Notes under the pieces: model-generated | Database searches by the model: none | Seen by the model: the letters and a program-made list of their open reading frames with translations, nothing else | Told to the model about the DNA's origin: nothing | Shown here: piece by piece, positions 1-64,000 of the stretch | Layout: each line of letters opens with the position of its first letter | Numbering within the stretch: position 1 is the first letter of the stretch | Made by a program: the position numbers and the translations under genes | Origin: Actinomycetota bacterium | Lineage (GTDB): Bacteria > Actinomycetota > Geothermincolia > Geothermincolales > RBG-13-55-18 | NCBI GenBank assembly: GCA_014360645.1 | Contig: JACIXD010000001.1 | Location: 237,647 to 301,646 of the forward strand | Length of the DNA: 64,000 nucleotides | Direction: 5' to 3'

Positions 1-674
1 TCGAAGGCGATGGGGCCACCTTTTCGTTCCCAATCCACCCCCACCAGCAGCAACCTTATGGGACCGGGCCTGAGTGCCCGTACGGCATCGGCGTAGGGTG
101 GGTCTTCATCTATGTTCGCCCCGAAGGGGACCACGAAGACCCGCAAGGGGTCGGCCCCATAGTCCTCGATGGCAGAAGCAGCCGTCCAATGGGCTGGGAA
201 TATGCAGGCCGCGGCCCTGGAGATAGCCGCCCTCTCGATCCAGTGGCCCTGCCGCAGGGATGTCCGCATGAGGTCACGGTAGAAATCGTAATATTCGACC
301 ATGAGGGCGAAGGTGGCGTCGCTCTCATAAACCACGGGTATATCTGTCTCCAAAAGGGCTATCTCGGTTGAGGCCTCGGGCGCGAAGATTATATCATACT
401 CTCCAGCGGCCAGTTTCTTGTTGAAGGCCTGCGCGTATGACCTGGCGAGGCAGAGCGTATGAAGGTAGTCGTAGTTCCTGTGCAACAACCTCCTCGTAAA
501 GGCTCGGATTGCCTTGCCGGCATGCACGATAGGGGCGGAGACCGGCCCTAGATAATCCACCTCTCCCACGTTGTTCTCCAGCGCCTTACCCATATAGTGG
601 TAAACACCAGAGGAGTAGGTCTTGTCCCCTGGGTCACCCGCCGAGATGAACGCTATGCGTATTCTCTTCTCCAT
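1..674 (-). CDS. glycosyltransferase family 1 (GT4-like), partial; C-terminus lies outside the window
   Basis: Manual minus-strand translation from the ATG at 674 gives MEKRIRIAFISAGDPGDKTYSSGVYHYMGKALEN...LLLVGVDWERKGGPIAF, which resembles the N-terminal donor-binding domain of GT1 proteins. This ORF is not in the ORF track because it runs off the window edge. Confidence 0.6.
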   Translation of the reverse strand, partial: MEKRIRIAFISAGDPGDKTYSSGVYHYMGKALENNVGEVDYLGPVSAPIVHAGKAIRAFTRRLLHRNYDYLHTLCLARSYAQAFNKKLAAGEYDIIFAPEASTEIALLETDIPVVYESDATFALMVEYYDFYRDLMRTSLRQGHWIERAAISRAAACIFPAHWTAASAIEDYGADPLRVFVVPFGANIDEDPPYADAVRALRPGPIRLLLVGVDWERKGGPIAF

Positions 675-793
675 GGCGAATCCAGCCCCTCCTACCCGCC
701 GGCGAACTGCCTGGATCGCGCTTTCACGAGCACCTTAAGAGCAGGATCAATAAAGCGCGTCTCGAAAAGGCGCGCCAAGCCCCGAGCCCATCC

Positions 794-1876
794 CTATGCC
801 AGGAACTGGCGGTATATCTCGACATGCGCGGCCGCCGCCTTCTCCCAACCGAATTCCCTCGCTCTCCCGAGGCCGTCGCGGCGGACCTTTTCCCGCAACT
901 CGTGGTCCTCGAGCAAGGCGATCGCCTTATGGTAAATATCATCCACGTCGCGGGGGTCGCAATGCAACACCGAGCCGCCCGTCAACTCCAGGGACTGTGG
1001 TATGTCGGAGGCGACCACAGGACAGCCGCAGGCCATGGCCTCGATAACGTGGATGCCGCTCCCGCCCTCGTAAAGACTGGGCGCGAAGAGCAGCTCCGCA
1101 TTGGCGTAGAGTCGCGGCAGCTCGCTTTCCGGGACGTGGCCGCAAAAAACCACGCGGTCACGAAGATGCAGCCTCTCTATGGCGCGCAAGGAGCGCGCGC
1201 GGTCGGACCGTGATCCGGCAACTCCCACCTTGAGCAGGAAGATGTCGTGGTTACGGGAGATGCGCTTGAACGCCTCCAGGACGGAAGGGAAGTTCTTCCT
1301 CGGGATCTCCGAGCCCACGAAGAGCGCGTAACGGCTGTCTCCCCTCAGCCCGTAGCTCTCCAGGAAGGTCCGGTCCCGATATCCAGGCCTGTACAGCGCG
1401 TGATCCACGCCGCAATATACGACGCTCATCCTGTCCTCGGGATAACCGAGCTTTGATGCTATCTCGTTCAGCATATGCCTCGAGACAGTTATCACGTGGT
1501 CGGCGCGCAGGATACCGGGGACGTTGAAGGCCCGGAACGGATAGCTCTTGAGATCGGTGCGGCCCGCTTCCAGCGGGTGCAGATCGTGGAGGGTGAGCAG
1601 AACGGGCGCTTTTCTTCGCAGCAGGGGTACGAGGTGCGCGTTCGCATGGTCGTGGATGTGGAACAGACTACCGCTCAGTCCCGCTGCGTGTATGCTGTAC
1701 ATGAGATAGCGGTTGATGATCCCCTTCGGGAAAGGTATGGCGAGCCCCGCTATCTCGTCTATCGAGACATGTATGTCTGGAGCCAGGCCCGCCATCTCGC
1801 GGTGCAGGCACTCCACCCATTTGCTCATGCTTGGACCCCGCAGCCTGCGCACACCGTGGATCCATACCACATTCAT
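794..1876 (-). CDS. glycosyltransferase family 1
   Basis: 360 aa with GT1/GT4 C-terminal signature (EGGSGIHVIEAMACGCPVVASD). It overlaps the downstream gene by 4 bp. Confidence 0.8.
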   Translation of the reverse strand: MNVVWIHGVRRLRGPSMSKWVECLHREMAGLAPDIHVSIDEIAGLAIPFPKGIINRYLMYSIHAAGLSGSLFHIHDHANAHLVPLLRRKAPVLLTLHDLHPLEAGRTDLKSYPFRAFNVPGILRADHVITVSRHMLNEIASKLGYPEDRMSVVYCGVDHALYRPGYRDRTFLESYGLRGDSRYALFVGSEIPRKNFPSVLEAFKRISRNHDIFLLKVGVAGSRSDRARSLRAIERLHLRDRVVFCGHVPESELPRLYANAELLFAPSLYEGGSGIHVIEAMACGCPVVASDIPQSLELTGGSVLHCDPRDVDDIYHKAIALLEDHELREKVRRDGLGRAREFGWEKAAAAHVEIYRQFLA

Positions 1877-3696
1877 TGCTCACCTGCCTGACGAACCCCT
1901 CGCACCGCCGTGTCCAATTCCATCCGCACGAGGATAAGCCGGTATTCCTCCGACACCTTCTCGCGGGGCGCTGTGATATTGGAGAGCGCGACCCTCCAGT
2001 TCATGGCGCTCCAGGTATGATAGTTGCCGGCCGAGGTAAAATCGCAGGTTGGCGGGATATACTCAAGTCGTACGTCCATCTCGTGATCGATCTCCAAATT
2101 GTTCACGATCACCGTATCGTCGAATATCATCTCGCCCAATCTGTACTGGGAGCGGAAGGTCCTGGCGTTGGTAATAAGATAAAACGTCCCGGTAGTGCCG
2201 ATGTCCTTCAGGCTCACAGGTTTCCAAGGGGTTATCTCGATGATGTCAAGATCATAGGCGAAATAGAGCGGGGCTCCGAGGCCGTAACCACCAAGAGCAT
2301 AGCGGTCCACCAGGACTTTCTCCCCGCGCGAAGCCACCGACGCTATCTCCGCCACTCGCGAAGAAACCCCACGGTATTCCTGGTGGAGAAGCAGGGGATG
2401 GGAAACGCTAACCAGCAGCGCCAGGTACGCTGCCGTCACCCAAAAGGACGCCCCCTTGAGGATCTTGAACGCGGTATAGGAAAAGGCGATGAGAGCCAGG
2501 GGCAGAAGGACGGTCATGAAGCGCCGGAAAAACCAGGGTAGATCGAAAGAGATGCTCGGCCTGAGGAGAAAATAGGCGAAGGGGATAGCCATAAAAGCTA
2601 GGAAAAGCGCAAAAACACGTGTTGTCCCTTGGGACAGGAGAAGGAAGAAAAAGGGGATTATGAAGAGCAGGGCGGGCAGGAAGCCGAACTTTATCATCAC
2701 CATGATGCTGTACTTTGTCTGGTTGGAGTAGATGGCGTTCCTCTCTATATCGGAGACCCGTCCCGAGCCCAGGCCCACGCCGAGGCTGGTCTTTGTGACC
2801 CTCTCTATGCCGTAGGTCCTGTCCATCAAGGTATAAGCGAAAAAGAAAAACGAGACCAGGGCCAGGGTGACGAGGATGAGCACCACCGGCTTGATGGTCC
2901 AGCCATGCCAACGAGCCCGCGAATAGATAAAGAGCCATGCCAGTGTGCCCACCGCCAGAACCAGCAGCCCCTCGATGCGTATGAAGGCAGCCAGGGGGAG
3001 AGTGAGAAGAAAAAGGACGAGGTCGCTTTTGAAGGTGGCGCTCTCTTTGAGGCAACGATGCAGGAAATATAATGAGTTCCAGAAAAGGAAGAGAAAAAGC
3101 ACCTCATTTGCCGTGCGGCGCGCGTACCAGAGGAAGGGGTAGGAGAGAGAGATGAGGGCCACGGCGAATATGCCCGCCCGGGAATCCTCTGAGAGCTCCG
3201 TGGTCAGCAAGAACATCAGCAGGAGAGCGATGGCGAAGGGTATGGCGTTACAGAGCCGAAGGCCGCTGTACCCCATCGTTCCGTAGAGCAGGGCGTTCCA
3301 GGCCGTATTTAGAAAAAGCCTGATATCCCAACCGCGGTGGCCGGGAGGCGGCAAACGGCCGTGTCTTGCGAGGTATATCGCCTGGTTGGAGTAAATGCCC
3401 TCGTCGCGCGTACCGTTGAGGGCGTCATGAAAAAAAAAGACGTTCAGCAAGGTGACGGCGATGATAACAGCGAGGGCGGTGACGAGGATGGCGGCCTCTC
3501 TGCGAGAGCGGGGGCTTCGAGGGCAGAGCGTTCTTTTGCTCAAGAAGTGCCACGCCGGGATGGTGGCCAGTGTTCCGATGGCCAGCACCGCCCACGCGTT
3601 AAAGACTTTCAGGAGCGCGGCGGCCCAGGCCGTCCAAAGGAGGAGCAAGATATACAGCATGACAAAGCGCAGAAGATGACCCAGACGCATCAACAC
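1873..3696 (-). CDS. polytopic membrane glycosyltransferase, GT-C-like (ArnT/PMT/YfhO-type), with a C-terminal extracytoplasmic domain
   Basis: 607 aa with about 12-14 hydrophobic helices in the first ~430 aa followed by a soluble ~170-aa tail. It sits in a glycosyltransferase cluster alongside a GtrB-like GT2. Confidence 0.5.
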   Translation of the reverse strand: MLMRLGHLLRFVMLYILLLLWTAWAAALLKVFNAWAVLAIGTLATIPAWHFLSKRTLCPRSPRSRREAAILVTALAVIIAVTLLNVFFFHDALNGTRDEGIYSNQAIYLARHGRLPPPGHRGWDIRLFLNTAWNALLYGTMGYSGLRLCNAIPFAIALLLMFLLTTELSEDSRAGIFAVALISLSYPFLWYARRTANEVLFLFLFWNSLYFLHRCLKESATFKSDLVLFLLTLPLAAFIRIEGLLVLAVGTLAWLFIYSRARWHGWTIKPVVLILVTLALVSFFFFAYTLMDRTYGIERVTKTSLGVGLGSGRVSDIERNAIYSNQTKYSIMVMIKFGFLPALLFIIPFFFLLLSQGTTRVFALFLAFMAIPFAYFLLRPSISFDLPWFFRRFMTVLLPLALIAFSYTAFKILKGASFWVTAAYLALLVSVSHPLLLHQEYRGVSSRVAEIASVASRGEKVLVDRYALGGYGLGAPLYFAYDLDIIEITPWKPVSLKDIGTTGTFYLITNARTFRSQYRLGEMIFDDTVIVNNLEIDHEMDVRLEYIPPTCDFTSAGNYHTWSAMNWRVALSNITAPREKVSEEYRLILVRMELDTAVRGVRQAGEQ

Positions 3697-3701
3697 CCCC
3701 G

Positions 3702-5243
3702 CTATTCCAGTTTTATCTTGAGGGAGGTCAGCAGGATGTCCTCCTCGCCGATCTTCTCCAGGACGATCTTGACCTTCTCCCCTGGCAGGGGAACGCCTTT
3801 CATGTGGATGGTCCGTTTGCTGGTGAACGTTTCGCCGTCACGTGCAGGTGATTCATAATCCCTTGCGAGTACAGTGGAGAAAGGCTGGGCGGCGTTTTCG
3901 TTCCAGGGCTTAAGGCGCATGAAGCCGGGGTCGAAGGCCAGATCGGGATCAAAGGAGAATCCGCCTCCCAGAAACTCCACTTTGAGGCTTCCGGGGTTGG
4001 TGATATCCAGCCTCTTTCTTCCTTCCCCGAGGATAACCGCTCCCTTCTGCATGGGCGCGCCGGGCCCTCTGTTCTCGAAAAAGAGCAAGGGGGTGCCGTC
4101 GACCTGTATCGATCTGGGGACGATGGGATGCCACGTCTCAGCCGACAGCACGCCCGCCGGACCGTTCAGGAACAGAGTAGCCGAGGTGGTTGCCGGCACC
4201 GTGGGCTCGGGTCCGGTCTCCAGCGGGTCGAAGAGGAAGAGGGTGTTCCTGGCGAGGTATTTCACGGCATCGGTGCGTAAGGAGGTAAGGACGAAGTCGT
4301 CGCCCCAGGTAAGGGGCGAGATATCGAGCGTATACGAACCGCTCTCGCAGTCTTCCAGGTCTATCGATACGATCTGGTCCTCACCGGCCTCCATGGCATC
4401 ATCGGTGAGGTTTCCGTCGTCGGGGATCATGGCCTCATAATATGTCCTTCCCTTTCTCCTCAGGCGTATCAGCACGTCGTCGCCGCCCATATACCGGTTC
4501 AGATCTTTTTTGTGGACTTCCAAATGCAGCCTACCGGTGCTCACCACGAGCTCAATGGTATGTGCCCCCCGCAAAGGCATCCCGAGCGTTTCCACATTAC
4601 CGGTAGCATCAGGGCCGCATCCCCTTGCGAGAACCTCGTCGGGCCTGATCCCCGCCAGCGCGGCGTCTTCCTCCAGGTCCTCTGTCCGCGCCAGGAATTC
4701 GCCAATACTCGAAAAGCGCTTTGTTCGTTGATAGAGGCTCAGGCCGTCTTCGTGCATGACCTCCCAACCCCCCTTTTCTATCTCCGAGAGGAAGAGAGGA
4801 AGGGAATGATAGGGCTCGGCGAACCTGCTCCCTATGTGCATCCATAGCTGCTGCGGCGTTCCAAGGTATTCCGCCTCGATCTTGAGCGTTTCAGGCGTGA
4901 CGCCCTGAACGTCCAGGATAAGCTCCGTGTATCTCCTGGCCAGAGAAAGGCCGCTAACGACTTTACCGGTTTCGCCATCGAAGGAGACGACATCGACGTA
5001 CTCGGGCATAGACTTTGCTCCACCCGGGCTTTCATATTGATCGCCAAGACGGATCTCATAATTCACATTGAAATCCTTGCGGAACAGATAATCCCCAAGT
5101 ATGAAATATCCGGCGATCAATAAGATGATGGTAAGGGCGAGGACAAGCCTCCCCGTCTTGCTGAAAACGCGACGTTCCGTGAAAGCGTCCACAAGCCTCT
5201 TCAATCCCGGGTTTTTTATATTACCTGGTTGCCATATTATCAC
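3702..5243 (-). CDS. hypothetical membrane-anchored protein (N-terminal TM helix, large extracytoplasmic domain)
   Basis: 513 aa with a single N-terminal TM (LVLALTIILLIAGYFILG) and no motif I recognise. It is co-oriented with, and immediately upstream of, the GT-C gene. Confidence 0.55.
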   Translation of the reverse strand: MIIWQPGNIKNPGLKRLVDAFTERRVFSKTGRLVLALTIILLIAGYFILGDYLFRKDFNVNYEIRLGDQYESPGGAKSMPEYVDVVSFDGETGKVVSGLSLARRYTELILDVQGVTPETLKIEAEYLGTPQQLWMHIGSRFAEPYHSLPLFLSEIEKGGWEVMHEDGLSLYQRTKRFSSIGEFLARTEDLEEDAALAGIRPDEVLARGCGPDATGNVETLGMPLRGAHTIELVVSTGRLHLEVHKKDLNRYMGGDDVLIRLRRKGRTYYEAMIPDDGNLTDDAMEAGEDQIVSIDLEDCESGSYTLDISPLTWGDDFVLTSLRTDAVKYLARNTLFLFDPLETGPEPTVPATTSATLFLNGPAGVLSAETWHPIVPRSIQVDGTPLLFFENRGPGAPMQKGAVILGEGRKRLDITNPGSLKVEFLGGGFSFDPDLAFDPGFMRLKPWNENAAQPFSTVLARDYESPARDGETFTSKRTIHMKGVPLPGEKVKIVLEKIGEEDILLTSLKIKLE

Positions 5244-5462
5244 ATAGAAAGAAAGGCGGTGGGTGCGAGACGTCTCGGTGGTTGCTCTGCTCCGAGGAGT
5301 GCGTGCGCCAAAGCCCTCAGGACATAAAGCTCGGCGCGATGATGCCTGCGGCGCTGCAGTCGCGGCTCCGACGTCCTTTGGTGCCTGCGTCCCGGGCGAG
5401 GCCCTTATCTAGGGCCTGACCACAACCAATAATCTTTGAAAGCACCCCCGAGGGTTTAGAAT

Positions 5463-6575
5463 ATGAACATGGGATCGCTGGTGATGACCTCCTCATTTGA
5501 CGTGTTTCCTCCCCACACAGGGGGAGAGAGGCGCATCTATCAGATCGCCAGGGAGATGGCCGGTCGCGGGCGCGTCATTTTCGTCTACCCGAGGGAGAAA
5601 ACCGTTCCGGCTGAGGATATCCCGGGTATGGAGCTGGTTCCATACCGTATCAGGTGTCGATATCAGAAGCTGTTCAGTGTCGGGATGTTGCACAAGACGA
5701 TAAGGCTGTGCAGCAGGGAGAAGGCGGACCTGTTCTACGTGCATACTATCTGGGGGGGGCTGCAGGCGGTTTTGCTGCGGGCGTTGACCGGGGTCCCTTT
5801 TGTGCTGGACGAACAGAACGTGGAATACCTGAGGTTCCGCGACACGGGAAACCGCCTGTGGCCGATAATGAGAATATATGAAAAGGCGGTGACTGGATTT
5901 GCGGGGCTCGTGGTGTGCGTGTCCGAGAGGGACAAGGAGGCGTTTGTCGAACTGGGCGTCCCGAGGGAACGCCTGTATGTGGCGACAAACGGGGTTGACA
6001 CCTCCGTTTTCCGACCGGACGAGGATGCCCGAAGGAGGGTACGCGGTCAACTGGGCTTGGGAAACGACCCCCTGGTTCTCTTTTTTGGGGCCCTGGATTA
6101 TCCCCCCTCACTGGAAGCGCTTGCAGCGCTGAGGGATCATATCGTGCCCAGGGTAAGGGAAGCGGAACCAGGAGCGCGATTTATCGTGGCAGGGCGCAAC
6201 CCGCCGGCGAGAGCATTTTACGATGGAATGGAATTCGTGGGTTTCGTCGAAAGAATACAGGATTACATCAATGCAAGCGACGTGGTGGTGTGCCCCATAA
6301 CCAGCGGTGGCGGTACGAGGACAAAGATTCTGGAGGCAATCGCTTGCGGAAAAAGGGTGGTGAGTACCACCAAGGGAGCCGAGGGCCTTGAGCTCGATCT
6401 GGTAGGAGAAGGTGTTATCATGGCGGACGACTGGGACGATTTCTCCGATAAGGTGATAAATGCCGTCCGGATGACGGGAATCCCCGTCGATTTGCCGGAG
6501 CGCTTTTATGAGGAGTATTCCTGGAGGGGCATCGTCGAGGGGCTTTCGGCGGCCCTCGAAGGCGTCCGACCTTAG
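5463..6575 (+). CDS. glycosyltransferase family 1
   Basis: 370 aa with a GT4-type C-terminal domain (VCPITSGGGTRTKILEAIACGKRVVST). The start may instead be the ATG at 5484. Confidence 0.8.
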   Translation: MNMGSLVMTSSFDVFPPHTGGERRIYQIAREMAGRGRVIFVYPREKTVPAEDIPGMELVPYRIRCRYQKLFSVGMLHKTIRLCSREKADLFYVHTIWGGLQAVLLRALTGVPFVLDEQNVEYLRFRDTGNRLWPIMRIYEKAVTGFAGLVVCVSERDKEAFVELGVPRERLYVATNGVDTSVFRPDEDARRRVRGQLGLGNDPLVLFFGALDYPPSLEALAALRDHIVPRVREAEPGARFIVAGRNPPARAFYDGMEFVGFVERIQDYINASDVVVCPITSGGGTRTKILEAIACGKRVVSTTKGAEGLELDLVGEGVIMADDWDDFSDKVINAVRMTGIPVDLPERFYEEYSWRGIVEGLSAALEGVRP

Positions 6576-7468
6576 GCCCGACGGCAGGTCGATGCGGCCG
6601 CTTTCTCCCTCCACCAGTGCCAGACGAAACCCGTTAGTTGTGCGAGATACTGCAAAAGGAGAAGGGCCATGGACAGGAGGCCTCTTTTCGCGCCCTGTTG
6701 GCGGATGGCCCTCGATGAGGCCTTGAGCCTGTCTGATACCAGGTCGCGTGATATTCCGCGATAGGCGTGGTATTCATAATAGGATTTTCCTCTGCGGACG
6801 TGCCAGAGGATGAAATCCATGATCCTCTTTCTCGGTTCATGGAGGACGGTGGCATCCTCAACGTACAATATCTCATGGCCGCGTTTTATTAACCTGGATG
6901 CGAGCTCGACGTCCTCGCAGCCGTGGGAGAGCTTTTCGTCGAAGCAACCGAGTTCCAGGAGGAGGTTTCTGTCGATAGCGAAGTTCCCGGAGCAAAGGTG
7001 ATCGGTGATATCTCGCTCGTCTACATTCCACAGGCTCCGAAAACCGACTGACCCGCCGCCGGGATAGCCAAGGGACGATATGGCATCGGCCACCAGGCCC
7101 TGGCCTGTCGGCACCATGTTCCCTGACGTGGTGACCAAGACCTTTTTCTCGATTATGGGCTGGGTCAACTTCTCCAGCCATTGATCGTCAAGGGGGAGTT
7201 CATCATCGTCTATGAATGCGACGACCTGTCCTCTGGCAAGGCTCACGCCTTTATTGCGGTAATAAGGGATGCCCTTGGCTGGTGTTTCCCGAATCACCCT
7301 GATGATGTCGCTTTCGGGCAGCCTACTGGATATATCGGCCTGGGGGACAAGTATGATTTCAAAAGGATAATCCGATCGTTGTCGCAGAAGGGCCTCGACG
7401 AGGGGGTAGAGGCTTTCACGTCCCATGGTAGGGATGATCACGGAGATCGCGATATCACTCGGTCTCAA
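6572..7468 (-). CDS. glycosyltransferase family 2
   Basis: 298 aa with a GT2 N-terminus (ISVIIPTMGRESL...VAFIDDDELP, DxD). It is convergent with, and overlaps by 4 bp, the preceding GT1. Confidence 0.75.
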   Translation of the reverse strand: MRPSDIAISVIIPTMGRESLYPLVEALLRQRSDYPFEIILVPQADISSRLPESDIIRVIRETPAKGIPYYRNKGVSLARGQVVAFIDDDELPLDDQWLEKLTQPIIEKKVLVTTSGNMVPTGQGLVADAISSLGYPGGGSVGFRSLWNVDERDITDHLCSGNFAIDRNLLLELGCFDEKLSHGCEDVELASRLIKRGHEILYVEDATVLHEPRKRIMDFILWHVRRGKSYYEYHAYRGISRDLVSDRLKASSRAIRQQGAKRGLLSMALLLLQYLAQLTGFVWHWWREKAAASTCRRA

Positions 7469-8128
7469 GAGCTCGCTGCCTTCTGTTATACGTGATGTCG
7501 GCGCCGCAAAAAAGACGGCGCCACCCCTTCTGGGCGCCGCGTGATCCCTGCAAGCCTAAGTACTTGAAGTCATCAAAACTTTCGTTGCCTGAGCCTGTCC
7601 TTCCGCAGAATTCGGGGCGCATGACGTCCTTAGACTGCACGCCATATTCACAGCCGAAAACCCCATTCCCTCTGTGCCCTCCATGCATCCTCGGCGGTTG
7701 CCTCAGCATTCTCCATCCAGGACGAAACATCTTCGCGTAGAAACCATCCAGATTAGTGAGCATGGTAAGATGTTAGAGCTTATGCGATTCGGAGTAAAGC
7801 TGGTATCTGAGCAGCAAAAGTAATGCGCAGGCGAGGACCGCCATTAGCGAGGCTGCGTAGCCCTGGCGACATGTTAGAATGTATACACCGGAGATTGTGT
7901 TGGTTGGCGTATGATGCCGGCGGCTGTCGGCAGCAAGACGATGCGTGATGACCTGCTTGATGGAACGGCGGGCCGCGAAAAGGTGAAGGGGGTTGCAGCG
8001 GTCTTTATGATCAGGCAACAAACCTCAGGGTATAGCGTCTGGCTTCCAGATGGCATCATCCTGATCTGCCGGAAATCTGCATATTCCTCGCGAGGGATCG
8101 GAAGCGATAAAAACGGGAGTAGTCTAGC

Positions 8129-8992
8129 GTGTTGAGAGTGTCGCTGGTGCTGCCTGTCTTTAATGAAGAGAAGGCCATAGGCGAAGATCTTGAAGAAGCA
8201 GTCGCGACTCTAAGCTCCACCGACTGGGAATGGGAGATCATCGTGGTGGACGACGGCTCCACCGACGGCACGGCGGAGATAGCGGCCTCCTTCCCCGAGG
8301 TGCGCCTCATCCGCCATCCCTACAACATGGGGGGAGGGGCCGCGCGTTCCACGGGCATCAGGCACGCCAGGGGCGAGGTGGTGGTCATCTCCGACGGGGA
8401 CGGCACCTACCCCATGCGGGACATCCCACGGCTGGTGGAGGCCCTGGACGACTGCGAGATGGTGGTGGGGGCGAGGACGAAGGAGGCGGGGACCCTCAAG
8501 TTCCTGCGCGTCCCGGCCAAGTTCCTCATCCGCAAGCTGGCCGAGTTCATAAGCGGCGCCAGGATACCGGACCTCAACTCGGGTATGAGGGCCATGCGCA
8601 GGGAGACGGCGCTTCCCTACCTGCACATGCTCCCCAACGGGCATTCCTGGGTGAGCACCATCACCCTGGCCTTCCTCACCAACAGCCATCCTGTGAAGTA
8701 CGTGCCCATCGACTACTACCCGCGCAAGGGTAAGTCCACCTTTCACCCCGTAAGAGATACCGGCAATTACCTCATGACCATCTTCCGCACCATCACCTGG
8801 TTCAGCCCCTTGAAGATCTTCCTGCCCCTGGCCATGCTCCTCCTGCTCACCGGGACTGGCAAGCTCATCGCGGACGTGGTGCGCTACAGCTGGCGGGTCA
8901 CCCCCAGCACGGTGATCCTGGTGCTGGGCGGCCTGCAGATCCTGGTCCTGGGGCTCATCGCGGACATGATCGCCAAGAGGAGTTCTCCGTGA
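8129..8992 (+). CDS. polyprenol-phosphate sugar transferase, GT2 (DPM1/GtrB/CsbB-like)
   Basis: 287 aa with a GTG start. Has a GT2 catalytic domain (VSLVLPVFNEE...IIVVDDGSTDGT...VVISDGDGTY) plus C-terminal TM helices typical of GtrB/ArnC-type enzymes. Confidence 0.75.
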   Translation: MLRVSLVLPVFNEEKAIGEDLEEAVATLSSTDWEWEIIVVDDGSTDGTAEIAASFPEVRLIRHPYNMGGGAARSTGIRHARGEVVVISDGDGTYPMRDIPRLVEALDDCEMVVGARTKEAGTLKFLRVPAKFLIRKLAEFISGARIPDLNSGMRAMRRETALPYLHMLPNGHSWVSTITLAFLTNSHPVKYVPIDYYPRKGKSTFHPVRDTGNYLMTIFRTITWFSPLKIFLPLAMLLLLTGTGKLIADVVRYSWRVTPSTVILVLGGLQILVLGLIADMIAKRSSP

Positions 8993-9957
8993 CGCCCAGA
9001 GTGCTCATCACCGGGGCGGACGGGTTCGTGGGCAGGCACCTGGCGGCCTATCTGGTGCAGGAGGCCGGCGCCGGGGTGCTGGGCCTGGACATGCGTCCGC
9101 CGCGGGAGGGCGGGCCGTGGAAGGCCTGTGCCTTCGAGGTGTGCGACATCCTGGACGGAAGGGCCCTGTTCGAGCTGGTCAAGGGCTTCCGCCCCCATTA
9201 CGTCTTTCACCTCGCGGCCCAGAGCTCGGTGCGCCGTTCCTGGGAGGACCCCGAGCTCACCTTCCGCATCGCCCTGCACGGGCAGGCGAACCTCATCGAG
9301 GCCCTGCGCGTGGCGGGGGTGGAGGCGAGGGTGCATGTCGCATGTTCGTCGGAGGAATATGGAAAGGTGAGCGAGGACGAGCTCCCCATAAGGGAGACCC
9401 ACCCCCTCCGGCCCTCCAGCCCCTATGCCCTGAGCAAGGTGATGCAGGAGTACCACGCCGTCTTCTGCCACCAGGCCTACGGCATGGAGACGGTCATCAC
9501 CCGCGCCTTCAACATGATCGGGCCCGGGCAGTCGGCGGAGTTCGTGGCCTCCGACTTCGCGCGCCAGATAGCGGAGGCGGAGGCGGGCATGCGGGAGCCG
9601 GTGATCCGGGTGGGCAACCTGGAGGCGAGGCGGGATTTCTCCGACGTGCGCGACCTGGTGGGGGCGTACTGGGAGCTGCTCCGGAAGGGGGTCCCAGGAG
9701 AGGCGTACAATGTCTGCTCGGGGGAGGACCACCCCGTATCGGAGCTGCTGGACACCTTGCTATCCCTGAGCGGGACGCCTATAGAGGTGGTGGTGGACCC
9801 GCAGAAATACCGCGTGGCGGACATCCCGGTGCTCAGGGGGGATAACGCCAGGATGCGGGAGGTCACGGGGTGGAGGCCCCGGCTCAGCCTGGAGCAGACC
9901 CTCTCGGACGTGCTGGACTGGTGGAGGGCGGAGGTCGGCGGGAGGCAAAGGAGGTAG
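8989..9957 (+). CDS. NAD-dependent epimerase/dehydratase, GDP-4-keto-6-deoxy-D-mannose reductase-like (Rmd-like)
   Basis: 322 aa extended SDR (ITGADGFVG, SSEEYG, YxxxK in PYALSK, AFNMIGPGQ), paralogous to the gmd gene at 11441 and flanking manC. The start overlaps the upstream stop. Confidence 0.55.
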   Translation: MTPRVLITGADGFVGRHLAAYLVQEAGAGVLGLDMRPPREGGPWKACAFEVCDILDGRALFELVKGFRPHYVFHLAAQSSVRRSWEDPELTFRIALHGQANLIEALRVAGVEARVHVACSSEEYGKVSEDELPIRETHPLRPSSPYALSKVMQEYHAVFCHQAYGMETVITRAFNMIGPGQSAEFVASDFARQIAEAEAGMREPVIRVGNLEARRDFSDVRDLVGAYWELLRKGVPGEAYNVCSGEDHPVSELLDTLLSLSGTPIEVVVDPQKYRVADIPVLRGDNARMREVTGWRPRLSLEQTLSDVLDWWRAEVGGRQRR

Positions 9958-9961
9958 ATAC

Positions 9962-11083
9962 ATGCAGGCGGTTATCCTGGTAGGCGGGCAGGGGACCAGA
10001 CTGCGTCCCCTCACCCTCACGGTGCCCAAACCCGTGCTCCCCCTCATGAACCGGCCCTTCCTGGAGTTCCAGATCGAGCTCTGCAGGCGTTACGGCGTCA
10101 CCGACATCATCCTCTCCACCGCCTATAAGCCCGAGGTCTTCGCCTCCTGTTTCGGCGACGGCAGTGCGCTGGGGGTGAAGCTCACCTACGTCACCGAGGA
10201 GGAGCCCCTGGACACCTGCGGGGCGGTGAAGAACGTGGAGCGCTACATCGAGGGCACCTTCCTGGTCTTCAACGGCGACGTGCTGAGCGACCTCGACCTC
10301 GACAACCTCATCGCCTATCACCGCGAGAAGGGGGGACAGGCCACCCTGTACCTCACGCGCGTGGAGGACCCCACCGCCTACGGACTGGTCCCCCTGGACC
10401 GCAGGGGCCGGATCAAGGAGTTCCTGGAGAAGCCGAGCTGGGACCAGGTGGTGACCGACCTCATCAACGCGGGGACCTACGTGCTTGAGCCTGAGCTGCT
10501 GGACCGCGTGCCGGCGGGCGAGCGCTACTCCTTCGAGCGCCAGCTCTTCCCCGGCCTCCTCGAGGACGGCATCCCCATGTACGGCTTTCCCAGCGACGCC
10601 TACTGGCTGGACATCGGCACCCCTGCGAAATACCTGCAGGCCCATTACGACATCCTGCGGCGCGCCTATCCCTTCGAGTTCCGGGGAAAGATGGTAAGGC
10701 CCTCGGTGTGGGTGGAGGGGGAGGCGGACATCTCCCCCGAGGCCTCGGTCTTCGGCCCCACGGTCATCGGCGAGGGATGCAGGATAGCGCCCCACGCCAC
10801 GGTGTCCAGCAACTGCGTCCTCGGGCCCGACTGCGTGGTGGAGGAGGGGGCATATCTCGAGGGCGCGGTGCTGCACGCGGGCTGCAGGGTGGGAGCCGAC
10901 AGCGTCCTGCGCCAGTGCGCTCTCTCGGCGGGGGTGGAGATAGGGGAGCGGGTGCACGTGTGCGACCAGGCGGTGGTCGGGGGCGGGATAAAGGTGGGAG
11001 AGGACAACGAGCTCCGATACGGCATAAGGGTTTGGCCAGGCCACGACATCCCCCCCTCCACGCTGCGCTTCCTCACCAACTGA
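9962..11083 (+). CDS. manC: mannose-1-phosphate guanylyltransferase-like sugar-1-P nucleotidyltransferase
   Basis: 373 aa with an N-terminal nucleotidyltransferase motif (AVILVGGQGTRLRPLT) and a C-terminal left-handed beta-helix hexapeptide region. Confidence 0.65.
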   Translation: MQAVILVGGQGTRLRPLTLTVPKPVLPLMNRPFLEFQIELCRRYGVTDIILSTAYKPEVFASCFGDGSALGVKLTYVTEEEPLDTCGAVKNVERYIEGTFLVFNGDVLSDLDLDNLIAYHREKGGQATLYLTRVEDPTAYGLVPLDRRGRIKEFLEKPSWDQVVTDLINAGTYVLEPELLDRVPAGERYSFERQLFPGLLEDGIPMYGFPSDAYWLDIGTPAKYLQAHYDILRRAYPFEFRGKMVRPSVWVEGEADISPEASVFGPTVIGEGCRIAPHATVSSNCVLGPDCVVEEGAYLEGAVLHAGCRVGADSVLRQCALSAGVEIGERVHVCDQAVVGGGIKVGEDNELRYGIRVWPGHDIPPSTLRFLTN

Positions 11084-11440
11084 GAGAGGCTGAAACATCG
11101 AGGGCGAGGGGACGCGAGCCCCGGGTCCGGCGCGCGGAACGGGCGGCTGAGGGCCGGGAACACGGCGGAGGCATGAGCGAGGTCCTCCGCGAGAGGGCTC
11201 GCGCCCTCTGGCTCGTGGGGGCCTGCCGGAGCCCCGGCTCGACCACCCCGCGCGGGTTCATCGGCATGCGGACGGGCGCCGGCGAGGGCGGGGCCGCAAG
11301 CCCGCCGCGTGGCGGGTCGGAAGCCGGTATGGAAAACCGCTCTGCATACAGGCATAATGGACGGATGACGGCGGCCCGCTCCTTGGACGGGGCGGCTGAT
11401 ACGCCGGAGAGGGAACCGTGGTCGGAGCAAGGAGGAGACG

Positions 11441-12394
11441 TTGAGGATACTCATCACGGGGATAACCGGGTTCGTAGGGAGCCACCTTGCGGAATACGCC
11501 CTCACCAAAGAAGGGGTGGAGGTCTTCGGCACCGTGCGCTGGCGGTCGCGCATGGACAACGTGGAGGGCATCCTGGACCGCATCCACATCATCGACTGCG
11601 ACCTGCGGGACAACGTGGCGGTGAAGAGGACGCTGGAGGAGGTCCGCCCCGATTACATCTTCCACTTGGCGGCCCAGAGCTTCGTGCCCACCTCCTGGAA
11701 GGCTCCCGCCGAGACCCTCACCACCAACATCATCTCCCAGCTCAACCTGCTGGAGTCCATCCGCGACCTGGGGCTGGAGACGCGCATCCAGGTGGCGGGA
11801 TCGAGCGAGGAGTACGGCCTGGTCTTCGAGCACGAGACGCCCATAAGCGAGGAGAACCCCCTGCGCCCCCTGTCCCCCTACGCGGTGAGCAAGGTGGCCC
11901 AGGACATGCTGGCCTACCAGTACCACCGCAGCTACGGCATCTACGCCGTGCGCACCCGAGCCTTCAACCACGAGGGGCCGCGCCGCGGGCACGTCTTCGT
12001 CACCAGCAACTTCGCCAAGCAGATCGCGGAGATCGAGAAGGGCAAGAAGGAGCCGGTCATCGAGGTGGGAAACCTCAACGCCCGCCGGGATTTCACCGAC
12101 GTGAGGGACATGGTCAAGGCCTACTGGCTATCCCTGGAGAAGGGCGAGGCGGGGGAGGTGTACAACATCGGGTCCGGGCGCGCGGTGACCATCCGCGAGA
12201 TGCTGGACATGCTGCTCTCCTACTCCCACCTGGATATCGAGATCAGGCCGGTTCCCGAGCGCATGCGCCCCTCCGATGTGGAGCTCTTGATCTGCGACTG
12301 CAGCAAGTTCAAGGCCATCACGGGGTGGAGCCCGGAGATACCCCTGGAAAAGACCCTGAAGGACACCCTGGATTACTGGCGTGAGCGCGTATGA
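11441..12394 (+). CDS. gmd: GDP-mannose 4,6-dehydratase
   Basis: 317 aa with a TTG start 4 nt after an AAGGAGGAG RBS. Carries the GMD hallmark [10 protein letters not shown], plus [15 protein letters not shown] and PYAVSK. Confidence 0.7.
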
Positions 12395-12446
12395 GGGGCG
12401 CGGGAAAGCGCCGGGCGCAGGACGTGCGGAGAACGCGGAGGTAAGC

Positions 12447-13703
12447 ATGGACTACGACGTGAAGGACCTTTCCCTGGCCCGCGAGGGAAAGCTGAGGATA
12501 GAGTGGGCGGAGCGGGACATGCCCGTGCTGCGCATGATCCGGGAGCGTTTCGAAAAGGACAGGCCCCTCAAAGGGGTGAGGGTGGGCGCCTGCCTCCACG
12601 TCACCACGGAGACCGCCAACCTTATGATCACCCTCAAGGCGGGGGGCGCGAAGGTGGCGCTGTGCGCCTCCAATCCCCTCTCCACCCAGGACGACGTGGC
12701 GGCCTCCCTGGTAAAACATCACAGGATCCCCGTCTTCGCGGTGAGGGGGGAGGACAAGAAGACCTATTATTCCCACATCAACGCCGTGCTGGACACCCAG
12801 CCGCAGGTGACCATGGACGACGGGGCGGACCTCATCTCCACCCTGCACTCGGAGCGCAGGGAGCAGGCGGAGAAGGTGTGGGCGGGGGCGGAGGAGACCA
12901 CCACCGGGGTCATCCGCCTCAAGGCCATGGCCGAGAGGGGGGTGCTCCTCTATCCGGTGATCGCGGTGAACAACGCCATGACCAAGCACCTCTTCGACAA
13001 CCGCTTCGGCACCGGGCAGTCCACCCTGGACGGGGTGCTGCGGGCCACCAACATCCTGCTGGCAGGCCGGCGGGTGGTGGTTTTCGGCTACGGCATGTGC
13101 GGACGCGGCGTGGCCTCGCGGGCACGCGGCCTGGGCGCCAACGTGACGGTGGTGGAGACGGACCCCCTGCGCGCCCTGGAGGCGGTGATGGAGGGCTTCG
13201 AGGTATCGGGCAGCGCGGCGGCGGCCGAGAAGGGAGACCTCTTCATCACCGTCACCGGCGACATCCACGTGCTGCGCGCCGAGCACTTCCGGCGCATGAA
13301 GGACGGCGCGGTGCTCTGCAACTCCGGGCATTTCAACGTGGAGATAGACATCCCCGCCCTGGAGAAGATGTCCCGCGGCAGGCGCCGTGTGCGCGAGAAC
13401 GTGGAGGAGTTCCTGCTCCGGGACGGGCGCCGCATCTACCTCCTCGCCGACGGGAGGCTGGTGAACCTGGCGGCGGCGGAGGGGCATCCCGCCTCGGTGA
13501 TGGACATGTCCTTCGCCAACCAAGCCCTGGTGGTGGAATACGTCAGGGAGAGCCACCCTTACCTGGAGAGGGTGGTCTACGACGTCCCCGAGGAGCTGGA
13601 CCGCGAGATCGCCCGCCTCAAGCTGGCCTCCATGGGCATAGAGATCGATTCCCTCACCCGCGAGCAGGAGAAATACCTCTCCTCCTGGGAGATGGGCACC
13701 TGA
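12447..13703 (+). CDS. ahcY: adenosylhomocysteinase
   Basis: Classic AhcY N-terminus [28 protein letters not shown] after a GGAGG RBS. The ORF-track start at 12381 is an in-frame upstream extension. Confidence 0.85.
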
Positions 13704-13925
13704 AGACCCGCGCGCAATAGCACTATGCGTGCGGGCAGTCGCTCGCCTTGTTATGTTCACGCCATGCCCGCCGAGGGATGGCGGCCCACGTCGCTCGACG
13801 GCCTTGATCTTGAGAGACGGGGTAGTTCACCGCGATCTTCCTGGATGAGGTCGCCCGTGTTTGCAGGGAAACCCCATCCGCATGGCCACGTCTGAGAGAT
13901 TGCGCAATATAACCGCGATCATGTT

Positions 13926-13958
13926 AATATAATCATTAAGTTGTTTGATGATTATATT
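13926..13958. promoter_or_regulatory. 11-bp perfect inverted repeat (AATATAATCAT-N11-ATGATTATATT), operator-like, upstream of the fic gene
   Basis: A perfect palindrome with no G/C (so not a terminator), lying 36-68 bp upstream of the fic ATG in the AT-rich leader. Confidence 0.35.
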
Positions 13959-13993
13959 TAATTGCATCCGGAAAGCGGGATTCCATTTTCAAG

Positions 13994-15079
13994 ATGACGG
14001 ACAAAATGGCTTCACGGAGGGGAGCGGGAGGAATGAGATCCTTTGAGGAAGGATTCATCTCAGGACAAGCTATAACCCAGGGACTCATCATGACCATCAG
14101 GACTATCGGAGAGTACAAGGGAAGGCATGCTCTGTACAAGTCGCAGGCTCCCCAGTTGCTGGAGACATTGCGGACGACTGCGATCGTCAACAGTGCCGAG
14201 GCATCAAACAGGATCGAGGGGATAACCGCACCCCTTAAGAGGATAGAGGAATTGGTGATAAGAAGGGATGAGCCCCGTAATCGATCGGAGCAGGAGATAG
14301 CGGGTTACAGGGATGCGCTGAGCACCATTCATGCAAACTGGCCAGACATGGATTTTAGCGCCGGCCTGGTTCTGCAGCTACATCGTGACCTGTTCAAGTA
14401 TGTTCCCGGGCAGGGGGGCAGATGGAAGCAGGTCGATGACGAGATAGCGGAGACTCTGCCTACCGGGGAGAAGATAGTGAGGTTCAAGCCTGTTCCAGCT
14501 CATCTAACGGGTGAGGCCATGGTGCGGTTGCATGAGCGATTCAATAGTGCATGGGAGGCAGGCGAGGTAGAGCCTTTGCTCATCATCCCGGCTTACATCC
14601 TGGATTTCCTGTGCATCCGTCCCTTTCTTGACGGTAACGGCAGGATGGCCAGGCTCATAACCCTGCTACTTCTATATAAGGCGGGCTATGAGGTTGGCAG
14701 GTATATCAGCCTCGAGAAGGTGATAGATGAAAACCGCGAGGGCTATTATGATGCTCTGCGAGGCTCGGATCGGGGATGGCACGAAGGAAACCACTCCCTC
14801 CTTCCCTGGTGGGAGTTTTTCCTGGGAGTCATGCTAATAGGAGCCTATAGGGAATTAGAACGGCGCGTAGGCGTGGTTTCCACTAAACGCGGCCATAAAC
14901 GAGAGATGATCCAGGATACCATTCGGCGATTGCCGGCGGAGTTCAGGGTATCCGATATCGAGAGAATATGTCCGGGAATAAGCAGGCCCACCATCAACAG
15001 GGTTCTTGCAATGCTCCGAGACAGAGGCGAGATCCGCTGCGTCAAGGCGGGTAGAGACGCGATATGGCGCAAGCTCTAG
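13994..15079 (+). CDS. Fic family protein (class II-like with N-terminal SxxxEG inhibitory motif and C-terminal wHTH); Fic motif has Arg in place of the catalytic His
   Basis: 361 aa. The Fic core is RPFLDGNGRMAR (canonical HPFx[DE]GNGRxxR; codon cgt at the His position). N-terminal SNRIEG matches the (S/T)xxxE(G/N) inhibitory helix, and the C-terminal ~60 aa look like a winged HTH. The gene sits in a lower-GC region. Confidence 0.7.
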   Translation: MTDKMASRRGAGGMRSFEEGFISGQAITQGLIMTIRTIGEYKGRHALYKSQAPQLLETLRTTAIVNSAEASNRIEGITAPLKRIEELVIRRDEPRNRSEQEIAGYRDALSTIHANWPDMDFSAGLVLQLHRDLFKYVPGQGGRWKQVDDEIAETLPTGEKIVRFKPVPAHLTGEAMVRLHERFNSAWEAGEVEPLLIIPAYILDFLCIRPFLDGNGRMARLITLLLLYKAGYEVGRYISLEKVIDENREGYYDALRGSDRGWHEGNHSLLPWWEFFLGVMLIGAYRELERRVGVVSTKRGHKREMIQDTIRRLPAEFRVSDIERICPGISRPTINRVLAMLRDRGEIRCVKAGRDAIWRKL

Positions 15080-15289
15080 AGATCACCCGCTGGCCTTGCG
15101 GTGGTGACGAAACCTTTGCCGGATTGGGGGTGGCCGCGGCCCGCATTCTCAAGATTAGGTATCGGCCATGAAAACATTGCCGGGAAGGGGAACGCTGAAG
15201 AAATTTCGATCCAGTCGCAGGCGGATGAGACGGCCGAGAAGGAGCAAACGATCGACAGCGCAACTCATAGATCGAGGCGGAGGTGAAAA

Positions 15290-16318
15290 GTGAACGTCGA
15301 GAAGGGCGGGGATTTCAAGGCGGTGGACTGGCGTGACGGCAGGGTGGTCCTGCTCGACCAGACGCGGCTTCCCGCGGAGGAGGTCTATATGGAGATCTCC
15401 GATTGGCGGGAGGTGGCCGAGGCCATAAGGAAGATGCGCGTGAGGGGAGCTCCCGCCATCGGGATAGCCGCCGCCTACGGCATCGCCCTGGCGGCCCTGG
15501 CGCCCGGCGCGAGGCGGGAGGTGGAGGCGGCGTGCCGGGAGCTGGCCACGGCGAGGCCCACGGCGGTGAACCTGGCGTGGGCGGTGGAGCGCATGCGCCG
15601 GGTGGCGGTGGACGCGCCCGCGGAGGGGCTTGCGGCCGCCCTCCTCTCCGAGGCGCACGAGATCGCGGCGGAGCAGGACGCCGCCGACCGGGCCATAGGC
15701 GAATTCGGGGCGGAGCTGCTCCCCGGGGGATGCCGCGTCCTCACCCACTGCAACGCGGGTGGGCTCGCCACCTATTCCTACGGCACCGCCCTGGGAGTGA
15801 TCAAGACCGCCTTCCGCCAGGGAAAGATCGCCCACGTGTGGGTGGACGAGACGCGGCCCCTCCTGCAGGGTGCTCGTCTCACCGCCTGGGAGCTCATGCG
15901 CGAGGGCATCCCCATGTCCCTCGTCTGTGACAACATGGCCGGGCACCTCATGTCCAGGGGGGAGGTGGACGCGGTGGTCACCGGGGCCGACCGGGTGGCG
16001 GCAAACGGAGACAGCGCGAACAAGATCGGCACCTACGCCCTGGCGGTGCTGGCGGAAAAGCACGGCCTGCCCTTCTATATCGCGGCGCCGCTCTCCACCC
16101 TGGACCCCGCCGCCGCCGACGGCGGGTCCATCCCTATCGAGGAGAGGGAGGAGGCGGAGGTCACCATCCTCGCCGGGACGGCCATCGCCCCCGCGGGGGT
16201 ACGAGCCCGTAACTTCGCCTTCGACGTCACCCCGGCCGAGCTCATCACCGCCATCATCACCGAGAGGGGCGTGGCCAGGCCTCCCTACGGCAGGTCCCTG
16301 CGCGAGCTCCTGGACTGA
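15290..16318 (+). CDS. mtnA: S-methyl-5-thioribose-1-phosphate isomerase (eIF-2B alpha/beta/delta family)
   Basis: 342 aa with a GTG start after GGAGGTG. MtnA-like throughout ([14 protein letters not shown]...[10 protein letters not shown]...ANKIGTY). Confidence 0.75.
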
Positions 16319-16511
16319 AATCACCCCCCTCCTCTGCGATTGCGGCGCCCGCATGCCGCCTGGCCTGTGGGATTCCGGCGCACCTCCCGGAGGGAGCCGC
16401 GCCGGATGCCTGGGTTCGCATCAAGGCGGGGCATATCCGGCCGTGACCACGGCATGGGGAGAGGCGCCGTATCATGCCCCGCGTTGCGCGCCGGCTCCGC
16501 TTGGCGTAACT

Positions 16512-16517
16512 TATAAT
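16512..16517 (+). promoter_or_regulatory. TATAAT -10 hexamer upstream of the second nucleotidyltransferase gene
   Basis: cttataatgcg lies about 35 nt upstream of the ATG at 16552. Confidence 0.3.
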
Positions 16518-16551
16518 GCGACCGTTGCGGCGCGAGAAAGGCTTGAAGGCG

Positions 16552-17670
16552 ATGAAGGCGATGATCCTCGCGGCGGGGCTGGGAACCCGCCTGCGTCCCC
16601 TCACGGAGGAGATATCCAAGCCCATGGTGCCCATCGTCAACCGTCCCGTGATGGAGCACATCGTCGAGCTGCTGGCGCGCCACGGCTTCCACGAGCTGTA
16701 CGTGAACCTCCATTACCACCCCGAGGTGATCACCGGGCACTTCGGGGACGGCGCGAGATGGGGGCTCTCCATCACCTACTCCTACGAGGAGGAGCTGCTG
16801 GGGACCGCCGGGGGCGTCAAGAAGCTGGAGCGGGAACTGGGCGGCGAGAGGTTCCTGGTCATCAGCGGGGACGCCCTCACCGACCTCGACCTCACCGCGC
16901 TCATGGCCTTCCACGTCGGGCACGGGGCCCCGGCAACCATCGTGGTCACGCCGGTGGATGACCCCTCCAAGTACGGGGTGGTGATAATGGACGAGGGCGC
17001 CCGCATCGTGGCCTTCCAGGAGAAGCCCTCGCACGAGGAGGCGCGCAGCCATCTCGCCAACAGCGGCATATACGTGTTCGAGCCGGAGGTCCTGGAGATG
17101 ATTCCCCAGGGGTTCTATGATTTCGGCTCGCAGCTCTTCCCGCGTTTCCTGGCGGAAGGCACGCCTTTCTACGGCTACAGGCACCGGGATTACTGGAACG
17201 ACGTGGGGAGCCTGGAGGAGTACAAGGCGGGGAATTTCGACGCCCTCACCGGCAAGGTGAAGGTGAGGATACCGGGCGTTAGGATAGGGGACGACGTGTG
17301 GATAGGGGACGAGACGGTGATCGAGGAGGACGTGGTCATGGTCGGCCCCATCTGCATCGGCTCCCGTTGCCTGGTGAGGAAGGGCGCCAAGCTCTTCGGG
17401 CCCCTGGTGGTGGGGGACCGCACGGTCATCGACGAGGGCGCGGTTCTTTACCGCGGCATCAAGTGGGGGGACGGATACATAGGAAAGGACGCCCATCTCA
17501 TGGATTCCATCGTGGGGTGGGAGGCGGAGATAGGGAGGGGGGCCTCTCTGCTCTCCGATACGGTGGTGGGACACCGCGTGGTCATCGGGGAGGGGAGCGT
17601 CATCCACCCCAGCGTGAGCATCATGCCGGGCTCGGTCATCGAGAAGAACCACCACTTCAAAGGCGACTGA
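16552..17670 (+). CDS. sugar-1-phosphate nucleotidyltransferase with C-terminal hexapeptide (LbH) domain
   Basis: MKAMILAAGLGTRLRPLT nucleotidyltransferase motif followed by a left-handed beta-helix. The ORF-track start at 16516 lies inside a TATAAT -10 box, so the internal ATG at 16552 is preferred. Confidence 0.65.
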   Translation: MKAMILAAGLGTRLRPLTEEISKPMVPIVNRPVMEHIVELLARHGFHELYVNLHYHPEVITGHFGDGARWGLSITYSYEEELLGTAGGVKKLERELGGERFLVISGDALTDLDLTALMAFHVGHGAPATIVVTPVDDPSKYGVVIMDEGARIVAFQEKPSHEEARSHLANSGIYVFEPEVLEMIPQGFYDFGSQLFPRFLAEGTPFYGYRHRDYWNDVGSLEEYKAGNFDALTGKVKVRIPGVRIGDDVWIGDETVIEEDVVMVGPICIGSRCLVRKGAKLFGPLVVGDRTVIDEGAVLYRGIKWGDGYIGKDAHLMDSIVGWEAEIGRGASLLSDTVVGHRVVIGEGSVIHPSVSIMPGSVIEKNHHFKGD

Positions 17671-17734
17671 TGGGGTCAGCCCCGGACATGGGACATTTTG
17701 TATGTGCGGGGGTATGCGCGGGCGTATGCGTGCC

Positions 17735-18410
17735 AGGCCTGGACCTCGCTGCGCTCCGTCCAGGCACTGGACACCGTAGCGCCTGCGGCGCTATCGCTTT
17801 CGCGATGCAGTCTCTCGCGCGATAAAGGATGACGCCCAGCCGCACAGGCACTGGACACCGTAGCGCCTGCGGCGCTATCGCTTTCGCGATGCAGTCTCTC
17901 GCGCGATAAAGGATGACGCCCAGCCGCACAGGCACTGGACACCGTAGCGCCTCCGGCGCTATCGCATTCGCGATGCAGTCTCTCGCACGATAAAGGATAA
18001 CACCCCGCCTAGCCAGGCGCTGGACACCGTAGCGCCTCCGGCGCTATCGCATTCGCGATGCAGTCTCTCGCACGATAAAGGATAACACCCCGCCTAGCCA
18101 GGCGCTGGACACCGTAGCGCCTCCGGCGCTATCGCTTACGCGATGCAGTCTCTCGCGCGATAAAGGATGACGCCCCGCCGCACAGGCACTGGACACCGTA
18201 GCGCCTGCGGCGCTATCGCTTACGCGATGCAGTCTCTCGCGCGATAAAGGATTACACCCCGCCGCACAGGCACCAGGCACCGTAGCGCCTGCGGCGCTAT
18301 CGCTTCCGCGATGCAGTCTCTCGCGCGATAAAGGATTACACCCCGCCGCACAGGCACCAGGCACCGTAGCGCCTGCGGCGCTATCGCTTTCGCGATGCAT
18401 TCCATCGGTC
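17735..18410. repeat. tandem direct repeat array, ~8 copies of an 83-85-bp unit (A A A B B A' C C subtypes)
   Basis: Full unit copies start at 17761, 17845, 17929, 18014, 18099, 18184, 18267 and 18351 (period 83-85 bp), preceded by a partial degenerate copy from ~17735. The unit caggcactggacaccgtagcgcctgcggcgctatcgctttcgcgatgcagtctctcgcgcgataaaggatgacgcccagccgca contains the small palindromes tagcgcc-tgc-ggcgcta, atcgc-tttc-gcgat and tcgcgcga. Copies differ at only a few positions. Confidence 0.9.
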
Positions 18411-18554
18411 GGGAGACCATAAGAACCTTTCTAAAAACACAAAACACTCGATCGTAACGAACCGGTCGTTCCCGGGCCAGGGCAAGGATGGAATGATGAG
18501 GTTCTTCTCCTGCTCCCGCTCATGGCGCCGCTTTGCAGGAAACCCATCTCGCTA

Positions 18555-18584
18555 TTGACATAACTTATAAAACATGATAAAAAT
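18555..18584 (+). promoter_or_regulatory. sigma70-type promoter (TTGACA-17-TAAAAAT) upstream of comF
   Basis: A perfect -35 hexamer sits in an AT-rich segment. The -10 ends about 7 nt before the ATG at 18592, so the comF mRNA may be leaderless. Confidence 0.4.
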
Positions 18585-18591
18585 AATAAAC

Positions 18592-19308
18592 ATGATAATA
18601 TATATACTTAACGAGCTGCTCTTCCCGGTGAGATGCGCCGGATGCGGGAGGTGCCTGCGCAGGCCGATATGTCCCGAGTGCAACGCGGCCATGCCCATGG
18701 TAAGAGGGCACACCTGCTCGCGGTGCGGCAGGCCCACCATGTATGCGGTGAACGGCTGCCTGCAGTGCGGCACCGGCCTGAGATCGGTCGACCACACAGT
18801 GGCCATGGCGGTGTACGAGGAGCCGCTGCGTTCCGTCATCCACAAACTGAAATATGGCAACGGCTGGAGGCTTGCGGCTCCGCTGGGCGCCATGGCGGCG
18901 GCACGCCTCGCCCCGCACCTGGCCACGAGCCGGCCCGCCGTCACCTTCGTTCCCATGCACCGACGTAGGAGGATGGAGCGCGGTTACGACCATGCCGAGA
19001 AGCTGGCTGCAGGCGTGGCGCGCGCCCTGGGTCTGGAGGTGGTACGCCTGCTCGAGCGCTCCCGTCTTTCCCCCTCACAGGCCTCCCTGGGGTATGCGGA
19101 GAGGCGGAAGAATGTAAAGGGGGCGTTCAGGCTGAAGGCGGATGGCCAGCTGCCGGAGGAGGTGGTGGTGGTGGACGACGTGCTCACCACGGGCTCCACT
19201 CTGGCGGAGTGCGCGGACACGCTCAAGGCGGGAGGGGCACGAAGGGTGGTGGCGTGTGTGCTCGCCCGGGACCTCCTCGAGGTGGGATCGGTCCCGGAGG
19301 CGGTGTGA
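18592..19308 (+). CDS. comF: ComF family protein (ComFC-like phosphoribosyltransferase-domain protein)
   Basis: N-terminal Zn-finger CAGCGRC...CPEC and a C-terminal PRTase motif VVVVDDVLTTGSTL. The start is uncertain (ATG 18592, possibly leaderless, or GTG 18628); the ORF-track start at 18574 lies within the promoter. Confidence 0.7.
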   Translation: MIIYILNELLFPVRCAGCGRCLRRPICPECNAAMPMVRGHTCSRCGRPTMYAVNGCLQCGTGLRSVDHTVAMAVYEEPLRSVIHKLKYGNGWRLAAPLGAMAAARLAPHLATSRPAVTFVPMHRRRRMERGYDHAEKLAAGVARALGLEVVRLLERSRLSPSQASLGYAERRKNVKGAFRLKADGQLPEEVVVVDDVLTTGSTLAECADTLKAGGARRVVACVLARDLLEVGSVPEAV

Positions 19309-19435
19309 CCACGACCTATCCCTCGCCCGTCGAAAAGCTCGAATGACGGGGATGGCAGAAATGGCCTCGCCGTATTTACCGTTAAAAAGCGGGCCCGCGG
19401 ATGACGATAATAATAGCGGTTGAAGGAGGCGAGAT

Positions 19436-19687
19436 ATGCACACACAGGCAAGACGGGATGACGCCGAGCGCCATATCGCCGCCGGGGTCCATGCGCAGCG
19501 GGCAGAGCCCGCGTCGCCGTATCCGGCGCAGGTGGAGGTGTTGAGGGGCCTGCTGGAACCTCCCGAGGTGCGCGAGCATCTCGTCGCCTCCCTAAAGAGC
19601 GCCATCGACCACAACCGTTACCACATACCGGGGGAGCTGGTCGCCCAGAGCATGATGGAATGTATGGTTCCTTGCCTGCGAAACTGA
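19436..19687 (+). CDS. FlgM-family anti-sigma-28 factor-like protein
   Basis: 83 aa. The C-terminus (REHLVASLKSAIDHNRYHIPGELVAQSMME) matches the conserved FlgM C-terminal helix pattern (compare B. subtilis ...[26 protein letters not shown]). It follows comF as in Bacillus. Confidence 0.45.
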   Translation: MHTQARRDDAERHIAAGVHAQRAEPASPYPAQVEVLRGLLEPPEVREHLVASLKSAIDHNRYHIPGELVAQSMMECMVPCLRN

Positions 19688-19706
19688 TGGACGCTTACGA
19701 GCCGTA

Positions 19707-19736
19707 GCCCCCCGGCGCCTGCGCCGGGGGGCTTTC
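19707..19736 (+). terminator. intrinsic terminator after the flgM-like gene
   Basis: Perfect GC-rich inverted repeat gccccccggcgc / gcgccggggggc (12 bp) followed by TTTC. Confidence 0.45.
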
Positions 19737-20119
19737 GATCGCCGGGATGCTGGTCGCGAGTGCGGGCGGGCCATCCTGCGATGGACGCCGGGTGGCGGCG
19801 GCCGGAAGTACGGCGCCGGAGCGGAGACATCGAGCTCGGCGCGCAAGGCGGTTCTACGGGTCCACCATCCCCGGGCCATGGACCGCCCGCGGCGCCCGTC
19901 GGCGGCGAAGCCGGGATCCCACGAGGAGAGGGAGCCGTCCCCGCTGCGGAACCGCCCGCGGCGCACGCCGGGGACGGCCCTTAAGCCGCCCGGCCCGATC
20001 CCGCGGTAAGCGCTGCCGCCGCGGCGCACGCCGGGAGCGACCGCATGCGAGCCACGCTATATGTGAAGCCCATTTACCGTCCGCGGTCCCCGCCGGCAGC
20101 GGCCGCTTCCACCGTGGCG

Positions 20120-20125
20120 TATAAT
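20120..20125 (+). promoter_or_regulatory. TATAAT -10 hexamer in the noncoding gap upstream of hpf
   Basis: A perfect TATAAT (cgtataatgg) with no good -35. It would give a ~420-nt leader or ncRNA ahead of hpf. Confidence 0.25.
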
Positions 20126-20554
20126 GGAACCGGAAGGCTTCGGCCCGGGTCTGTGGTTGAAAGTCGATGCCAGCCGCAGGCGAAACGACCCACGTAAGCC
20201 AACTCTTGGTTGGTGAGCATGGTGCGGCTTAGGGGTAAGTCCTGCCCGGCACAAAGCCGGAGAAGCGTAGTAGTGGAGGGCCAGGGTTCTTTCCGGAGAA
20301 GAGCCCGCCCTCTGCGAGCCGTTCAGCAGGCGAGTGTGGGGGCAAAGACCAGGTCAGCCGGGTTCCGAGGCCTTCCTCGTGCCCGCATGCATGTTGGCAT
20401 CGGACCGATGGTATGCTAGGCTATTGCGAGTCGATGCACGGAAGCCGGGTCGCGGTCCGGGTGTGGACCGGCCCCATGAACAGGTCTCGATGATGGCCCA
20501 TACCGACACCAGCCTGGTATGGGTTTTTTCGCTGAGAGGAAGGGAGCGAGGAAC

Positions 20555-21094
20555 ATGCAGATGATCGTCAAGGGGAAGAACCTGGAGGTCACCGACGCCC
20601 TGCGCGCGTACGCGCAGGAGAAGGTGGGCAAGGTGGAGAAATACCTCGATCGCATCACCAAGACCGAGATCGAGATGAGCGTGGAGAAGAACCCCAAGAT
20701 CCCCGACAACCAGGTGGTGGAGGTCACCATCTTCTCCAGCGGCCCCGTGATCAGGGCAAAGGAGTCCGCCACCGACATGTACCAGGCCATCGACCTGGTG
20801 GCGGGCAAGCTCGAGCGCCAGGCGCGCAAGGTGAAGAAGAAGCTCATAGACCGCTCCCACCACGCGAAGAACCCCCTGAAGGAGATGGCGGTGGAAGAGG
20901 AGGAAGAGCCCGAGCCGGTGATCGTGAAGACCAAGAGCTTCCCGCTCAAGCCCATGACCCCCGAGGAGGCCTGCCTCCAGATGGACCTGGTGGGCCACGA
21001 TTTCTTCGTCTTCGTCAACGCCGAGACGGAGGAGACCAACGTGGTTTATCGAAGAAAGGATGGGAACTACGGCCTGATCGAGCCGGGAGGTTGA
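20555..21094 (+). CDS. hpf: ribosome hibernation promoting factor, long form
   Basis: MQMIVKGKNLEVTDALRAYAQEKVGKVEKYL is a classic HPF/RaiA N-terminus, and the long-form C-terminal domain is present. Preceded by a [16 protein letters not shown]. Confidence 0.85.
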   Translation: MQMIVKGKNLEVTDALRAYAQEKVGKVEKYLDRITKTEIEMSVEKNPKIPDNQVVEVTIFSSGPVIRAKESATDMYQAIDLVAGKLERQARKVKKKLIDRSHHAKNPLKEMAVEEEEEPEPVIVKTKSFPLKPMTPEEACLQMDLVGHDFFVFVNAETEETNVVYRRKDGNYGLIEPGG

Positions 21095-21196
21095 TATGCG
21101 CAAGCTCCTGGACATGGCGCGCCAGGTGCTGGATTACGTCATCAGGCGGGGCGCCACCATGCGCCCTTGAGAGACGGGACGGGTGAGGTCGCTCTC

Positions 21197-22807
21197 ATGG
21201 ACATAAGGGTCAAGGCGCTGGCGTCGGCTGGCCTATCGGGCTGCCTCGCGGTCATCCTCTACCTCGCCCTGGCGAGGGACATGCCCGTGTTCTGGTTCTC
21301 GGTGGTGCTGCTCGGAGCCCTCATGGTGGTGTGCGAGACCATGGGGGAGAAGATGTCCTCGGGAGGGCGTTCCACCTACGGCATCATGGTCATCTTCGCC
21401 GCGGTGGCCTCCCTGAACACGCCCTCGGCCATGATCGTCGCCCTGTGCGGGGCCTTTCACCTGCGCATGTTCGAGCGCAGGCAGGACCCCTGGGAGCTGG
21501 CGGCCACCGGCTCCATCTATTCCCTCTGCGCCTGGGCCTCCTCGGCCGTATATCATGCCCTGGGCGGCGCCTCGCGTGCCTTCACCCTCTCCGGAGCCAT
21601 GCGCTCCCTGCTCCCGCTCCTGGTGGCGGCGGGGGTCTTCTGGGCACTGAACGCCCTGGCGGTGGCGGCGGTGCTGCGCTGGCGCGACGGCGTCGAGCCC
21701 GCTCGCTTCCTGCTCAACGACGCTCTGCGGCTGCTCCCCAACCATCTCCTCTACGCCCTCGTGGGCCTGGGCATGGGGGTCATCTACGCCCAGAACGCCT
21801 TTCACGTCGCCCTGGACCTGGAGAACAGGCCTCTACTGGACGCGGCGGGAAACCAGGTCATCCTGGGCTCGGCGGCGGAGGCCCTGCGAGGCCTCTTCGC
21901 GCTCCTGGCCTTCACGGCCATCCTCGGGGTGGCCTGGTACTTCAGCGGCAAGAACATCGCGCTGCTGGAATCCTACGACCGCAGCATGGAGGCCCTGGTC
22001 ACCCACATGGAGAGGCGCGAGCCCTACCTGGACGGCCACGCGGTGCGGGTCGCGGAGCACGCGGCGCGCATCGCCTCTCACATGCGCCTGCCCGTCTATG
22101 AGGTGAACCGACTGCGCCACGCCGCCCTCCTCCACGACCTGGGGAGGCCGGTCATACCGCGCGGGATACTGCTGCAAAGGGCCCCGCTGAGCGGCGAGGA
22201 GTTCGAGCGCGTCAGGGCGCATCCCCTGGAGGGCGCCGCCAGGCTGGAGGAGGTCTCCTATCTCTCGGACATGGCCGAGGCGGTAAGGCACCACCACGAA
22301 TACTACGACGGCGGCGGCTACGTGGACGGCCTGAAGGGAGAGACCATACCCCTTTCCGCGCGCATACTGGCGGTGGCCGACGCCTACGACGCCATGGTCC
22401 ATCCCCGGCCCTGGAGGGATGCCAAGAGCCACGAGGCAGCCCTGGCCGAGCTGCGCGAGAACGCCGGGCGCCAGTTCGACCCCGAGATAGTGGAGCATTT
22501 CATCGCCTCCCTGCAGGCGGAGGAGGGCCGGGCAGTGAGAAGAGGTGAGGAGCAGGCGGCGGTCGCGGAGAAGGGAGGGGCGGCGGAGGCCGCTCCCGGG
22601 GAGCCCGCGGTCGTGCCCGGCCGGGAACGCTCGCGGAGGAGGGCCAGGCGGCGCGAGGAGATCCTGCGGGAGCGCAGGGAAGCCCGGGAGCGCCTGGAGC
22701 GGGAGGCCATGCTCCGGCTGCAGGAAGAGAGAGGCGAGGCGGCTCCGCGTGAAGGGGCCGCGGGCGAGGATGAGCCCGGAGACGCTCCGGGAGGTGAGGA
22801 GCGATGA
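21197..22807 (+). CDS. membrane-anchored HD-GYP domain protein (7TM + HD-GYP phosphohydrolase, probable c-di-GMP phosphodiesterase)
   Basis: N-terminal ~7 TM helices, then an HD domain (HAALLHDLG) and a GYP-like motif (HHHEYYDGGGYVDGLKGETIPLSARILAVADAYDAM). The C-terminal tail is charged, low-complexity and R/E-rich. Confidence 0.65.
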   Translation: MDIRVKALASAGLSGCLAVILYLALARDMPVFWFSVVLLGALMVVCETMGEKMSSGGRSTYGIMVIFAAVASLNTPSAMIVALCGAFHLRMFERRQDPWELAATGSIYSLCAWASSAVYHALGGASRAFTLSGAMRSLLPLLVAAGVFWALNALAVAAVLRWRDGVEPARFLLNDALRLLPNHLLYALVGLGMGVIYAQNAFHVALDLENRPLLDAAGNQVILGSAAEALRGLFALLAFTAILGVAWYFSGKNIALLESYDRSMEALVTHMERREPYLDGHAVRVAEHAARIASHMRLPVYEVNRLRHAALLHDLGRPVIPRGILLQRAPLSGEEFERVRAHPLEGAARLEEVSYLSDMAEAVRHHHEYYDGGGYVDGLKGETIPLSARILAVADAYDAMVHPRPWRDAKSHEAALAELRENAGRQFDPEIVEHFIASLQAEEGRAVRRGEEQAAVAEKGGAAEAAPGEPAVVPGRERSRRRARRREEILRERREARERLEREAMLRLQEERGEAAPREGAAGEDEPGDAPGGEER

Positions 22808-24165
22808 ACGAGAGGAGCCTTAAGGCCCTGCGCTTTCTCTCCGCCCTGCTCTTCCTGGCGGTGATCGTGGCGTGCGCTCCCTTCGTGAAGTGGGGGGACA
22901 TCGACCCGGCGCGGACCTTCGGGCTCGCCGCCGTGCTGGCCTTTTTCGAGGCCTGGAGGATCCAGTTCCCCTGGGGGAGGCCGCTGCGCCTGGGCATGGC
23001 GGCCATCCTGTGCATCATCGCCATAAGGCCGCTCCCGGAGGCGGTGTTCATATTCCTCCTGGGCAGCATGGTGGGGCGGGCCTTCTCCCGCCTGCAGCGC
23101 GAGGGAGAGGGCGACTTCCTGCACATCGTCCAGCGCACCTACATCGTGGCCTTTGCGGGGCTGGTCTATCGCCTGGTGGCCTTCGCGGGATGGGAGATGA
23201 GCTGGAATCCCTACCCCGCCTATTTCGGCAACTTGCCCGACGGCAGCATCTATCTCACCTATTTCAACCCCGTGGTACTTCACCGCGCCCTGGTCTTCCC
23301 CGCGGCCTTCCTGGCCATGGCGCTGGTCTTCTATCTCGGGGAGGTGATCACCTCCTCGGTGGAGGCGGGGATCCTGCTGGTGGGCAACTGGCGCGTGATC
23401 CTGCCCCAGCACATGCGCCAGACCTTCCCCGCCTACCTCGCCATCACCGGCGCGGGAGCGCTGACCGCCCTCTATTTTCCACGCCTGCCGTGGTTCAACT
23501 TCCTCGTCTTCCTGGTGCCGCTGCTCCTGGTGCGCATGGAGTCCAACCGCGACAAGGAGCTGGACGAGCGCTACTTCCAGACCATGCGCATCATCGGAGA
23601 CGCCTTCGACCTGGCGCGCGGCATGCCGGGGCATTCGGGGAGGGTCAGCAACCTGGCGGCGGAGGTGGCGCGGGAGATGGGCGTCTCCGCCGAGGAGACG
23701 CGCAACATCCGCTACGCCGCCGCCCTGCACGACATCGGGCGCGTAGAGTTCGAGGGCGACGAGGAGGCGCAAGGGCATGCCGAGAGGGGAGCCGAGGTGC
23801 TGGAGGAGGTGCCGCGGCTGCGCCCCATCGCCCACATCGTGCGTCATTCCCATCCCTCCCCAGAGGAGGAAGGCGGGGCGTCGAGGATACCGGTGGGCGC
23901 GAAGATCATCGGGGCGGTGAGCGATTTCGACGTCCTCACCTACCATCCCGAGCGCAAGATGTCGCAGCGGGAGGCCCTGGAGGAGATGGGGCTCGAGCGG
24001 GGCAAACGCTATGATTCCATGGTCCTCCGCACCCTCACCCAGGTCCTGGAGGCCCAGGCGAGGGCGCGCCGGCGCCCGGAGCGTGAGATCAGACAGCGGG
24101 CCAAGGTGCTGGAGGAGGAGGAGCTCAAGGAAAGCCTGGAGGAGATCTTCCGCGAGGAAGAGTAG
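22804..24165 (+). CDS. membrane-anchored HD domain protein, degenerate HD-GYP paralog
   Basis: Same architecture as the upstream gene, with a 4-bp overlap. The HD motif is retained (AALHDIGR) but the GYP motif is absent ([29 protein letters not shown]). Confidence 0.6.
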
Positions 24166-24620
24166 GAGGGCTCTTCGCCGGCCGGCGTTCCCCTGCCCGC
24201 GCCTCGGTCGTTACCCGCACCGTCTTTCCCGCGGGCGGCACCACCGCCCGGCGGGAAGAACCCCGAGAACTCCTCTCCCGTCAAAAGGGTCGCCTGCGCC
24301 GCGGGGAGGGCGGGAGGAAGGCGGAGTCGGTTCCCTGCGTCGCCGGCATCGCATCACCACCCCGCCGCGGAGGATGGGCGCGGCGCTCGCCGGGCGAGCG
24401 CCCGCAAGGTCCCGCATGTGGCTCGCGGCGGGAGAGGGCCGGGGGCACGATCCCGTGCCCCGTTTCCGGCGGCAGTAGGAGACGGTGCGCCGCGAGGGTG
24501 ACACGGCGTCCCGCGATGTTGAAAGGCACGCCGTATCCGTGGCATGGTAAGGATGCGGTGAAAGATGGTTCTCGCGCGCGGTCGAGGCGCGGCGGAGGAG
24601 TGAGGACAAAGGAGCGAGCG

Positions 24621-27239
<2,619 letters not shown>

Positions 27240-27306
27240 CGGCCGGCGGCTGACGAAAGGGAGGACGGAGGACCGGGGGACCCGGGGATAGGACAAGGAG
27301 GGCCAG

Positions 27307-28408
27307 TTGCTGAGCGACTACCGAGGAGAGCTCGTGGAGATAGCCGCAAGGCTGGAGAAGATTAAGGAGTATCTTTGACATAGAGGGCAAGCGGGCGCGG
27401 GCGGCGGAGCTGGAGACGCAGGCCTCCCGTCCCGACCTCTGGGAAGACCAGGAGAACGCCAGGAGCATCCTGGCGGAGCTCGCGTCCTGCAGGGACACCG
27501 TGGAGAACTGGGAGAGGCTGGATTCCCAGCAGCGGGAGCTGGCGGAGCTCGTGGAGCTGGCCCAGGAGGAGGAGGACCTCAGCCTTCTGGAGGAGATCGC
27601 GGCGGGGGTGGGAGGTCTGCGGCGCGAGGTGGACCGCCTGGAGGAGAAGAGCCTGCTCTCGGGGGAGTTCGACGCCAGGGACGCCATCGCCAGCATCCAC
27701 CCGGGTGCCGGGGGTCTGGAGTCCCAGGACTGGGCGGAGATGTTGCTGCGCATGTACCTGCGCTGGGCGGAGTCGCGCGGCTTCAAGGTGGATCTCAACG
27801 ATGTGCAGGAGGGAGAGGGCGGGGGCATAAAGAGCGCCACCTTCACCGTGCACGGGCCGTACGCCTACGGCCTGCTCCTCCCCGAAAAGGGCGTGCACCG
27901 CCTGGTGCGCATCTCCCCCTTCGACGCCTCCAGCCGCCGTCACACCTCCTTCGCCTCCCTGGACGTCATCCCCATGCTGGAGGACGAGGGAGAGATCGAG
28001 ATCGACCCCAGGGACCTGCGCATCGATACCTACCGCTCCAGCGGCGCGGGGGGGCAGCACGTGAACGTCACCGATTCCGCGGTGCGCATAACCCATCTAC
28101 CCACCGGCATCGTGGTCTCCTGCCAGAACGAGCGCTCCCAGATCTCCAACCGCCAGACGGCCATGCGCATCCTGCGGGCGAGACTGGCGGACCTGGCCCG
28201 CAGGGAGAGGGAGAGGGAGATGGCCAAACTCAGGGGCGAGAAGATGGAGATAGGCTTCGGGAGCCAGATCCGCTCTTACGTGCTCCATCCCTACCGCATG
28301 GCCAAGGACCACCGCACCGGGCTGGAGGTGGGCAACGTGGACGCGGTGCTCGACGGCGACCTGGACGAGTTCATCGACGCCTACCTGCGCCTGAAGGCCT
28401 CCTCGTAA
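27307..28408 (+). CDS. prfB: peptide chain release factor 2, requiring a programmed +1 frameshift at CTT TGA C (27373-27379)
   Basis: The frame-0 ORF starts at a TTG (27307) after AAGGAGGG and reads MLSDYRGELVEIAARLEKIKEYL before a TGA. The +1 frame continues DIEGKRARAAELE... to the RF2 body, with SPF (RISPFDASSRRHTSF) and GGQ motifs. Confidence 0.85.
27364..27379 (+). other. prfB programmed +1 ribosomal frameshift site (internal SD-like AAGGAG, then TAT CTT TGA C)
   Basis: aaggag tat ctt tga c matches the canonical RF2 autoregulatory frameshift cassette (SD-like element 3 nt upstream, CUU slippery codon, UGA-C). Confidence 0.8.
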
Positions 28409-28550
28409 GGGGGCCGGGTCATCCCTCTCGAGGTCACGTCGCATTCATGCATGTATTGGTAATAACTGGTTGACGCTCAAGATTCGAGACCGGGACCCAT
28501 TCAAGGTATAATACCGCGGGAGAGAGGCCGGCCGGAGGAAAGGAAGATAA

Positions 28551-29300
28551 GTGGCCGCGGCGAGAGAATATGAGATAAGGGTCGATCCCCACGTGCACTC
28601 CATATCCAGCGGCCATGCCTACTCCACCATCGAGGAGTGCGCCCGTGCGGCGGCGGAGAAGTGCTTGGAGGCCTTCGCCGTGGCCGACCACGGACCCGCC
28701 ATCCCGGGCTCCGGCAACCTGTACCATTTCTGGAACCTCAAGGTCGTCCCCAGGCGCTGGCACGGCGTGCTGGTGCTGCGCTCGGTGGAGGCGAATATCC
28801 TGGACGTGGAGGGAAACCTGGACCTGCCCGACAAGGTGCTGGCGAGCCTGGACCTGGTGCAGGCGGGGCTGCACCCCTACACCGGGTACCGGGGAGAGGG
28901 GGTGGAGGACAACACCGCCGCCTTGCTGGCGGCCATCGCCCATCCCCTGGTGGACGTGATCGTGCATCCCGACAACCCCAACTACCCCGTGGACATGGAG
29001 CGGGTGGTGGAGGCGGCGGCAAGGGCGGGAAAAGCCCTGGAGGTGAACAACAGCTCCTTCGTCTATACCCGGGAGGGCAGCGGGGACAACTGCCGCCTCC
29101 TGGCGCGGCTGGCCGCGGAACGCGGGTGTTACCTCTCCGTGGGGAGCGACGCCCACGTGGCCACCTTTGCAGGAGAATTCTCGCACGCGGTCGAAATATT
29201 GCGGGAAGCAGACGTGGATCCGCGCAGCGTGGTAAACTGCTCCCTCGAGAGCCTGAAGGGGTTCCTGTCCGTACGGGGAAAGAGCCTCGTCCTGGATTGA
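28551..29300 (+). CDS. PHP domain phosphoesterase (YcdX/histidinol-phosphatase-like)
   Basis: 249 aa with a GTG start. His-rich PHP motifs ([33 protein letters not shown]). Confidence 0.65.
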
Positions 29301-29331
29301 GGGAGAGGAGGAGGGGGAGGAAGGAAGGAGC

Positions 29332-30201
29332 ATGCTCATACCCATGCGCAGGCCGGAAGGAGCGGTGGCGAGGGAAGTGGAAGAGCAGGAGCTCAGGGAG
29401 TATCTGGAAAATATAGCCAGAGAGGTGCGGTGGGACATCGTGCGCATGATCGGACTGGCGGGAAGCGGGCACCCCGGCGGCTCCCTCTCCTGCGCGGACA
29501 TCCTGGTGTGCCTCTATTTCCACAAGATGAACCACGACCCCAGGCGTCCCGACTGGCGTCACCGCGACCGCTTCGTGCTCTCCAAGGGCCACGCCGCACC
29601 AGCCCTCTACGCGGTGCTGGCCCGCAGCGGATATTTCGACCGCGAGGAGCTCTGGAAACTGCGCCGCCTAGGCGCCATGCTCCAGGGCCACCCCGACCGC
29701 CTCAAGACCCCGGGGGTGGAGATCTCCACCGGGTCGCTGGGCCAGGGGCTCTCGGCGGCGGTGGGCATGGCCTTGGGCCTGCGCATGGAGGGAAACCCGG
29801 CCCGCGTCTACGCCCTCATCGGGGACGGCGAGAGCCAGGAGGGGGGCATATGGGAGGCGGCCATGCTGGCGGGCCACCAGCGCCTGCGCAACCTCACGGC
29901 CATCCTGGACCACAACGGCCTGCAGATCGACGGCCGGTGTTGCGAGGTGGTCGACCTGGGGGACATCGCCGCCAGATGGCAGGCCTTCGGATGGGAGGTC
30001 CTCGAGGTGGACGGCCACGACGTGTTGGAGATATGTGCCGCCCTGGACCGGGCGGAGGGGTTCGACCGCCCGGGCATGATCATCGCCCACACCGTGAAGG
30101 GAAAGGGCGTGTCCTTCATGGAGAACAACGTGGATTTCCACGGCAAGGCGCCCACCCCCGAGGAGATGGAGAAGGCCTTGAAGGAGATCGAGGGCTCTTG
30201 A
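29332..30201 (+). CDS. transketolase, N-terminal subunit (split transketolase)
   Basis: 289 aa with the TPP-binding motif [14 protein letters not shown] and [13 protein letters not shown]. Confidence 0.8.
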
Positions 30202-31190
30202 CGGCGCAGCAGGAGACCAGGAGCACCCGGGACGGATACGCCGCGGCCCTTCTGGAGCTGGGGGAGAAGGATGAGCGCATCGTGGTCCTCGACGCGGACC
30301 TCGCCAAGTCCACCCAGACCGAGAAGTTCAAGCAGCGCTTCCCCGAGCGTTTCGTGGACTGTGGGGTGGCGGAACAGAACCTCATGGCCACGGCGGCGGG
30401 CTTGGCGGCAACGGGAAAGATAGTCTTCGCCTCCACCTTCGCCGTCTTCGCCACCGGCCGCGCATATGACCAGGTGCGCAACTCCATCGCCTACTCCAAC
30501 CTGGACGTGAAGATCTGCGCCAGCCACGGCGGCATCACGGTGGGGGAGGATGGCTCCTCGCACCAGGCCCTGGAGGATATCACCCTCATGCGGGCCATCC
30601 CGCGTATGAGGGTGGTGGTGCCCGCGGATTACTACGAGACCCGCGAGGCGGTGAAGGCCGTGGCCTACATCGGAGGCCCGGTCTACGTGCGTCTGGGGCG
30701 CCCCAAGGTGCCGGTGATCTTCGGCGACGATTACCGCTTCGAGTTCGGGAAAGCGCGGCTCATGCGCGAGGGGAAGGACGTGACCGTGATCGCCTGTGGC
30801 TACATGCTCCACCAGGCCCTGGACGCCGCGGAGGTGCTGGCGCGGGAGGGGATCGAGGCCGAGGTGCTGAACTTGCACACCGTGAAGCCCTTGGACCGCG
30901 AGGGCATTCTGGACTCGGTCTCGCGCACCGGCAGGGTGGTGACCTGCGAGGAGCACACCGTCCTGGGAGGTGTGGGGGGTGCCGTCGCCGAACTCCTGGT
31001 GGAGGAGATGCCCGTGCCCGTGCGCATGATAGGCATCCGGGACAGCTTCGGCACCTCGGGGTCCGCCGAGGAGCTGGTGGAACATTTCGGCCTGGACGCC
31101 CGTCACATCGCCGAAGTGGTGCGGAGCTTCCTGGCGGGAAGGAAGGACGTGGCGCCGCGCGCTCGAACGAGGGGAGATGATGGAACGTGA
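30198..31190 (+). CDS. transketolase, C-terminal subunit (split transketolase)
   Basis: TTG start overlapping the upstream TGA (cTTGAc). Reads [22 protein letters not shown]..., with the pyrimidine-binding and C-terminal domains. The 586-aa ORF at 29430 in the ORF track is a frame-fusion artifact. Confidence 0.75.
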
Positions 31191-31870
31191 TCCGCATGCG
31201 GAGGGTCACCAAGATATACAAGGGCAACATCTACGCCCTGGAGGATATAACCCTGGACATCGAGAAGGGGGAGTTCGCCTTCCTGGTCGGGCCCTCGGGC
31301 TCGGGGAAGAGCACCTTCATCAAGCTGCTCATCAAGGAGGAGGAGCCCACCAGCGGGCAGATATACATCGCCGACACCAACATCGGCCAGCTGCGCAAGT
31401 GGAAGGTGCCTTACCTGCGGCGCAAGATCGGGTGCGTGTTCCAGGATTTCAAGCTCCTGCCACACAAGACCGTCTATCAGAACGTGGCCTACGCCATGGA
31501 GGTGACGGGAAAGTCGCGCCGGCTGGCGGAACAGCAGGTGCCGGAGGTGCTGAAACTGGTGGGCCTGGGGCACAAGCTGGACGCCTTCCCGGACGAGCTC
31601 TCCGGCGGCGAGCAGCAGCGCGTGGCCATCGCCCGCGCCTTCATCAACCGGCCCCCCATCCTGCTGGCCGACGAGCCCACGGGGAACGTGGACCCCTCCC
31701 TGGCGGAGGGCATCGTGCGCCTGCTGGAGAGGATAAACGAGGCGGGCACCACGGTGATCGTGGCCACCCACGACAAGACCATCGTCAACACCTTCAGAAA
31801 GCGGGTGATCGCGCTGGAGAACGGGCGCATCATCAGGGACCAGGACAGGGGCGTGTACGGCTATGAATAA
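31187..31870 (+). CDS. ftsE: cell division ATP-binding protein FtsE
   Basis: ABC ATPase with Walker A (GPSGSGKST), signature (LSGGEQQRVAIARA) and Walker B (LLADEPTGNVD) motifs. Confidence 0.85.
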   Translation: MIRMRRVTKIYKGNIYALEDITLDIEKGEFAFLVGPSGSGKSTFIKLLIKEEEPTSGQIYIADTNIGQLRKWKVPYLRRKIGCVFQDFKLLPHKTVYQNVAYAMEVTGKSRRLAEQQVPEVLKLVGLGHKLDAFPDELSGGEQQRVAIARAFINRPPILLADEPTGNVDPSLAEGIVRLLERINEAGTTVIVATHDKTIVNTFRKRVIALENGRIIRDQDRGVYGYE

Positions 31871-32762
31871 GATCGCCTACTTCGCCTCCGAGACCTGGGC
31901 CTCACTGAGCAAGAACCTCATCCTCGCCGTGGCCGCCATCGCCGTGGTGGCGGTCTCCCTGGGCATCCTGGGCATGGTGGTCATGGGCTGGAACATGTTC
32001 AGCAACATGATCAAGAACGCGGAGCGCAAAGTGGGCGAGGTGGACATCTACCTCTCCGACCTCACCACCGAGGAGGAGCGCGCCGCCATCGAGGCCTTCC
32101 TGGTGAGCATCCCGGAGGTCGATCCCACGAAGGTGGTGTACAAGACCAAGGACCAGGCCTTGGAGGAGTTCAAGGAGAGGTTCAAGGACCAGCCCGAGCT
32201 GTGGGAATACATCGACGAGAACCCCCTGCCCAATTCCTACGAGCTCATGACCAAGGACCCCAAGGACGTGGGGCTGGTGGTGGGGAGGATAAACAACGAG
32301 GCTCCCTTCCGCGACCGCATCGAGGACGTGAAGTCGGCGAGCTCAGCCATCGAGAAGCTGGAGAACATCTTCGACAAGTTCCGCCAGATCGGCATCGTAG
32401 GCGTCATCGCGCTCTCCGTCGTCGCCGTGCTCCTGGTCTCGGTGACCATCCAGGTGGCCATCTTCGCGCGGCGCAGGGAGATCGGGATCATGAAGCTGGT
32501 GGGGGCCACCAACTGGTTCATCCGCTGGCCTTTCGTGCTGGAGGGGGTCTCGGAAGGCCTGGTGGGCTCGGCGGTGGCCATCCTGGTCGCCCTGGCGGTG
32601 AAGGTGTGGATCCTGGACAAGCTCATCGAGAACCTGCAGTTCCTCCGCCTCTCCCTGTCTCCGGGCCTGCTGGCGGTACTCTTCCCGCTCATGGTCCTGG
32701 GCGGCGTGGTCATCGGGGCGCTGGGAAGCGCCTACGCTCTGGGGCGTTTCCTGGAGGTGTGA
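31863..32762 (+). CDS. ftsX: cell division permease FtsX
   Basis: 299 aa with 4 TM helices and a periplasmic loop. It overlaps the ftsE stop. Confidence 0.8.
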   Translation: MNKIAYFASETWASLSKNLILAVAAIAVVAVSLGILGMVVMGWNMFSNMIKNAERKVGEVDIYLSDLTTEEERAAIEAFLVSIPEVDPTKVVYKTKDQALEEFKERFKDQPELWEYIDENPLPNSYELMTKDPKDVGLVVGRINNEAPFRDRIEDVKSASSAIEKLENIFDKFRQIGIVGVIALSVVAVLLVSVTIQVAIFARRREIGIMKLVGATNWFIRWPFVLEGVSEGLVGSAVAILVALAVKVWILDKLIENLQFLRLSLSPGLLAVLFPLMVLGGVVIGALGSAYALGRFLEV

Positions 32763-32811
32763 TCGCGCGGCGGGGGCGGCGGGAGCTCGAGCGCAAAAGG
32801 AAAGGCCGGCG

Positions 32812-34152
32812 ATGGAGAGGCAAGAGCTGCAGGGTCCCCATGACGGCGAGAGGCGGCGCCGCGACCGCCTCATAATCATCCTCTCCCTCGTCCTTTCCCT
32901 TCTCCTGGTGGGCTCCTGCTTCGCGGTGCCCTATCTCCTCACCAGGGAAAAGCCCTCCGGCTCGAGCCGCACCGGGGATGGAGGCTCCTCTGTCCCGGAG
33001 GGCTCCGGAGGGGGCGGGGGCGATAAGGAGCTGGAAGGGGTCCTGCTGGAAAGCGACGCCTACGGGCGCGCTCGGGAGATAGTCGAGGCAAACTACGTGG
33101 ACGAGGTGGACCCCGACCTCCTGTTGCGCTCGGCGGCCCGGGGCATACGCCGCCTCTTCAAGGCCGGGGCGGATGCTGGAGCCCTGGTGGAGCGGGGGAT
33201 AACCGCCATGATCGATTCCCTGGACGACCCCTTTTCCGCGTTCATGAGCGCCGAGGACCTGGCCATGCTGGACACCCAGCTCTCGGGGCGCCTATCCGGC
33301 GTGGGGGTCGCCCTGGAGAAGGTGAAGAACGAGGTGCGGGTGACGCGGGTCCTCGAGGGGACCCCCGCCCAGGAGGCCGGCCTCCAGGAGGGGGACATCA
33401 TCAAGGAGGTGGACGGCAGGGCCACCGGGGACATGGAACTGGAGGCGGTGGTCTTCCTCATCCGCGGCCCCGAGGGCACCACGGTGCGCCTGGGAGTGGC
33501 CAGGCCTCCTTCCCTGGAGATGACCTATTACGACATCGTGCGCAGGGAGATAGAGATACCGGTGGTCAAGAGCGAGATCAGGGAGGGGGAGGTGGGATAC
33601 CTGCGCCTCACGGACTGGACGGAGGACGCGCAGGAAAAGATCTCCCGGGCCCTCTCGGAGCTGGCGTCGAAGGGGGCCAGCTCCCTGGTCATCGACCTGC
33701 GCTCCAATCCCGGCGGCTACATGGAGCCCGCCATAAGAGCGGCGGACATGTTCCTGCGCGACGGGGTCATCGTCTCCTCCCGGGGAAGGGTGGGGGGAGC
33801 CACGCGCGATTACCGCGCTGACGGCGAGGTGGAATGGGACCTCCCGGTGGTGGTGCTCATTAACCGTGGCACCGCCAGCTCCTCGGAGATCTTCGCCGCC
33901 GCCCTGCGCGAGAACGAGCGCTGCGTGCTGGTGGGGGAGACCACCTTCGGGAAGGGCTCCATCCAGAAGATCTTCCGCCAGGAGGACGGCACCGGCCTGC
34001 GCCTCACCATCGCCCGCTACTACACCCCCAGCGGCGCGAGCATCGACGACGAGGGCATCGCCCCGGATATCAGGGTGACGAACCCGGTGGTCGGCGATGA
34101 GGACACCCAGCTCCAACGCGCCCTCGAGGAGGCTGCGGCGAGGCGGCCGTGA
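32812..34152 (+). CDS. carboxyl-terminal processing protease (S41, Ctp family)
   Basis: N-terminal anchor, a PDZ domain (GLQEGDIIKEVDG) and the S41 catalytic region (LVIDLRSNPGGY...). It follows ftsEX as ctpB does in Bacillus. Confidence 0.8.
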   Translation: MERQELQGPHDGERRRRDRLIIILSLVLSLLLVGSCFAVPYLLTREKPSGSSRTGDGGSSVPEGSGGGGGDKELEGVLLESDAYGRAREIVEANYVDEVDPDLLLRSAARGIRRLFKAGADAGALVERGITAMIDSLDDPFSAFMSAEDLAMLDTQLSGRLSGVGVALEKVKNEVRVTRVLEGTPAQEAGLQEGDIIKEVDGRATGDMELEAVVFLIRGPEGTTVRLGVARPPSLEMTYYDIVRREIEIPVVKSEIREGEVGYLRLTDWTEDAQEKISRALSELASKGASSLVIDLRSNPGGYMEPAIRAADMFLRDGVIVSSRGRVGGATRDYRADGEVEWDLPVVVLINRGTASSSEIFAAALRENERCVLVGETTFGKGSIQKIFRQEDGTGLRLTIARYYTPSGASIDDEGIAPDIRVTNPVVGDEDTQLQRALEEAAARRP

Positions 34153-34189
34153 AAGAGATAAAGCCCTCTTGCGAGGGCGTTATCGAAGT

Positions 34190-34535
34190 TGGTGGAGGCG
34201 GGGGGAGTCGAACCCCCGTCCAGAAATCCGGCCGGGTGGGCTCTACGAGCGTATCCGCCGCGAGGTTTTTCGCCACCGGGTCGCCCGGCGGAGGGCTAGC
34301 CGGCGGCTATCCCGTCAGGGTTTTCCCTCGGCCCTTACGGGAGTGGGGCCTCGGTGAGCCCGCTGCATGACGCCCCTTCCCCGGTCGCGGGCCTCCCGGG
34401 GAGGGACGGGCCGCTTAAGCGGCCAGGGCCAACTCGCTGTCGGCGTCTGTTGGTTTTCCCGCTTGTTGACGAGGCTCGGGTCCCCGGCTCGCTCCCGCGC
34501 CGGCCGCCGATCCCTGTCGAAGCCGTTTCGCCCCC
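34190..34535 (-). ncRNA. ssrA: tmRNA (transfer-messenger RNA, SsrA)
   Basis: The minus strand reads 5'-GGGGGCGAAACGGCUUCGACAGGG...GGACGGGGGUUCGACUCCCCCCGCCUCCACCA-3'. The acceptor stem carries a G3:U wobble (Ala identity), the T-arm is canonical and CCA is encoded. The internal tag ORF is ...GGA AAA CCA ACA GAC GCC GAC AGC GAG UUG GCC CUG GCC GCU UAA, giving (A)GKPTDADSELALAA. smpB is adjacent. Confidence 0.85.
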
Positions 34536-34830
34536 AGGTTTTCAATGAGCTATACGATCCATCGACTCTATTGTAACCCCTATGGCAACTCCCGTGGGCG
34601 ATCCTGCCGGGAGGCGGACGGGAACCGGGCGGCTTGCGCCGGCCGCTGACTCGAGACGGCGAGTCCTGGCGAGGGCGGGGATATTCGCCGCAGGCCCGGC
34701 GGAAGGCGGGGGCCGCACGAAGCCGGAAAGCGGCGCGGCATGCCGTGAGGCTGCGACCCCGGGCGATCCCGAAGGTGGACAGGCCGCCGCGGAGCCGCGC
34801 CGGAAGCGCGGGCAGGCCCGCAGGTCCGCC

Positions 34831-35310
34831 TCATTCCCGGCCGCGACCGCCCCGGCCGGCCTCCTTGAGGGTTCGCTCGAGGTCCCGGCGCGCCTCCCGC
34901 TCCATGATGTCCCGGCGGCGGTCGGCCTTGGCCTTGCCCCGCGCCAGCCCCAGCTCCACCTTGATCCTGCCCCTCTCGTTGAGGTAAAGCCTCAAGGGGA
35001 TGAGGGTGTACCCTTTCTCGTTCACCTTGCCCTCCAGCCTGCGCAGCTCTTCTCGATGCATCAACACCTTGCGCGGCCGCAGGGGCTCGTGGTTGAAGGC
35101 ACCGCCGTGGCTGTAGGGGGCGACGTGCATGTTCTCCAGGAAGAGCTCCCCGCCGCTAATCCTGGCGAAGCTGTCGCGCAGGTTGGCCCTCCCCTCGCGA
35201 ATGGACTTCACCTCCGAGCCCAGGAGGGACAGGCCGCCCTCGAACCTCTCCTCTATGTGGTAATCGTGCCTGGCCTTGCGGTTCTCGGCCAGGGTCCTCA
35301 CGCTTCCCAT
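34831..35310 (-). CDS. smpB: SsrA-binding protein SmpB
   Basis: 159 aa with SmpB motifs (ENRKARHDYHIEERFEGGLSLLGSEVKSIREG...LHREELRRL). Confidence 0.85.
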   Translation of the reverse strand: MGSVRTLAENRKARHDYHIEERFEGGLSLLGSEVKSIREGRANLRDSFARISGGELFLENMHVAPYSHGGAFNHEPLRPRKVLMHREELRRLEGKVNEKGYTLIPLRLYLNERGRIKVELGLARGKAKADRRRDIMEREARRDLERTLKEAGRGGRGRE

Positions 35311-35562
35311 CGCCGTTCCTTTCCTCCGCCTCCGGCGAAGAGCGCTCGCGACGCTCCCCGTTCGCCGTGGTTAGCCATAATAATACACCTCGGCGGGCAC
35401 AACTCGGCGGGATGCCGTATCGTCTCGGCAGGAACGGCAGGCTGCGGAAGGCGCGGCGTGATATATTGTCGGGGATGAGGCGTTCGGCGGGGCGGAGAAG
35501 AAGGCGAGCATCCCGGAGGAGGGAGGCATCTGCTGGTCAGGCTATCGAAAGGCCTCTACCGT

Positions 35563-36234
35563 GTGAGGGGGTCTTTCGGCTCCAATATCTACCTGTTGGC
35601 CGGCGAGGGGCTGGTCCTGGTGGACGGCGGGTTCCCCATGGACCTTGCGGCCCTGCTGCTCGCCCTGAGGTCACTGGGCGCGGGGCCCGGCGACGTGGAC
35701 CTGGTCATCGCGACCCATTACCACGGCGACCACACCGGCACCATGGCCCGACTGCAGAAGGCGGGAGCGGAGGTGGCCATGCACCCCGAGGACGCGTCCT
35801 ACGCGGCGGGCGAACGCCCCCAGGAGACCTGCGAGGTGGCCCTGCACAAGCTGCTCTTCTACACCGCGTTGTGGCCGCTCTTCCGCTACCGCCACTTCCG
35901 TCCCGACCGCTTTCTGCGGGATGGGGACCGCCTGGACCTCCTGGGGGGTATGGAGGTGCTGCACGCCCCGGGACATTCGCCCGGCAGCCTCTGCCTTTAC
36001 GCCGAGCGCCCCGGCATCCTCTTCAGCGGCGACCTGGTGCGCAACGAGAGGGGGGTGCTGGAGGGCCCACCGCCGCATTTCACCCCCGACCGGGAGGCGG
36101 CCCGCGAATCCCTGCGGAGGGTGGGCGAGCTGGAGTTCGACCTGCTGCTTCCGGGCCACGGCGAGGTCATCGCGCGGGGGGCGGGGAGGCGCTACCGTAC
36201 CCTGGTGCGCGAGGGGAGGATCTGGCCTCTCTGA
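35563..36234 (+). CDS. MBL-fold metallo-hydrolase
   Basis: HxHxDH motif (ATHYHGDHTG) plus downstream His/Asp ligands. The N-terminus is uncertain: the frame is open from 35479 with no ATG, so the start may be a CTG near 35530 after GGAGGAGGGAGG, or the GTG at 35563. Confidence 0.65.
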   Translation: MRGSFGSNIYLLAGEGLVLVDGGFPMDLAALLLALRSLGAGPGDVDLVIATHYHGDHTGTMARLQKAGAEVAMHPEDASYAAGERPQETCEVALHKLLFYTALWPLFRYRHFRPDRFLRDGDRLDLLGGMEVLHAPGHSPGSLCLYAERPGILFSGDLVRNERGVLEGPPPHFTPDREAARESLRRVGELEFDLLLPGHGEVIARGAGRRYRTLVREGRIWPL

Positions 36235-36335
36235 AAAGTGGGTGGATTGGCCCGCTATCCCCCGCGGTCCCGCCGCCCCTGGGTCAGCATGGCTCCGGCA
36301 GGGTCGCAAACGCTCCGCTGCGGCGCAGGGGGCCG

Positions 36336-37964
36336 TCAGCGCTCTCTCGGCTCGCCGGCCAGGCGGCGCGCCACCGCTTCCTTTTCCGTCCGCAGGCGGG
36401 CGCGCAGGCGCTCCAGCCTCCCGGCCTCCTCCTCCCGGACGGGCGCGCTCTCGAGCTTCTCGTCGATGAAGCCCGCGGCACGCATGGCCATGGCCATGAT
36501 GGTCAGCTGGGGGTTCACTCCCAGGGAGGTGGGAAGGACGCTGGCGTCACAGATGAAGAGGTTCTCCACCTCCCAGGTCTCGCAGATGCTCTTCACCACC
36601 GAGGCGTGGGGGTCGCCGCCCATACGGCAGGTGCCCATGGGGTGGTAGGCGCTCAGCCCGTATATGCTCGCACGCCGCAGCCGGGCGCGGGACAGGCGTC
36701 GGAAGTCGCGGGGGCCGCTGAGTTCCTTGAAGCCGTCGATGGGGGTATAGACGCGCCTGGCGCCAGCCGCGAACCATATCTCCGCCATGAGCAGGATGGA
36801 GCGCTTTAGGCGGTCCAGGTCGTCCCGGCCCAGGCTGTACAGGGTGAGGGGCTGGCGTGCCGAAGGTCCCGCCACCACCTTGCCCGTGGAATCGTGCTCG
36901 CTGATCATGGAGCCGTAACTTGCTATGAAGGGGTAATCGCGCATGGTCTCGGCGTGGCGCCTACCGCCCCAAGGGAGGGTGATGGCCATCACCGCCGGTG
37001 GGATGGTAACTCCTTCCAGCATGATCCCCTCGGGAGCGAACTCGTCCACGTAGGTGCTCTGGGGTATGCCCCTGGGGTTCCCCATCGCCTCCGGCATGAG
37101 CGCCAGGGTGGCGCCGCAGGGGTGGATGGAGAGGTTCTTGCCCACCTGGCCCGAGGAGAGGCAGAGGCGGTTGTGTATGAGCATAGAGGGGGTCTGGATG
37201 GCGCCTCCGGCCAGCACCACCACCGAGGCGTGCACCTCCAGGCGCCGTGTCCTCGCGCCCGTGCGAGGGTCGGAAAAACGACCGCGCACCCCCACCGCGC
37301 GGCCGCCGCGCACCAGGATGCGCTCCGCCCGGCAACGGGTATAGACGTCGGCTCCCGCCGCCACGGCGTCGGGGATGAAGGAGACGTTCACGCTCTGCTT
37401 GGCGCCGGAGGGGCAGCCGTAGGCGCAGACCCCGAATCCCTCGCAGTCCTTGGCGTTGCGGGGGAGGAAACCCCCGGAATAGCCGAGCCGGCGGGCGTGC
37501 TCCAGGAAGAGCAGGTTGTTCTTGCCCGCCACCTCGGGGTCGGCGCGTTTCACGAAGAGGTATTCCTCGAGGGCGGCGTAGAGGAGGTTGAGCTCCTCCT
37601 CGCCGATATCCCTCAGGCCGTGCTCCAGGTGCCAGCGCTTGAGGACGTGTCGGGGGATGCGCAGGCAGGTGCCCGAGTTCACGGTGGTGGTCCCTCCCAC
37701 CGTCTTCCCCTGGGGGATGACGATGGCGGGAATCCCCAAGGCCACCGTCTGGCCGGCGTCACGATAGAGGCGGGTGAAGGCGTCGCCGGCGCGGAGATCG
37801 AAGTGTTCGCGGACGAAATGCCCTCCCTCCTCGATTACCACCACGGAACGTCCCGCCTCGGCCAGCTCCTTGGCTATGGGGCCTCCGCCCGCGCCGGAGC
37901 CGATGATCACCACGTCGGCCTCGCGCCTCACGTCCCCGGGCAGGCTCTCGGGCGTGATGATCAT
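36336..37964 (-). CDS. GMC family FAD-dependent oxidoreductase
   Basis: Starts MIITPESLPGDVRREADVVIIGSGAGGG (Rossmann GxGxxG). The C-terminal GMC active-site region is AYHPMGTCRMG. It is the real gene inside the 907-aa ORF-track entry at 36336..39059. Confidence 0.75.
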   Translation of the reverse strand: MIITPESLPGDVRREADVVIIGSGAGGGPIAKELAEAGRSVVVIEEGGHFVREHFDLRAGDAFTRLYRDAGQTVALGIPAIVIPQGKTVGGTTTVNSGTCLRIPRHVLKRWHLEHGLRDIGEEELNLLYAALEEYLFVKRADPEVAGKNNLLFLEHARRLGYSGGFLPRNAKDCEGFGVCAYGCPSGAKQSVNVSFIPDAVAAGADVYTRCRAERILVRGGRAVGVRGRFSDPRTGARTRRLEVHASVVVLAGGAIQTPSMLIHNRLCLSSGQVGKNLSIHPCGATLALMPEAMGNPRGIPQSTYVDEFAPEGIMLEGVTIPPAVMAITLPWGGRRHAETMRDYPFIASYGSMISEHDSTGKVVAGPSARQPLTLYSLGRDDLDRLKRSILLMAEIWFAAGARRVYTPIDGFKELSGPRDFRRLSRARLRRASIYGLSAYHPMGTCRMGGDPHASVVKSICETWEVENLFICDASVLPTSLGVNPQLTIMAMAMRAAGFIDEKLESAPVREEEAGRLERLRARLRTEKEAVARRLAGEPRER

Positions 37965-38368
37965 CGCCGCACCTCCCTGGCCGCGGCCTCCCTGCGCATC
38001 TCGTGGACGTCGAAGCCCAGGCATACCTGCACGTCGTCGCGGTTGTAGTGGGCCATGTAAAGAGGGATGCCCAGCACGGCGGGAATCGCCCCCAGGGCGG
38101 CGACGCGGCTCTCGTAGAGGGAGCTTAGGAAGGCGTCCGCATCCTCCGGAGGAAGGGAGTAGAACGACCTCCCTCTGGCGACCAGACAGAGCGCCTGGAG
38201 CACAAGCACCATGGCGTAGAAGAGGAGACGGAAGGCGGGCGTGCCCGCCTGCAGGAAGGCGAGGGCGAATGTAGTGACCTGGTCGGGGTCCACGGGCGGT
38301 AGCCCCTCCACCTGCTCTATGAACACCGGGGCCAGGCGCCGGATGCGGCGCGCGAAGTACTCCCTCAT
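37961..38368 (-). CDS. hypothetical small protein, translationally coupled to the GMC oxidoreductase
   Basis: 135 aa with a hydrophobic core segment. Its stop overlaps the oxidoreductase start (ATGA). It could be a small accessory subunit; no motif recognised. Confidence 0.4.
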   Translation of the reverse strand: MREYFARRIRRLAPVFIEQVEGLPPVDPDQVTTFALAFLQAGTPAFRLLFYAMVLVLQALCLVARGRSFYSLPPEDADAFLSSLYESRVAALGAIPAVLGIPLYMAHYNRDDVQVCLGFDVHEMRREAAAREVRR

Positions 38369-38666
38369 CTCTCTCCCCCTCCTCTTGGAGCTGGACCCGC
38401 TCGCGACCGGCCCTGCGCCGCCCCGACGGCGGGCCTTTCACATCAAACCGGCTCGATGACTCCCTCGATGAACATTCTATGCCCGGCTTGTTTGGGCCGT
38501 CAACGCGCGCCGCCGCGCCGCATGCCCTCCCGTCGCGCGGAACATCGGCGTGCCGCCGTCGTGCTAGAATAGGGCTTTGCGTGGAGCAGTCGGCGCCCGG
38601 AGGCGGCCGGACGCGGACCGGCCGCAGGCCCGCGGCGCGGACCCGGAAGGAAAGGAGTGCGGGGCC

Positions 38667-39485
38667 TTGAACGATGCGCCCATCGGCATCTTCGACTCGG
38701 GCCTGGGTGGTCTCACGGTGATGAAGGCGGTGATGAGACGCCTCCCCCGCGAGTCCATCATCTACTTCGGCGACAGCGCGCGCGGTCCCTACGGCCCCCG
38801 GGATATCGCCGAGATACGCGGTTTCGCGGTGGAGCTGGCCAGATACCTCGAGGAGCTGGGGGTGAAGATCGTGGTCATCGCGTGCAATTCGGCCACCTCG
38901 GCGGGGCTCCTGGAGGCGCAGCGCGCCTGCAGGGTGCCGGTGTTGGGGGTGGTGGAGCCGGGGGCCAGGGGAGCGGTCCAGGCCACCCTCAACCGGCGCA
39001 TCGGGGTGATAGGCACCAGGGCCACGGTGCGCAGCCGTTCCTATCCCCGTGCCATCCACGCCCTCGACGCGGGGGCCAGGGTGTTCTCACGGGCATGTCC
39101 GACCCTGGTGGATCTCGTGGAGCGCGGCGAGGTGGAGGGGGCGCGGGTGGAGGAGGAGGTACGGAGGTATCTCCGCCCCCTGCTCGAGCGCCAGGTGGAC
39201 ACCATCGTGCTGGGCTGCACCCACTACCCCCTGCTGCGGGGGGTCATCTCCGCGGTGGCGGGGGAGGGCGTGAACCTCATCAGCTCCGACCGGGAGGTGG
39301 CCAGGGAGGTGGAGGAGAACCTGGTGCGCAGGGGGTTCCTGCGCGACCACGGCGAGCCTCCCGTCCACCGCTTCCTGTTCACCGGGGACGTGGACCGGGC
39401 CAGGGAGCTGGGCCGCCTCTTTTTGGGTCCGGAGGTGGTGGAGGTGGAGAAGGTCGAGCTGCCCCTGCGGGGGGTGGGGAGATGA
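38667..39485 (+). CDS. murI: glutamate racemase
   Basis: TTG start 9 nt after AAGGAG. MurI motifs are present: PIGIFDSGLGGLTV, IACNSA and GCTHYP. Confidence 0.85.
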   Translation: MNDAPIGIFDSGLGGLTVMKAVMRRLPRESIIYFGDSARGPYGPRDIAEIRGFAVELARYLEELGVKIVVIACNSATSAGLLEAQRACRVPVLGVVEPGARGAVQATLNRRIGVIGTRATVRSRSYPRAIHALDAGARVFSRACPTLVDLVERGEVEGARVEEEVRRYLRPLLERQVDTIVLGCTHYPLLRGVISAVAGEGVNLISSDREVAREVEENLVRRGFLRDHGEPPVHRFLFTGDVDRARELGRLFLGPEVVEVEKVELPLRGVGR

Positions 39486-40240
39486 AGCTCACCGTGCTCG
39501 GGGCCTCGGGCACCTATCCCCGTCCGGGGGGCGCCACCAACGGCTTCCTGGTGCGCGAGGGGGCGACCGCCCTGGTGCTGGAGCTGGGCAACGGCTGCCT
39601 CTCCAACCTGCTGCGTGAGGTTGAGCTCACCGCCCTGGACGCCGTGGTCATCACCCATATGCACATCGACCATTTCGGAGACCTCTATCCCCTCTTCTAC
39701 GCCCTGCGCTTCCATCCCGCGGAGCCCTGGGGACGGCGCCTCATCCTTCCGCGGGGGGGCGTCGAGCTCATGGGAAGGATAATGGGCGACGATTCCCGTG
39801 CCTATCTGGAGCGGGTCTTCGCGCCCGAGACGCTGGAGGAGGGGAGGGAGTACCGCGTGGGGGAGGTGTCCATCCGCGCCTATCCCACCCGGCACCCCGT
39901 GGAGGGCTACGCCCTGCGCCTGGAGGGACCCGGTTGGAGCATGGCCTATTCCTCCGACTCCTCACCCTGCCCGGGGGTGGAGGAGGCGGCGCGGGGAGTG
40001 GACCTCTTCATCTGCGAGGCCACCCTCCCCGCCTCCTACGAGGAGGAGGCTTCCCACGGCCACATGACCTCCAGGCAGGCGGGAGAGACGGCGGCGAGGG
40101 CGGGGGCGAAGGGGCTGGTGCTCACCCATATCTGGCCCACCTTCGCGGTGCTTGATATCGTGCGCGAGGCGGGGGAGACTTATGGGGGAGAGGTGATGCC
40201 CGCGCGCGAGGGCATGACCTTGAGCCTGGGAGGAGGTTAG
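39482..40240 (+). CDS. MBL-fold metallo-hydrolase (YsmB-like position between murI and rph)
   Basis: [13 protein letters not shown]... with HMHIDHFGD (HxHxDH). Its ATG overlaps the murI stop (ATGA). Confidence 0.7.
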
Positions 40241-40242
40241 GG

Positions 40243-40995
40243 ATGTCCAGGCGCGACGGCAGGAAGGCGCACGAGCTCAGGCGCATGACCATAGTGAGGA
40301 ACTACATCGCCCATGCCGAGGGCTCCGCGTGGGTGGAGATGGGGGGCACGCGGGTGGTGTGCACCGCGACCCTGGAGTTCAAGGTCCCCCAGTTCCTCCG
40401 GGGCTCCGGGCGCGGGTGGATCACGGCGGAGTACGGCATGCTGCCGCGCTCCACCCAGGAGAGGATGAACCGGGAGTCTTCGGCGGGACGCCAGGGGGGC
40501 AGGACGCTGGAGATACAGCGCATGATCGGCCGTTCCCTGCGCGCGGTGGCGGACATGCAGGCGCTGGGAGAATGTACCATCTGGATGGACTGCGACGTCA
40601 TCCAGGCGGACGGGGGCACGCGGACCGCGGCCATCAACGGGGCCTACGTTGCCCTCTACGACGCCTTCCGAAGCATGATCGAGGCGGGCAGGCTCAAGGA
40701 GATGCCCCTGCGAGATTCCGTGGCCGCGGTGAGCGTGGGCATCGTCGACGGGGTGCCCATGCTGGACCTGGACTTCGAGGAGGACGCCCGCGCCGAGGTG
40801 GACATGAACGTGGTGATGACCGGAGGCGGTCTGTTGGTGGAGATCCAGGGCACGGGGGAGAAACGCGCCTTCAGCCGCGAGGAGTTGCAAAAGGCCCTGG
40901 ACCTGGCGCAGCAGGGGATAGAGAAGGTGACCTGGCTGCAGAACCGCGCGCTCATGGCGGCGGACGGCAGGGCGGAGCTGGAGGGGGGCTCTTGA
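40243..40995 (+). CDS. rph: ribonuclease PH
   Basis: 250 aa with RNase PH motifs ([45 protein letters not shown]). Confidence 0.85.
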
Positions 40996-41624
40996 GCCGG
41001 GGCAGGCTGGCCCTGGCCACCGCCAACCGTGGAAAGGTGAGGGAGATCGCGCTGGCCCTCTCGGGCCTCGATCTGGATATCCTTACCAGGGACGACTTCC
41101 GCGCCTGGCCCCCGCTCGAGGAGTCGGGGGAGACCTTCGAGGAGAACGCCTCCTGCAAGGCCCTGGAGCTGGCGCGCTGGTCGGGCATCCCCGCCCTCGC
41201 CGACGACTCCGGACTGGAGGTGGAAGCCCTGGGGGGAGCCCCGGGGGTGTACAGCGCCCTCTACGCGGGGACCCACGGGGACGATGCCGCCAACCTGGCG
41301 CGGCTGATGCGGGAGATGGAGGGCGTCCCGGCGGGGAAGAGGGGCGCGCGTTTCGTGTGCGTCCTCGCCCTGGCCTCGCCGGGCGGGGACACGCTGCTGG
41401 TGAGGGAGACCTGCGAGGGGACGATAGCGGAGGAGCCCCGGGGAGAGCGGGGTTTCGGATACGACCCGGTCTTCGTGCCCGCGGGCATGGGGCGCACCAT
41501 GGCCGAACTCACCCTGGAGGAGAAGAACGCCGTCAGCCACCGCGGCAGGGCCCTGCGCCGCCTGCGCTCCCTGCTGGAGGCGGGCGAGCCTGCCTGGCTT
41601 TTCGGCCCGCTCGGTCGGGGCTGA
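40992..41624 (+). CDS. rdgB: dITP/XTP pyrophosphatase (Ham1/RdgB family)
   Basis: TTG start overlapping the rph stop. Reads [12 protein letters not shown]...[19 protein letters not shown]...FGYDPVF. Confidence 0.75.
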
Positions 41625-41889
41625 TCGCCGCCGCAGAAGGTGAAGATGACCTGTACCCTGAGGGCGGCGGGAGGCGCCACGCGCCGGGAGGGGAAGATGC
41701 GCTTCCACCTCCCGCGCTAGGCGGGGCTTTAGGCCGGCTTTTCTTCGCCCGCATGCTCAAGAGCAACTCGTCCACCGCCCTGCGCGGGCTGAAGAAACTG
41801 ATGGGAACCACCTGAGCCGACGGCACGCGCCGCGCGCACGGCCCCGGAGACGGGGTGCGCGGACGCGGCTCGTGGCGGGATAAAGAAAT

Positions 41890-41965
41890 TGGAGCGGGAG
41901 ACGGGCCTCGAACCCGCGACCTAGAGCTTGGAAGGCTCTCGCTCTTCCAACTGAGCTACTCCCGC
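41890..41965 (-). tRNA. tRNA-Gly(UCC)
   Basis: Minus-strand cloverleaf GCGGGAGUAGCUCAGUUGGAAGAGCGAGAGCCUUCCAAGCUCUAGGUCGCGGGUUCGAGGCCCGUCUCCCGCUCCA. The anticodon loop is CUUCCAA and CCA is encoded. Confidence 0.85.
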
Positions 41966-42166
41966 TCGCTTCAGGGAATATTCTAGCACATGCTCAAGCC
42001 CGGTCGGATCACGTCCGGGCCTCCCGTGGGCGCCGGTCCGCGGCGGGTGCGCGCCGGGCCTTCTGGCGGCCCAGCCCGTCTCCGCCCCCGCCGTCCCCCT
42101 CCGTCGCGAAGATGCGTCCTCCTCGCGGGAGGAGGGTCGGCGCCTTCCGGTTCGCCGGCAAAAAAA

Positions 42167-42244
42167 TGGTCGGGGTGGGCGGATTTGAACCGCCGACCTC
42201 ATGCTCCCAAAGCATGCGCGCTGACCAAGCTGCGCTACACCCCG
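42167..42244 (-). tRNA. tRNA-Pro(UGG)
   Basis: Minus strand CGGGGUGUAGCGCAGCUUGGUCAGCGCGCAUGCUUUGGGAGCAUGAGGUCGGCGGUUCAAAUCCGCCCACCCCGACCA. The anticodon loop is UUUGGGA. Confidence 0.85.
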
Positions 42245-42601
42245 ATGCCCCGATTATAGCATCGCGCCGCGCGGCGCATATCCTCGAGGCGGCGGATCCG
42301 GTACGGCGCGGATACCCCATCACGCGTCCGCCGGCGGTCCGCACGGTCCTTTCTGGCTCCGACGGACCTGGCTTATAATTGGCTGCATGGACGGCCGGGG
42401 GGTGTGGGCTTCTCCGGGGCGCCGCCTCCGGAGCGCCTTCCCGGGGGTGGGACGCGATGCGCAGGGTCCCGGGCGCGCAGGGGCGGGGCCGAGATGGCGG
42501 CGGCGCAGGTGCGGGTGCACGAGAAGAGGTCCAAGACGGCGGAGCAAGGTCGTAAAGGGTAAGAGCGGCGGGAGTACGGGGCGTGCAAGGGAGGAAGAGG
42601 T

Positions 42602-43228
42602 ATGCTGGTAGAAAAGGGCTGGTTCATACCCACGCTGCAGTTCGGTGACGAGGACGTCTTCCTGGTGGAGGACTGGGATGATACCCCCGCGGGCCCCTAC
42701 CGGGCCGTCTTCCATTTCACTCCTGGGGACTTCCGCACCCTCTACGTAAGCAGCGAGGCGGGAAGAGACCTCGTCTCCACCATCCACCGCTTCGACGAGA
42801 TGCGGGTCACGGAGATGGTATCGCGAAGAGACGGCGGGCGGTGGACCGTGGAGGTCGACACGGGCGAGAAGGGGGTGCTGCGCATGGAGGTGGATCACCG
42901 GGAGACGCCCCTACTCAAGGCGGTGAACCTGGTAGCCAGGCATACCCCCGACCTCATCGCCCGCAACCGCCTCTACTGCGCGCTGCTGCCGCGGCTGGCG
43001 GCTCCCATCCTGGGCACCGACCCCGGACAGAAGCTCATGGGGGTGACGGAGATGGGGCGCAACACGCGTTTCCGCCTGGAGCGCATCTTCGAGGTGACCT
43101 CCGCCCGCTGCACCTGGGGCGGGAGGGACGTGGGGCCGTTGGTGGACTGCTGTTTCCGTCACGACATGGGGGCATATAGGACCATATCCAAGGCCATGGT
43201 CAGCTACCTGTACCTGCTGGTGGAGTGA
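42602..43228 (+). CDS. hypothetical protein
   Basis: 208 aa with no recognised motif. A TATAAT -10 lies upstream at 42372-42377. Confidence 0.45.
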   Translation: MLVEKGWFIPTLQFGDEDVFLVEDWDDTPAGPYRAVFHFTPGDFRTLYVSSEAGRDLVSTIHRFDEMRVTEMVSRRDGGRWTVEVDTGEKGVLRMEVDHRETPLLKAVNLVARHTPDLIARNRLYCALLPRLAAPILGTDPGQKLMGVTEMGRNTRFRLERIFEVTSARCTWGGRDVGPLVDCCFRHDMGAYRTISKAMVSYLYLLVE

Positions 43229-43250
43229 GGGAACGCCGGGAGGACCTTCC

Positions 43251-44753
43251 ATGCTCAAGCCCACGCGGCGCGACCTGGAGAACATCTTTCACTACGTGGG
43301 CGTGGTCCTCATGGTCCTCGGCGCGTGCATGGCGGCGCCTCTGCTGGCGAGCCTGGCGGCGGGGGAGTGGGCCCCCGCCCTGGATTTCCTCATCTCCGCA
43401 TGCGTGACCGCCGGGGTGGGCAACCTCCTCTTCTTCTCCACCCGCGCGAGGGGAAGGGTCACCTGGAACCAAGGCCTGGTCATCGTCGCCCTCACCTGGT
43501 TTTTCGCCATGGTCTTCTCGGCGCTCCCCCTCTACCTCGGGGGCCATTACGGGTCCTTCCTGGACGCCTGCTTCGAGTCCATGTCGGGCCTGGCCACCAC
43601 CGGCCTCACCCTGGTGCACGACCTCGACCATATGGCCTACGGCATGAACCTCTGGCGGCACTTCATCATGTTCCTGGGCGGCCAGGGCATCGTGGTGCTG
43701 GTGATCACCTATTTCATGGCCGGGACCGGCACCGCCACCCAGATGTACACGGGGGAGGGGCGCGAGAGCATCATGCCCAGCGTCATCGAGAGCTCGCGCT
43801 TCATCTGGAAGGTGAGCGTGTTCTACCTGCTTGCGGGCACCCTGGGCCTGGGGATTTGCCTCCTTACCCAGGGCATGGCCCCCGTGCGCTCCTTCTTCCA
43901 CGCCGCCTGCCTGTTCATGGCGGGGTTCGACACCGGGGGCTTCACGCCCCAGACCCTGAGCGTGGGCTATTACCACAGCCTGCCCGTGGAGCTGATCACC
44001 ATGGCCTTCATGCTCCTGGGCACGGTCAACTTCGCGGTGCAGTACGAGGTGTGGAGGAAGCGCCCCGGTGAACTGGTGCGGAACATCGAGACGCGGACCA
44101 TGACCGTGACCATCATCCTCACCCTGGGGCTGGTGCTCGCGGGGTTGAGCTTGGCCGGCACCTTCGGTTCCTTCGGGTCCGAGCTGAGGCGGGGCGTCTA
44201 CCACCTCATCTCGGGCCACAGCGGGACGGGGTTCATGACCGTCAACGGGCAGCAGATGGGGGCGAGGTGGGGCGACCTGGCGCTCTTCGGGCTCATCGTG
44301 GCCATGGGGCTGGGAGGCTGCGCCTGCTCCACCTCCGGCGCCATCAAGGCCATCCGCGTGGGGATACTCTCCAAGGAGATCAAGGCGAGGACCAAGCAGG
44401 TGCTCTCCCCCGCCTCTGCGGTGGTGGTGGAGCGCTTCCACCATATCAGGGACATGGCGATGACGGAGCGCATGGTGAGCGCGGCCCTCTTCACCACCGC
44501 CCTCTACCTTCTGCTCTACCTGCTGGGAACGGTGGTGGGCCTCTTCTACGGCTACGGGCTCACCGCCTCCGTCTTCGAGTCCGTGTCTGCGGCGGGCAAC
44601 GTGGGGCTGACCACCGGGGTGACCAGTTACACCATGCCCGCCTTGCTCAAGGTGGTGTACATCTTCGAGATGTGGGCGGGAAGGCTGGAGGTGCTGGCGG
44701 TGGTGGTCCTCTTCGTCTATTTCGTCAACCTGCTGTGGAGGTGGCGCAGGTGA
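43251..44753 (+). CDS. TrkH/KtrB family cation (K+) transporter
   Basis: 500 aa, polytopic, with the repeated pore-loop glycine motifs of Trk/Ktr transporters (ATTGLT, GGQGIV, GFDTGGF, HSGTGF, SAAGNVGLT). Confidence 0.75.
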   Translation: MLKPTRRDLENIFHYVGVVLMVLGACMAAPLLASLAAGEWAPALDFLISACVTAGVGNLLFFSTRARGRVTWNQGLVIVALTWFFAMVFSALPLYLGGHYGSFLDACFESMSGLATTGLTLVHDLDHMAYGMNLWRHFIMFLGGQGIVVLVITYFMAGTGTATQMYTGEGRESIMPSVIESSRFIWKVSVFYLLAGTLGLGICLLTQGMAPVRSFFHAACLFMAGFDTGGFTPQTLSVGYYHSLPVELITMAFMLLGTVNFAVQYEVWRKRPGELVRNIETRTMTVTIILTLGLVLAGLSLAGTFGSFGSELRRGVYHLISGHSGTGFMTVNGQQMGARWGDLALFGLIVAMGLGGCACSTSGAIKAIRVGILSKEIKARTKQVLSPASAVVVERFHHIRDMAMTERMVSAALFTTALYLLLYLLGTVVGLFYGYGLTASVFESVSAAGNVGLTTGVTSYTMPALLKVVYIFEMWAGRLEVLAVVVLFVYFVNLLWRWRR

Positions 44754-45364
44754 GAAGAGCGCTGGCGCTGGCGGTGTTCCTGGCCTGTGCCGCCCCCTTC
44801 CTCATCTGCGCGGCCTCCCCTGCCTTCGCCGGGGAAGAGGGGCGGGAGACGAACACTGCCGAGCTGCTGGAGAGGTGGCGGGAATACGACGGCATGGAGG
44901 TGGTGCTGCGGGGCGAGGCGGTGGGCGACGTCATGCGCCGCGGTGACCACGCCTGGATCACCTTGAACGATGACCATTACAGCCGGGAGGCGAGGCGCGA
45001 GGCGGGTCTGCTGAGGGGCGGCAACAGCGGCATCGGGGTCTGGATCCCGGTGGAGGAGGCGGAGAAGATAAGGGTGCTGGGAAGATATGGCAGCAAGGGC
45101 GACCTGGTCGAGGTACGCGGGGTCTTCAACTCCGACTGCCGCGAGCACGGAGGGGATTTCGACCTCCACGCCACCTCGCTGCGGGTCATCGACCCGGGAA
45201 GGGAGCTGGGCTCGGATATCGACTACGGGAAATCCCGGGGGGCCCTGATGGCCCTGCTCTTCCTCCTCGGCACCGGGGCGCCATACCTGCGCCGCCGGGC
45301 ACGGGAGTACCGCGCCGCGCGTGCTCTCCTGGCGGACGAGGAGGAGCCGCCGGCGGGACGGTGA
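44750..45364 (+). CDS. hypothetical secreted/membrane-anchored protein (signal peptide, C-terminal TM helix)
   Basis: The GTG start overlaps the trkH stop after GGAGGTGG. Has an N-terminal signal-like ALALAVFLACAAPFLICAASPAFA and a C-terminal hydrophobic ALMALLFLLGTGAPYL. Confidence 0.45.
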   Translation: MRRALALAVFLACAAPFLICAASPAFAGEEGRETNTAELLERWREYDGMEVVLRGEAVGDVMRRGDHAWITLNDDHYSREARREAGLLRGGNSGIGVWIPVEEAEKIRVLGRYGSKGDLVEVRGVFNSDCREHGGDFDLHATSLRVIDPGRELGSDIDYGKSRGALMALLFLLGTGAPYLRRRAREYRAARALLADEEEPPAGR

Positions 45365-45573
45365 CGGATTCGCCTGTATCGCCAAGCGGTGCTGCCGGTG
45401 CTTTAGCGCCCTCATGTATGGCGCCCCGGCGGAGCCCCTGCGGCCCCGGCCTTGTCGCGGCGCCACGGGGCTTCCGTGTCGCGCCGTTCCCTCCGGCCGG
45501 AGGCGCATCGGGGACGGCGGGCATGGCGCGAGACAAGATCGAAGGCGAGGGCGCCGCCCCCGCCTTCAAAACC

Positions 45574-45650
45574 TGGGGTGAGGGACGGGATTCGAACCCG
45601 CGGCCTCCGGGGCCACAACCCGGTGCTCTGCCGGCTGAGCTACCCCCACC
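45574..45650 (-). tRNA. tRNA-His(GUG) with genomically encoded G-1
   Basis: Minus strand G-GUGGGGGUAGCUCAGCCGGCAGAGCACCGGGUUGUGGCCCCGGAGGCCGCGGGUUCGAAUCCCGUCCCUCACCCCA. The anticodon loop is UUGUGGC and an extra 5' G is present. Confidence 0.8.
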
Positions 45651-45661
45651 AAGGATCCTGC

Positions 45662-45738
45662 TGGCACGCCTGGGAGGACTCGAACCTCCAACCTGCGGAT
45701 TAGAAGTCCGCTGCTCTGTCCGGTTGAGCTACAGGCGC
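45662..45738 (-). tRNA. tRNA-Arg(UCU)
   Basis: Minus strand GCGCCUGUAGCUCAACCGGACAGAGCAGCGGACUUCUAAUCCGCAGGUUGGAGGUUCGAGUCCUCCCAGGCGUGCCA. The anticodon loop is CUUCUAA, and G1 pairs with U72 (wobble). Confidence 0.75.
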
Positions 45739-45955
45739 GTGCACATGCTGAATTATAGCACCCGCCGGTCGAGGATTAAACGCGCTCCGCGGGCTTGCCG
45801 CCCCCCTCTCCGGGCTCATCACCGGCGCGAGCCCTCCCGCCGGCATGCGCGTCTTGAGCAGGACGTTTTCCCTCCTCTGCTGTCCCGGGCGGCCGTTTGC
45901 CATGCCCCGGTGCGTGTAGTAGCATATTTAGCGTTCTTTAAACGCAGGCAGGCGT

Positions 45956-46040
45956 GCGAGAGTGGCGGAACCGGCAGACGCGCCGGACTTAGGATCCGGT
46001 GGTGAAAACCGTGGGGGTTCGAATCCCCCCTCTCGCACCA
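45956..46040 (+). tRNA. tRNA-Leu(UAG)
   Basis: GCGAGAGUGGCGGAACCGGCAGACGCGCCGGACUUAGGAUCCGGUGGUGAAAACCGUGGGGGUUCGAAUCCCCCCUCUCGCACCA. It has a long variable arm and CCA is encoded. Confidence 0.85.
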
Positions 46041-46046
46041 GGAGCT

Positions 46047-46076
46047 CCCGCACCCGCACGGGGGTGGGATTTTTTT
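46047..46076 (+). terminator. intrinsic terminator after tRNA-Leu
   Basis: GC-rich hairpin cccgcacccgcacgggggtggg followed by a run of seven T residues. Confidence 0.5.
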
Positions 46077-46120
46077 CGAGCGTTTCGCGTGCAGGAAGGT
46101 TACGGGAAGGAGCGCGTAAG

Positions 46121-47554
46121 GTGGCCGTGAGAGCTGAGATGGAGGAAGTCGAGAAGAACAGGGTGCGCGTGAAGGTGGAGGTCCCCGCGGAGGAGATAAG
46201 CAGGGCCGTGGACGGCGCCTTCCGCGCCATCGCGCGGGAGGTGTTCATCCCCGGGTTCCGCAAGGGGAAGGTGCCGCGCCGGGTTCTGCAGGCTCGCCTG
46301 GGCATGGAGCCCATATACGACGAGGTCAAGCAGTCGAAGCTGCCGGAATACTACGCGGAGGCCCTCAAGCAGCTCGACCTGGAGCCCATTGACGAGCCCG
46401 AGATAGACGTGGACGAGATCGAGATAGAGGACGGCAAGCCCCTGGCCTTCGAGGCCGTGGTGGAGGTCAAGCCCCGGGTCGAGCTGGACCACTACAAGGG
46501 CGTGGAGGTGGAGCGGCCCGAGGAGGAGGTCGCGGACGAGGAGGTCGAGCGCGTCCTCGACGGCATGCGCGAGCGCTTCGCGCAACTGGAGGTGGCGTCG
46601 GGGAAGACCCTGGCGGAGGGCGATTACGCCCTCATCGATTTCAACGGCACGGTGAACGGCGTGGAATTCGAGGGGGGCAGCGCCAGGGATTTCATGCTGG
46701 AGATAGGGACGGAGAACATCTGGCCGGAGTTCAACCAGGAGCTGGCGGGAAAGCGCAAGGGGGACATCCTGGACATCAGGGTGAAGATGCCCGAACAGTT
46801 CCCCGACCAGGAGCTGGCGGGGAAGATCGCCTCCTTCAAGGTCATCGTCAAGGAGGTCAAGGTCAAGAAGCTCCCCGAGGCAAACGACGATTTCGCCAGG
46901 GAGGCGAGCAGGTTCGACACCATCGCGGAGCTCAGGGAGGACATCCGCTCCCGGCTGGAGGAGGCCAAGCGCTTGCAGGCCAAGGAGTCGGTACGCAGGC
47001 AGGCGCTGGAGAAGCTGGCCGAGGGGCTGGAGGTGGACATCCCGGAGAAGATGGTGGACGACTACGTGCACCAGCGGCGCCACGAGCTGGAGGCGCGCCT
47101 GGCCTCCCGCGGCATAGCCCTGGACAGCTACCTCAAGGCGGTGGATTACACCGAGCAGCGCATGGAGGAGGAGTTCCAGGAGGAGGCCCGCAGGCTGATC
47201 CGCAACGAGCTGGTGCTGGACGCGGTCATCCGCGCCGAGGGCATCGAGGTGAGCGACGAGGAGCTGGAGCAGGAGATCGCGCGTCGGGCGGAGATGTTCG
47301 CCGTGAAGCCTGAGGAGTTCCGCCGCGTGGTCAAGGAGCGCGGCGACCTGGAGGAGCTCAGGGAGAGCCTGCGGCGGGAGAAGGCCCTTGACCTCCTGGG
47401 CGACCACGCCGTCTTCGCCGGCGAGGGCGAGAAGGAGGAGGAGCCCGCGGCGCGCGGCGAGGAGGAATCCGGCGCGGAAGCCGCGGAGCCGGAGGCCGTG
47501 GAGGAGGAATCCGGCGCGGAGGCCGCGGAGCTGGAGAGCGGAGCTCAGGATTGA
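46121..47554 (+). CDS. tig: trigger factor
   Basis: A GTG at 46121 (after GGGAAGGAG) or the ATG at 46139 gives MEEVEKNRVRVKVEVP...GFRKGKVP, the trigger-factor N-terminal domain. The ORF-track start at 45962 lies inside tRNA-Leu. The C-terminus has an acidic, repetitive extension. Confidence 0.8.
   Translation: MAVRAEMEEVEKNRVRVKVEVPAEEISRAVDGAFRAIAREVFIPGFRKGKVPRRVLQARLGMEPIYDEVKQSKLPEYYAEALKQLDLEPIDEPEIDVDEIEIEDGKPLAFEAVVEVKPRVELDHYKGVEVERPEEEVADEEVERVLDGMRERFAQLEVASGKTLAEGDYALIDFNGTVNGVEFEGGSARDFMLEIGTENIWPEFNQELAGKRKGDILDIRVKMPEQFPDQELAGKIASFKVIVKEVKVKKLPEANDDFAREASRFDTIAELREDIRSRLEEAKRLQAKESVRRQALEKLAEGLEVDIPEKMVDDYVHQRRHELEARLASRGIALDSYLKAVDYTEQRMEEEFQEEARRLIRNELVLDAVIRAEGIEVSDEELEQEIARRAEMFAVKPEEFRRVVKERGDLEELRESLRREKALDLLGDHAVFAGEGEKEEEPAARGEEESGAEAAEPEAVEEESGAEAAELESGAQD
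47459..47538 (+). repeat. 36-bp imperfect direct repeat (42-bp period) encoding the acidic C-terminal tail of trigger factor
   Basis: gaggaggaatccggcgcggaagccgcggagccggag occurs twice, 42 bp apart, encoding EEESGAEAAEPEAV / EEESGAEAAELE. Confidence 0.6.
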
Positions 47555-47769
47555 GGGGGAGAGGGGGCCCTCGCGCGGCGCTCCGCGCGAAAGGATGCCC
47601 TCTCGAGAAGGCCCGCGGCCGGCGGAGGAGATGCCGCGGATCGGGTTCTTCGAGCGGGTATAATGAGATCATGGAGCCTTTGCCCGAAAGGCCCTCCGGG
47701 CAGGGGAGCGGTAAGGAAGGAAGGGCCGGAGAACGACGGCGCGACGCGCCGAGAAAAGGATGATGGGAG

Positions 47770-48381
47770 ATGACCAGCAGCCTGATACCTATAGTGATCG
47801 AGCAGACCAACCGGGGCGAGAGATCCTTCGACATCTATTCGCGTCTGCTCAAGGACCGCATCATCTTTCTGGGCACGGAGATCGACGACCACGTAGCCAA
47901 CCTGGTGATGGCGCAGCTCCTGCACCTGGAGTCGGAGGACCCCGAGAAGGACATCCACCTCTATATCAATAGCCCCGGGGGCATCGTCACCTCCACCCTG
48001 GCCATCTACGACACTATGCAGTATGTGAAGGCCGACGTCTCCACCATCTGCATCGGGCAAGCGGCCTCGGGTGCGGCGCTGCTTCTGGCCGCGGGGGCGC
48101 CGGGGAAGCGCTTCGCTCTCCCCCATTCGCGGGTGCTGCTGCACCAGCCCGCGGGCGGGGCGAGCGGCCAGGCGGTGGACATCGACATCCACGCGCGTGA
48201 GATCCTGCGCCTGCGCGACCTCTTGGACAACATCCTCTCGCAGCATACCGGGCAGCCCCTGGAACGGATCAGGGCGGACACCGACCGCGACTTCATCATG
48301 AGCGCGCAGGAGGCCAAGGAATACGGGGTCATCGACGCGGTGATCGAGCGCAAGGCCGAGGAGGAGAACAAGCTCAAGTAA
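47770..48381 (+). CDS. clpP: ATP-dependent Clp protease proteolytic subunit
   Basis: 203 aa with the Ser-His-Asp triad context ([26 protein letters not shown]). A TATAAT at 47657-47662 lies upstream. Confidence 0.9.
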
Positions 48382-48814
48382 GGGACCGCGCGCGGCTTGG
48401 GCAGGGTGTAGGCCGCCGCGGTTGCTTTCCGTATCGCGGGGATCCGGGAGGGGATGGAGAGGACGCGGCGGGACCGCAGCTGGGAAAAACGGCGGCATGT
48501 CCATGGGTTCCAGAGCCGCAGGGAGAGGAGAAAGCCGGGGTCGCGGTCGCGCGGCGCAAAAGTGTTCGTCCCCGCGGGACGATAATATTATTGCCGTGAG
48601 CGGTCTCGCGGGGGACGGCGGGAGTAAAGGAACGAGGGAAAAGAGACGATAGGATTGGTTGTTCCCGTCGGCTCTCCCGCCCGGGCGGGAGGCGGGGACC
48701 AGGTTCCCCGGGAAGGTAGGGGGACGGGCGGGCAAAAGGCCTTTCCGGGCGGCACGGGAGCGTGGCGAGAGCTGGGCAGGGCCCGGAGAGGAAATGGAGC
48801 GGAGGTAGCGATAG

Positions 48815-50077
<1,263 letters not shown>

Positions 50078-50280
50078 CCATTCCCGCTCTGGCAGGTGGC
50101 GTCCTCTCCCCATCAGGCGTCATGGCGAGCCCTTGCATGACATCGTGGCGATGAGCTGTCTGCTCAGGAACGGCGATCTCCGTGCGCCCGCCTCGTCGCA
50201 TTGAGCCTGACTGCCCATGACTCCAGCCAAACGGCAAGCCCTCTTCGGCATGCCCCCGGCGGCCCCCCGTTACCGCGTTA

Positions 50281-50309
50281 TTGACCGCGTTGTAAACAAA
50301 TATTATATT
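50281..50309 (+). promoter_or_regulatory. sigma70-type promoter (TTGACC-17 nt-TATATT) for the large surface protein gene
   Basis: A near-consensus -35 and -10 with 17-nt spacing sits in a local AT-rich patch about 110 nt upstream of the ATG at 50420. Confidence 0.45.
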
Positions 50310-50419
50310 TGATATATTAAATGCATATCCACCGATAAGGGAAAGCCGGCAGCAGCCCTAAGGGCTCGTGGCACCCATGCGCCGGGATGTTCTCAGGGCT
50401 AGGGATTTTTGGGGGGGAA

Positions 50420-53400
50420 ATGAAAAGATCAAGAGCAACAAGGCGCTTTGGCGTGCCCGCGTTCGTCCTGGCCATGGGGCTGCTTATGATGACCGTGCCC
50501 TTCGCGGCGGCGGCCCCCTCTCCCGGAGGGGCGGCGGCCATCGGGGCCGGGAAAGGCTTCTACGGTGATGTCACCGTGCCCGGCGAGGTCTGGGAGCCCT
50601 GCGCTCCGGCCGGCATATCCGCCCTGGATGTGGAGCAGATCGAGGCCGCCGGCACGAGCACGGCATACGCGGTCATCGACAATACCCCGGGCAAGGTCAT
50701 CAAGACCACCGACTATGGAGATAACTGGCAGATCATCGATCTTGCCGCGGGCTTCGGCTGGACGGAGCATATATCGGTGGTGGACGCGCAGACGGTCTGG
50801 GTGGGCAGCGTGCATAACCGGGAAGAGGACGTGGCCATCACCACCGACGGCGGCGGCAGCTGGGTATATGCTTACAGCCAGCCCAACCAGGCGGACCTGG
50901 AAGCCACCAGCTCCTTGCATGCCTGGGCCGCCGGCAACTTCTATGGTGGTGGGGGCTGTTTCATCAGGGAGACCTTCAACGGGGGCGCGGACTGGAGCCA
51001 AGTGTACGGAAACGCGGGGAGCTGCTACGATGTCGAGTCCACCGACTCGAACAACATCTGGGCGGTGGGCAGCATCTCCTTCAAAGGATGGATCGCGCAC
51101 TGGGACGGCTCCAGCTGGAACTTCATGACCCCCGATGGCCTGGGCACCCAGGAGCTCAGGGGCTGCTGGACGCTGGACTCCAACAACGCCTGGGCGGTGG
51201 GGGGAAACAAGATCATAAGGACCGCGGATGGAGGGGACAACTGGGAGGTTTACACAGCGCCGGACGGCGTCGATGGCCTCAAGGACATCTGCGCCCTGAG
51301 CCCCGTCATGGCCTTCGCCGTGGGCTCGTACGGAGCCATCATCAAGACCACCGATGGCGGCGAGAGCTGGACCCGCATGTACGTCCCCACCGGCGAGCAC
51401 CTGAAGAGCGTCTACGTCGTGGACCCCACCCACGCCTGGGCGGTGGGGACGAAGGGGACCGTCCTGCGCCTGGTGCAGGCCAACACCCGGGAGGGCAGCG
51501 ATATCACCGTGGGCCTGGGGGGCGGGGATTCCATCACCTTCTCCAGCGTGACCGCGGCCGGGAACACCATCAAGTCGCCGACAGAAGAACCCACCGGCGA
51601 GGAGTTCGACTACCACTTACCCGTGAGATGGTATGACATCTCCACCAGCGCGTCCTTTTCGGGGACGGCCGAGGTCAGGTTGTCCTATGGTGACGATTAC
51701 GGGTTTGACGAGGAAGGGTACCGCCTGCTGCACAAGACCGGCGGCGGATGGGAGGACGTCACCACCGGCGTGGACACGGAGAACAATGTGATTTCCGGCC
51801 GGGTCACCTCGCTGTCGGACTTCGCGATCATCTACCCCCTTCCCAAGATCAAGAGCATCACCCCCGATTGGGGCATGCGGGGGAATACCTACGACGTCGA
51901 CATCAATGGCTACGGTTTTTGGGAAAAGGTGGGGGAGAAACCTGACGTGAAGTTGAAGCTCGGAGAGACGACCATCGACGCCGCCGATGTCGTGGTGCAC
52001 GACCTCTACCACATCAGCTGCAGGTTCCACCTGCCGGAGGGCGCCACACTGGATTTCTGGGAAGTGTATGTCAAGGATCCAAGCCCCGACGATTACGAGA
52101 ACACTTTTTGGGGTTTCAGGATCGTGGAGAACCCCCCGCCGCCTCCCACCATCGCTTCCATAACGCCCAGCTACGGGGCCAGGGGGACCGCCGTGAACAT
52201 CAGCGACCTGGCCGGCACCGGTTTCTGGTACACACCCGCCGTCAAACCAACTGTCAAGCTCACAAGGAGCGGCCAGCCGGATATCTCGGCCAAAAGCGTC
52301 GTCGTCTACAGCGGCACCAAGATAAAATGCACATTCGACATACCCCCAGACGCTTACTCGGGGCCCTGGGACGTCACGGTGGTGAACCCCGACGGCCAGA
52401 GCGGGACCAAGGCCGGGTGCTTCATGGTCACCGGGGGCCTGCCGGCGCCGACCATCGACAGCGTCACCCCGGACTGGGGCGTGCTCGGTACCACCGTCAC
52501 GGTCACCATATCTGGAACCGGCTTTTGGGGATCTCCGTTTATCGCGATCCTGGGGTCCGACCCGGGCCAGAACGCCATCTGGGCCACCAATATCGCGGTG
52601 CAAAGCGACACCACCATCACCTGCGATCTTAATCTCATCGCCAACCGCAAGCCGGGCACCTACGACATGCTGCTCAGGAACCAGGATAACCAGGAAGTGA
52701 CCAAGCCAGGGGCTTTTGCCATCAACTCGGCCGCGCCCGCCATAGCTTCCCTCTCACCCTCGAACGGACATACGGGCACGGAGGTGACCATCACCGGCAC
52801 CGCCTTCGGCGCCTCCCGCTGGGACTCCTACGTCTCTTTCGGGGGCGTGCAGGCCACCGAGTACACCTCCTGGTCGGCCACGCTTATCAGGGCCAAGGTG
52901 CCGGCGGGCGCGACGGGCACGGTTGACGTCAAGGTGATCACCGATTGGGGGACCTCCAACGGGGTGGCCTTCACCGTGTTCGGCAACCCGCCTCCCACCG
53001 TGACCTCCATCACCCCCAACAGCGGGGCGCAGGGGAGCAGCGTGGCGGTGACCGACCTCGTGGGATCGGGCTTCTACGGCACCCTCACGGTGAAGCTCAA
53101 GAGGACGGGCCAGCCCGACATCACCGCTACCGGGGTCACGGCGCAGAGCCCCACCAGGATAACCTGCAACCTGCCCATCCCCTCAGGAGCGGCCACGGGA
53201 GCCTGGGACGTGGTGGTCAAGAACTCCCAAAACAAGGAAGCCACCCTGGTCGGAGGCTTCACCGTGACCTCCGGCGGGAGCGGGGGCAACACCCCCGCGG
53301 GCTCGGACGTGGAGGTGGACCTGGGGGGCGGGGTGGAAGCCGCCTTCTCCGGGGTTAGCGGGGGCGGCAACACCACCGCCACGCCCCAGCCCGACCCCAG

Positions 53401-54265
53401 CGTGGCAAACTACCATATCCTGGGAGGAAGCTGCTACGACATCACCACCACCGCCACCTACACCGGCACCATCCTGGTCACCCTCCCGTACGACGAGGCC
53501 GCCCTCACCGTGCCGGAGAAGAGCCTGCGCATGCTGCACCGGGAGGGCGGCGAGTGGGTCGACGTGACCAGGAGCGTGGATACCGCGCAGGACCGCATCA
53601 CCGGCGAGGTCACCTCCCTCTCCCCCTTCGCCATCGGTTGGAAGGCGGCGAACGTCTGGTACCTCGCCGAGGGCTGCACCGAGGGGGGCATGAAGACCTG
53701 GGTGCTGGTGCAGAACCCCAACGACGGCCCGGTGAAGGTGGACCTCATATTCATGACCTCCGGCGGCAAGGTGGACGGGCCCCAGGACTTCGAGATACCC
53801 GGCAACTCCCGCCACTCCTTCAACCTCGGGGAGCTGGTCACGGACTGGAACGTCTCCACCAAGGTGGTGAGCGAGGGAGGGGACGTCATCTGCGAGCGCG
53901 CCATGTACGGGAACGGCGACACCTGGGCCCACGACTCCATCGGGGTGACCGCGCCCGCCCCCGTCTGGTACCTCGCCGAGGGCTGCACCGAGGGGGGCAT
54001 GAAGACCTGGGTGCTGGTGCAGAACCCCAACGACGGCCCGGTGAAGGTGGACCTCACCTTCATGACCTCCGGCGGCAAGGTGGACGGGCCCCAGGACTTC
54101 GAGATACCCGGCAACTCCCGCCACTCCTTCAACCTCGGGGAGCTGGTCACGGACTGGAACGTCTCCACCAAGGTGGTGAGCGAGGGAGGGGACGTCATCT
54201 GCGAGCGCGCCATGTACGGGAACGGCGACACCTGGGCCCACGACTCGGTGGGATATACGCCTTGA
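50420..54265 (+). CDS. large secreted cell-surface protein: signal peptide, BNR/Asp-box beta-propeller-like region, five IPT/TIG Ig-like domains, and a tandemly duplicated ~103-aa C-terminal domain
   Basis: Signal peptide MKRSRATRRFGVPAFVLAMGLLMMTVPFAAA. BNR-like repeats (DYGDNWQ, TTDGGGSW, NGGADWS, TADGGDNW, TTDGGESW). Five IPT/TIG-like units (e.g. IASLSPSNGHTGTEVTITGTAFG, ITSITPNSGAQGSSVAVTDLVGSGF). Two near-identical C-terminal repeats beginning WYLAEGCTEGGMKTWVLVQNPNDGPVKVDL. Confidence 0.7.
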   Translation: MKRSRATRRFGVPAFVLAMGLLMMTVPFAAAAPSPGGAAAIGAGKGFYGDVTVPGEVWEPCAPAGISALDVEQIEAAGTSTAYAVIDNTPGKVIKTTDYGDNWQIIDLAAGFGWTEHISVVDAQTVWVGSVHNREEDVAITTDGGGSWVYAYSQPNQADLEATSSLHAWAAGNFYGGGGCFIRETFNGGADWSQVYGNAGSCYDVESTDSNNIWAVGSISFKGWIAHWDGSSWNFMTPDGLGTQELRGCWTLDSNNAWAVGGNKIIRTADGGDNWEVYTAPDGVDGLKDICALSPVMAFAVGSYGAIIKTTDGGESWTRMYVPTGEHLKSVYVVDPTHAWAVGTKGTVLRLVQANTREGSDITVGLGGGDSITFSSVTAAGNTIKSPTEEPTGEEFDYHLPVRWYDISTSASFSGTAEVRLSYGDDYGFDEEGYRLLHKTGGGWEDVTTGVDTENNVISGRVTSLSDFAIIYPLPKIKSITPDWGMRGNTYDVDINGYGFWEKVGEKPDVKLKLGETTIDAADVVVHDLYHISCRFHLPEGATLDFWEVYVKDPSPDDYENTFWGFRIVENPPPPPTIASITPSYGARGTAVNISDLAGTGFWYTPAVKPTVKLTRSGQPDISAKSVVVYSGTKIKCTFDIPPDAYSGPWDVTVVNPDGQSGTKAGCFMVTGGLPAPTIDSVTPDWGVLGTTVTVTISGTGFWGSPFIAILGSDPGQNAIWATNIAVQSDTTITCDLNLIANRKPGTYDMLLRNQDNQEVTKPGAFAINSAAPAIASLSPSNGHTGTEVTITGTAFGASRWDSYVSFGGVQATEYTSWSATLIRAKVPAGATGTVDVKVITDWGTSNGVAFTVFGNPPPTVTSITPNSGAQGSSVAVTDLVGSGFYGTLTVKLKRTGQPDITATGVTAQSPTRITCNLPIPSGAATGAWDVVVKNSQNKEATLVGGFTVTSGGSGGNTPAGSDVEVDLGGGVEAAFSGVSGGGNTTATPQPDPSVANYHILGGSCYDITTTATYTGTILVTLPYDEAALTVPEKSLRMLHREGGEWVDVTRSVDTAQDRITGEVTSLSPFAIGWKAANVWYLAEGCTEGGMKTWVLVQNPNDGPVKVDLIFMTSGGKVDGPQDFEIPGNSRHSFNLGELVTDWNVSTKVVSEGGDVICERAMYGNGDTWAHDSIGVTAPAPVWYLAEGCTEGGMKTWVLVQNPNDGPVKVDLTFMTSGGKVDGPQDFEIPGNSRHSFNLGELVTDWNVSTKVVSEGGDVICERAMYGNGDTWAHDSVGYTP
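53654..54250 (+). repeat. 309-bp tandem duplication (2 copies, ~99% identical) inside the surface-protein gene
   Basis: Copy 1 starts at 53654 and copy 2 at 53963. They differ at only about 2 nt over ~290 bp and encode duplicated ~103-aa domains. Confidence 0.9.
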
Positions 54266-54319
54266 GGCGGCGGGGTAGGTCAAGGCCTCGCCGCCGGGGC
54301 ACCCGGCCCGCGCAGGCTT

Positions 54320-54658
54320 TCATGCCCTGAAGGCCTGCCGGCGGAAGCGGGCGGCGAAGCGGGAGGCGCGTAGCAGGGGGTGGTCGCGCAGCTCCTCCAG
54401 GGTGTCCTGGATATCGTCCACGCCCTCCCTGACCGCGGCCGCGTGGGAGGAGATGGAGCGCGCCCGTTCTTGCATCGCTCCCGAGACCGCCTGGAGGTCC
54501 TCCAGGTACCCGCGGAAGAACTCCGACCAGGCCCGGAAGTCCTTATAGCCGTAACGGACGGTACGCCACACGCCCAGCGCCGACCAGGCCAGCACCACCA
54601 GGGAGAGGATCCCCACCAACAGGGAGGAGAGAAAGACGATCAGCGCCGCCAGGCCCAA
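54320..54658 (-). CDS. hypothetical small membrane-anchored protein (DUF948-like: N-terminal TM, C-terminal coiled region)
   Basis: 112 aa with an N-terminal hydrophobic helix AALIVFLSSLLVGILSLVVLAW. It lies convergent to the surface-protein gene. Confidence 0.45.
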   Translation of the reverse strand: MGLAALIVFLSSLLVGILSLVVLAWSALGVWRTVRYGYKDFRAWSEFFRGYLEDLQAVSGAMQERARSISSHAAAVREGVDDIQDTLEELRDHPLLRASRFAARFRRQAFRA

Positions 54659-54951
54659 ACGAGACCCCTTCCGCTATGTACAGGATATGCCGTTGCGAAG
54701 AGGATATCCTAACCCGATGTCACCATCAAGGGGCCAACCTGGCCTTTATCCGGTATCTCAAGGCCCTCAGCCAGGCGAGGAGAACAATGGAACCCAGCAT
54801 AATAATGCTGCCGTCCGCCATCGCCCCTCCTCCCTCCATCGCTTGCGAGAGTCCTCTCACGCCTGATTCTGTTCCCGCCGTCGGTGATGACAAAGGGCGG
54901 CTTCAATATATAATTATGTAATTACTTCTGTGCCGGGCTCGCCTCGCAGGT

Positions 54952-54980
54952 TTGACAAAGGCGGGGCCGCTTTTTAGCAT
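54952..54980 (+). promoter_or_regulatory. candidate sigma70-type promoter upstream of valS (TTGACA-17-TAGCAT)
   Basis: A -35 TTGACA lies in an AT-rich segment, with a weak -10; valS starts at 55080. Confidence 0.3.
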
Positions 54981-55079
54981 GCATTGAGATATAGCGTTCG
55001 CAGCATCTCAGGAAGACCGGGAGAGGGACACGTGGAAAGAGGTCCGGGCGGGAAAGGATCCGCGGCGCCCGAAGGCGGA

Positions 55080-57713
<2,634 letters not shown>

Positions 57714-57816
57714 CCCTTGATCATCGACGGCGGCAAGGATCACGGGGCGTGGATAGGGCTATGGAAATATATAGCAATATATTCAAGGCCGAAGGCCTGA
57801 TCCCGTAGGGGGAGAA

Positions 57817-59130
57817 ATGGATTTTGCGGCGGCGGAGGAGTACCTGGCGAAGTCGGCCATGCACGGCATCAAGCCGAGCCTCGACCGCATCCGCGTGCTC
57901 CTCGCCAAGCTGGGAGACCCGCAGCTCTCCTTCCCCTCCATCCACATCACCGGCACCAACGGCAAGACCTCCGTGGCGCGCATGGTCGCCTCCATCCTCG
58001 AGGTGGGGGGGAGGAGGGTGGCGCGCTACACCTCGCCGCACATGCAGAGCGTCACCGAGCGCATATGCGTGGACGGTAGACCCATAACCGAGCGCGATTT
58101 CGCCTCCACCCTGGAGAGGGTGATCCCCCTGGTGGAGGAGACGGACCGCGAGACGGGAGACCCGCTGAGCTACTTCGAGATCACCACCGCTATGGCCTTC
58201 CTCTATTTCGCCCAGCGCAAGGTGGACGTGGGGGTCATCGAGGTGGGACTGGGGGGGAGGTGGGACGCCACCAACCTGGTGGACTCGAGGCTGCAGGTGA
58301 TCACCGGCGTGGCCTTGGACCACGTGGCGGAGCTGGGAGACACGCTGGAGAAGATCGCTTGGGAGAAGGCGGGGATCATCAAGGAGGACAGCTACGTGAT
58401 CTCCGCGGTGGGGGACCCCGGGGCGCTGGAGATCATCGCCGGCACCTGTGAGGAGAAGAGGAGCAACCTCAAGCTCTTCGGCCGCGACTTCTCCCTTCTC
58501 TACAACCTCACCTACGGCGTGGACACGGGGAAGATCGGGCAGGCGGTGGGCATCAGGGGTCTGCTGCGCGAGTACCCCGAGCTCTTCCTGCCCCTGCTGG
58601 GCGACCACCAGGCGGTAAACGCCGCCTGCGCTGTTGCGACCTGCGAATGCTATGCGGGCACCCTGGCCGCCCTCTCCTCCACCGAGGTGGAGGCGGGGCT
58701 GCGGCGGGTGAAGTCGCCCGGGCGCCTGGAAGTGGTGTCGCGCGATCCCCTGGTGCTCCTGGATGGAGCCCACAATCCCGACGGGGCCGCCCGCCTGGCG
58801 CACGTCCTGGCCAACGACCTCGACTACGAGCGCTGTATCCTGGTGGTGGGCATCCTCGCGGACAAGGACGCCCGCGCCATGCTGGAGCTGCTGCTTCCCC
58901 TGGCCGATACCGTGGTGGTAACCCAGAGCGCCGACGAGCGGGCGACGCCTGCGCACCGCCTCGCCGAGATGGTGAAGGAGCTCGGGAAGGACTGCGTGGT
59001 GGTGGAATCGGTGGGGGAGGCGGTCAGGCTCGCGCGCACCCTGGCCGCGGTGAGCGACCTGGTATGCGTGACGGGGTCGCTCTACACCGTGGGCGAGGCA
59101 AGGACCGCTATGGGGATGAAGCCTGAATAG
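57817..59130 (+). CDS. folC: bifunctional folylpolyglutamate synthase / dihydrofolate synthase
   Basis: P-loop ITGTNGKTS and a Mur ligase-family fold. It follows valS as in Bacillus. Confidence 0.85.
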   Translation: MDFAAAEEYLAKSAMHGIKPSLDRIRVLLAKLGDPQLSFPSIHITGTNGKTSVARMVASILEVGGRRVARYTSPHMQSVTERICVDGRPITERDFASTLERVIPLVEETDRETGDPLSYFEITTAMAFLYFAQRKVDVGVIEVGLGGRWDATNLVDSRLQVITGVALDHVAELGDTLEKIAWEKAGIIKEDSYVISAVGDPGALEIIAGTCEEKRSNLKLFGRDFSLLYNLTYGVDTGKIGQAVGIRGLLREYPELFLPLLGDHQAVNAACAVATCECYAGTLAALSSTEVEAGLRRVKSPGRLEVVSRDPLVLLDGAHNPDGAARLAHVLANDLDYERCILVVGILADKDARAMLELLLPLADTVVVTQSADERATPAHRLAEMVKELGKDCVVVESVGEAVRLARTLAAVSDLVCVTGSLYTVGEARTAMGMKPE

Positions 59131-59317
59131 GGGATGAAGACTTGATGAGGAATAGGGGAAAGGAACGGGAAAAGGAAGAGAAGGAACAGGGGGGCATGAA
59201 GTAAGGAGAAGGTCAGGCCTCATATCCCGGGTCTTGAGGCACGGATGACCGGGGACCGGCAAGGTGAAAGGATCCGGCCCTCGAGGCCAGGGCCCGCAAA
59301 CGGAGATGGAGGTAAGG

Positions 59318-59728
59318 ATGTCCATAGAAAGGACGCTGGTGCTGGTCAAGCCCGACGGCGTGCGGAGGGGACTGGTGGGTGAGGTCATCTCGCGATTCGA
59401 GCGCCAGGGGCTGCGCATAGCCGCCATGCGCATGCTGGTTGTGGACGAGGAGCTGGCGGCGCGCCACTACGCGGAGCATGTGGAGAAGCCCTTCTACCCG
59501 GAACTTCTCTCCTTCATCACCTCCGGAGAGGTGGTGGCCATGGTGCTGGAGGGGGAGTCGGCCATCTCCCAGGTGCGCAAGCTCATGGGCCCCACCGACC
59601 CCAAGCAGGCGCCTCCGGGGACCATCAGGGGGGATTTCGCGGTGGAGATAACCGAGAACATCGTGCACGGGTCCGACGGCCCGGAGAGCGCGGCGCGCGA
59701 GATAGGCATCTTTTTCCCCGATCTCTGA
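59318..59728 (+). CDS. ndk: nucleoside-diphosphate kinase
   Basis: [28 protein letters not shown]...NIVHGSD (active-site His). RBS GGAGGTAAGG. The ORF-track start at 59264 is an upstream GTG extension. Confidence 0.9.
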
Positions 59729-59922
59729 ATCCCTTGGCGGCCGGCGGCGGAACCTCCCGGCACGCCGGGTCGTCCATGCCGTGGGCGGGAAGGTCTTGCT
59801 TCGGGCGGCAGCGGAGTCCGCGCCGGGACGGAAAGGAGGCCCGCGGCCGCCGACGGGCTTGCCACCTGGTGTATGATAGAATATTCCCGTACGCTGAAGG
59901 CGGCCTTCGGGCCGTCAACTAA

Positions 59923-60975
<1,053 letters not shown>

Positions 60976-60992
60976 ACCGGGGCCGGACGATC

Positions 60993-61856
60993 ATGATCGA
61001 GAGACATAACCGCAGGCAGCGCGCGCTGGTGATCACCCTCGTCGTCATCTGTGTCCTCCTGGTCACCGTCTATTCCCGGGAGAGCGGAGACGGCATCTTC
61101 CACCGCCTGCAGCGCCTCTCCCTGGACATCGTCTCCCCCCTGCAGAAGGGCATGAGCAAGGTGCTGAGCCCGGTGAAGGACGGCATATCCTTCGTGTTGG
61201 ACATGGGGAGGGCCAGGGGGGAGCGCGACCGCCTGCGGGAAGAGGTCCGGGACCTGCAGGAGAGGGTGGACGAACTGGAGGCCCTGAGGCTCGAGAACCG
61301 GGAGCTCAGGAGCATGATCACGGTAAAGGAGAACAACCCCGAGTTCGAGTTCCTGGTGGTGGACGTCATCGGGGCCAACCCGGACATCTGGGAGCAGACC
61401 ATCCAGATAGGGGCGGGCTATTCCGACGGCCTGCGGGAATACATGGCCGTCCTGAGCGAGGACGGCAGCCTGGCGGGGAGGATAATCCTCTGCACCTCCG
61501 AGGCGTCGGTGGTGCAGTTGATCACCGACGAGAAGAGCTCCGTGGGCGCCATGCTGCAGACCAACGGCGAGCTGGGAGTGCTGCGGGGAGAGGGCAGGAG
61601 CGGGGTGCGGCTGGAGCTGCTCAACCAGGACGCGGAGGTGAGGACGGGGGACCTGGTGGTCACCTCCGGGCTGGGGGGAACCTGTCCGGCGGGGCTCCCC
61701 GTCGGAACCATAACCGAGATCAGCGAGCGCAGGGCGGACCTCTCCGTAGGGATCATCATCGAGCCCCGCGCCAGGCTTACCCGCCTGAACCGGGTGATGG
61801 TGGTGGTCTCGCCGCTGCCGCGTACCGAGCCCCTCGAGGCGGCAAGGGGAGAGTGA
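60993..61856 (+). CDS. mreC: rod shape-determining protein MreC
   Basis: N-terminal TM helix, a coiled coil (RLREEVRDLQERVDELEALRLENRELR) and a beta-rich C-terminal domain. The internal ATG is preferred over the ORF-track start at 60918, which overlaps mreB. Confidence 0.8.
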   Translation: MIERHNRRQRALVITLVVICVLLVTVYSRESGDGIFHRLQRLSLDIVSPLQKGMSKVLSPVKDGISFVLDMGRARGERDRLREEVRDLQERVDELEALRLENRELRSMITVKENNPEFEFLVVDVIGANPDIWEQTIQIGAGYSDGLREYMAVLSEDGSLAGRIILCTSEASVVQLITDEKSSVGAMLQTNGELGVLRGEGRSGVRLELLNQDAEVRTGDLVVTSGLGGTCPAGLPVGTITEISERRADLSVGIIIEPRARLTRLNRVMVVVSPLPRTEPLEAARGE

Positions 61857-61863
61857 GGATGTC

Positions 61864-62364
61864 GTGCACCGACGGTTGATCTTCTTCGTGGTGCTGGTTC
61901 TGGCGCTGCTGGTGCAGCTCACCGTGGCGCCGGAGATCGCCATCGGGACGGTGAGGCCGGACGTGCTCCTGGTGGTCACGGTGTGCTGGGCTCTTTTCGA
62001 GGGCCCGGGACAGGGGGCGTTGTTCGGTTTCTGGGGCGGGCTGCTGGAGGACGTATTCTCCACCGCGGTGCTCGGCGTCGGCGCCTTTGCCAAGACCGTC
62101 ATCGGTTATTTCGGCGGCGAGCTCCGCCAGCGCATCATCTCCAAGTCCGTGGCCTGGCCCATGGTCATCGTGTTCTTCGCCTCCTTCCTCCACGAGCTGG
62201 TGAAGTTCGCCACCTGGGCCATGGTGGGCTTGGAGGACCGCCCGCCTTTCAGCTTCGGGATCATCGCCGGCCTCGCCCTCTACAACGCCCTGATCACCCT
62301 GGCCGTCTATCCGGTGATCGGGCGTTTCGCCCTGGGCGAGGAGAGGTCCCTCATGTTCCAGTGA
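61864..62364 (+). CDS. mreD: rod shape-determining protein MreD
   Basis: 166 aa with a GTG start and about 5 TM helices. It sits between mreC and the pbp2 gene. Confidence 0.65.
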   Translation: MHRRLIFFVVLVLALLVQLTVAPEIAIGTVRPDVLLVVTVCWALFEGPGQGALFGFWGGLLEDVFSTAVLGVGAFAKTVIGYFGGELRQRIISKSVAWPMVIVFFASFLHELVKFATWAMVGLEDRPPFSFGIIAGLALYNALITLAVYPVIGRFALGEERSLMFQ

Positions 62365-62389
62365 TCGCCGGGAGGGAGGCAGAAAGACC

Positions 62390-64000
62390 ATGCCCGCCAA
62401 TCCGCAGCAGCAGGGAGCGATGGTACACCGCTTCACCCTCTTCATCATGTTCCTGGGGGCGCTGGTGGCGGTGCTGGTGGTGCGGCTGTGGTTCCTGCAG
62501 GTGGTGCAGGGAGAGCATTACAAAGTGATGGCCGAGGGGAACCGCATCCGCGAGGTTCCCCTGGAGGCCAACCGTGGCAACATCCTCGACCGCAACAACC
62601 GGGAGATGGTCATCAACCGCCAGGCCCTTTCCATCTTCGTGCTCCCCACGGAGTTCGAGAAGCTCGAGGACAAGGAAGGGGAGGTGGCACGCCTGGCGGC
62701 GCTGCTGGACATGGAGCCGGAAGAGATCCTCGGGAAGCTGCAGGGGAACGAGGTACAGCCCCACAAGCCGGTGCTCATCAAGAAGGACGTGGACCCGGAG
62801 GTGTACTTCTTCATCGCGGAGAGGCAGGTGGACTTCCCCTGGGTGGAGGCGGACGAGATGCCGGTGCGCGAATACTACGAGGGCGAGGAGACCTTGGCCG
62901 CGCACGTGCTCGGCTACCTGGGCGAGATCAGCAAGGAGCAGCTCCAGGTGCTCAGGGATAAGGGATACAAGGCGGGGGATATCGTGGGCACCTCGGGCGT
63001 GGAGGCCTATTACGAGGACACCCTGCGCGGCATCGACGGCAAGCGTATCGTGGAGGTGGACGCCTCGGGAAACCCCCTGCGCGTGCTGGGGGAGGAGGAG
63101 CGCCAGCCCGGGAAGACGGTCATCCTCACCCTGGACAAGGAGCTGCAGAAAGCGGTGGAGGCCGCCCTGCGCGAGGGCATGGAGAAGGCGCGCACCTACT
63201 TCGACCGCGAGCGGGGCAGGAATTACTCCGCCCCCGCGGGGGCGGCGGTGGTCCTCGACCCGCGCAACGGCGAGATCCTTGCCATGGCCAGCGAGCCCAC
63301 CTTCAACCTGGAGAACTTCGTGGGGGGCATCGACGAGAAGGAGTGGGCGATCCTCAACGACCCCGCCAACAACTATCCCCTCAACAACCGCGCCATCGTG
63401 GGGCAGTACCCTCCCGGCTCCACCTTCAAGGTGATCACGGCCATGGCGGCGCTGCAGGACCTGGGGGTGACGGCATATTCGCCCTTCTATTGCAACCACG
63501 TCTTCAACCGGGGCGAGTTCGCGCAGTTCCCCAAGACCTGCTGGGGGAAGCACGGGGCCGTCGACTTCATCCACGCCATCGTGGAGTCGTGCGACGTGGT
63601 CTTCTACGACCTCGGCTATTCCATATACGAGAACCGCGAGCGGGAGGGATGGGTGACGAAGCTGCAGGACTACGCCAGGCTGGCCGGGCTAGGGTCCAAG
63701 ACCGGCGTGGACCTGCCCAACGAGTTCGAGGGACGGGTGCCCACGCCGCAGTGGAAGTGGGAGTTCAACCAGGGCAACCCGGACTACCAGCGCTGGTATC
63801 CCGGGGACACCGTCAACCTGGCGGTGGGACAGGGAGACGTCCTGGTGACTCCCCTGCAGCTCGCCAACGTGTACGCGGCCATCGCCAACGGCGGTCCCTT
63901 CTACCGTCCCCACGTGGGCAAGGAGATCATCACCTGGCAGGGAGAGACGGTGGAGGTCAACCAGCCCCAGATGATCGGCGACATCACCAGCGCCGACAAC
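62390..64000 (+). CDS. mrdA: penicillin-binding protein 2 (peptidoglycan D,D-transpeptidase MrdA), partial; 3' end outside the window
   Basis: RBS GGGAGGGAGG. N-terminal TM helix, PBP dimerisation domain and transpeptidase motif GSTFK. The reading frame is still open at the window end. Confidence 0.85.
   Translation, partial: MPANPQQQGAMVHRFTLFIMFLGALVAVLVVRLWFLQVVQGEHYKVMAEGNRIREVPLEANRGNILDRNNREMVINRQALSIFVLPTEFEKLEDKEGEVARLAALLDMEPEEILGKLQGNEVQPHKPVLIKKDVDPEVYFFIAERQVDFPWVEADEMPVREYYEGEETLAAHVLGYLGEISKEQLQVLRDKGYKAGDIVGTSGVEAYYEDTLRGIDGKRIVEVDASGNPLRVLGEEERQPGKTVILTLDKELQKAVEAALREGMEKARTYFDRERGRNYSAPAGAAVVLDPRNGEILAMASEPTFNLENFVGGIDEKEWAILNDPANNYPLNNRAIVGQYPPGSTFKVITAMAALQDLGVTAYSPFYCNHVFNRGEFAQFPKTCWGKHGAVDFIHAIVESCDVVFYDLGYSIYENREREGWVTKLQDYARLAGLGSKTGVDLPNEFEGRVPTPQWKWEFNQGNPDYQRWYPGDTVNLAVGQGDVLVTPLQLANVYAAIANGGPFYRPHVGKEIITWQGETVEVNQPQMIGDITSADN

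Follow-up and report, generated by a model that had tools for sequence, protein, structure and literature searches.

A surface-glycan locus in an uncultured actinobacterium with a divergent predicted GT-C membrane glycosyltransferase and its ever-present partner protein

The stretch of DNA analyzed here (the window, 64,000 nucleotides) comes from an Actinomycetota MAG (Geothermincolia-like), and its positions 1-12394 are a cell-surface glycan biosynthesis locus. As a surface sugar-polymer cluster of an uncultured, heat-loving actinobacterium, it is real and fairly ordinary; what sets it apart is solely a divergent membrane glycosyltransferase, accompanied in every case by an orphan, sugar-binding-like protein. 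The first-pass annotation had already recognized a glycosylation locus, but had extended it to 13703, where 12381-13703 encodes an adenosylhomocysteinase (633 bits), and the locus is in fact cut at the left edge. It continues on contig L031, which matches window 1-4832 at 100% identity and carries, beyond that edge, a GT4, a GT2, another GT4 and a Wzx-like flippase.

Three genes previously named GT1s are present, and their Glycos_transf_1 and Glyco_transf_4 domains place them in CAZy family GT4. The gene at 3-671 (minus strand; Pfam Glyco_transf_4, 34.5 bits) is truncated by the window edge to the N-terminal 223 of 385 aa and is whole on L031. GT4a, at 794-1876 (minus strand; Glycos_transf_1, 102 bits), is of the GT-B fold and retaining type, and the third, at 5463-6575 (plus strand; Glyco_transf_4, 73.8 bits; Glyco_trans_1_4, 71.9 bits), diverges from the operon of P513 and the GT-C gene described below. 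The annotated GT2 gene was found at 6572-7468 (minus strand; Glycos_transf_2, 55.8 bits) and is of the soluble type. No priming phosphoglycosyltransferase, Wzy or ligase was visible within the window. Compared with relative L001, identity is 82-97% in the sugar-nucleotide operon and only 45-56% in the glycosyltransferase region, and GC3 is 0.63-0.78 versus about 0.9; these contrasts indicate the hypervariability typical of glycan loci, and the locus appears to be strain-variable.

On the plus strand, a polyprenyl-phosphate sugar synthase-type GT2 (8129-8992) opens an operon that continues with SDR-A (8989-9957) and ManC (9962-11083), followed after a 358-nt spacer by SDR-B (11441-12394). GT2 (8129) and SDR-A overlap by 4 nt, and 4 nt separate SDR-A from ManC. 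A manC-gmd pair flanked by a gmd paralog had been proposed; the ManC-like gene and two GMD/RMD-family SDRs, 48% identical to each other, are there, but with SDR-A before ManC and SDR-B beyond the spacer. The ManC-like product is a GMPPB/Rv3264c-type sugar-1-phosphate nucleotidyltransferase, probably a mannose-1-phosphate guanylyltransferase, as it scored 394 bits with NF052502 (just below the cutoff of 440) versus 128 bits with HddC, and 172-204 bits with GMPPB-type proteins of the PDB, those of plant and human giving 172-182 bits.

SDR-A is a predicted Rmd-like GDP-4-keto-6-deoxy-D-mannose reductase. No curated Rmd HMM exists (bioRxiv 10.1101/854612). Among solved proteins, its best matches over the full length were the Rmds of A. 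thermoaerophilus (2pk3, 255 bits, 41% identity) and P. aeruginosa (6x3b, 194 bits, 37% identity), while UDP-Glc epimerases (GalE-type) reached at most 117 bits. The AFNMIGPGQ motif noticed in the first pass is present, and its FNxxGPGQ core is common to both characterized Rmds and to the orthologues in L001, L009 and L015. SDR-A groups with these two reductases and not with UDP-sugar epimerases, the outcome that would have refuted the first-pass reading.

The assignment of SDR-B is less simple. It had been annotated as gmd, and it does show the dehydratase-type motifs set out in PMC8987622 (Table 1), namely [ST]SE..YxxxK, NHEGPRRG and a RW..MDN loop (an RR-loop-like insertion), in agreement with the GMDs of E. 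coli and P. aeruginosa and with C. jejuni 7us5. The SSE motif also occurs in the A. thermoaerophilus Rmd, so that a motif-based choice between dehydratase and reductase depends mainly on the NHEGPRRG-type motif and the RR-loop. That Rmd is also the closest solved protein to SDR-B (313 bits, 48% identity), ahead of the GDP-heptose 4,6-dehydratase of C. jejuni (7us5, 245 bits, 44% identity). Both SDRs fall under the cutoff of the curated Gmd model TIGR01472 (415 bits), SDR-A with 139 and SDR-B with 190 bits, and a small neighbour-joining tree placed SDR-B in the Rmd-like clade, not with canonical GMDs. Judged from these comparisons, SDR-B is not a canonical Gmd; we regard it as a short, non-canonical GDP-sugar 4,6-dehydratase with predicted Gmd function.

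GT2 (8129) has a Glycos_transf_2 domain (Pfam, 111.6 bits) and matches AglJ of NCBIfam over its full length (119 bits), as well as dolichyl-P-hexose transferase, ArnC, PpgS and PgfS, all under the cutoffs. Its best solved relatives are ArnC (65 bits), the DPMS of P. furiosus (52 bits) and GtrB (5ekp, 44 bits, full length). Two C-terminal hydrophobic or TM helices (222-240 and 263-281) give it, together with a GT-A domain, the predicted architecture of the ArnC/DPM1/GtrB type, which agrees with the DPM1/GtrB/CsbB-like identification made earlier and with the features by which GtrB is recognized. The three-component Gtr-type system proposed around it did not hold. No ORF for GtrA, the small 4-TM flippase (PF04138), occurs between window positions 1 and 17670 or on the extension given by L031, and the small ORFs at 7455-8021 encode no TM segment and match no family; without GtrA, the locus does not amount to a classical three-component Gtr system.

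The divergent membrane protein (1873-3696, minus strand) counts 607 aa in the window and 605-607 aa in its family, and comprises about 13 TM helices followed by a C-terminal alpha/beta ectodomain. Its AlphaFold (AF2) model (pLDDT 83.7, pTM 0.86) was compared with the PDB by Foldseek, and every one of the top 16 matches was a GT-C enzyme (TM-score 0.33-0.54, probability 1.00); the matches include ALG12, ALG9, PglB (E 1.3e-5), ArnT, Pmt, human STT3, 7bvf and 6w98. The protein itself matched no Pfam family, and PF13231 PMT_2 gave nothing even at E<=1; 3 of 10 more distant relatives from the family-profile search passed the PMT_2 threshold of 26.1 bits (29.6-35.5 bits), so that the apparent link to PMT_2 is a transitive one. 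The only curated model touching the protein is NCBIfam NF047440 (LA_3751/LA_3752 putative glycosyltransferase, an uncharacterized family of Leptospira), with 35.9 bits over residues 129-454, far below its cutoff of 200. The GT-C type had been proposed with the proviso that family HMM hits should exist; for Pfam they are lacking, and it is the modelled fold and the transitive homology to PMT_2 that lead us to a GT-C assignment. The family also gave no MIR domain or PF02366 PMT match, no YfhO (PF09586) match in the window protein or any of the 12 members, and weak Wzy_C matches in 3 of the 12 (best E 0.002). Asp98 is invariant (12/12 sequences) within 'RDE(G/A)xY' ('RDEGIYSN' here), in the first outer loop, which we place outside because the preceding loop 54-64 is rich in Arg/Lys. 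A second invariant outer loop reads 'FDLPWFxRRF' (384-393), and the invariant columns include no STT3 motif of the WWDxG type.

Upstream of the GT-C gene lies an ORF (3702-5243, minus strand) absent from the first-pass annotation. Its product, P513 (513 aa here, 496-513 aa in relatives), consists of an N-terminal TM helix and an all-beta ectodomain which, in the predicted model, resembles carbohydrate-binding modules (CBM-like beta-sandwich); the confidence of this model is moderate (pLDDT 72, pTM 0.58) and the beta-sandwich is a generic fold. Between the P513 gene and the GT-C gene downstream of it are 5-11 nt, and the stop of the GT-C gene overlaps the start of GT4a by 4 nt. P513 adjoins the GT-C protein in every locus found, including the distant lineage: the pair is kept in L001, L004, L009, L027, L028 and L031. 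An orthologue of GT4a immediately follows the GT-C gene in L001, L027, L028/L029 and the identical contigs L005/L031; in L004 this place is taken by a gene closest to the 385-aa GT4 of the window, and in L009 the GT4a homologue is elsewhere in the locus. L001 and L009 keep GT2 (8129), SDR-A and ManC together within 10 kb. In the distant locus L015, whose GT-C protein is 27% identical, the trio recurs as a GT2 of 315 aa, a GT-C of 666 aa and a P513-like protein of 506 aa (hhalign probability 98.7%), beside a canonical GMD and a GPGQ-type Rmd-like SDR. A DPM1-like GT2 also lies within 10 kb of a GT-C homologue in 6 more distant loci.

The locus shares features with several characterized systems. 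The P. aeruginosa CPA locus (rmd-gmd-wbpW-wzm-wzt-wbpXYZ) and the A. thermoaerophilus S-layer glycan cluster likewise group a ManC-type enzyme, a GMD/RMD-family pair and several GT4s, and the Wzm/Wzt ABC transporter and methyltransferases of relative L001 have counterparts in CPA. Unlike those GDP-D-rhamnose loci, ours has an Rmd-like, short paralog of SDR-A (48% identity) as the predicted dehydratase, a Wzx-like flippase instead of an ABC transporter, and in addition a GtrB-type GT2, the GT-C protein and the orphan partner, in an uncultured Geothermincolia-like actinobacterium. GtrA/GtrB/GtrC, CsbB/GtcA/YfhO, GacI/GacL, ArnC/ArnT, Ppm1/Pmt and PgfS/PgfM all have, as here, a GT2 with two C-terminal TM helices near a multi-TM GT-C with an acidic first outer loop. 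In contrast to these pairs, our locus has no small GtrA/GtcA flippase, its GT-C protein reaches PMT_2 only via intermediates and shows the GT-C fold with no sequence relation to Gtr families, its conserved third component (P513) is of another kind, and its GT2 is fused into a GDP-sugar operon. The mycobacterial EmbA/B/C and AftD, also actinobacterial, combine a GT-C fold (7bvf, 6w98) with a CBM-like beta-sandwich thought to bind the growing glycan. Here the CBM-like domains would belong to a second, bitopic protein; the sequences show no similarity, and a hexose or 6-deoxyhexose phosphate lipid presumably serves as donor instead of decaprenyl-P-arabinose.

What the sequence shows is the gene content, the domain and fold assignments, the conserved motifs and the conserved neighbourhood; each substrate, the product and lipid-carried sugars, the acceptor and any complex of GT-C and partner are inferred. 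We hypothesize, as a fairly probable reading, that this monoderm envelope glycan locus combines a cytoplasmic GDP-sugar branch with an extracytoplasmic, lipid-linked glycosylation branch. ManC would make GDP-mannose, which SDR-B, given its motifs, may dehydrate to GDP-4-keto-6-deoxy-D-mannose, and SDR-A, given its similarity to two Rmds, may reduce the latter to GDP-D-rhamnose. From these and other donors, the GT4 and GT2 enzymes would build an oligo- or polysaccharide on a lipid, and the Wzx-like flippase just outside the window would export it, in place of the Wzm/Wzt ABC transporter that a relative uses. GT2 (8129), translationally coupled to the GDP-sugar genes, would charge polyprenyl phosphate with a sugar taken from its GDP donor, most likely mannose or D-rhamnose. 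Once this is flipped, the PMT_2/ArnT-like GT-C would move the sugar to an acceptor on the outer face of the membrane, and the co-inherited, bitopic P513 would, by analogy with Emb/AftD, probably hold or present the glycan acceptor in trans through its CBM-like domains. Some observations count against the scheme: no GtrA-like flippase for the polyprenyl-P-sugar was found, nor any priming phosphoglycosyltransferase, Wzy or ligase in the window, SDR-B and (narrowly) ManC score under their models, the P513 model is of moderate confidence, and the GT-C fold resembles PglB and STT3 too, enzymes that transfer oligosaccharides whole.

This last point raises the possibility, in our opinion unlikely, that the GT-C protein is a PglB/AglB-like oligosaccharyltransferase, ligase or polymerase, which would transfer in block a polyprenyl-diphosphate glycan exported by Wzx or an ABC transporter to protein or cell wall, with P513 as acceptor or adaptor and GT2 (8129) serving another step. 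Such a role would fit the lack of a visible Wzy/WaaL-type gene despite the adjoining Wzx-like flippase, the weak Wzy_C matches, and the retention of the GT-C/P513 pair in relatives with Wzx and with Wzm/Wzt alike. However, PglB and STT3 match no better, or less well, than ALG12, ALG9, ArnT and Pmt, whose donors are monosaccharide-P-lipids, the sequence links lead to PMT_2 and not to STT3, whose motif is missing from the invariant columns, and a DPM1/GtrB-type GT2 recurs by GT-C homologues in close and distant lineages.

The same link to PMT_2 could be read as protein O-mannosylation, and Actinomycetota do use Ppm1/Pmt. GT2 (8129), which resembles DPM synthases and lies beside manC, would then make polyprenyl-P-mannose, and the GT-C would mannosylate secreted proteins, perhaps P513 or a secreted 1292-aa protein, the rhamnose genes and GT4s serving a separate polymer. 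The 1292-aa protein (50387-54265) has TIG/BNR/DUF5719 domains and an RR-type signal peptide; it had been proposed, at 50420, as the glycan-bearing surface protein, possibly of an S-layer, and neither idea found support in the sequence. This candidate is encoded 37 kb away among housekeeping genes, between clpX and valS. The GT-C gene is moreover part of a variable GT4/GT2 polysaccharide cassette, with which it shares translational coupling, and is not a conserved stand-alone gene, it lacks MIR and PF02366, and an Rmd-like gene stands between GT2 and manC in one operon, all of which makes O-mannosylation quite unlikely. For the GDP-sugar branch itself, we consider it very unlikely that the SDR pair acts on GDP-heptose or that the reductase gives another C4 product such as GDP-6-deoxy-D-talose. 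The stereochemistry of C4 reduction is unreadable from sequence, and SDR-B shares the RW..MDN loop with the C. jejuni GDP-heptose dehydratase, its second-best solved relative; but the neighbouring nucleotidyltransferase belongs to the long GMPPB/Rv3264c type and is not HddC-like, genes for GmhA, HddA and GmhB are nowhere in the window, and the best matches of SDR-A are two bona fide Rmds.

Finally, the spacer between ManC and SDR-B, which has no Rfam match, contains a promoter-like block, TGGAAA-17-CATAAT (11330-11358, plus strand), that is kept in relative L001.

The layout of the locus was built from an ORF listing, codon-position G+C (65% G+C for the window) and family searches. On the minus strand, an operon spanning 5243 to 1 opens with the gene of a 513-aa protein (P513, 3702–5243), followed by a 607-aa multi-TM GT-C (1873–3696), a GT4 enzyme (GT4a, 794–1876) and a second GT4 (3–671) cut by the window edge. 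A divergent GT4 (5463–6575, plus strand) and a GT2 (6572–7468, minus strand) lie between this operon and a plus-strand one, and the 660 nt at 7468–8129 hold no convincing gene. The plus-strand genes encode a membrane GT2 (GT2dpm, 8129–8992), a GMD/RMD-family SDR (SDR-A, 8989–9957), a ManC-like nucleotidyltransferase (9962–11083) and, after a GC-rich spacer of 358 nt (11084–11440), a second such SDR (SDR-B, 11441–12394). The left flank was taken from an 8.3-kb Logan contig (L031), which is 100% identical to window 1–4832 and extends 3.46 kb further left (L031 4833–8293). This extension encodes the rest of the 385-aa GT4, a GT2 (318 aa, weak TPR match), a 390-aa GT4 and the C-terminal part of a flippase of the Wzx type (Polysacc_synt_3). 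The window proteins have identical public counterparts (MBC7228965–MBC7228974) in a MAG labelled 'Actinobacteria bacterium' (locus tags H5T74_), and the closest relatives with a name belong to Candidatus Solincola, in the class Geothermincolia.

Every element named in the first-pass annotation was recovered at or near its coordinates, but the 513-aa ORF had been missed and the locus was cut by the window edge. The genes it called GT1 exist; they match Pfam Glycos_transf_1, which is CAZy GT4. The sugar-nucleotide genes, described as a manC–gmd pair flanked by a gmd paralog, are present in the order GT2, SDR-A, ManC, spacer, SDR-B. The last gene of the proposed glycosylation locus (12381–13703, plus strand) is instead an adenosylhomocysteinase (ahcY, 633 bits). 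Overall, the finding is real and its interpretation was largely right in outline: this is a surface-glycan locus, probably of the D-rhamnose type, that carries a predicted lipid-linked side branch built around the GT-C.

The two SDRs are paralogs (48% identity) that both match PF16363 and carry the same name in public annotation. Against the curated Gmd equivalog TIGR01472 (cutoff 415 bits), SDR-A scored 139 and SDR-B 190 bits, and the best solved relative of both was the Aneurinibacillus thermoaerophilus Rmd (2pk3; 255 and 313 bits, respectively). The product of 8989 groups with Rmd, with which it also shares a GPGQ motif, and not with UDP-sugar epimerases, the outcome that would have refuted the first-pass reading. 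The GMD catalytic signature [ST]SE..Yx3K (PMC8987622, Table 1) cannot tell dehydratase from reductase here, because it is present in both paralogs and in the A. thermoaerophilus Rmd. Discrimination came from a downstream motif and from an RR-loop-like insertion. FN(H/M/Q)xGPGQ was found in both characterised Rmds, SDR-A, the SDR-A orthologues of the related loci L001 and L009 and the Rmd-like protein of a distant locus, L015. FNHE(S/G)P(R/L)RG, or its variant THSGPRRS, was found in the GMDs of E. coli and P. aeruginosa, in C. jejuni 7us5, in the canonical GMD of L015 and in SDR-B. The 7us5 protein, a GDP-heptose 4,6-dehydratase, has the insertion RWQEPMDN, SDR-B has RWRSRMDN, and the Rmds have none. 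On these grounds, a reductase role suits SDR-A best, and SDR-B is best taken for a short dehydratase of a non-canonical type. In a small neighbour-joining tree of the SDRs and five solved references, SDR-B fell inside the Rmd-like clade, and its functional assignment therefore rests on motifs. If this reading is correct, curated models overlook a short, Rmd-like kind of GDP-sugar 4,6-dehydratase, and the rarely documented GDP-D-rhamnose route would reach an uncultured, deep-branching thermophilic actinobacterial class.

GT2dpm has the architecture of a polyprenyl-phosphate sugar synthase, as judged from its sequence: it gave a full-length alignment to AglJ (119 bits), it also matched the dolichyl-P-hexose, ArnC, PpgS and PgfS models, and it ends in two hydrophobic helices. 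Its best solved relatives were ArnC (65 bits), Pyrococcus furiosus DPMS (52 bits) and GtrB (44 bits). Its gene and that of SDR-A share 4 nt, an overlap that favours a GDP-sugar as donor. The label of a three-component Gtr system could not be kept, as no GtrA-type flippase, a defining feature, was found; the small ORFs at 7455–8021, considered for this role, have neither a TM segment nor a family match.

The 607-aa GT-C had no Pfam match, and its only NCBIfam match was to LA_3751/2, an uncharacterised Leptospira family (36 bits). In an alignment of 12 homologues, Asp98 never varied; it sits in an 'RDEGIYSN' loop that follows a positively charged loop on the cytoplasmic side. An outer loop, 'FDLPWFxRRF', was also invariant. 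The confident AlphaFold model (pLDDT 83.7, pTM 0.86) shows about 13 TM helices, with an alpha/beta domain at the C-terminus, and its best 16 Foldseek matches in the PDB were all GT-C enzymes (among them ALG12, PglB, ALG9, ArnT, STT3, AftA, EmbB, DPY19, AftD and Pmt4). A profile search of 1.84 billion representatives returned 1,433 clusters at E ≤ 1e-10, with only about 7 above 500 bits, and several mid-range members of the family passed the Pfam PMT_2 threshold. The invariant loops, the predicted model, its structural matches and these relatives thus place the protein within the ArnT/PMT_2-like GT-C group, where it forms a divergent branch. A family of about 600 aa and some 1,400 clusters, lacking direct Pfam coverage, is thereby brought to notice. 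Also, the public gene model MBC7228966.1 starts 140 codons too late (467 aa versus about 605 aa) and lacks the conserved N-terminal helices and the Asp98 loop, both kept in homologues; the present gene model restores this predicted catalytic loop.

P513 has an N-terminal TM helix and a CBM-like beta-sandwich ectodomain. Direct Pfam and NCBIfam searches gave nothing usable, and a word-index search with its alignment returned fewer matches than the single-sequence query and added nothing. The whole model matched multidomain CBM-bearing enzymes and BcsB in Foldseek with TM-scores below 0.2, a result therefore taken as domain-level evidence only. The gene lies 5–11 nt upstream of the GT-C gene, whose stop overlaps the GT4a start by 4 nt. 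The P513 and GT-C pair occurs in all close relatives examined (L001/L008, L004/L007, L009, L027, L028/L029, L031). A GT4a orthologue lies directly 3' of the GT-C gene in L001, L027, L028/L029 and L031; in L004 this position is taken by a gene most similar to the 385-aa GT4 of the window, and in L009 a homologue of GT4a is found on the opposite strand, about 4 kb upstream. The GT2dpm, SDR-A and ManC operon is nearby in L001 and L009. In the distant L015, a DPM1-like GT2, a GT-C 27% identical to ours and a protein resembling P513 (hhalign probability 98.7%, E = 4e-16) are encoded side by side. The adjoining operon contains a canonical GMD, an Rmd-like SDR of the GPGQ type, a UDP-glucose dehydrogenase, metK and a sulfotransferase. 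No other evidence speaks as strongly as this recurrence for a joint role of the GT2, the GT-C and P513 and for their tie to GDP-6-deoxyhexose synthesis.

Compared with L001, protein identity is 82–97% for the sugar-nucleotide operon and only 45–56% for P513, the GT-C and the GT4. GC3 is 0.63–0.78 in 1–8000 versus about 0.9 in 8129–13703. Export and accessory genes also differ: Wzx is present in this genome and in L004, L001 has Wzm/Wzt, two methyltransferases, a PglD-like acetyltransferase and a DegT aminotransferase, and L027 has a Methyltransf_21 gene. Such differences fit the pattern of a hypervariable surface-glycan locus beside a conserved precursor operon.

In the pathway that we propose, ManC would provide GDP-Man, which SDR-B would convert to GDP-4-keto-6-deoxy-Man and SDR-A would reduce to GDP-D-Rha. 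A lipid-linked glycan would be assembled in the cytoplasm by the GT4 and GT2 enzymes and flipped by Wzx. The membrane GT2 would load polyprenyl phosphate with Man or D-Rha, and the GT-C, helped by its CBM-like partner, would attach that sugar, on the outer side of the membrane, to the glycan or to a different acceptor. What the sequences show is the gene content, the folds, the motifs and the synteny; the substrates, the acceptor and a physical complex are inferred. Tentatively, and with low confidence, we suggest that P513, the GT-C and a GDP-sugar-coupled GtrB-type GT2, with a GT4 directly 3' of the GT-C in most close relatives, form an undescribed extracytoplasmic glycosylation module common to Geothermincolia-type Actinomycetota and distant uncultured lineages. 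The dedicated partner would supply an acceptor-binding carbohydrate module in trans, and the donor would be polyprenyl-phospho-D-rhamnose, to our knowledge a donor type so far undescribed.

Other readings of the same genes were weighed. PglB being among the structural matches of the GT-C, block transfer of the glycan by a PglB-like activity was considered; it appears unlikely for a protein placed with the ArnT/PMT_2-like group. That placement and the P. furiosus DPMS match of GT2dpm are what a Ppm1/Pmt-like protein O-mannosylation would draw on, a reading that we also find unlikely. A heptose product, suggested by the resemblance of SDR-B to 7us5, or a talose one is the least probable. With regard to heptose, the ManC-like enzyme scored 394 bits (cutoff 440) as the long GMPPB/Rv3264c type and only 128 bits as the HddC type, and no heptose-phosphate genes occur in the window, which favours GDP-mannose, hence D-rhamnose, over 6-deoxyheptose. 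Two details are modestly novel, the short Rmd-like dehydratase and the GT-C with its orphan CBM-like membrane partner. In the actinobacterial branch of the GT-C family this pairing held throughout, and it offers a testable candidate for in-trans recruitment of glycan acceptors. For surface-glycan biology this is an incremental step that does not overturn current understanding.

The large secreted protein suggested earlier as the glycan target (50387–54265, plus strand) has 1292 aa, an RR-type signal peptide and BNR/sortilin-like, TIG, MG2-like and DUF5719 regions. With clpX on one side and valS on the other, its gene is 37 kb away from the glycan locus and has no glycosylation genes nearby, and no sequence feature ties it to the locus; this link was not retained.

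SAM-cycle genes adjoin the GDP-sugar genes. The end of the SDR-B gene overlaps ahcY, mtnA (15290–16318) is near, and in the distant locus metK (L015 16951–18111) lies within the GMD/Rmd operon. Together with the methyltransferases in the glycan loci of the relatives L001 and L027, these neighbours hint that the sugar may be O-methylated. An SAH or other riboswitch was sought in the 358-nt spacer, which had no Rfam match at E ≤ 1; a spacer of similar length in L001 (728–1052) conserves only a promoter-like block (11330–11358) and the ribosome-binding region.

Downstream of ahcY lie a low-GC Fic-domain gene, mtnA and a second GMPPB-like nucleotidyltransferase. The Fic gene (13994–15079, plus strand; GC3 0.63) looks like a recent insertion given the GC3 of about 0.9 in its neighbours ahcY and mtnA. 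The nucleotidyltransferase (16516–17670, plus strand) has an LbH domain, scores 233 bits to a mycobacterial ManC-type model and is 37% identical to the first (9962–11083). Housekeeping genes fill the remaining window (hpf with raiA RNA, secA, prfB, ftsEX, tmRNA, tig, clpPX, valS, mreBCD). A full-length raiA motif RNA (20140–20368, plus strand; 177.6 bits, gathering score 101.3) directly precedes hpf, encoding a ribosome hibernation factor (S30AE, 20519–21094), and two successive HD_5 (HD-GYP-type) proteins of 546 and 453 aa follow downstream (21167–24165, plus strand). The tmRNA gene (34190–34535, minus strand) encodes the tag peptide ADSELALAA, and tRNA genes for Gly, Pro, His, Arg and Leu are located at 41890–46040.

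Follow-up and report, generated by a model that had tools for sequence, protein, structure and literature searches.

What is a Fic-family gene with arginine in place of the catalytic histidine doing between two methionine-cycle genes, ahcY and mtnA, and how did it get there? The parts of the locus in the window (the whole 64-kb stretch of DNA analyzed here) that frame this question are the following:

12447 to 13703, plus strand: ahcY (adenosylhomocysteinase), the left flank, with the start position set from homologues.
13704 to 15289, no strand: low-GC inserted segment with approximate borders, consisting of fic and its own upstream and downstream non-coding DNA.
15080 to 15289, no strand: non-coding spacer between fic and mtnA; the small ORFs inside it are not genes.
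15290 to 16318, plus strand: mtnA (S-methyl-5-thioribose-1-phosphate isomerase), the right flank.

Both flanking genes are identified at the NCBIfam equivalog level (ahcY scores 633.6 bits with TIGR00936, where the cut-off is 497.6, and mtnA 428.5 bits with TIGR00512, where it is 279). The 1586-nt segment between them has a GC content of 0.545 against a window mean of 0.652 (s.d. 0.037) and, in a compositional scan, is the lowest-GC stretch of 1.6 kb in the window; at third codon positions, GC is 0.63 in fic versus 0.90-0.93 in the four adjoining genes. In four relatives (L009, L010, L015 and L059), ahcY abuts mtnA and the segment is absent, and the gmd-ahcY-mtnA-ntp synteny is conserved in relatives without the insert. 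The composition together with this synteny shows that the segment is foreign and supports its horizontal acquisition. The initial annotation, which had set the same gene boundaries and suspected foreign origin from the low GC alone, was thus correct on these points. The only relative that carries the insert, the sister locus L005, has the same depressed, rather than uniform, GC content there (0.562 against 0.664).

No signature of the route of acquisition, such as an integrase, flanking direct repeats or a tRNA target, was detected at the insert. The repeats at its flanks are short (10-23 nt), imperfect and at chance level, with no insertion scar; the ahcY-mtnA gap contains no tRNA or tRNA fragment; and the insert does not resemble what lies in the gaps of L007 and L008. 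In line with a foreign origin, homologues of fic are found on plasmids beside IS elements, in a phage and, in one case (L089), inside a BREX operon. The neighbors of fic in the near flanks examined are metabolic genes (gmd-like, ahcY, mtnA and a nucleotidyltransferase), with no adjoining T6SS genes, and no defence-island context surrounds fic in the window.

The gene itself and the elements of its product that are relevant here map as follows:

14033 to 15079, plus strand: fic, encoding a predicted class II Fic protein with a winged helix-turn-helix (wHTH), 348 aa plus the stop codon (AF2, Foldseek, Pfam).
14204 to 14221, plus strand: inhibitory-helix motif S58-N-R-I-E62-G63, which fits (S/T)xxxE(G/N), as read from the sequence.
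14438 to 14440, plus strand: codon 136, gac (Asp), the other change specific to this lineage; the AF2 model places it two residues ahead of the flap.
14444 to 14485, plus strand: predicted beta-hairpin flap, residues 138-151 (AF2 strands at 138-141 and 147-151).
14618 to 14653, plus strand: Fic signature motif R196-PFLDGNGRMA-R207, RPFLDGNGRMAR, with codon 196, cgt, at 14618-14620.
14939 to 15073, plus strand: predicted C-terminal wHTH, residues 303-347 (strand-helix-helix-strand-strand in the AF2 model).

The longest plus-strand ORF at this position spans 13994-15079 (361 aa), and its ATG at 13994 was rejected as the start. The ATG at 14033 is preferred because it is preceded by a Shine-Dalgarno sequence (GGGAGG, 14026-14031), because M[KR]SFE is the N-terminus in all homologues, and because, in L005, a 1-nt indel interrupts the stretch from 13994 to 14033. 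The product, identical to NCBI MBC7228976.1 and MDI6832111.1, contains the Pfam Fic domain (PF02661) at residues 121-227 of the 361-aa ORF, with a score of 45.3 bits where the cut-off is 24. Its AF2 model (pLDDT 90.2) has 8UQU as the best Foldseek match (TM 0.97), followed by SoFic, CbFic2 and CccR, and the matches to 8UQU, SoFic, FICD and others have a probability of 1.00. The product aligns with CccR (7XUX) through the C-terminal domain (CccR residues 187-350). The PADLOC SoFic profile, a broad one, also matches along the full length (E 4.9e-34; residues 13-344 to profile positions 24-348 of 361), and the score against the NCBIfam SoFic equivalog, NF046030, is 32 bits, compared to a cut-off of 550. 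The SNRIEG motif falls within helix 40-62 of the model and is conserved as SNR[IL]EG in 120/120 closest homologues. Judging from its sequence, the fic product is a class II Fic protein, with the inhibitory helix preceding the Fic core on one and the same polypeptide. In the model, the only strands inside the Fic domain are those of the flap, the target-docking element of Fic domains. The Pfam match, the sequence alignments, the AF2 model and the Foldseek search all bear out the architecture first proposed for this gene, namely, a class II Fic domain with SNRIEG, arginine for the catalytic histidine and a C-terminal wHTH.

Arg196 aligns with the catalytic histidines of 8UQU, 4RGL and 7XUX, which confirms the register of the signature motif; the cgt codon lies 12 nt away from the position initially given for it (about 14606-14608). 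The remainder of the motif, PFLDGNGRMAR, is intact, and the departure from the pattern of AMPylating Fic enzymes, HxFx(D/E)GNGRxxR, is at the first position, that of the catalytic histidine. Of the 120 closest homologues, 115 have the canonical motif with histidine; among the remaining five, the histidine stands beside a changed GNG in three, one has tyrosine, and one, the fic product itself, has arginine. In L005, where the ahcY-fic-mtnA context is the same and nucleotide identity is 94%, codon 196 is cat (His), from which cgt differs by a single A-to-G transition, as had been surmised from the codon alone.

A one-base sequencing or assembly error in a normal histidine codon would yield the same transition, and the source of the window is a metagenome-assembled genome. 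However, the identical Arg protein is encoded in GCA_030018255.1, SRR23186779, SRR11866716/7 and JGI 3300002733. Because cgt is shared by three haplotypes that come from independent assemblies, vary at 7 sites within fic and have other SNPs around the codon, the error explanation that the initial annotation had kept in play is refuted at the assembly level and has become extremely improbable. The Arg196 substitution is real and fixed in the species. When JGI metagenomes were scanned with a pattern that fits either allele, the L005 record was the only hit. Residue 136 is asparagine in L005 and in 119/119 outgroup sequences, and aspartate in all Arg haplotypes. The lineage of the window thus changed two family-invariant positions and its sister none; H196R and N136D arose on one branch and bring opposite charges near the active site. 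N136D was considered and rejected as a general partner of H196R: most of the other Arg lineages lack aspartate at this position.

Upstream of fic lie three nested elements:

13917 to 13966, plus strand: the most conserved upstream non-coding block, AT-rich, a putative promoter/operator.
13926 to 13958, no strand: palindrome AATATAATCATTAA-gttgt-TTGATGATTATATT (inverted repeat I7, 14-nt arms, 93% complementary), a candidate operator for a wHTH dimer.
13930 to 13936 and 13948 to 13954: core half-sites TAATCAT and ATGATTA, spaced as TAATCAT-N11-ATGATTA.

Only 4 of the 50 positions of the block differ from L005, compared to indels in the rest of the spacer, and the closest outgroup, L095, also has GATCATGTTAATAT[A/G]ATCAT. 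The TAATCAT-N11-ATGATTA arrangement occurs once in the window, and in approximately 1.14-1.2 Mb of fetched loci, the palindrome is found only beside fic homologues: it is kept in L005 and is also present beside L090, L091 (a 48%-identical plasmid copy), L095 and L096. A recognizable copy is missing at 5 of the 10 homologue loci examined, and a consensus promoter scan detected no sigma-70-like site at the palindrome; we infer a promoter in the 13917-13966 block on a putative basis. The fic half-site, ATAATCAT, matches the footprinted operator of CccR, AGATAATCAT-N26-ATGATAATCT.

Is the gene still in use? Under a scenario of early decay, an acquired Fic toxin or defence gene would have been inactivated by the His-to-Arg change, perhaps because it was harmful in this host, and would now be a functionless remnant too young to have accumulated disabling mutations. 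Such a course of events is compatible with the toxicity of active SoFic-type proteins and the harmlessness of their histidine mutants, with the two hits at family-invariant positions, and with the lack of a partner gene or defence-island context in the window. Furthermore, the Arg haplotypes have diverged very little from one another (dS at most 0.025), and therefore, a recently inactivated gene could still appear intact. The polymorphism argues otherwise: among the 7 sites of fic that are polymorphic within the Arg lineage, the only ones from which selection can be gauged, 6 changes are synonymous and 1 is nonsynonymous, a ratio that neutral evolution would rarely produce (P = 0.001). All three haplotypes keep the ORF intact, the putative operator block is conserved, and amino-acid change is not in excess of that in the His-bearing sister, with no rate acceleration in the Arg lineage (11 versus 12 derived changes); dN/dS against L005 is 0.18. 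Other Arg lineages, too, remain full length down to about 70% identity. Given the 6:1 ratio, fic appears to be still constrained by purifying selection, and we regard decay as a rather unlikely explanation.

The loss of the histidine is not peculiar to this locus; the His-to-Arg change recurs across the family of homologues. Arginine occupies the catalytic position in 13 of about 144-150 diverse family representatives, which are scattered over the tree at no fewer than 12 separate positions (in a rough NJ tree). This amounts to about 10% of the 50%-identity clusters, whose representatives over-sample fast-evolving lineages, compared to an Arg share of only about 1% among close (>60% identity) neighbors; one Arg clade persists, full length, to about 70% identity. 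In the Arg lineages, the active-site elements are relatively less conserved (p = 0.01) and the C-terminal domain is relatively more conserved (p = 0.02). Older Arg lineages subsequently lose GNG, the flap asparagine or the inhibitory glutamate; in the P0227 clade, for example, the motif reads RPFSEGNER, with GNG changed to GNE. The tally across the family suggests that such genes commonly end up as Arg pseudoenzymes after transfer, and the best reading of the fic locus is that it is a young case of this recurrent conversion.

Arginine is also the favored replacement, accounting for 12 of the 16 inferred changes (P between 3e-6 and 3e-3), and this preference can be interpreted in different ways. 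It is possible, and we put it forward tentatively, that the His-to-Arg change is driven by selection and acts as a repeatable switch, by which Fic-wHTH toxin/regulators with two functions become regulators that only bind DNA and perhaps still sense ATP. Arginine would then be favored because it locks or stabilizes the active-site loop. The arginine would pair, for example, with the inhibitory Glu62, with Asp200 or, in the lineage of the window, with the new Asp136. If so, fic would be a freshly converted example beside a still-catalytic sister allele. The same preference, along with the intact PFLDGNGRMAR and inhibitory SNRIEG, the oppositely charged changes on one branch, and the known Fic proteins that combine non-canonical motifs with other activities, could instead point to an altered enzyme, in which Arg196, perhaps jointly with Asp136, supports different or residual chemistry or nucleotide sensing, so that the protein would not be a pseudoenzyme at all. 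Some enzymes use arginine as a general base, which makes residual or altered chemistry conceivable. Nevertheless, every tested Fic enzyme loses both AMP transfer and AMP removal when the histidine is mutated, the erosion of GNG, flap asparagine and inhibitory glutamate in the older Arg lineages resembles relaxation rather than the emergence of a new catalytic center, and N136D is absent from most of the other Arg lineages. An altered enzyme, accordingly, seems improbable to us.

The explanation we favor, and consider probable, is that fic encodes a catalytically dead Fic-wHTH protein that functions as a DNA-binding autorepressor or transcription factor and derives from a foreign module, with the His-to-Arg change postdating the split from the sister. 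An ancestor of this Actinomycetota lineage would have received, between ahcY and mtnA, a mobile module of a single gene, which brought along an AT-rich promoter and a palindromic operator and whose product joins a class II Fic domain to a winged helix at the C-terminus. After the divergence from the His-keeping sister, one A-to-G transition would have converted His196 to arginine, and a second transition would have put aspartate in place of the invariant asparagine at position 136, by the base of the flap, both changes now being fixed. The Arg196 protein would be dead and non-toxic because every tested Fic enzyme requires the histidine for AMP transfer and removal; by this analogy, loss of catalysis is most likely. 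The activity retained would be that of a dimeric autorepressor or transcription factor acting on TAATCAT-N11-ATGATTA through the winged helix; DNA binding and autoregulation are what we infer for the product. Of the roles initially entertained for a dead or altered Fic protein, that of a regulator is the one favored here, whereas a two-gene toxin-antitoxin system, whether of the class I FicTA or the Sofic-AS1 kind, is not supported because there is no antitoxin-like partner ORF. The candidate partner ORFs, 15101-15286 and 15168-15293 downstream and 13725-13895 upstream, were rejected because in L005 they contain indels or stop codons or have lost the start codon.

CccR, SoFic, CbFic2 and other Fic-wHTH proteins are understood as two-in-one, combining an AMPylating toxin or defence enzyme with a transcription factor. 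The fic alleles, which occupy one chromosomal site, share 94% of their nucleotides and differ at the catalytic histidine, would form a natural separation-of-function pair, making it straightforward to test the role of the non-catalytic half alone. There is also a practical corollary: SoFic calls based on profile matches would count dead copies as active defence systems.

Among the known systems, the closest solved relative, from the same subfamily, is 8UQU, a Fic family protein of Bordetella bronchiseptica (N-terminal domain), which aligns with the fic product at 44-45% identity (E 6e-103; TM 0.97, rmsd 1.0 A over the Fic domain) and, unlike it, has the canonical histidine, CIHPFPDGNGRM; no function or paper for 8UQU was found in the literature. 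A more distant parallel is provided by BepC and the PFxxGNE Beps of Bartonella, which, according to excerpts from PMC8401265, have degenerate Fic motifs and no detected enzymatic activity. As in fic, the Fic fold is kept while catalytic residues are replaced, and GNG is changed to GNE as in the P0227 Arg clade. In contrast, the Beps, which derive from class I FicTA modules and carry OB and BID domains, are effectors that a T4SS delivers and that target the host, and the same excerpts note none with arginine at the histidine position.

CbFic2 has the same architecture as the fic product, a Fic domain followed by a C-terminal winged helix. SoFic (Shewanella SO_4266, PDB 3EQX/3ZEC) and EcSofic share with it the N-terminal dimerization helix, the class II Fic domain and the wHTH, as well as the solitary gene, at only 16-18% identity. 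SoFic binds its own low-GC promoter and AMPylates EF-Tu; its H198A mutant loses both AMPylation and deAMPylation, so that His198 is needed for both, whereas fic has arginine. SoFic/EcSofic is a single-gene anti-phage system (Millman et al. 2022), and the H194A mutant of EcSofic is non-toxic. EcSofic is accompanied downstream by a 47-aa antitoxin, AS1, whereas no such conserved ORF is present at fic. A further comparison is with CccR of Yersinia pseudotuberculosis (PDB 7XUX), a T6SS effector that has the catalytic histidine, AMPylates FtsZ and acts through a palindrome as the repressor of its own promoter; the H192A mutant is non-toxic, and the toxic and regulatory activities of CccR are independent (PMC9755527). 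The identity with the fic product is approximately 20%, the operator spacer is 26 nt in CccR versus 11 nt at fic, and fic has arginine and no adjoining T6SS genes. Nevertheless, both are class II Fic proteins with an SxxxEG inhibitory helix and a C-terminal HTH, dimeric in CccR, and the CccR operator half-site, AGATAATCAT, contains that of the candidate operator at fic, ATAATCAT.

The interval between ahcY and mtnA comprises 1586 bases and contains one credible gene, fic, which is encoded on the + strand and the product of which is identical to two proteins of Actinomycetota MAGs annotated as 'Fic family protein' (NCBI MBC7228976.1 and MDI6832111.1). The locus includes the following features:

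12447-13703, ahcY, left flank of the insert
13926-13958, palindrome AATATAATCATTAA-gttgt-TTGATGATTATATT, 75-107 nt upstream of the fic start
14033-15079, + strand, fic, 348 aa
14204-14221, + strand, SNRIEG inhibitory motif
14618-14653, + strand, Fic signature motif RPFLDGNGRMAR
14618-14620, + strand, Arg codon 196 (cgt), aligned to the catalytic His
15290-16318, mtnA, right flank of the insert

The fic start was assigned to ATG 14033 because this codon is preceded by a GGGAGG ribosome-binding site, aligns with the N-terminal M[KR]SFE of all homologues, and is separated by a 1-nt indel in the sister locus L005 (GCA_900174595.1) from the position of ATG 13994, the mechanical ORF start, which was rejected.

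The fic product belongs to the Fic superfamily and to class II, as the initial annotation had proposed from the SNRIEG motif; the Pfam Fic match scores 45.3 bits (cut-off 24). In the AlphaFold2 model (pLDDT 90.2, pTM 0.79), an all-helical Fic domain with one beta hairpin, the flap (residues 138-151), is accompanied by a C-terminal winged helix (residues 303-347; strand-helix-helix-strand-strand), matching the wHTH domain that had been predicted. The top Foldseek match is the Bordetella bronchiseptica Fic protein 8UQU (TM 0.97 on target), below which rank the full-length Fic-wHTH proteins 4RGL, Shewanella SoFic (3ZEC, 3EQX), 7CB8, CbFic2 (8CIL), and CccR (7XUX), the Fic-HTH autorepressor of Yersinia pseudotuberculosis. 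In HMMER alignments, the catalytic His residues of 8UQU (E 6e-103), 4RGL, and 7XUX fall opposite the Arg, in agreement with the original reading, and the motif register at this position is secure; the cgt codon itself lies 12 nt downstream of ~14606-14608, where it had been placed.

The exact window protein is also encoded in GCA_030018255.1 and in the Logan assemblies SRR23186779, SRR11866716, and SRR11866717, and a variant with one different residue is present in the JGI metagenome 3300002733. The three DNA haplotypes of this Arg lineage are 99.6-100% identical to the window, with seven differing sites within fic, and cgt is present in 3/3, which excludes the sequencing error initially considered. 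L005, the protein of which falls in the same 90% cluster, shares the gmd-ahcY-fic-mtnA-ntp context; its fic is 93.9% identical to that of the window, and the codon is cat (His). The two alleles therefore differ by a single A-to-G transition, the one step from His that had been suggested, and, judged from these sequences, the change postdates the split from the sister lineage and predates the diversification of the Arg lineage.

The insert has a GC content of 0.545, compared to 0.652 for the window (sd 0.037, same-size windows), and no other stretch of its size in the 64 kb is lower; fic has a GC3 of 0.63, vs 0.90-0.93 in the four neighbouring genes. We compared synteny across 80 fetched loci encoding ahcY relatives, in the closest of which the gmd-ahcY-mtnA-ntp order is kept. 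In Ca. Solincola sediminis (L009) and three other relatives (L010, L015, L059), ahcY is directly followed by mtnA, whereas in L008 and in Actinomycetota MAG STE_163 (L007), the two genes are separated by gaps without fic, of 351 nt and 904 nt (8258-9161, with tRNA-Ala(GGC) at 8843-8918), respectively. Among these loci, only L005 shares the insert, which is low in GC there as well (0.562 vs 0.664). By composition and by its distribution among relatives, the ahcY-mtnA segment is foreign, consistent with the low GC and horizontal acquisition originally proposed. At the window locus, the insertion is not accompanied by an integrase, a target duplication, or a tRNA remnant. The corresponding gap in L011 is ~600 nt, and the junction is a variable spot among relatives, as gap sizes in L007, L008, and L011 illustrate. 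Between the window and L005 (5220-6266), fic has a dS of 0.18, against 0.05-0.11 for the flanking genes, a two- to fourfold excess; weaker codon-usage constraint on the foreign gene, or recombination, could account for it.

Plasmid records with relatives of the fic protein number 429, and IS30, IS21, or IS3 elements flank some of these relatives. A 42% identical homologue with the canonical motif is located, moron-like, between the large terminase and portal genes of Syntrophomonadaceae phage IMGVR 15540650 (PV036453.1; L094, 3001-4074). In Coleofasciculus sp. FACHB-1120 (JACJTV010000007.1; L089, 872-13044), a 63% identical, His-containing homologue (P0036) is embedded in a BREX operon between brxC, the stop of which overlaps its start, and the pglX methyltransferase gene, with TniB/TniQ genes before it and a GmrSD-type gene after it.

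Elsewhere, the window contains a second, longer low-GC tract (1700-7900; 0.52-0.57 vs 0.65) with polysaccharide-type genes, judged from the matching part of locus L001 (Asn-synthase-like, methyltransferase, glycosyltransferase, epimerase), and a short dip to ~0.50 (18300-18700) downstream of a nucleotidyltransferase gene. Two paralogous pairs of GDP-mannose-dehydratase-like and nucleotidyltransferase (hexapeptide) genes, with 48% and 38% identity, surround ahcY-mtnA (11441-12394 and 16516-17670; L001 4957-7051). RNA features include:

20140-20368, + strand, raiA RNA motif (Rfam RF03072, 177.6 bits vs gathering score 101.3)
34190-34535, - strand, tmRNA, tag peptide ADSELALAA
41890-46040, five-tRNA cluster (Gly, Pro, His, Arg, Leu)

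SoFic H198A loses both AMPylation of EF-Tu and deAMPylation, toxicity is gone in H194A of the single-gene anti-phage relative EcSofic and in CccR H192A (PMC9755527), and His mutants of Campylobacter Fic2 and Fic3 are harmless. Because these mutants are inactive or harmless, the window protein would be expected to lack catalysis, by analogy with replacements not involving Arg; altered chemistry of the Arg196 protein appears improbable. The seven polymorphic sites of fic in the Arg lineage consist of six synonymous and one nonsynonymous (P = 0.001 for at most one nonsynonymous under neutrality, for three transitions and four transversions on fic), and dN/dS between the window and L005 is 0.18, comparable with mtnA. 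When the 25 amino-acid differences between the two were polarised with 117 outgroup sequences, 11 changes mapped to the window branch and 12 to the sister branch, that is, there was no acceleration on the window branch. All this argues against recent functionless inactivation, which we consider unlikely, although the window branch changed two family-invariant columns (H196R and N136D) and the sister branch none, a point in favour of decay. In the AlphaFold2 model, Asn136 is two residues ahead of the first flap strand, near the catalytic centre, and the two replacements bring in opposite charges. On this comparative evidence, fic is not yet decaying, and probably not at all.

Among the 120 closest clusters, 118 have His (115 in a fully canonical motif), one Tyr, and one, the window protein, Arg. 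We also searched 1.84 billion representatives of 50%-identity clusters exhaustively with HMMER; such representatives over-sample fast-evolving lineages, and the Arg of the query itself slightly favours Arg-bearing sequences in the ranking. At the catalytic column, the best 150 sequences have His 125, Arg 13, Gln 2, Ser 2, Asp 1, Phe 1, and gap 6. In a crude neighbour-joining tree of 127 near-full-length sequences, Arg appears at 12 separate places, with nearest neighbours almost all His; under parsimony, 16 changes are needed from a root with His, 12 of them to Arg, compared to 20-39% expected for random single-nucleotide replacements (P 3e-6 to 3e-3). In many of the lineages with Arg, the flap Asn, one Gly of GNG, or the inhibitory Glu has been lost as well. 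One such lineage, the P0227 clade, consists of six clusters, which reach down to 69-70% identity and are without exception full length and RPF[SE]EGNER-bearing; P0185 is another, isolated Arg lineage. In exploratory comparisons with the nearest His relatives (n = 10 vs 95), active-site elements are relatively less conserved in Arg lineages (ratio 1.25 vs 1.43, p = 0.01) and the C-terminal domain relatively more (1.18 vs 0.98, p = 0.02).

The palindrome upstream of fic lies within the best-conserved block of a spacer otherwise full of indels between the window and L005. L005 has the same outer arms (10 nt), and so does the region preceding a fic copy of 48% identity on Clostridium taeniosporum plasmid pCt3; TGATCAT-N11-ATGATCA occupies the equivalent place in the closest outgroup, L095, and in L090, and GATCATGTTAATAT[A/G]ATCAT is common to L095 and the window. 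T[AG]ATCAT-N9-12-ATGAT[CT]A has a single match in the window and, in 1.14 Mb of fetched loci, is confined to the neighbourhoods of fic homologues; half of the homologue loci examined have no recognisable copy. Through its C-terminal HTH, CccR represses its own promoter independently of toxic activity, with a footprinted operator AGATAATCAT-N26-ATGATAATCT (PMC9755527), and SoFic, as a dimer, binds the 100-bp stretch that immediately precedes its start codon. Because the palindrome recurs beside homologues, and CccR and SoFic bind their own promoters, we infer that it is the operator of the fic product. In a Firmicutes MAG (JAMDAP010000213.1; L096, 2298-2322), TGATCAT-N11-ATGATCA is found at the 3' end of the fic homologue, not upstream, and precedes a 59-aa ORF without a Pfam match. 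The L005 spacer (~4890-4950) carries an extra 60 nt relative to window ~13769 that resembles a local duplication of cactccatgcc(c/g)gcccgggagtggcg.

The fic product most likely functions, in our moderately confident assessment, as a catalytically inert protein that binds DNA to regulate its own gene. Among the options in the initial annotation, a catalytically dead Fic with a regulatory role is favoured; a two-gene, toxin-antitoxin-like system is unsupported because no conserved partner ORF was found beside fic. A single fic gene is of modest interest alone; the value of this locus is raised by an Arg-specific conversion that recurs across the family and by the naturally occurring pair of His and Arg alleles at one site, through which the question of function can be tested directly. 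The window protein differs from AMPylating Fic enzymes in that the defining catalytic His is absent, and from SoFic in that it scores 32 bits against an equivalog threshold of 550; its architecture is the same as that of CccR, SoFic, and CbFic2.

Follow-up and report, generated by a model that had tools for sequence, protein, structure and literature searches.

Three described kinds of repeat come closest in architecture to the array considered here, namely the BIME-2/REP325 clusters, the pneumococcal BOX elements and the MIRU minisatellites. In Escherichia coli, REP325 consists of six repeats of two palindromic units each, lies between co-directional genes and both terminates transcription in part and stabilises the upstream mRNA; REP sequences are characterised by a GTAG that heads an imperfect palindrome of 20-40 nt. 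Pneumococcal BOX elements are modular, with the formula boxA-(boxB)n-boxC, in which a conserved end module is combined with a variable number of tandem boxB modules, each 45 bp in length, and they occupy more than 100 loci. MIRU minisatellites are intergenic, are found within operons and vary in copy number. Tandem units that each contain an inverted repeat are also known from sopC of plasmid F, which has 12 units of 43 bp. Small interspersed repeats of this sort have been studied almost only in cultured model bacteria, and the family described here comes from an uncultured, deep-branching class, the Geothermincolia.

The window that we analysed is a stretch of 64,000 nucleotides from an Actinomycetota bacterium (JACIXD010000001.1:237647-301646). 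A tandem array lies there in the spacer between a nucleotidyltransferase gene (ntp) and comF, where the preliminary description had placed it, and Pfam confirms both flanking genes (Table 1). The element is a modular non-coding repeat of operon spacers, with variable copy number, two genomic homes and conserved stems. We consider the array to be, more probably than not, a non-coding, lineage-specific, interspersed palindromic minisatellite of Ca. Geothermincolia (Actinomycetota), where 'interspersed' is to be taken in its minimal sense because two loci are known.

Table 1. Features of the array and its surroundings; positions are those of the window unless a contig is named
Feature	Position	Strand	Remarks
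Upstream gene, NDP-sugar nucleotidyltransferase (NTP_transferase + hexapeptide)	16552..17670	+	Pfam; array in 3' flank
12-bp micro-repeat GTATGCGCGGGC x2.6	17700..17730		Tandem Repeats Finder and sequence; adjoins head on left
Head, 43 nt: GCGTATGCGTGCCAGGCCTGGAC-CTCGCTGCGCTCC-GTCCAGG	17722..17764		Left of unit 1
Seven full 84/85-bp units	17761..18350		Starts 17761, 17845, 17929, 18014, 18099, 18183, 18267; Tandem Repeats Finder, anchor spacing, nhmmer
Stem-loop 1 (unit 1; recurs in every unit): TAGCGCC-TGC-GGCGCTA, 7-bp arms	17777..17793		Preceded by G, giving GTAG
Stem-loop 2 (unit 1; recurs in every unit): ATCGC-TTTC-GCGAT, 5-bp arms	17793..17806		
Third palindrome, 8 nt: TCGCGCGA	17815..17822		92% paired
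Eighth unit, truncated (49-62 nt), decaying	18351..18412		Conserved to GCGATGCA at 18399, degenerate beyond
comF promoter-like site TTGACA-18-AAAAAT	18555..18584	+	AT-rich stretch; outside element
Downstream gene comF (double zinc ribbon + phosphoribosyltransferase)	18574..19308	+	Pfam
Unrelated repeat mosaic of relatives, core CCTTGGGGTCGTATCTTGACTTTTTCC, periods 66-110	L004 9150-9711; L041 4026-4184, 4349-4501		

The output of Tandem Repeats Finder contains one strong array, at 17761-18399 (period 84, 7.6 copies, 95% matches, 1% indels, score 1039), and the array as a whole extends over 17761-18412 as seven full 84/85-bp units followed by one truncated unit. Eight copies of a 24-nt core motif follow one another at intervals of 84, 84, 85, 85, 84, 84 and 84 bp, where shuffled sequences would lead one to expect none, and the motif has no match in the 64-kb window outside the array; each of the seven full units scores 87-94 bits with nhmmer. 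The eight-copy, 84-bp array originally reported is therefore real, although its eighth unit is truncated. Its internal order needs correction, since unit-by-unit comparison gives the block pattern A A B B' C D E E'(partial) and not the A A A B B A' C C that had been read from the sequence: units 1 and 2 are the sole identical pair, units 3 and 4 differ by one base, and units 5, 6 and 7 are each distinct. The figure of 7.6 copies is that of the assembly, in which identical adjacent units (168 nt) are hard to count with short reads.

The same head and units recur at a second locus, the spacer that separates the genes for an alcohol dehydrogenase (ADH) and a HAD hydrolase, where three metagenome contigs of independent origin carry them (L003, L045 and L046). 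One of these, FWPV01008432 (L003), was found by a metagenome-wide pattern scan and carries the head and 2.7 units adjoining a zinc-type alcohol dehydrogenase gene; orthologous ADH-HAD contigs were retrieved with the ADH protein as the query. L045 (JGI 3300002733) has two units (3291-3457) and the head (3443-3496) between the ADH stop and the start of the HAD hydrolase gene, and L046 breaks within a unit. Relative to the flanking genes, the element at ADH-HAD is oriented opposite to the one in the window. Array-free forms of the ADH-HAD spacer also exist, measuring 168 bp in L047 and L048, which come from the MAG that also contains L004; in L049-L052, of a more distant lineage, the spacer measures 89 bp. 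Copy number is accordingly 0 (L047-L052), 2 (L045) or 2.7 (L003) at ADH-HAD, and 7.6 here or 0 (L004-L012) at ntp-comF, these being differences between species or lineages, not strains. With such copy-number polymorphism, and with head-to-tail units in the 40-100-bp range between co-directional genes at both loci, the element resembles MIRU-type repeats.

Other copies of the unit were sought, as suggested in the preliminary description. The 64-kb window and related loci of about 530 kb, together 595 kb from the lineage, gave the ADH-HAD locus and no further head or unit. Solitary or diverged units elsewhere in the lineage DNA were likewise sought with nhmmer --max, which returned nothing below E = 0.35. 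One GTDB-wide pattern scan, a strict one of genome contigs that gave no match, and one metagenome-wide pattern scan together yielded a single extra contig.

To the left of unit 1 lies the head, a module that the earlier account of the array did not include. It is an inverted, degenerate copy of the start of the unit and pairs with the start of unit 1, such that head and unit 1 are predicted to form a long imperfect hairpin with an energy of -49.2 kcal/mol over 17715-17800 (86 nt). The last copy of the GTATGCGCGGGC micro-repeat runs into its outer arm. Across 17722-17775, which covers the head and the first bases of unit 1, identity is 54/54 in L045 and 53/54 in L003; against this, units are 66-90% identical between the two loci, and the unique spacer parts of L003 and L045 have visibly diverged. 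Conservation of the head could, on sequence grounds, be due to recent copying rather than to selection. In the array-free ADH-HAD spacer of L049, GGCCTGGCACGCGTAAG is found where the outer arm of the head (GGCCTGGCACGCATACG) would be, and part of that arm appears to be native to the ADH-HAD spacer. We found no terminal inverted repeats, target duplications or shared distal module at the ends of the element, which led us to discard MITE-like ends, and a decayed unit is all that the distal flanks of the two loci have in common. Seen against the BOX elements, there is thus a conserved terminal module (the head, 54/54 at two loci) with variable internal modules (2, 2.7 or 7.6 units), and neither a second terminal module nor pairing terminal inverted repeats.

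Each unit contains the three palindromes that had been attributed to it, and the first of them reads GTAGCGCC-TGC-GGCGCTA in all eight units, matching the GTAG-headed imperfect palindrome of REPs. The pairing statistics refer to an alignment of 13 units in the minus orientation. All seven pairs of stem 1 are 100% paired across these 13 units; the outermost pair shows a double (compensatory) change from U-A to C-G in both L045 units, and the pair beside it is G-U instead of A-U in two L003 units, a change that on the opposite strand gives an A.C mismatch. Stem 2 is invariant in 13/13 aligned units, with all changes confined to its loop, which on the minus strand is GAAA, GGAA, GUAA or GAAU and conforms to GNRA in 12 of 14 units. 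The third palindrome is more variable: units 3 and 4 have the asymmetric TCGCACGA, L003 has TCGATCGA, and in L045 it has decayed. Changes in the core are located in the loops of stems 1 and 2 and in the middle of the third palindrome. When ten units are compared, only one of the 21 variable columns lies within the 29 stem columns (hypergeometric P ~6e-4, for arms that were defined post hoc, after inspection). This pattern of variation, as far as sequences can tell and with few independent changes to draw upon, favours conserved hairpins, and it weakly favours a functional strand that would be sense at ADH-HAD and antisense in the window. The covariation comprises one double change and one G-U change, each common to two related units.

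The thermodynamic data need to be set beside this. The folding energy of one unit, of the unit core and of two units is not better than that of dinucleotide shuffles on either strand (z from +0.3 to -0.7), so the structure prediction that had been suggested for the unit revealed nothing more stable than chance, and a thermodynamically unusual RNA was rejected. No Rfam 15 family passes its gathering score at 17000-19000, which removes a known RNA family from consideration for the array; the sole match at E <= 10 is to naRNA4 (RF02564), with 18.9 bits against a gathering score of 59.5 and E = 2.1, and the array does not belong to this REP325 model. The stand-alone non-coding RNA that had been listed among the possible roles consequently finds no support in folding energy (z from about 0 to -0.7) or in Rfam. 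Because it is the minus-orientation strand that accommodates the G-U pair and the GNRA-type loops, and this strand is antisense at the window locus, any RNA role there is no more than putative.

The window locus belongs to a core region of the chromosome, and the gene order there is S-adenosylhomocysteine hydrolase (ahcY), Fic, MtnA, ntp, the array, comF, flgM, raiA RNA, hpf, two HD-domain proteins and secA, as identified with Pfam and Rfam, and the 372-aa ntp product has an exact match in Logan sample SRR11866716. Other genes in the window are of the housekeeping type (glycosyltransferases, RF2, FtsEX, tmRNA, RNase PH, trigger factor, ClpP, ClpX, ValRS and FolC). The 40 window ORFs scanned with Pfam include no gene for a transposase, a Cas protein or a partition function, and no partition or replication genes adjoin either locus, as would be the case for a centromere or iteron site. 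Across the whole window, Rfam matches at gathering level are limited to raiA, tmRNA and tRNAs. Origin from a phage, plasmid or virus was considered and rejected, there being no match in those collections.

The nearest genomes are Ca. Geothermincolia MAGs, the ntp protein having 92% amino acid identity to 'Actinomycetota bacterium Ch49' and 89% to Ca. Solincola daggyaiensis. The order mtnA-ntp-comF is kept in nine Geothermincolia genomes (L004-L012), and the 84-bp unit is absent from the ntp-comF spacer of every sequenced relative examined. This spacer is hypervariable, with a length of 110-240 bp in most genomes and 381 bp of unique sequence in L005; in L008 the ntp-comF spacer (1184 bp long) contains an extra minus-strand ORF at 6990-8000. 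In the closest relatives, L004 and L041/L042, it is occupied by a different, unrelated tandem-repeat mosaic (Table 1), and L041 and L042 each terminate in a further repeat of about 100 bp. Homology of the array to the spacer repeats of L004 and L041 was rejected, as they have only a 14-nt match, the score of which was equalled by 10 of 300 shuffles. Elsewhere in L004 (4367-4860) there is a 106-bp array of 4.6 copies whose units align to the 3' end of a GDP-mannose-dehydratase-like gene (window 12311-12394), and which is an array born from a gene end; another Geothermincolia MAG, L009, has an array with a 216-bp period at 5315-5818 (2.4 copies, with 37-bp sub-repeats). From these unrelated long-period arrays it follows that tandem duplication of spacer segments of about 70-110 bp is common in the lineage, and the ntp-comF spacer itself is a repeat hotspot. 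Of the roles put forward in the preliminary description, a replication-slippage hotspot is therefore favoured, with copy numbers of 0, 2, 2.7 and 7.6 and a hypervariable ntp-comF spacer that holds unrelated repeats in the closest relatives. A REP-like array is favoured too, on account of the two loci, either orientation and the same range of copy numbers, although in the DNA searched it does not look like a common dispersed REP.

A regulatory element for comF is unlikely, because the promoter-like site is some 150 nt away and is kept in relatives that lack the array. The array had been said to abut the comF promoter; the site in fact lies about 145-155 nt past the array end, and an equivalent AT-rich stretch is found 5' of comF in all the relatives (L004-L012), where the array is absent. 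The true start of comF is probably the ATG at 18592, since tblastn alignments start near residue 12. With the -10-like hexamer ending at 18584, the comF mRNA may be leaderless or nearly so.

We also considered whether the repeat might encode protein. The period of 84 is divisible by 3 and two minus-strand frames are open; the two 85-bp units nevertheless break every frame and no ORF spans the array, and a protein-coding repeat was rejected. A composite six-frame query of the repeat found nothing homologous among 5.8 billion proteins, the ORFs of 118 and 92 aa had no exact match, and a 24-aa mini-ORF that begins at GGATGAC is lost in units 3, 4, 6 and 7. The earlier view that the reading frames across the array are mere translations of the repeat holds, and so does the view that the array is not CRISPR-like. 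A CRISPR was rejected because all 84 nt are homologous between units: they match at 95% over their whole length, the variable columns are point differences only, and there are no unique spacers. What the array has in common with a CRISPR is regular spacing, a palindromic core and a one-sided, leader-like conserved flank; what separates them, besides the missing spacers, is that no cas genes occur among the ORFs scanned.

Comparison with the systems introduced above places the array as a new family of a known kind, outside every named family, since it has no significant match to naRNA4, only two loci in the DNA searched, no known RAYT and no second end module. With REP325/BIME-2, from which naRNA4 derives, it shares the possibility of forming hairpins or cruciforms, and the weak naRNA4 match is its only one in Rfam; the action that we propose for the array is also the one shown for REP325, namely partial termination and stabilisation of the upstream mRNA. 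It differs in having no significant sequence or covariance-model match, in palindromic units that all point one way where those of REP325/BIME-2 alternate, in being found at two loci rather than hundreds, in the lack of a known RAYT and in the presence of a conserved head. BOX elements resemble it in their modular build, in their intergenic, interspersed placement, in the stem-loops predicted if they are transcribed, and in a copy number that varies more in longer arrays. Here, however, there is one conserved end module, with no equivalent of boxC and no terminal inverted repeats, and the 84-bp unit, present at two loci, has no sequence similarity to BOX. The MIRU-VNTR loci are likened to it by description, not by sequence: they too are actinobacterial, are composed of 40-100-bp head-to-tail units, are mostly intergenic in operons, where they are presumably co-transcribed, and are polymorphic in copy number. 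In contrast, neither conserved hairpins nor a head module is a defining feature of MIRUs, and the small ORF from GGATGAC is not conserved in the array. Centromere and iteron arrays of plasmids also consist of tandem direct repeats that each contain a short inverted repeat, but the array is chromosomal, has no par or rep genes nearby and is dispensable in relatives.

Several other explanations deserve consideration. It is unlikely that the array presents a series of dyad-symmetric DNA sites to a dimeric protein, be this a nucleoid-associated or regulatory factor or the ligand of a centromere- or iteron-like site such as sopC. The invariance of the palindrome arms, with variation in their centres, would suit such sites; the exchange of T-A for C-G at symmetric positions of stem 1 would suit a symmetric operator no less than a hairpin, and the replacement of TCGCGCGA by TCGATCGA in L003 retains symmetry where a hairpin could not form. 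Yet the A-to-G change in L003 breaks the symmetry of the DNA and keeps a G-U pair in the RNA, the third palindrome has neither survived in L045 nor stayed symmetric in units 3 and 4, par, rep and dedicated regulator genes are absent beside either locus, and relatives do without the array at both. We are similarly disinclined to see in it a selfish mobile non-coding element of no benefit to the host, with hairpins recognised by a RAYT or IS200/IS605-type HUH transposase that acts on single strands and is encoded at another genomic site, even though the same head and units are found, oppositely oriented, in two spacers that are unrelated, the head shows perfect conservation, GTAG precedes stem-loop 1 as in REPs, and the lack of terminal inverted repeats or a target duplication is what hairpin-dependent transposition would give. 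An element of this sort sits uneasily with a presence at two loci only, with no more in 595 kb of lineage DNA and one extra contig in the public scans, and the window ORFs scanned include no transposase; moreover, part of the head is apparently native to the ADH-HAD spacer, and ectopic recombination or a one-off copy would fit equally well.

Less probable still is a stand-alone structured non-coding RNA gene or a multi-copy array of small RNAs, with its own promoter and perhaps processed to 84-nt units, which we regard as very unlikely. The stems are conserved with one compensatory change, the loops on the minus-orientation strand are GNRA-type in 12/14 units, and weak terminator-like hairpins are present in some units on the minus strand (three sites). 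The minimum free energy is nevertheless not better than that of shuffles, the best Rfam match (naRNA4, E = 2.1) identifies no family, no promoter-like site other than that of comF is present in or beside the array, and the array is missing from close relatives and free to vary in copy number. There is scarcely more room for an assembly artefact, or for a copy number inflated or collapsed by the short-read assembler, and we give this explanation the least credence. The identity of units 1 and 2 and the single base that separates units 3 and 4 are of the kind that an assembler might produce, and public short-read contigs from the same strain end at or near the array (L001 at 18374, L002 at 18414 and L040 at about 17695). 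A looping assembler would not, however, invent the staggered, mosaic variants seen among the units; the independent Logan contig L001, from its start at 18374, is 100% identical thereafter and so reproduces the right junction, and three unrelated projects have yielded assembled arrays of this family.

Returning to the palindromic minisatellite, a history for it can be proposed. The array would first have formed in the ADH-HAD spacer, which we infer because the array-free version of that spacer already has a portion of the head's outer arm. Head and units would then have been copied ectopically, as one segment, into the ntp-comF spacer of the window's lineage, and copy number would rise and fall through slippage during replication or through unequal recombination. 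None of the window ORFs scanned was recognised as a mobilising enzyme. If the array has any function in the cell, it would act in cis on the read-through RNA of the operon, where the stack of hairpins may block 3' exonucleases and/or damp read-through into the next gene, as in E. coli REP325. Such an RNA-hairpin role, proposed by analogy, is a tentative suggestion and in our view somewhat doubtful. It is improbable, though conceivable, that the element represents a new kind of mobile module working at the RNA level, in which a GNRA-capped hairpin cassette is copied between operon spacers by a hairpin-recognising (HUH/RAYT-like) enzyme and then tunes the relative expression of the flanking genes by its orientation and copy number; the minus-orientation strand would in that case be the functional RNA, and the copy in the window would be antisense-acting or inert.

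The array opens no new biological principle. Its interest lies in a history that may be partly readable, from an array-free spacer with part of the head, through the birth of the array, to a reversed copy in a second operon spacer. It may thus provide a compact natural test case for how repeat families arise and spread and for whether hairpin arrays set the ratio of expression of neighbouring genes. At a practical level, the array is a point at which short-read contigs of a conserved housekeeping locus break, and strains could be told apart by the number of its copies.

Some further features of the window were noted during this work. A raiA RNA motif (RF03072), scoring 177.6 bits where the gathering score is 101.3, occupies 20140-20368 on the plus strand. 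It is flanked by flgM and by the hpf/raiA gene (20519-21094), the usual comFC-raiA neighbourhood of the motif. The tmRNA at 34190-34535 on the minus strand, with the tag ADSELALAA, and the five tRNA genes (Gly, Pro, His, Arg and Leu) at 41890-46040 are ordinary. The gene of the Fic/DOC family (13994-15079) lies in a 1.6-kb segment, 13712-15308, that has no counterpart in the otherwise collinear L004 and L005, and this segment looks like a lineage-specific insertion between ahcY and mtnA. The RF2 ORF (PCRF/RF-1, 27500-28408) starts at profile position 39, which suggests that a different frame may encode the N-terminal part, an arrangement known from prfB with its classic programmed +1 frameshift. 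Finally, a 309-bp tandem duplication (1.9 copies, 99% identity) at 53653-54246 is situated within a 1292-aa ORF with TIG and DUF5719 matches (50387-54265) and is a recent in-frame duplication of a 103-aa domain.

Follow-up and report, generated by a model that had tools for sequence, protein, structure and literature searches.

P1 and P2, two overlapping genes found in a window of 64 kb (the whole stretch of DNA that was analysed), form by their sequence and arrangement an actinobacterial hdgA/hdgB-type pair, of a kind already described in Streptomyces. P1 probably breaks down c-di-GMP as a membrane-anchored phosphodiesterase, P2 is predicted to be a catalytically dead pseudoenzyme, and we consider it fairly probable that they constitute one module, in which an active phosphodiesterase and its pseudoenzyme regulatory or sensory subunit are held in a single complex.

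In S. venezuelae, hdgA (vnz24090) encodes a conserved HD-GYP protein with 6TM and hdgB (vnz24095) a degenerate protein in which GYP is missing; the two genes probably form one operon and both proteins were shown to be present in the membrane fraction (PMC6205966). HdgA carries MASE9. Its hydrolysis of c-di-GMP was reported as a personal communication (bioRxiv 10.1101/2021.11.05.467447). Deletion of hdgA or hdgB in Streptomyces gave no phenotype and both genes were poorly expressed (PMC6205966). The window presents the same arrangement as the published Streptomyces pair, i.e., a gene for an active membrane HD-GYP protein followed, side by side and in the same orientation, by a gene for a membrane HD-GYP protein without GYP. 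The Geothermincolia pair differs from HdgA/HdgB in its location between hpf and secA and in the loss of the KPG loop of P2 through a deletion of 13 residues. Both of its proteins also end with conserved charged helices, which the shorter homologues (400-430 aa) lack. The fixed hpf-sORF-P1-P2-secA order, the conservation of P2 at least equal to that of P1, the fusions and the predicted S-component fold are new here (Table 1).

Table 1. Coordinates of the P1/P2 pair, its domains and its neighbours in the window
Feature	Position	Strand	Description
hpf	20519..21094	+	long ribosome hibernation factor; Ribosomal_S30AE and S30AE_C (Pfam); always directly upstream
sORF	21096..21170	+	24 codons, MRKLLDMARQVLDYVIRRGATMRP; between hpf and P1
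P1	21197..22807	+	536 aa; MASE9 membrane domain, HD-GYP domain and charged tail; predicted active, HdgA-like
P1 membrane domain	21197..21946	+	residues 1-250; eight helices, MASE9 type, predicted ECF S-component fold
P1 HD-GYP catalytic domain	22013..22516	+	residues 273-440; HD at 22133-22138; HHHEYYDGGGYV at 22289-22324
P1 charged tail helix	22622..22735	+	residues 476-513, RERSRRRARRREEILRERREARERLEREAMLRLQEERG; conserved; variable linkers on both sides
Coupling junction	22789..22807	+	Shine-Dalgarno-like GGGAGGTGAGGAG within the last P1 codons, then ATGA stop/start overlap
P2	22804..24165	+	453 aa; divergent MASE9-like membrane domain, degenerate HD-GYP-fold domain and charged tail; predicted pseudoenzyme, HdgB-like
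P2 membrane domain	22804..23538	+	residues 1-245; helix layout as in P1
P2 degenerate HD domain	23614..24048	+	residues 271-415; HD at 23728-23733
P2 conserved tail	24049..24162	+	P425, R427, E428 and A433 invariant; mean conservation 0.74
secA	24498..27239	+	always directly downstream; ORF and synteny

Structure of the gene pair

A preliminary description of this DNA had reported two adjacent genes with a 4-bp overlap, and both were recovered as open reading frames that share an ATGA at 22804-22807, preceded by GGGAGGTGAGGAG at 22789-22801. In nearly all related loci, P1 and P2 overlap by 1, 4 or 11 nt and this G-rich motif recurs. The ATG start of P1 at 21197 has a GGTGAGG just upstream; an alternative TTG start at 21167 was judged less likely. 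Both P1 and P2 are taken to be real genes because their GC3 (0.88 and 0.91, respectively) is similar to that of the neighbouring genes and because each has dozens of full-length homologues. Their HD regions share 30% identity (E = 1e-12) and match the Pfam family HD_5 with 128.7 bits for P1 and 54.2 bits for P2, the gathering cut-off being 27.2 bits.

The catalytic domain of P1

The first gene had been described as keeping an HD and a GYP-like motif, and P1 indeed harbors LLHDLGR and, at residues 365-376, HHHEYYDGGGYV. The scoring of HD-GYP residues that had been proposed as a check gave all ligands of a two-metal site, the GYP tyrosine and RxxK/R. With the residue roles of PmGH as reference (bioRxiv 10.1101/2021.11.05.467447), P1 residues H281, H313, D314, H342, H366, H367 and D395 correspond to PmGH H189, H221, D222, H250, H276, H277 and D305; they make up a complete binuclear metal ligand set and are invariant in 32 homologues. 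Similarly, P1 Y375 corresponds to PmGH Tyr285 and R404xxR407 to R314xxK317, and these residues, taken together with the metal ligands, are mostly invariant in the 32 homologues. Altogether, 46 of the 168 positions of the domain are invariant. P1 scores above the gathering threshold for Pfam HD_5/HD and has the HD-GYP fold, two of the features by which class II c-di-GMP phosphodiesterases are recognised.

The P1 motif reads HHEYYDGGGYV as compared to HHExxDGxGYP; its Tyr is invariant, and V, I, L or P forms the final residue across the family. Thus, GYV stands in place of GYP, and QRA, which is Q-x-G in the family, in place of KPG, a loop that contacts the ligand via main-chain atoms in PmGH (bioRxiv 10.1101/2021.11.05.467447); these two deviations count against the reading of P1 as a c-di-GMP phosphodiesterase. 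The RPWR of P1 is compatible with RxY[K/R], and the position of the third-metal Glu (PmGH E185) is occupied by Tyr277.

The degenerate domain of P2

As previously noticed for the second gene, AALHDIGR is present in P2 and GYP is gone, the GYP loop being deleted. The KPG loop is deleted as well, HHE is changed to SHP, a Ser is found at the position of PmGH D305 and there is no RxxK. P2 has the HD-GYP fold without the metal ligand set, HHE...GYP, KPG or RxxK, and only H277 and H309-D310 (H...HD) remain invariant among the residues of the metal site. Across the P2 family, Ser, Cys or Thr occupies the PmGH D305 position, and the equivalents of PmGH H250 and H277 vary in deep branches (R, Q or Y and 'AEER'). 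The reading of the pair as an active and a degenerate member, another claim of the preliminary description, holds residue by residue. Known inactive HD-GYP proteins (Bd1817, HnoD, ECA3548, RpfG) differ from P2 in that they are either soluble or joined to a REC or PilZ domain, and they are not fixed partners of an active paralogue.

The membrane domains

About seven transmembrane segments had been proposed for both N-termini. The count is revised slightly, to eight membrane helices each in the AlphaFold models, two of which are short. The two proteins present only short loops, in line with the reported lack of an extracytoplasmic sensor domain. A PgpH-type 7TM-HD c-di-AMP phosphodiesterase is hardly credible, as domain searches did not return the combination of 7TMR-HD or 7TMR-HDED with a classical HD domain.

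The membrane domain of P1 is assigned to MASE9 (Pfam PF20972) on the basis of a profile comparison of its N-terminus with MASE9-type N-termini (hhalign, E = 4.4e-21) and of matches in 27 of 32 P1 homologues (best 9.8e-8). Like the MASE9-HD-GYP proteins of the Thermotoga maritima TM1467 type, which are expected to bind ligands inside the membrane (Galperin and Chou), P1 combines two domains and has eight predicted membrane helices, of which two are short. It differs from them in that the P1 of the window falls itself below the Pfam MASE9 threshold, and in its extra tail and dedicated degenerate partner. No Pfam MASE9 match was obtained in the P2 family (0/32); the P2 N-terminus aligned with MASE9-type N-termini by hhalign over 209 columns (E = 3.6e-6, probability 87%), and P0200, a related degenerate partner, gave a weak MASE9 match. 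The direct hhalign comparison of the P1 and P2 N-terminal domains was not significant (P = 0.08), and their homology is supported only through a third family, the MASE9-type N-termini. The P2 membrane domain includes 38 invariant positions, many of them charged (E49, R59, R75, E79, R111, R161, E180, E187, R205, R227). Residues that are both conserved and intramembrane include E47, N74, N152 and Q199 in P1 and E49, R59, R75, E79, E180 and E187 in P2.

Both membrane domains are predicted to adopt the fold of ECF-transporter S-components, the six-helix core of the predicted models being superposable on solved S-components. No sequence similarity of the pair to ECF S-components or 5TMR-LYT sensor kinases was detectable, and no ECF A or T gene was found among the annotated neighbours in the window. 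Unlike 5TMR-LYT kinases, P1 and P2 have an HD-GYP domain as output and no kinase. Neither phosphodiesterases nor MASE domains appear in the paper on the S-component fold of 5TMR-LYT kinases.

The charged tails

Highly charged C-terminal tails had been noted in both proteins; they are present and conserved, and represent more than low-complexity sequence. In P1, conservation reaches 0.68 in the tail vs. 0.29 and 0.36 in its flanks, R486, R493 and R497 are invariant, and a helix is predicted (pLDDT 76-88). A common origin of the P1 and P2 tails was considered and found unsupported (P = 0.096 over 6 columns), their likeness being one of composition only.

Conservation, related pairs and fusions

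In Geothermincolia, all loci for which upstream DNA is available (about 22) have the same order hpf, 24-codon sORF, P1, P2, secA; in no examined locus were P1-type and P2-type genes separated. P2 identity is at least as high as P1 identity in every genome compared, and the constraint on P2 is concentrated in the membrane domain, the linker and the tail, its HD domain being less constrained than its membrane domain.

Similar overlapping pairs occur in Dermatophilaceae (locus L055), at locus L040 and in two further lineages of uncultured Actinomycetota (L084 and L085). The Geothermincolia pair shares 28-30% identity with its Dermatophilaceae counterparts. In a neighbour-joining distance tree, the P2 family groups with the degenerate partners of Dermatophilaceae, apart from P1 (bootstrap 96), in a comparison of sequences 20-25% identical, in which long-branch attraction is possible, that comprises no Streptomyces sequences and places a basal degenerate group outside the P2/Dermatophilaceae clade. 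Degenerate partners score 76-85 bits on the P2 HD profile vs. 30-48 on the P1 profile. Ser at the PmGH D305 position is common to P2 and the L084 and L085 partners, and Asn is found in the Dermatophilaceae partner. A search seeded with the Dermatophilaceae degenerate partner gave only Dermatophilaceae and Oryzihumus among the matches listed.

Natural fusions of an active and a degenerate half were identified as proteins of 979 aa and 950 aa. They are represented by several sequence variants on many independent contigs, at the locus of the split Dermatophilaceae pair. The existence of such P1-like/P2-like fusion proteins suggests that P1 and P2 belong to one complex.

Proposed mechanism and alternative explanations

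In the model that we favour, P1 would consist of an eight-helix MASE9 domain and a cytoplasmic HD-GYP domain, with a single long helix connecting them. It most likely hydrolyses c-di-GMP, with pGpG as the probable main product because a Tyr replaces the Glu holding the third metal. P2 would be an ancient paralogue of the P1 architecture whose substrate-binding and most metal-binding residues were lost, and therefore a pseudoenzyme. Translated in step with P1 via the stop/start overlap, P2 most likely shares a membrane complex with P1, in which it would be the sensory or regulatory subunit and may adjust P1 activity to something that is sensed within the membrane. The preliminary description had proposed a sensor and regulator duo, an inference now backed by the coupled translation of the two genes, their strict co-occurrence and the natural fusions.

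The adjacency of both genes could instead reflect a tandem duplication only, P1 being a stand-alone phosphodiesterase and P2 a separate receptor or scaffold for other partners, contacted via its linker and tail. Such independence would suit the strong conservation of the P2 membrane domain and tail in their own right, the self-interaction of HdgB in a two-hybrid assay and the example of HnoD and RpfG, degenerate HD-GYP proteins that act by contacting other proteins. It is nevertheless unlikely, given that the stop/start overlap and the internal Shine-Dalgarno sequence are kept class-wide, that the two genes are never separated in the examined loci and that fused halves occur on many contigs. 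Whether P2 could still be an enzyme was also considered, its reduced metal site (H277, H309, D310, often H323 and H348) acting on another phosphoester such as a nucleotide alarmone, a substrate that would suit the position beside hpf. Although HD superfamily enzymes are diverse, H...HD is invariant and purifying selection on the P2 family is strong, the replacement of the fourth ligand (D305) by Ser, Cys or Thr, the variation of the H250- and H277-equivalents in deep branches and the lower constraint on the HD domain than on the membrane domain make an enzymatic P2 very improbable.

As to the substrate of P1, another cyclic dinucleotide such as 3'3'-cGAMP, or a lineage that does not use c-di-GMP, appears improbable. 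The best PDB sequence match of P1 is the cGAMP-specific V-cGAP3 (2.1e-29), which has the same R-P-aromatic-R motif, and HD-GYP enzymes can cleave cGAMP; however, RxY[K/R] is the c-di-GMP-type motif, cGAMP-shifted enzymes presenting RxxQ or RxxN (bioRxiv 10.1101/2021.11.05.467447), and HdgA, the closest studied relative by architecture, is the one reported to hydrolyse c-di-GMP. In favour of the alternative, tblastn against the window (64 kb) and related loci (258 kb) found no GGDEF gene, and Pfam found no GGDEF, EAL or PilZ domain among about 40 further genes of the window, but 64 kb are uninformative for a genome of about 2.8 Mb. We found no c-di-GMP data in the literature on Ca. Solincola and Geothermincolia. 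Beyond the hdgA/hdgB-type module itself, a more specific and distinctly doubtful proposal is that of an obligate enzyme/pseudoenzyme receptor, in which the S-component-fold domains would bind a micronutrient-like ligand (vitamin, cofactor, metal) in the membrane. P2, whose membrane domain is the more constrained, would be the main sensor, the ligand would switch c-di-GMP hydrolysis by P1, and the pair would be co-expressed with hpf and the sORF as a stationary-phase unit. If true, MASE9 would join 5TMR-LYT kinases as transporter-fold receptors, in this case with control over a second messenger.

No role is known for the hdgA/hdgB pair, not even in Streptomyces. Our observations indicate that an active/dead pair is ancient and has retained its translational coupling in deep actinobacterial lineages; constraint is stronger on the dead partner than on the active one, the halves are sometimes fused and the membrane domains are predicted to resemble ECF S-components. 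A pair known for its absence of phenotype is thereby given a testable model, that of a ligand-gated heteromeric phosphodiesterase, with hints at ligands and growth conditions. The practical gain for the window is modest and consists in the correct annotation of two genes.

Surroundings of the pair

The sORF is kept at the same length in 24/24 Geothermincolia loci covering this stretch. Its substitutions are distributed as in coding sequence (codon position 3 > 1 > 2), and it has no match in Pfam. The true start of secA probably lies near 24621. A flagellar link of the pair was rejected, as Solincola species reported to be without flagellar genes still carry it (L015, L020, L024). A terminator scan of 19300-24700 revealed none that was convincing, either in the hpf-P1 interval or downstream of P2, and promoter and terminator matches in this region were in numbers near the shuffled expectation. 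Rfam gave no match in or beside the P1/P2 pair; it identified a raiA RNA upstream of hpf.

An hdgA/hdgB-Type Pair

P1 and P2 are an MASE9-HD-GYP gene pair of the hdgA/hdgB type, the MASE9 assignment of P2 being putative; this is an already known kind and not a new system. The nearest described system is that of Streptomyces venezuelae, in which a gene for a putatively active membrane HD-GYP protein is likewise followed by one for a degenerate protein: vnz24090 (hdgA) encodes a "6TM-HD-GYP" protein with conserved motifs and the adjacent vnz24095 (hdgB) a "6TM-degenerate HD-GYP" protein devoid of GYP (PMC6205966). Both products were found in the membrane fraction, their genes probably form a single operon, and no phenotype was seen on deleting hdgA or hdgB (PMC6205966; PMC13232838). 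HdgA is the sole studied protein in the published MASE9 listing. Added here are the depth of conservation of the pair, its fixed location between hpf and secA in basal Actinomycetota, natural fusions and a predicted S-component fold of MASE9.

The preliminary description, whose overall interpretation of the pair was essentially right, had claimed two overlapping HD-type genes. Both ORFs were found, they overlap by ATGA, and both products match Pfam HD_5 above the gathering score (E = 2.5e-37 for P1 and 1.9e-14 for P2); the motifs that it cited are present in the two proteins. The start of P1 is placed at its ATG because GGTGAGG precedes this codon and the resulting protein matches the conserved N-terminus of homologues, M-D-x-R-x-K-A-L. 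The sequence GGGAGGTGAGGAG lies 3-15 nt 5' of the P2 start, and in nearly all related loci the junction shows an overlap of 1, 4 or 11 nt with a G-rich SD-like motif ahead, which also accounts for the Gly-Gly-Glu conserved at the end of P1. GC3 values (0.88 for P1, 0.91 for P2) are similar to those of adjacent genes.

Features of the pair and its surroundings (window positions unless a locus is named)
Feature	Position	Strand	Remarks
FlgM (anti-sigma-28 factor) small ORF	19436-19687	+	Pfam E = 4.8e-8; between comFC and hpf
raiA RNA motif (Rfam RF03072)	20140-20368	+	177.6 bits vs gathering score 101.3; upstream of hpf, usual position
24-codon ORF MRKLLDMARQVLDYVIRRGATMRP	21096-21170	+	begins one base past hpf stop codon
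P1	21197-22807	+	ORF from ATG, 536 aa; alternative ORF start 21167
P2	22804-24165	+	ORF, 453 aa
P2-secA spacer	24166-24620	+	~455 nt, very GC-rich
tmRNA	34190-34535	-	139.5 bits; adjoins smpB, usual pairing
smpB	34831-35310	-	beside tmRNA
Five tRNA genes	41893-46037
DUF5317 membrane protein gene	L084 6382-6984; L085 6219-6782		after the pair, between hpf and secA

Catalytic Domains

The status of each residue was judged from the roles assigned in the HD-GYP protein PmGH (Galperin and Chou, bioRxiv 10.1101/2021.11.05.467447), and from alignments to solved structures. The first protein had been described as keeping HD and a GYP-like motif, and P1 indeed has a counterpart for each of the seven binuclear-centre ligands (H281, H313, D314, H342, H366, H367, and D395). 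Y375 matches the tyrosine of GYP, and R404-P-W-R407 the RxY[K/R] motif; all these residues are invariant or almost so among 32 homologues. Minor departures are GYV for GYP and Q-R-A for K-P-G. The position of E185, a third-metal ligand linked with hydrolysis that proceeds beyond pGpG to GMP (Galperin and Chou, bioRxiv 10.1101/2021.11.05.467447), is occupied by Tyr277, and P1 is thus of the binuclear type. Its substrate is most likely c-di-GMP; one of the cGAMP type is less likely, although the best sequence match in the PDB is V-cGAP3. No GGDEF, EAL, or PilZ gene was found in the window or the related loci retrieved.

P2 aligns with P1 in the HD region only (30% identity, E = 1e-12) and, as had been claimed, keeps HD without GYP. 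H277 and H309-D310 are its only invariant ligands, and 13 residues are deleted at the expected KPG loop and 5 at the GYP loop. HHE has become S-H-P, a site that can read "AEER" in deep branches. Ser, Cys or Thr takes the place of D305, and the RxxK motif is absent. The invariant D376 matches the second Asp of ADxxDA, which is not a ligand.

Membrane Domains and Tails

Pfam MASE9 is matched by 27 of 32 P1 homologues, P1 itself giving no match, and by none of 32 P2 homologues. A profile built from the N-termini of other MASE9-HD-GYP proteins recognizes both the P1 family (E = 4.4e-21) and the P2 family (E = 3.6e-6 over 209 columns); the direct comparison of the two membrane domains was not significant. 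In the AlphaFold monomer models, P1 and P2 exhibit an identical order of eight predicted helices, of which two are short and the final one continues into the linker leading to the HD domain. This layout fits the published description of MASE9, and an S-component fold is predicted for both domains.

In all genomes compared, the conservation of P2 equals or exceeds that of P1 (identities of 91% vs 80%, 77% vs 65%, and 57% vs 47% are examples). Invariant positions of P1 amount to 46/168 in the HD-GYP domain and 14/250 in the membrane domain, those of P2 to 38/245 in the membrane domain and 21/145 in the HD domain, and the linker and tail of P2 are also strongly conserved. The charged C-terminal tails noticed earlier in both proteins each include a conserved charged helical region: RRREE-LRERREARERLEREA in P1 and a 26-residue stretch in P2. 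Such tails are missing from the relatives of 400-430 aa outside Geothermincolia and seem to have been acquired jointly by the two Geothermincolia proteins.

Origin and Probable Joint Action of the Pair

Overlapping pairs in the same active-then-degenerate order also occur in a Dermatophilaceae genome (L055), in another Actinomycetota MAG (L040) and in two more uncultured Actinomycetota lineages (L084 and L085), in the latter again between hpf and secA. In L084 and L085, a conserved unannotated gene of 216 aa precedes the pair in this interval. A P2-family profile search of 1.84 billion representatives retrieved, as nearest relatives outside the class, for the most part GYP-lacking proteins of 400-430 aa, the named ones belonging to Actinomycetota. 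A neighbour-joining tree placed the P2 family with the Dermatophilaceae degenerate family (bootstrap 96) and P1 inside the GYP-containing clade (bootstrap 100). Moreover, the P2 HD profile scores the degenerate partners higher than the P1 profile does, and Ser at the D305 position is common to P2 and the L084/L085 partners, the Dermatophilaceae partner having Asn. Tree, scores and Ser pattern together suggest that a single duplication took place long ago and not recently, in a comparison of non-Streptomyces sequences with identities of only 20-25%.

Natural fusions (P0201 and P0215; also L086 and L087, 5001-7940) measure 979 and 950 aa, and each occurs in several sequence versions spread over many independent contigs. 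They have an N-terminal half with GYP, matching the active protein of Dermatophilaceae at 39-41% identity, and a C-terminal half without it, matching the degenerate partner at 45-47%. The fused gene occupies the locus that holds the split pair in Dermatophilaceae, a UDP-glucose dehydrogenase-like gene lying downstream in both cases. Coupling, strict co-occurrence and these fusions argue that P1 and P2 act together. For a single complex, the fusions give support of the Rosetta-stone type and not a demonstration; they also imply a cytoplasmic N-terminus of the membrane domain.

Genomic Neighbourhood

Homologues of P1 and P2 are found in uncultured Geothermincolia (Candidatus Solincola and Candidatus Geothermincola), the nearest species-level genome being that of Ca. 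Solincola daggyaiensis (P2 91% identical). The surroundings are a classical Gram-positive housekeeping run, in the order comFC, flgM, raiA RNA, hpf, P1, P2, secA, prfB, PHP-domain gene, transketolase, ftsE, ftsX, ctp, tmRNA, and smpB. All Geothermincolia loci that extend upstream, from about 22 species-level genomes, show the order hpf-P1-P2-secA. The probable start of secA is at about 24621 (MRNPLGKVL), and neither an Rfam match nor a predicted terminator was found in the P2-secA spacer. Despite the nearby flgM, also called at the equivalent position in locus L004, the pair has no tie to flagella, since it is carried by Solincola species in which flagellar genes are reported to be missing (L015, L020, and L024).

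The 24-codon ORF is kept at equal length in all 24 Geothermincolia loci holding this stretch, with a consensus end RRGA[ST][MF]R-hydrophobic-stop. Its substitutions are of the coding type (codon positions 3 > 1 > 2), with 1819 synonymous vs 2527 non-synonymous codon differences. The ORF gave no hit in Pfam, is not present in L084 and L085, and may encode either a leader peptide or a micro-protein that has escaped annotation.

In one contig of a long-read MAG (L001/L022, 6171-8001), the P1 homologue is called as an MASE9 ORF of 262 aa and an HD ORF of 366 aa, either through a frameshift error or as a true split. P0193, a protein of 326 aa with a response-regulator and LuxR annotation, is 72% identical to P2 across 26% of P2; it lies on a contig of 1.2 kb and is possibly a chimeric assembly. 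Finally, positions 1-7800 of the window have a GC content of 0.56-0.60 vs 0.65-0.70 elsewhere, with a lower GC3 of the ORFs as well, and this DNA may have been acquired.

Follow-up and report, generated by a model that had tools for sequence, protein, structure and literature searches.

A clpX-linked propeller/TIG protein of uncultured Actinomycetota ends in two ASRAH modules, a probable non-covalent wall anchor

We analysed a 64-kb stretch of DNA (the window) from an uncultured member of the Actinomycetota and assigned the C-terminal repeat of its largest gene product. The two near-identical 103-aa modules at the end of this protein are ASRAH domains, with the ASRT/TM1070 fold and of the type described by Pfam DUF5719, and they probably act as a non-covalent cell-wall anchor. 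A preliminary description of this DNA had reported a duplicated C-terminal domain that it could not assign. The duplication is real, with 285 nt at 99% identity and a spacing of 309 nt, and the domain can now be named. From the N-terminus, the protein consists of a signal peptide, a Ycf48/BNR propeller, a GSD domain, five IPT/TIG domains, a second GSD domain, and the ASRAH pair (Table 1). GSD is our name for an unnamed domain of approximately 120 aa that is present twice in the protein. Overall, the domain architecture is new, while its component parts are known.

Table 1 Features of the 1281-aa gene and its product in the window.
Feature	Position	Strand	Remark
Sigma-70-like promoter match TTGACC-17-TATATT	50281..50309	+	inside 70-nt AT-rich patch
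CDS	50420..54265	+	1281 aa + stop codon; ATG 50387 is an alternative start (+11 residues)
Signal peptide, residues 1-32	50420..50515	+	basic n-region, hydrophobic core, AAA|PSP end
Seven-bladed Ycf48/BNR-type beta-propeller, residues ~50-352	50567..51475	+	five Asp-boxes
GSD copy 1, residues 353-475	51476..51844	+	ZU5-like beta-sandwich; fold inferred from copy 2
Five IPT/TIG Ig-like domains	51839..53272	+	residues 474-572, 573-673, 674-770, 771-856, 857-951
GSD copy 2, residues 955-1076	53282..53647	+	ZU5/GAIN/FIIND-like fold; T-S-L-S-P loop between last two strands
ASRAH module 1, residues 1077-1178	53648..53953	+	profile, structure model
ASRAH module 2, residues 1179-1281	53954..54262	+	reaches the protein's C-terminus

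The open reading frame (50387..54265, forward strand) encodes 1292 aa when counted from its first ATG, and a start at ATG 50420 gives a normal signal peptide (MKRSRATRRF...). The large ORF described previously is real, but its product from this start is one residue shorter than the 1282 aa given. It is indeed the largest gene of the window, followed by genes of 914, 910, and 908 aa. The predicted product is acidic (pI 4.46) and has a mass of approximately 132 kDa. The GC3 value of 0.87 indicates that the composition of the gene is native. It is flanked by clpX and valS, and in three other assemblies an orthologue with approximately 50% identity immediately follows tig-clpP-clpX. Judged from this gene order, the clpX-linked propeller/TIG gene is a conserved core gene. 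By their annotation, the relatives belong to Candidatus Geothermincolia and allied lineages.

The near-consensus promoter noted earlier was found upstream of the gene. Only seven sites with at least 10 of 12 matches to the sigma-70 consensus occur in the 64 kb on both strands, and this is one of them. The AT-rich setting holds for the patch at 50271-50340 (70 nt, 33% GC, compared with approximately 65% elsewhere), but the gene itself is not AT-rich. The leader between the promoter match and the gene is approximately 100 nt. Two orthologous loci (L003 and L004) each have one promoter-like site in the spacer between clpX and the gene, with leaders of approximately 400 nt, and the promoter sequence is not conserved between the window locus and these loci. 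These data support a predicted promoter of its own, strong-looking by its sequence, for the 1281-aa gene.

The hydrophobic core of the signal peptide (residues 10-30), whose presence had been recognized before, is the sole hydrophobic stretch of the protein. Its twin arginine is not kept in the orthologues, and export is likely to follow the Sec route. Domain-model and motif searches bear out the absence of SLH, LPXTG, and other classical anchors: the 1281-aa protein contains no lipobox (the first Cys is residue 61), no LPXTG, PEP, or PGF motif, no C-terminal hydrophobic tail, and no T9SS CTD or Por_Secre_tail domain. The assignment of the product as a large secreted protein of the cell-surface type is supported.

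Several lines of evidence identify the C-terminal modules. Pfam DUF5719 (PF18986) matches the whole protein with 39.8 bits (gathering cut-off 26.2), and one isolated module scores 24.2 bits against the same cut-off. The top PDB matches of a single-module profile are ASRT (2ii7, E 4.7e-6) and TM1070 (1nc7, E 1.4e-5). The ASRT family itself (PF07100) has a direct match in 5 of 62 relatives. In the AF2 model of the dyad (pLDDT 97.6, pTM 0.91), each module forms an eight-stranded beta-sandwich, superposable on TM1070 and ASRT, and the pair is predicted with high confidence to fold as one compact unit. The hallmarks of the superfamily are a Trp that starts strand 1 and a near-invariant Asn that ends strand 2 (PMC2739507). 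Both are present in the window modules, as the W of WYLAEG and the N of QNP, and the latter is invariant across an alignment of 46 modules. The ligand residues of the ASRT-like family, a His and a Cys on strand 2, are not retained in the window modules; therefore, the ligand cannot be transferred. The ASRAH superfamily is non-enzymatic and predicted to bind sugars (PMC2739507). The preliminary description had named an enzymatic identity of the repeat as evidence against anchoring, and the outcome of this check favours anchoring.

The module profile matches 8701 representative clusters. Exactly four modules are present in 135 of the top 148 representatives, and in 120 of the 148 the last module stops no more than 10 residues before the C-terminus. 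Dyads also occur, as in the window protein and its orthologue P0002. More than 60 different secreted heads precede the tail, including subtilases, C39 and C1 peptidases, phosphatases, nucleotidases, RCC1, beta-helix, and propeller domains, and the 62 ASRAH-tailed proteins examined contain 62 Pfam families in all, DUF5719 included. Among the best 80 matches in species genomes, one MAG has at least 16 ASRAH loci and others have 4-7. Modules 50-56% identical to those of the window are fused to Amidase_3, Peptidase_M23, and a Csd4/M99-like carboxypeptidase. The terminal position of the dyads and tetrads, the diversity of the heads, the number of loci in one genome, and the fusions to peptidoglycan hydrolases lead us to read the tail as a probable anchor. 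The amidase fusions agree with the amidase-linked family described previously (PMC2739507). The same distribution could also stem from a module for an environmental polysaccharide or for oligomerisation. That the window protein has two modules, when four is the usual number, counts against the anchor reading.

Among the closest known systems is the secreted amidase-linked ASRAH family, which was described as invariably fused to an amidase and found mainly in Chloroflexi (De Souza, Iyer and Aravind 2009, PMC2739507). It shares with the window protein the TM1070/ASRT-type module, the hallmark Trp and Asn, the extracellular tandem dyads or tetrads, and the predicted binding of wall sugars, and relatives of the window modules are likewise fused to N-acetylmuramoyl-L-alanine amidase. 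In contrast, the window module is the tail of a propeller/TIG protein in deep-branching Actinomycetota and is found behind more than 60 other types of head. The DUF5719 actinobacterial ASRAH lipoprotein also has two modules (PMC2739507) and a Pfam score above the cut-off links it to the window protein. However, the latter matches only positions 54-132 of the 319 in the profile, lacks the lipobox Cys and the family-specific N- and C-terminal extensions, and is encoded next to clpX and valS rather than beside WhiB, glycosyltransferase, and inactive-zincin genes. SLH, CWB2, LysM, SH3b, and GW anchors resemble the ASRAH tail in that they occur in tandem at one terminus of numerous unrelated exoproteins, with many paralogues per genome, and are shared with peptidoglycan hydrolases. 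The ASRAH fold is unrelated to them, and its wall binding is predicted. In Bacteroidota, Ignavibacteriales, and similar groups, Ycf48-propeller relatives carry a homologous head and an attachment module in the same C-terminal slot, but theirs is the T9SS sorting domain (Por_Secre_tail) and the type of envelope differs.

The head had been described as sialidase or Ycf48-like, and only the second term applies. The isolated propeller domain matches PF14870 (29.9 bits, cut-off 27) and the PDB Ycf48 entry 8am5 (E 6e-9). It contains seven xWAVG blade strands and Asp-boxes at residues 96, 141, 185, 268, and 310. A sialidase (GH33) identity was rejected because the 1281-aa protein contains no FRIP motif ([FYW]R[IVL]P) and no sialidase family is among its Pfam matches. 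Ycf48/HCF136 and COG4447-type BNR propellers share the seven blades, the Asp-boxes, and the sequence matches to Ycf48. Unlike Ycf48, the window head is extracellular, part of a 1281-aa modular protein, and from a non-phototrophic lineage; it is not a photosystem assembly factor. The five IPT/TIG domains are confirmed by a Pfam TIG match (PF01833, E 4.7e-25) and by an iterated HMM that detected all five copies (domain E 8e-15 to 4.5e-34). Short Pro-rich linkers connect them, and NCBIfam CoaZ_rpt_PGGG matches four stretches of the protein. The GSD pair flanking this array is a repeat that the preliminary description overlooked. Its copies are 46% identical to each other, and no Pfam or NCBIfam model matches them. 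The fold is ZU5/GAIN/FIIND-like, with ankyrin ZU5 as the closest structural match, but no ZU5, GAIN, or FIIND chain appeared in a GSD profile search of the PDB even at E values up to 10. GSD also precedes an LPXTG anchor in another protein (P0390), which, like the T9SS sorting domain in the C-terminal slot of the propeller relatives, speaks for an anchoring role of the ASRAH tail.

If the ASRAH pair were instead a carbohydrate-binding module for an external substrate or surface, such as a polysaccharide of plants, algae, or biofilms, the protein would be released and act as a soluble or matrix-bound binder. The predicted sugar binding of the superfamily (PMC2739507) and Agarase_CBM-like matches in some ASRAH-tailed relatives fit this explanation. 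We consider it improbable: many of the heads are enzymes whose substrates are not glycans (subtilases, C39 and C1 peptidases, 5'-nucleotidases, metallophosphatases, and a beta-lactamase-like domain), in its clearest functional fusions the module is joined to enzymes that hydrolyse the cell's own peptidoglycan, and its strict use as tetrads or dyads close to the terminus differs from the usual use of CBMs. The preliminary description had proposed a candidate S-layer protein or glycoprotein substrate, a plausible acceptor for the glycan made by the locus in the 5' part of the window. The large size, acidity, Ig-rich composition, and secretion of the protein, the rare promoter with its leader of approximately 100 nt, the promoter-like sites in two orthologous loci, the conserved position beside clpX, the plausible wall-binding tail, and Pro/Thr-rich interdomain linkers that could take O-glycans are all compatible with a major surface lattice protein. 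However, dozens of other proteins in each genome carry the ASRAH tail, which therefore does not single out this one, a propeller borne on an Ig stalk resembles an adhesin or binding protein more than a lattice former, and SLH, CWB2, or other known S-layer anchor or lattice domains have no Pfam or NCBIfam match in the protein. The glycan locus (approximately 1-12.4 kb of the window) lies 38 kb upstream, behind housekeeping genes that include ahcY, mtnA, hpf, secA, prfB, ftsEX, smpB, rph, trkH, tig, clpP, and clpX. Among the genes of the locus that were scanned, none matched a family of protein-glycosylating transferases, and two large ORFs of the locus have no Pfam match. S-layer status and glycosylation are not supported by this analysis, and we regard a lattice protein as unlikely. 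Should the gene and the locus be connected at all, it is equally plausible that the C-terminal modules bind a wall glycan as their ligand and that this glycan does not decorate the protein.

Two further alternatives concern the structure of the product. The two-copy tail might result from misassembly, with a tandem repeat collapsed or looped and the real gene having one or four modules. The near identity of the copies in DNA, an N-gap exactly at the tail in the closest public assembly, two orthologous contigs that end exactly there, a 213-aa fragment with a single copy, and the prevalence of tetrads among relatives are consistent with this, and assembly could under-count near-identical copies. 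There is nevertheless little likelihood of such an error, since P0002 (approximately 51% identity, independent assembly) has exactly two mutually identical copies, a MAG with contigs of up to 482 kb contains both four identical modules (L026) and near-identical pairs (L022 and L044), and the window copies differ at one internal residue and at their ends. Both GSD domains might also cleave themselves like GAIN, FIIND, PIDD, and Nup98, leaving fragments held non-covalently so that the head or stalk could be shed. The conserved T-S-L-S-P turn lies between the last two strands, where these families are cleaved; its Ser is conserved in 14 of 16 sequences, and 13 of 16 have a His 28 residues upstream. 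ZU5 domains in bacterial surface proteins were noted earlier as likely autopeptidases (PMC3482391). The likeness of GSD to ZU5, GAIN, FIIND, and Nup98 beta-sandwiches is confined to the fold and the place of this turn; there is no detectable sequence relationship to them (including ZU5 and GAIN in Pfam and the PDB). Of the canonical H-[FL]-[ST] or S-F-S cleavage motif, GSD shows S-L-S in the right turn before the last strand but no His at P2. GSD also lacks the CxH motif cited in PMC3482391, the Ser is replaced by Gly in the two most distant members, and ankyrin ZU5 is non-cleaving. We consider self-cleavage possible but unlikely.

We propose a model in which the protein would be exported by a Sec-type route and displayed on the cell surface of these uncultured Actinomycetota. 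The propeller would serve as a distal, non-catalytic binding head and the Ig-like array as a stalk, and the ASRAH pair would keep the protein on the wall through non-covalent binding to a wall glycan, either peptidoglycan or a wall-associated polymer. The homologues of solved structure, TM1070 and ASRT, form tetramers. Because of this, and because most relatives have tetrads, the dyad may pair with a second chain into a four-module unit.

To our knowledge, the actinobacterial classes concerned have no cultured members, and the titles and abstracts of the papers found to name Geothermincolia gave no hint of work on the envelope. The ASRAH assignment removes the domain of unknown identity from the window, and a tie of the gene to the upstream glycan locus is unsupported by this analysis. 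More tentatively, ASRAH dyads and tetrads may constitute a general non-covalent wall-anchoring system of deep-branching uncultured Actinomycetota (Geothermincolia and allies), with the clpX-linked protein as a conserved, strongly expressed member. If the tail is a wall anchor, the in silico prediction of sugar binding made in 2009 would become a testable statement of cell biology, and tagged ASRAH modules would offer a handle for labelling or capturing these cells. A single profile would then suffice to enumerate the surface proteins of any genome of this kind, thousands of proteins in public data. If the anchoring system is general, ASRAH modules would be a functional counterpart of SLH or CWB2 modules and would define the surface proteome of these lineages.

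The surface-protein gene is the largest in the window and lies in a row of housekeeping genes (trkH, tig, clpP, clpX, the surface-protein gene, a small convergent membrane ORF, valS, folC, ndk, mreBCD, and PBP2). Its GC3 of 0.87 is typical of native genes in this window of approximately 65% GC, and codon-position composition gave no competing coding-like frame at the gene. Translation from the ATG at 50420 yields 1281 amino acids with a normal signal peptide (MKRSRATRRF, a hydrophobic core, and AAA/PSP). The RATRRF segment is weakly twin-arginine-like, but Tat export was rejected because the RR pair is not conserved among orthologues. The 343-nt spacer following clpX contains a promoter match; counting both strands of the 64-kb window, only seven sites, this one among them, come as close to the consensus. 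A conserved promoter sequence was rejected, as the spacer is identical only in a 99% identical relative and cannot be aligned with that of more distant orthologues, although the latter have promoter-like sites of their own. A structured leader or riboswitch was also rejected; no Rfam family was found near the gene or its leader of approximately 100 nt, and the fold energy equals that of shuffled sequences (z = -0.01). Promoter-like sequences (ATGACA-16-TATAAT, with 11 of 12 matches, and TTGACA-17-TAGCAT) are also present just 5' of valS.

Several other features of the window were recorded (see the table). The longest trigger-factor ORF call runs into a tRNA-Leu at its 5' end, so the real tig start must lie further downstream; a related assembly annotates trigger factor at 477 aa, not 531. 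The rod-shape operon (mreB, mreC, mreD, and PBP2) implies that the wall grows laterally in this lineage of actinobacteria. A raiA RNA motif (RF03072, 177.6 bits) stands directly 5' of an hpf/raiA-type ribosome hibernation gene, two HD_5 (HD-GYP-like) domain proteins are encoded side by side, and the tmRNA (tag ADSELALAA) adjoins smpB. In the 908-aa GMC oxidoreductase, approximately 380 aa at the N-terminus form an extension without a match, and the gene has an unusual codon-position GC pattern (0.74, 0.55, 0.77). The Fic-domain gene (GC3 0.63), located between native housekeeping genes for adenosylhomocysteinase and an IF-2B/MtnA-family protein, is probably a foreign insertion.

Coordinates of the surface protein, its surroundings, and duplicated modules in relatives
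Feature	Position	Strand	Remark
Long ORF	50387..54265	+	one long ORF in the region
Promoter match, TTGACC-17-TATATT	50281-50309		within a 70-nt patch of 33% GC
Signal peptide	residues 1-32		sole hydrophobic stretch of the protein
Beta-propeller	residues ~50-352		five Asp-boxes, seven xWAVG blade strands
GSD, two copies	residues 353-475 and 955-1076		46% identical to each other
Five IPT/TIG domains	residues 474-951		
Two C-terminal modules	residues 1077-1178 and 1179-1281		DNA 99% identical over 285 nt
Promoter-like sequences 5' of valS	54887-54980	+	
Two ORFs of the glycan locus	1873-3696, 3702-5243	-	~510 and 610 aa
Fic-domain gene	13994-15079	+	
raiA RNA motif	20140-20368	+	
Hibernation gene	20519-21094	+	
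HD_5 genes	21167-24165	+	
tmRNA, smpB	34190-34535, 34831-35310	-	
GMC oxidoreductase gene	36336-39059	-	
tRNA-Leu	45956-46040	+	
Longest trigger-factor ORF call	45962-47554		
mreBCD-PBP2	59935-64000	+	
Relative's locus L026	4785-6824		amidase protein, four identical ASRAH modules
Relative's locus L022	2508-6275		pair of identical or nearly identical ASRAH modules
Relative's locus L044	3171-6221		pair of identical or nearly identical ASRAH modules

The surface protein is a new architecture built from known kinds of domains. The preliminary description of a signal peptide, a propeller, five TIG domains, a duplicated tail, and no known anchor proved accurate, but it missed the pair of GSD domains (our name for a domain of approximately 120 residues) that flank the TIG array. 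The isolated propeller domain scored 29.9 bits against PF14870 (cut-off 27) and is matched by the Ycf48 structure 8am5 at E 6e-9; the sialidase FRIP motif was not found in it. GSD has no match among Pfam, NCBIfam, and PDB sequences. The mature protein has a mass of 131.6 kDa and a pI of 4.46, and LPXTG, a lipobox, PEP and PGF motifs, and a C-terminal hydrophobic tail are all absent from it. No further copy of the C-terminal module or GSD was found elsewhere in the window.

In the C-terminal module we recognise an ASRAH domain. Its Pfam family is DUF5719, matched at 39.8 bits (cut-off 26.2) over profile positions 54-132 of 319; the searchable literature yielded nothing on this family. When 46 diverse single modules were combined into a profile, its best PDB sequences were ASRT (E 4.7e-6) and TM1070 (E 1.4e-5). 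The three share an aligned W-x-[IL]-A-E-G start, and Pfam ASRT (PF07100) matches some relatives directly. From 120 homologues, AlphaFold2 modelled the dyad (two modules in tandem) with very high confidence (pLDDT 97.6, pTM 0.91). De Souza, Iyer and Aravind defined the ASRAH superfamily in 2009, predicted sugar binding, and gave a Trp and an Asn as its hallmarks (PMC2739507); we found the term in one relevant paper only. The window module has both hallmark residues and carries substitutions at the ligand positions of the ASRT-like family; Glu, Arg, Glu-Arg, Tyr, and Asn residues are invariant in the module. Three families were distinguished: solo cytoplasmic proteins; tetrads (four modules in tandem) that are secreted in Chloroflexi and fused to a muramoyl-alanine amidase; and an actinobacterial lipoprotein that carries dyads and has a link to WhiB and a glycosyltransferase (PMC2739507). 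Identity with that lipoprotein was rejected, because the window protein has no lipobox, no flanking extensions, and different neighbours, and shares with it the module alone. A disulfide in the module was also rejected, since the Cys pair (AEGC...VICER) co-occurs weakly in 994 modules (odds ratio 2.3), where Cys paired with Ala is common.

A search of 1.84 billion representative proteins with the module profile gave 8701 matches at E <= 1e-3. Among the best 148 of these, 135 have exactly four modules and six have eight, and the last module ends within 10 residues of the C-terminus in 120. Across 62 module-bearing proteins, 62 different Pfam families were found in all, DUF5719 included, and the heads include a virginiamycin-lyase-like propeller, TIG, Ycf48, subtilases, C39-like peptidases, metallophosphatases, 5'-nucleotidases, RCC1, and a beta-helix. 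The 80 best loci in species-representative genomes all belong to uncultured Actinomycetota, with Candidatus Geothermincolia, Geothermincola, Solincola, Anoxymicrobiaceae (whose placement inside Geothermincolia was checked), and Acidimicrobiales named at lower ranks, and most of the encoded proteins have a signal-peptide-like start. Among these 80 loci, 16 are in one MAG and 4-7 in several others. The heads in ten proteins of the 16-locus MAG include a beta-lactamase-like domain, YncE-type propellers, a papain-like peptidase with TIG, RCC1, and InlB B-repeats. In a minority of proteins, the tetrad directly follows the signal peptide, and a peptidoglycan hydrolase (Amidase_3, Peptidase_M23, or a Csd4/M99-like carboxypeptidase) makes up the C-terminal portion; the modules of these fusions are 50-56% identical to those of the window. 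In propeller-head relatives from Bacteroidota and Ignavibacteriales, a T9SS sorting domain occupies the C-terminal slot held here by ASRAH.

GCA_030018255.1 has a 99% identical copy of the gene with the same neighbours, in which an N-gap interrupts the tail. Orthologues with approximately 50% identity follow tig-clpP-clpX in GCA_013178005.1 and GCA_014360655.1, and both contigs end within the tail. Because all three interruptions fall there, the module copy number may be under-assembled. Homogenisation between modules nevertheless looks like a real family trait, because an independent orthologue (P0002) has two copies identical to each other and a MAG whose contigs reach several hundred kb has near-identical neighbouring modules within single genes. 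Such identity points to frequent intragenic conversion, or else to recent duplication, within the family.

The AlphaFold2 model of GSD copy 2 is confident (pLDDT 96.9), with a ZU5/GAIN/FIIND-like fold. In several families of this type, self-cleavage occurs at the turn that precedes the last strand. The corresponding turn of GSD is a conserved T-S-L-S-P, whose Ser is found in 14 of 16 sequences; 13 of the 16 have a His 28 residues upstream. However, GSD lacks the canonical H-[FL]-[ST] motif, no sequence-level link to self-cleaving families was found in Pfam or PDB, and the best structural match is a non-cleaving domain, making self-cleavage very unlikely. ZU5 domains have been noted before in bacterial surface proteins (PMC3482391). 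A homologue search for GSD returned five matches only. In a 242-aa metagenomic protein (P0390), GSD lies behind an FN3 domain and directly before an LPXTG sortase anchor. Since LPXTG follows GSD in another organism, GSD therefore combines with different anchor types and tends to adjoin whichever anchor is used.

We propose that the ASRAH pair is probably a non-covalent wall anchor, because the modules occur in tandem at one end of many unrelated exoproteins, have many paralogues per genome, and are shared with enzymes acting on the cell's own wall. The wall-retention modules SLH, CWB2, and LysM have the same four-feature signature. The five TIG domains would then form a stalk and the propeller a distal binding head. 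Most relatives carry tetrads and TM1070 forms a tetramer (PMC2739507), so two chains bearing one dyad each may function together as a dimer. An S-layer protein would keep the same anatomy, but the tail is common to dozens of other proteins and does not single this one out; this role is unlikely. The anatomy would equally suit a substrate-directed CBM, but heads that are proteases, phosphatases, and nucleotidases are a poor fit for that role, which is quite unlikely.

The preliminary view of a surface protein with a plausible anchor thus stands, while its suggestion of S-layer or glycoprotein status is unsupported. That suggestion named the protein as a plausible acceptor for the glycan of the 5' locus (approximately 1-12.4 kb), which encodes GT4 and GT2 transferases, nucleotide-sugar enzymes, and two large ORFs without a Pfam match even at E 0.05. 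The locus and the surface-protein gene are about 38 kb apart, with unrelated housekeeping genes in between, and the glycan-locus genes scanned had no match to an oligosaccharyltransferase or protein mannosyltransferase family. The glycosyltransferase genes of the first 8 kb (window 1-8000) look like an acquired island, with a GC3 of 0.62-0.78 against approximately 0.9 elsewhere.

No description of the ASRAH tail as a lineage-wide means of surface attachment was found in the searchable literature. Judging from the sequence comparisons, the tail appears to be a general surface-attachment module across this whole uncultured lineage, and its use at the family level is a more interesting point than the single protein.
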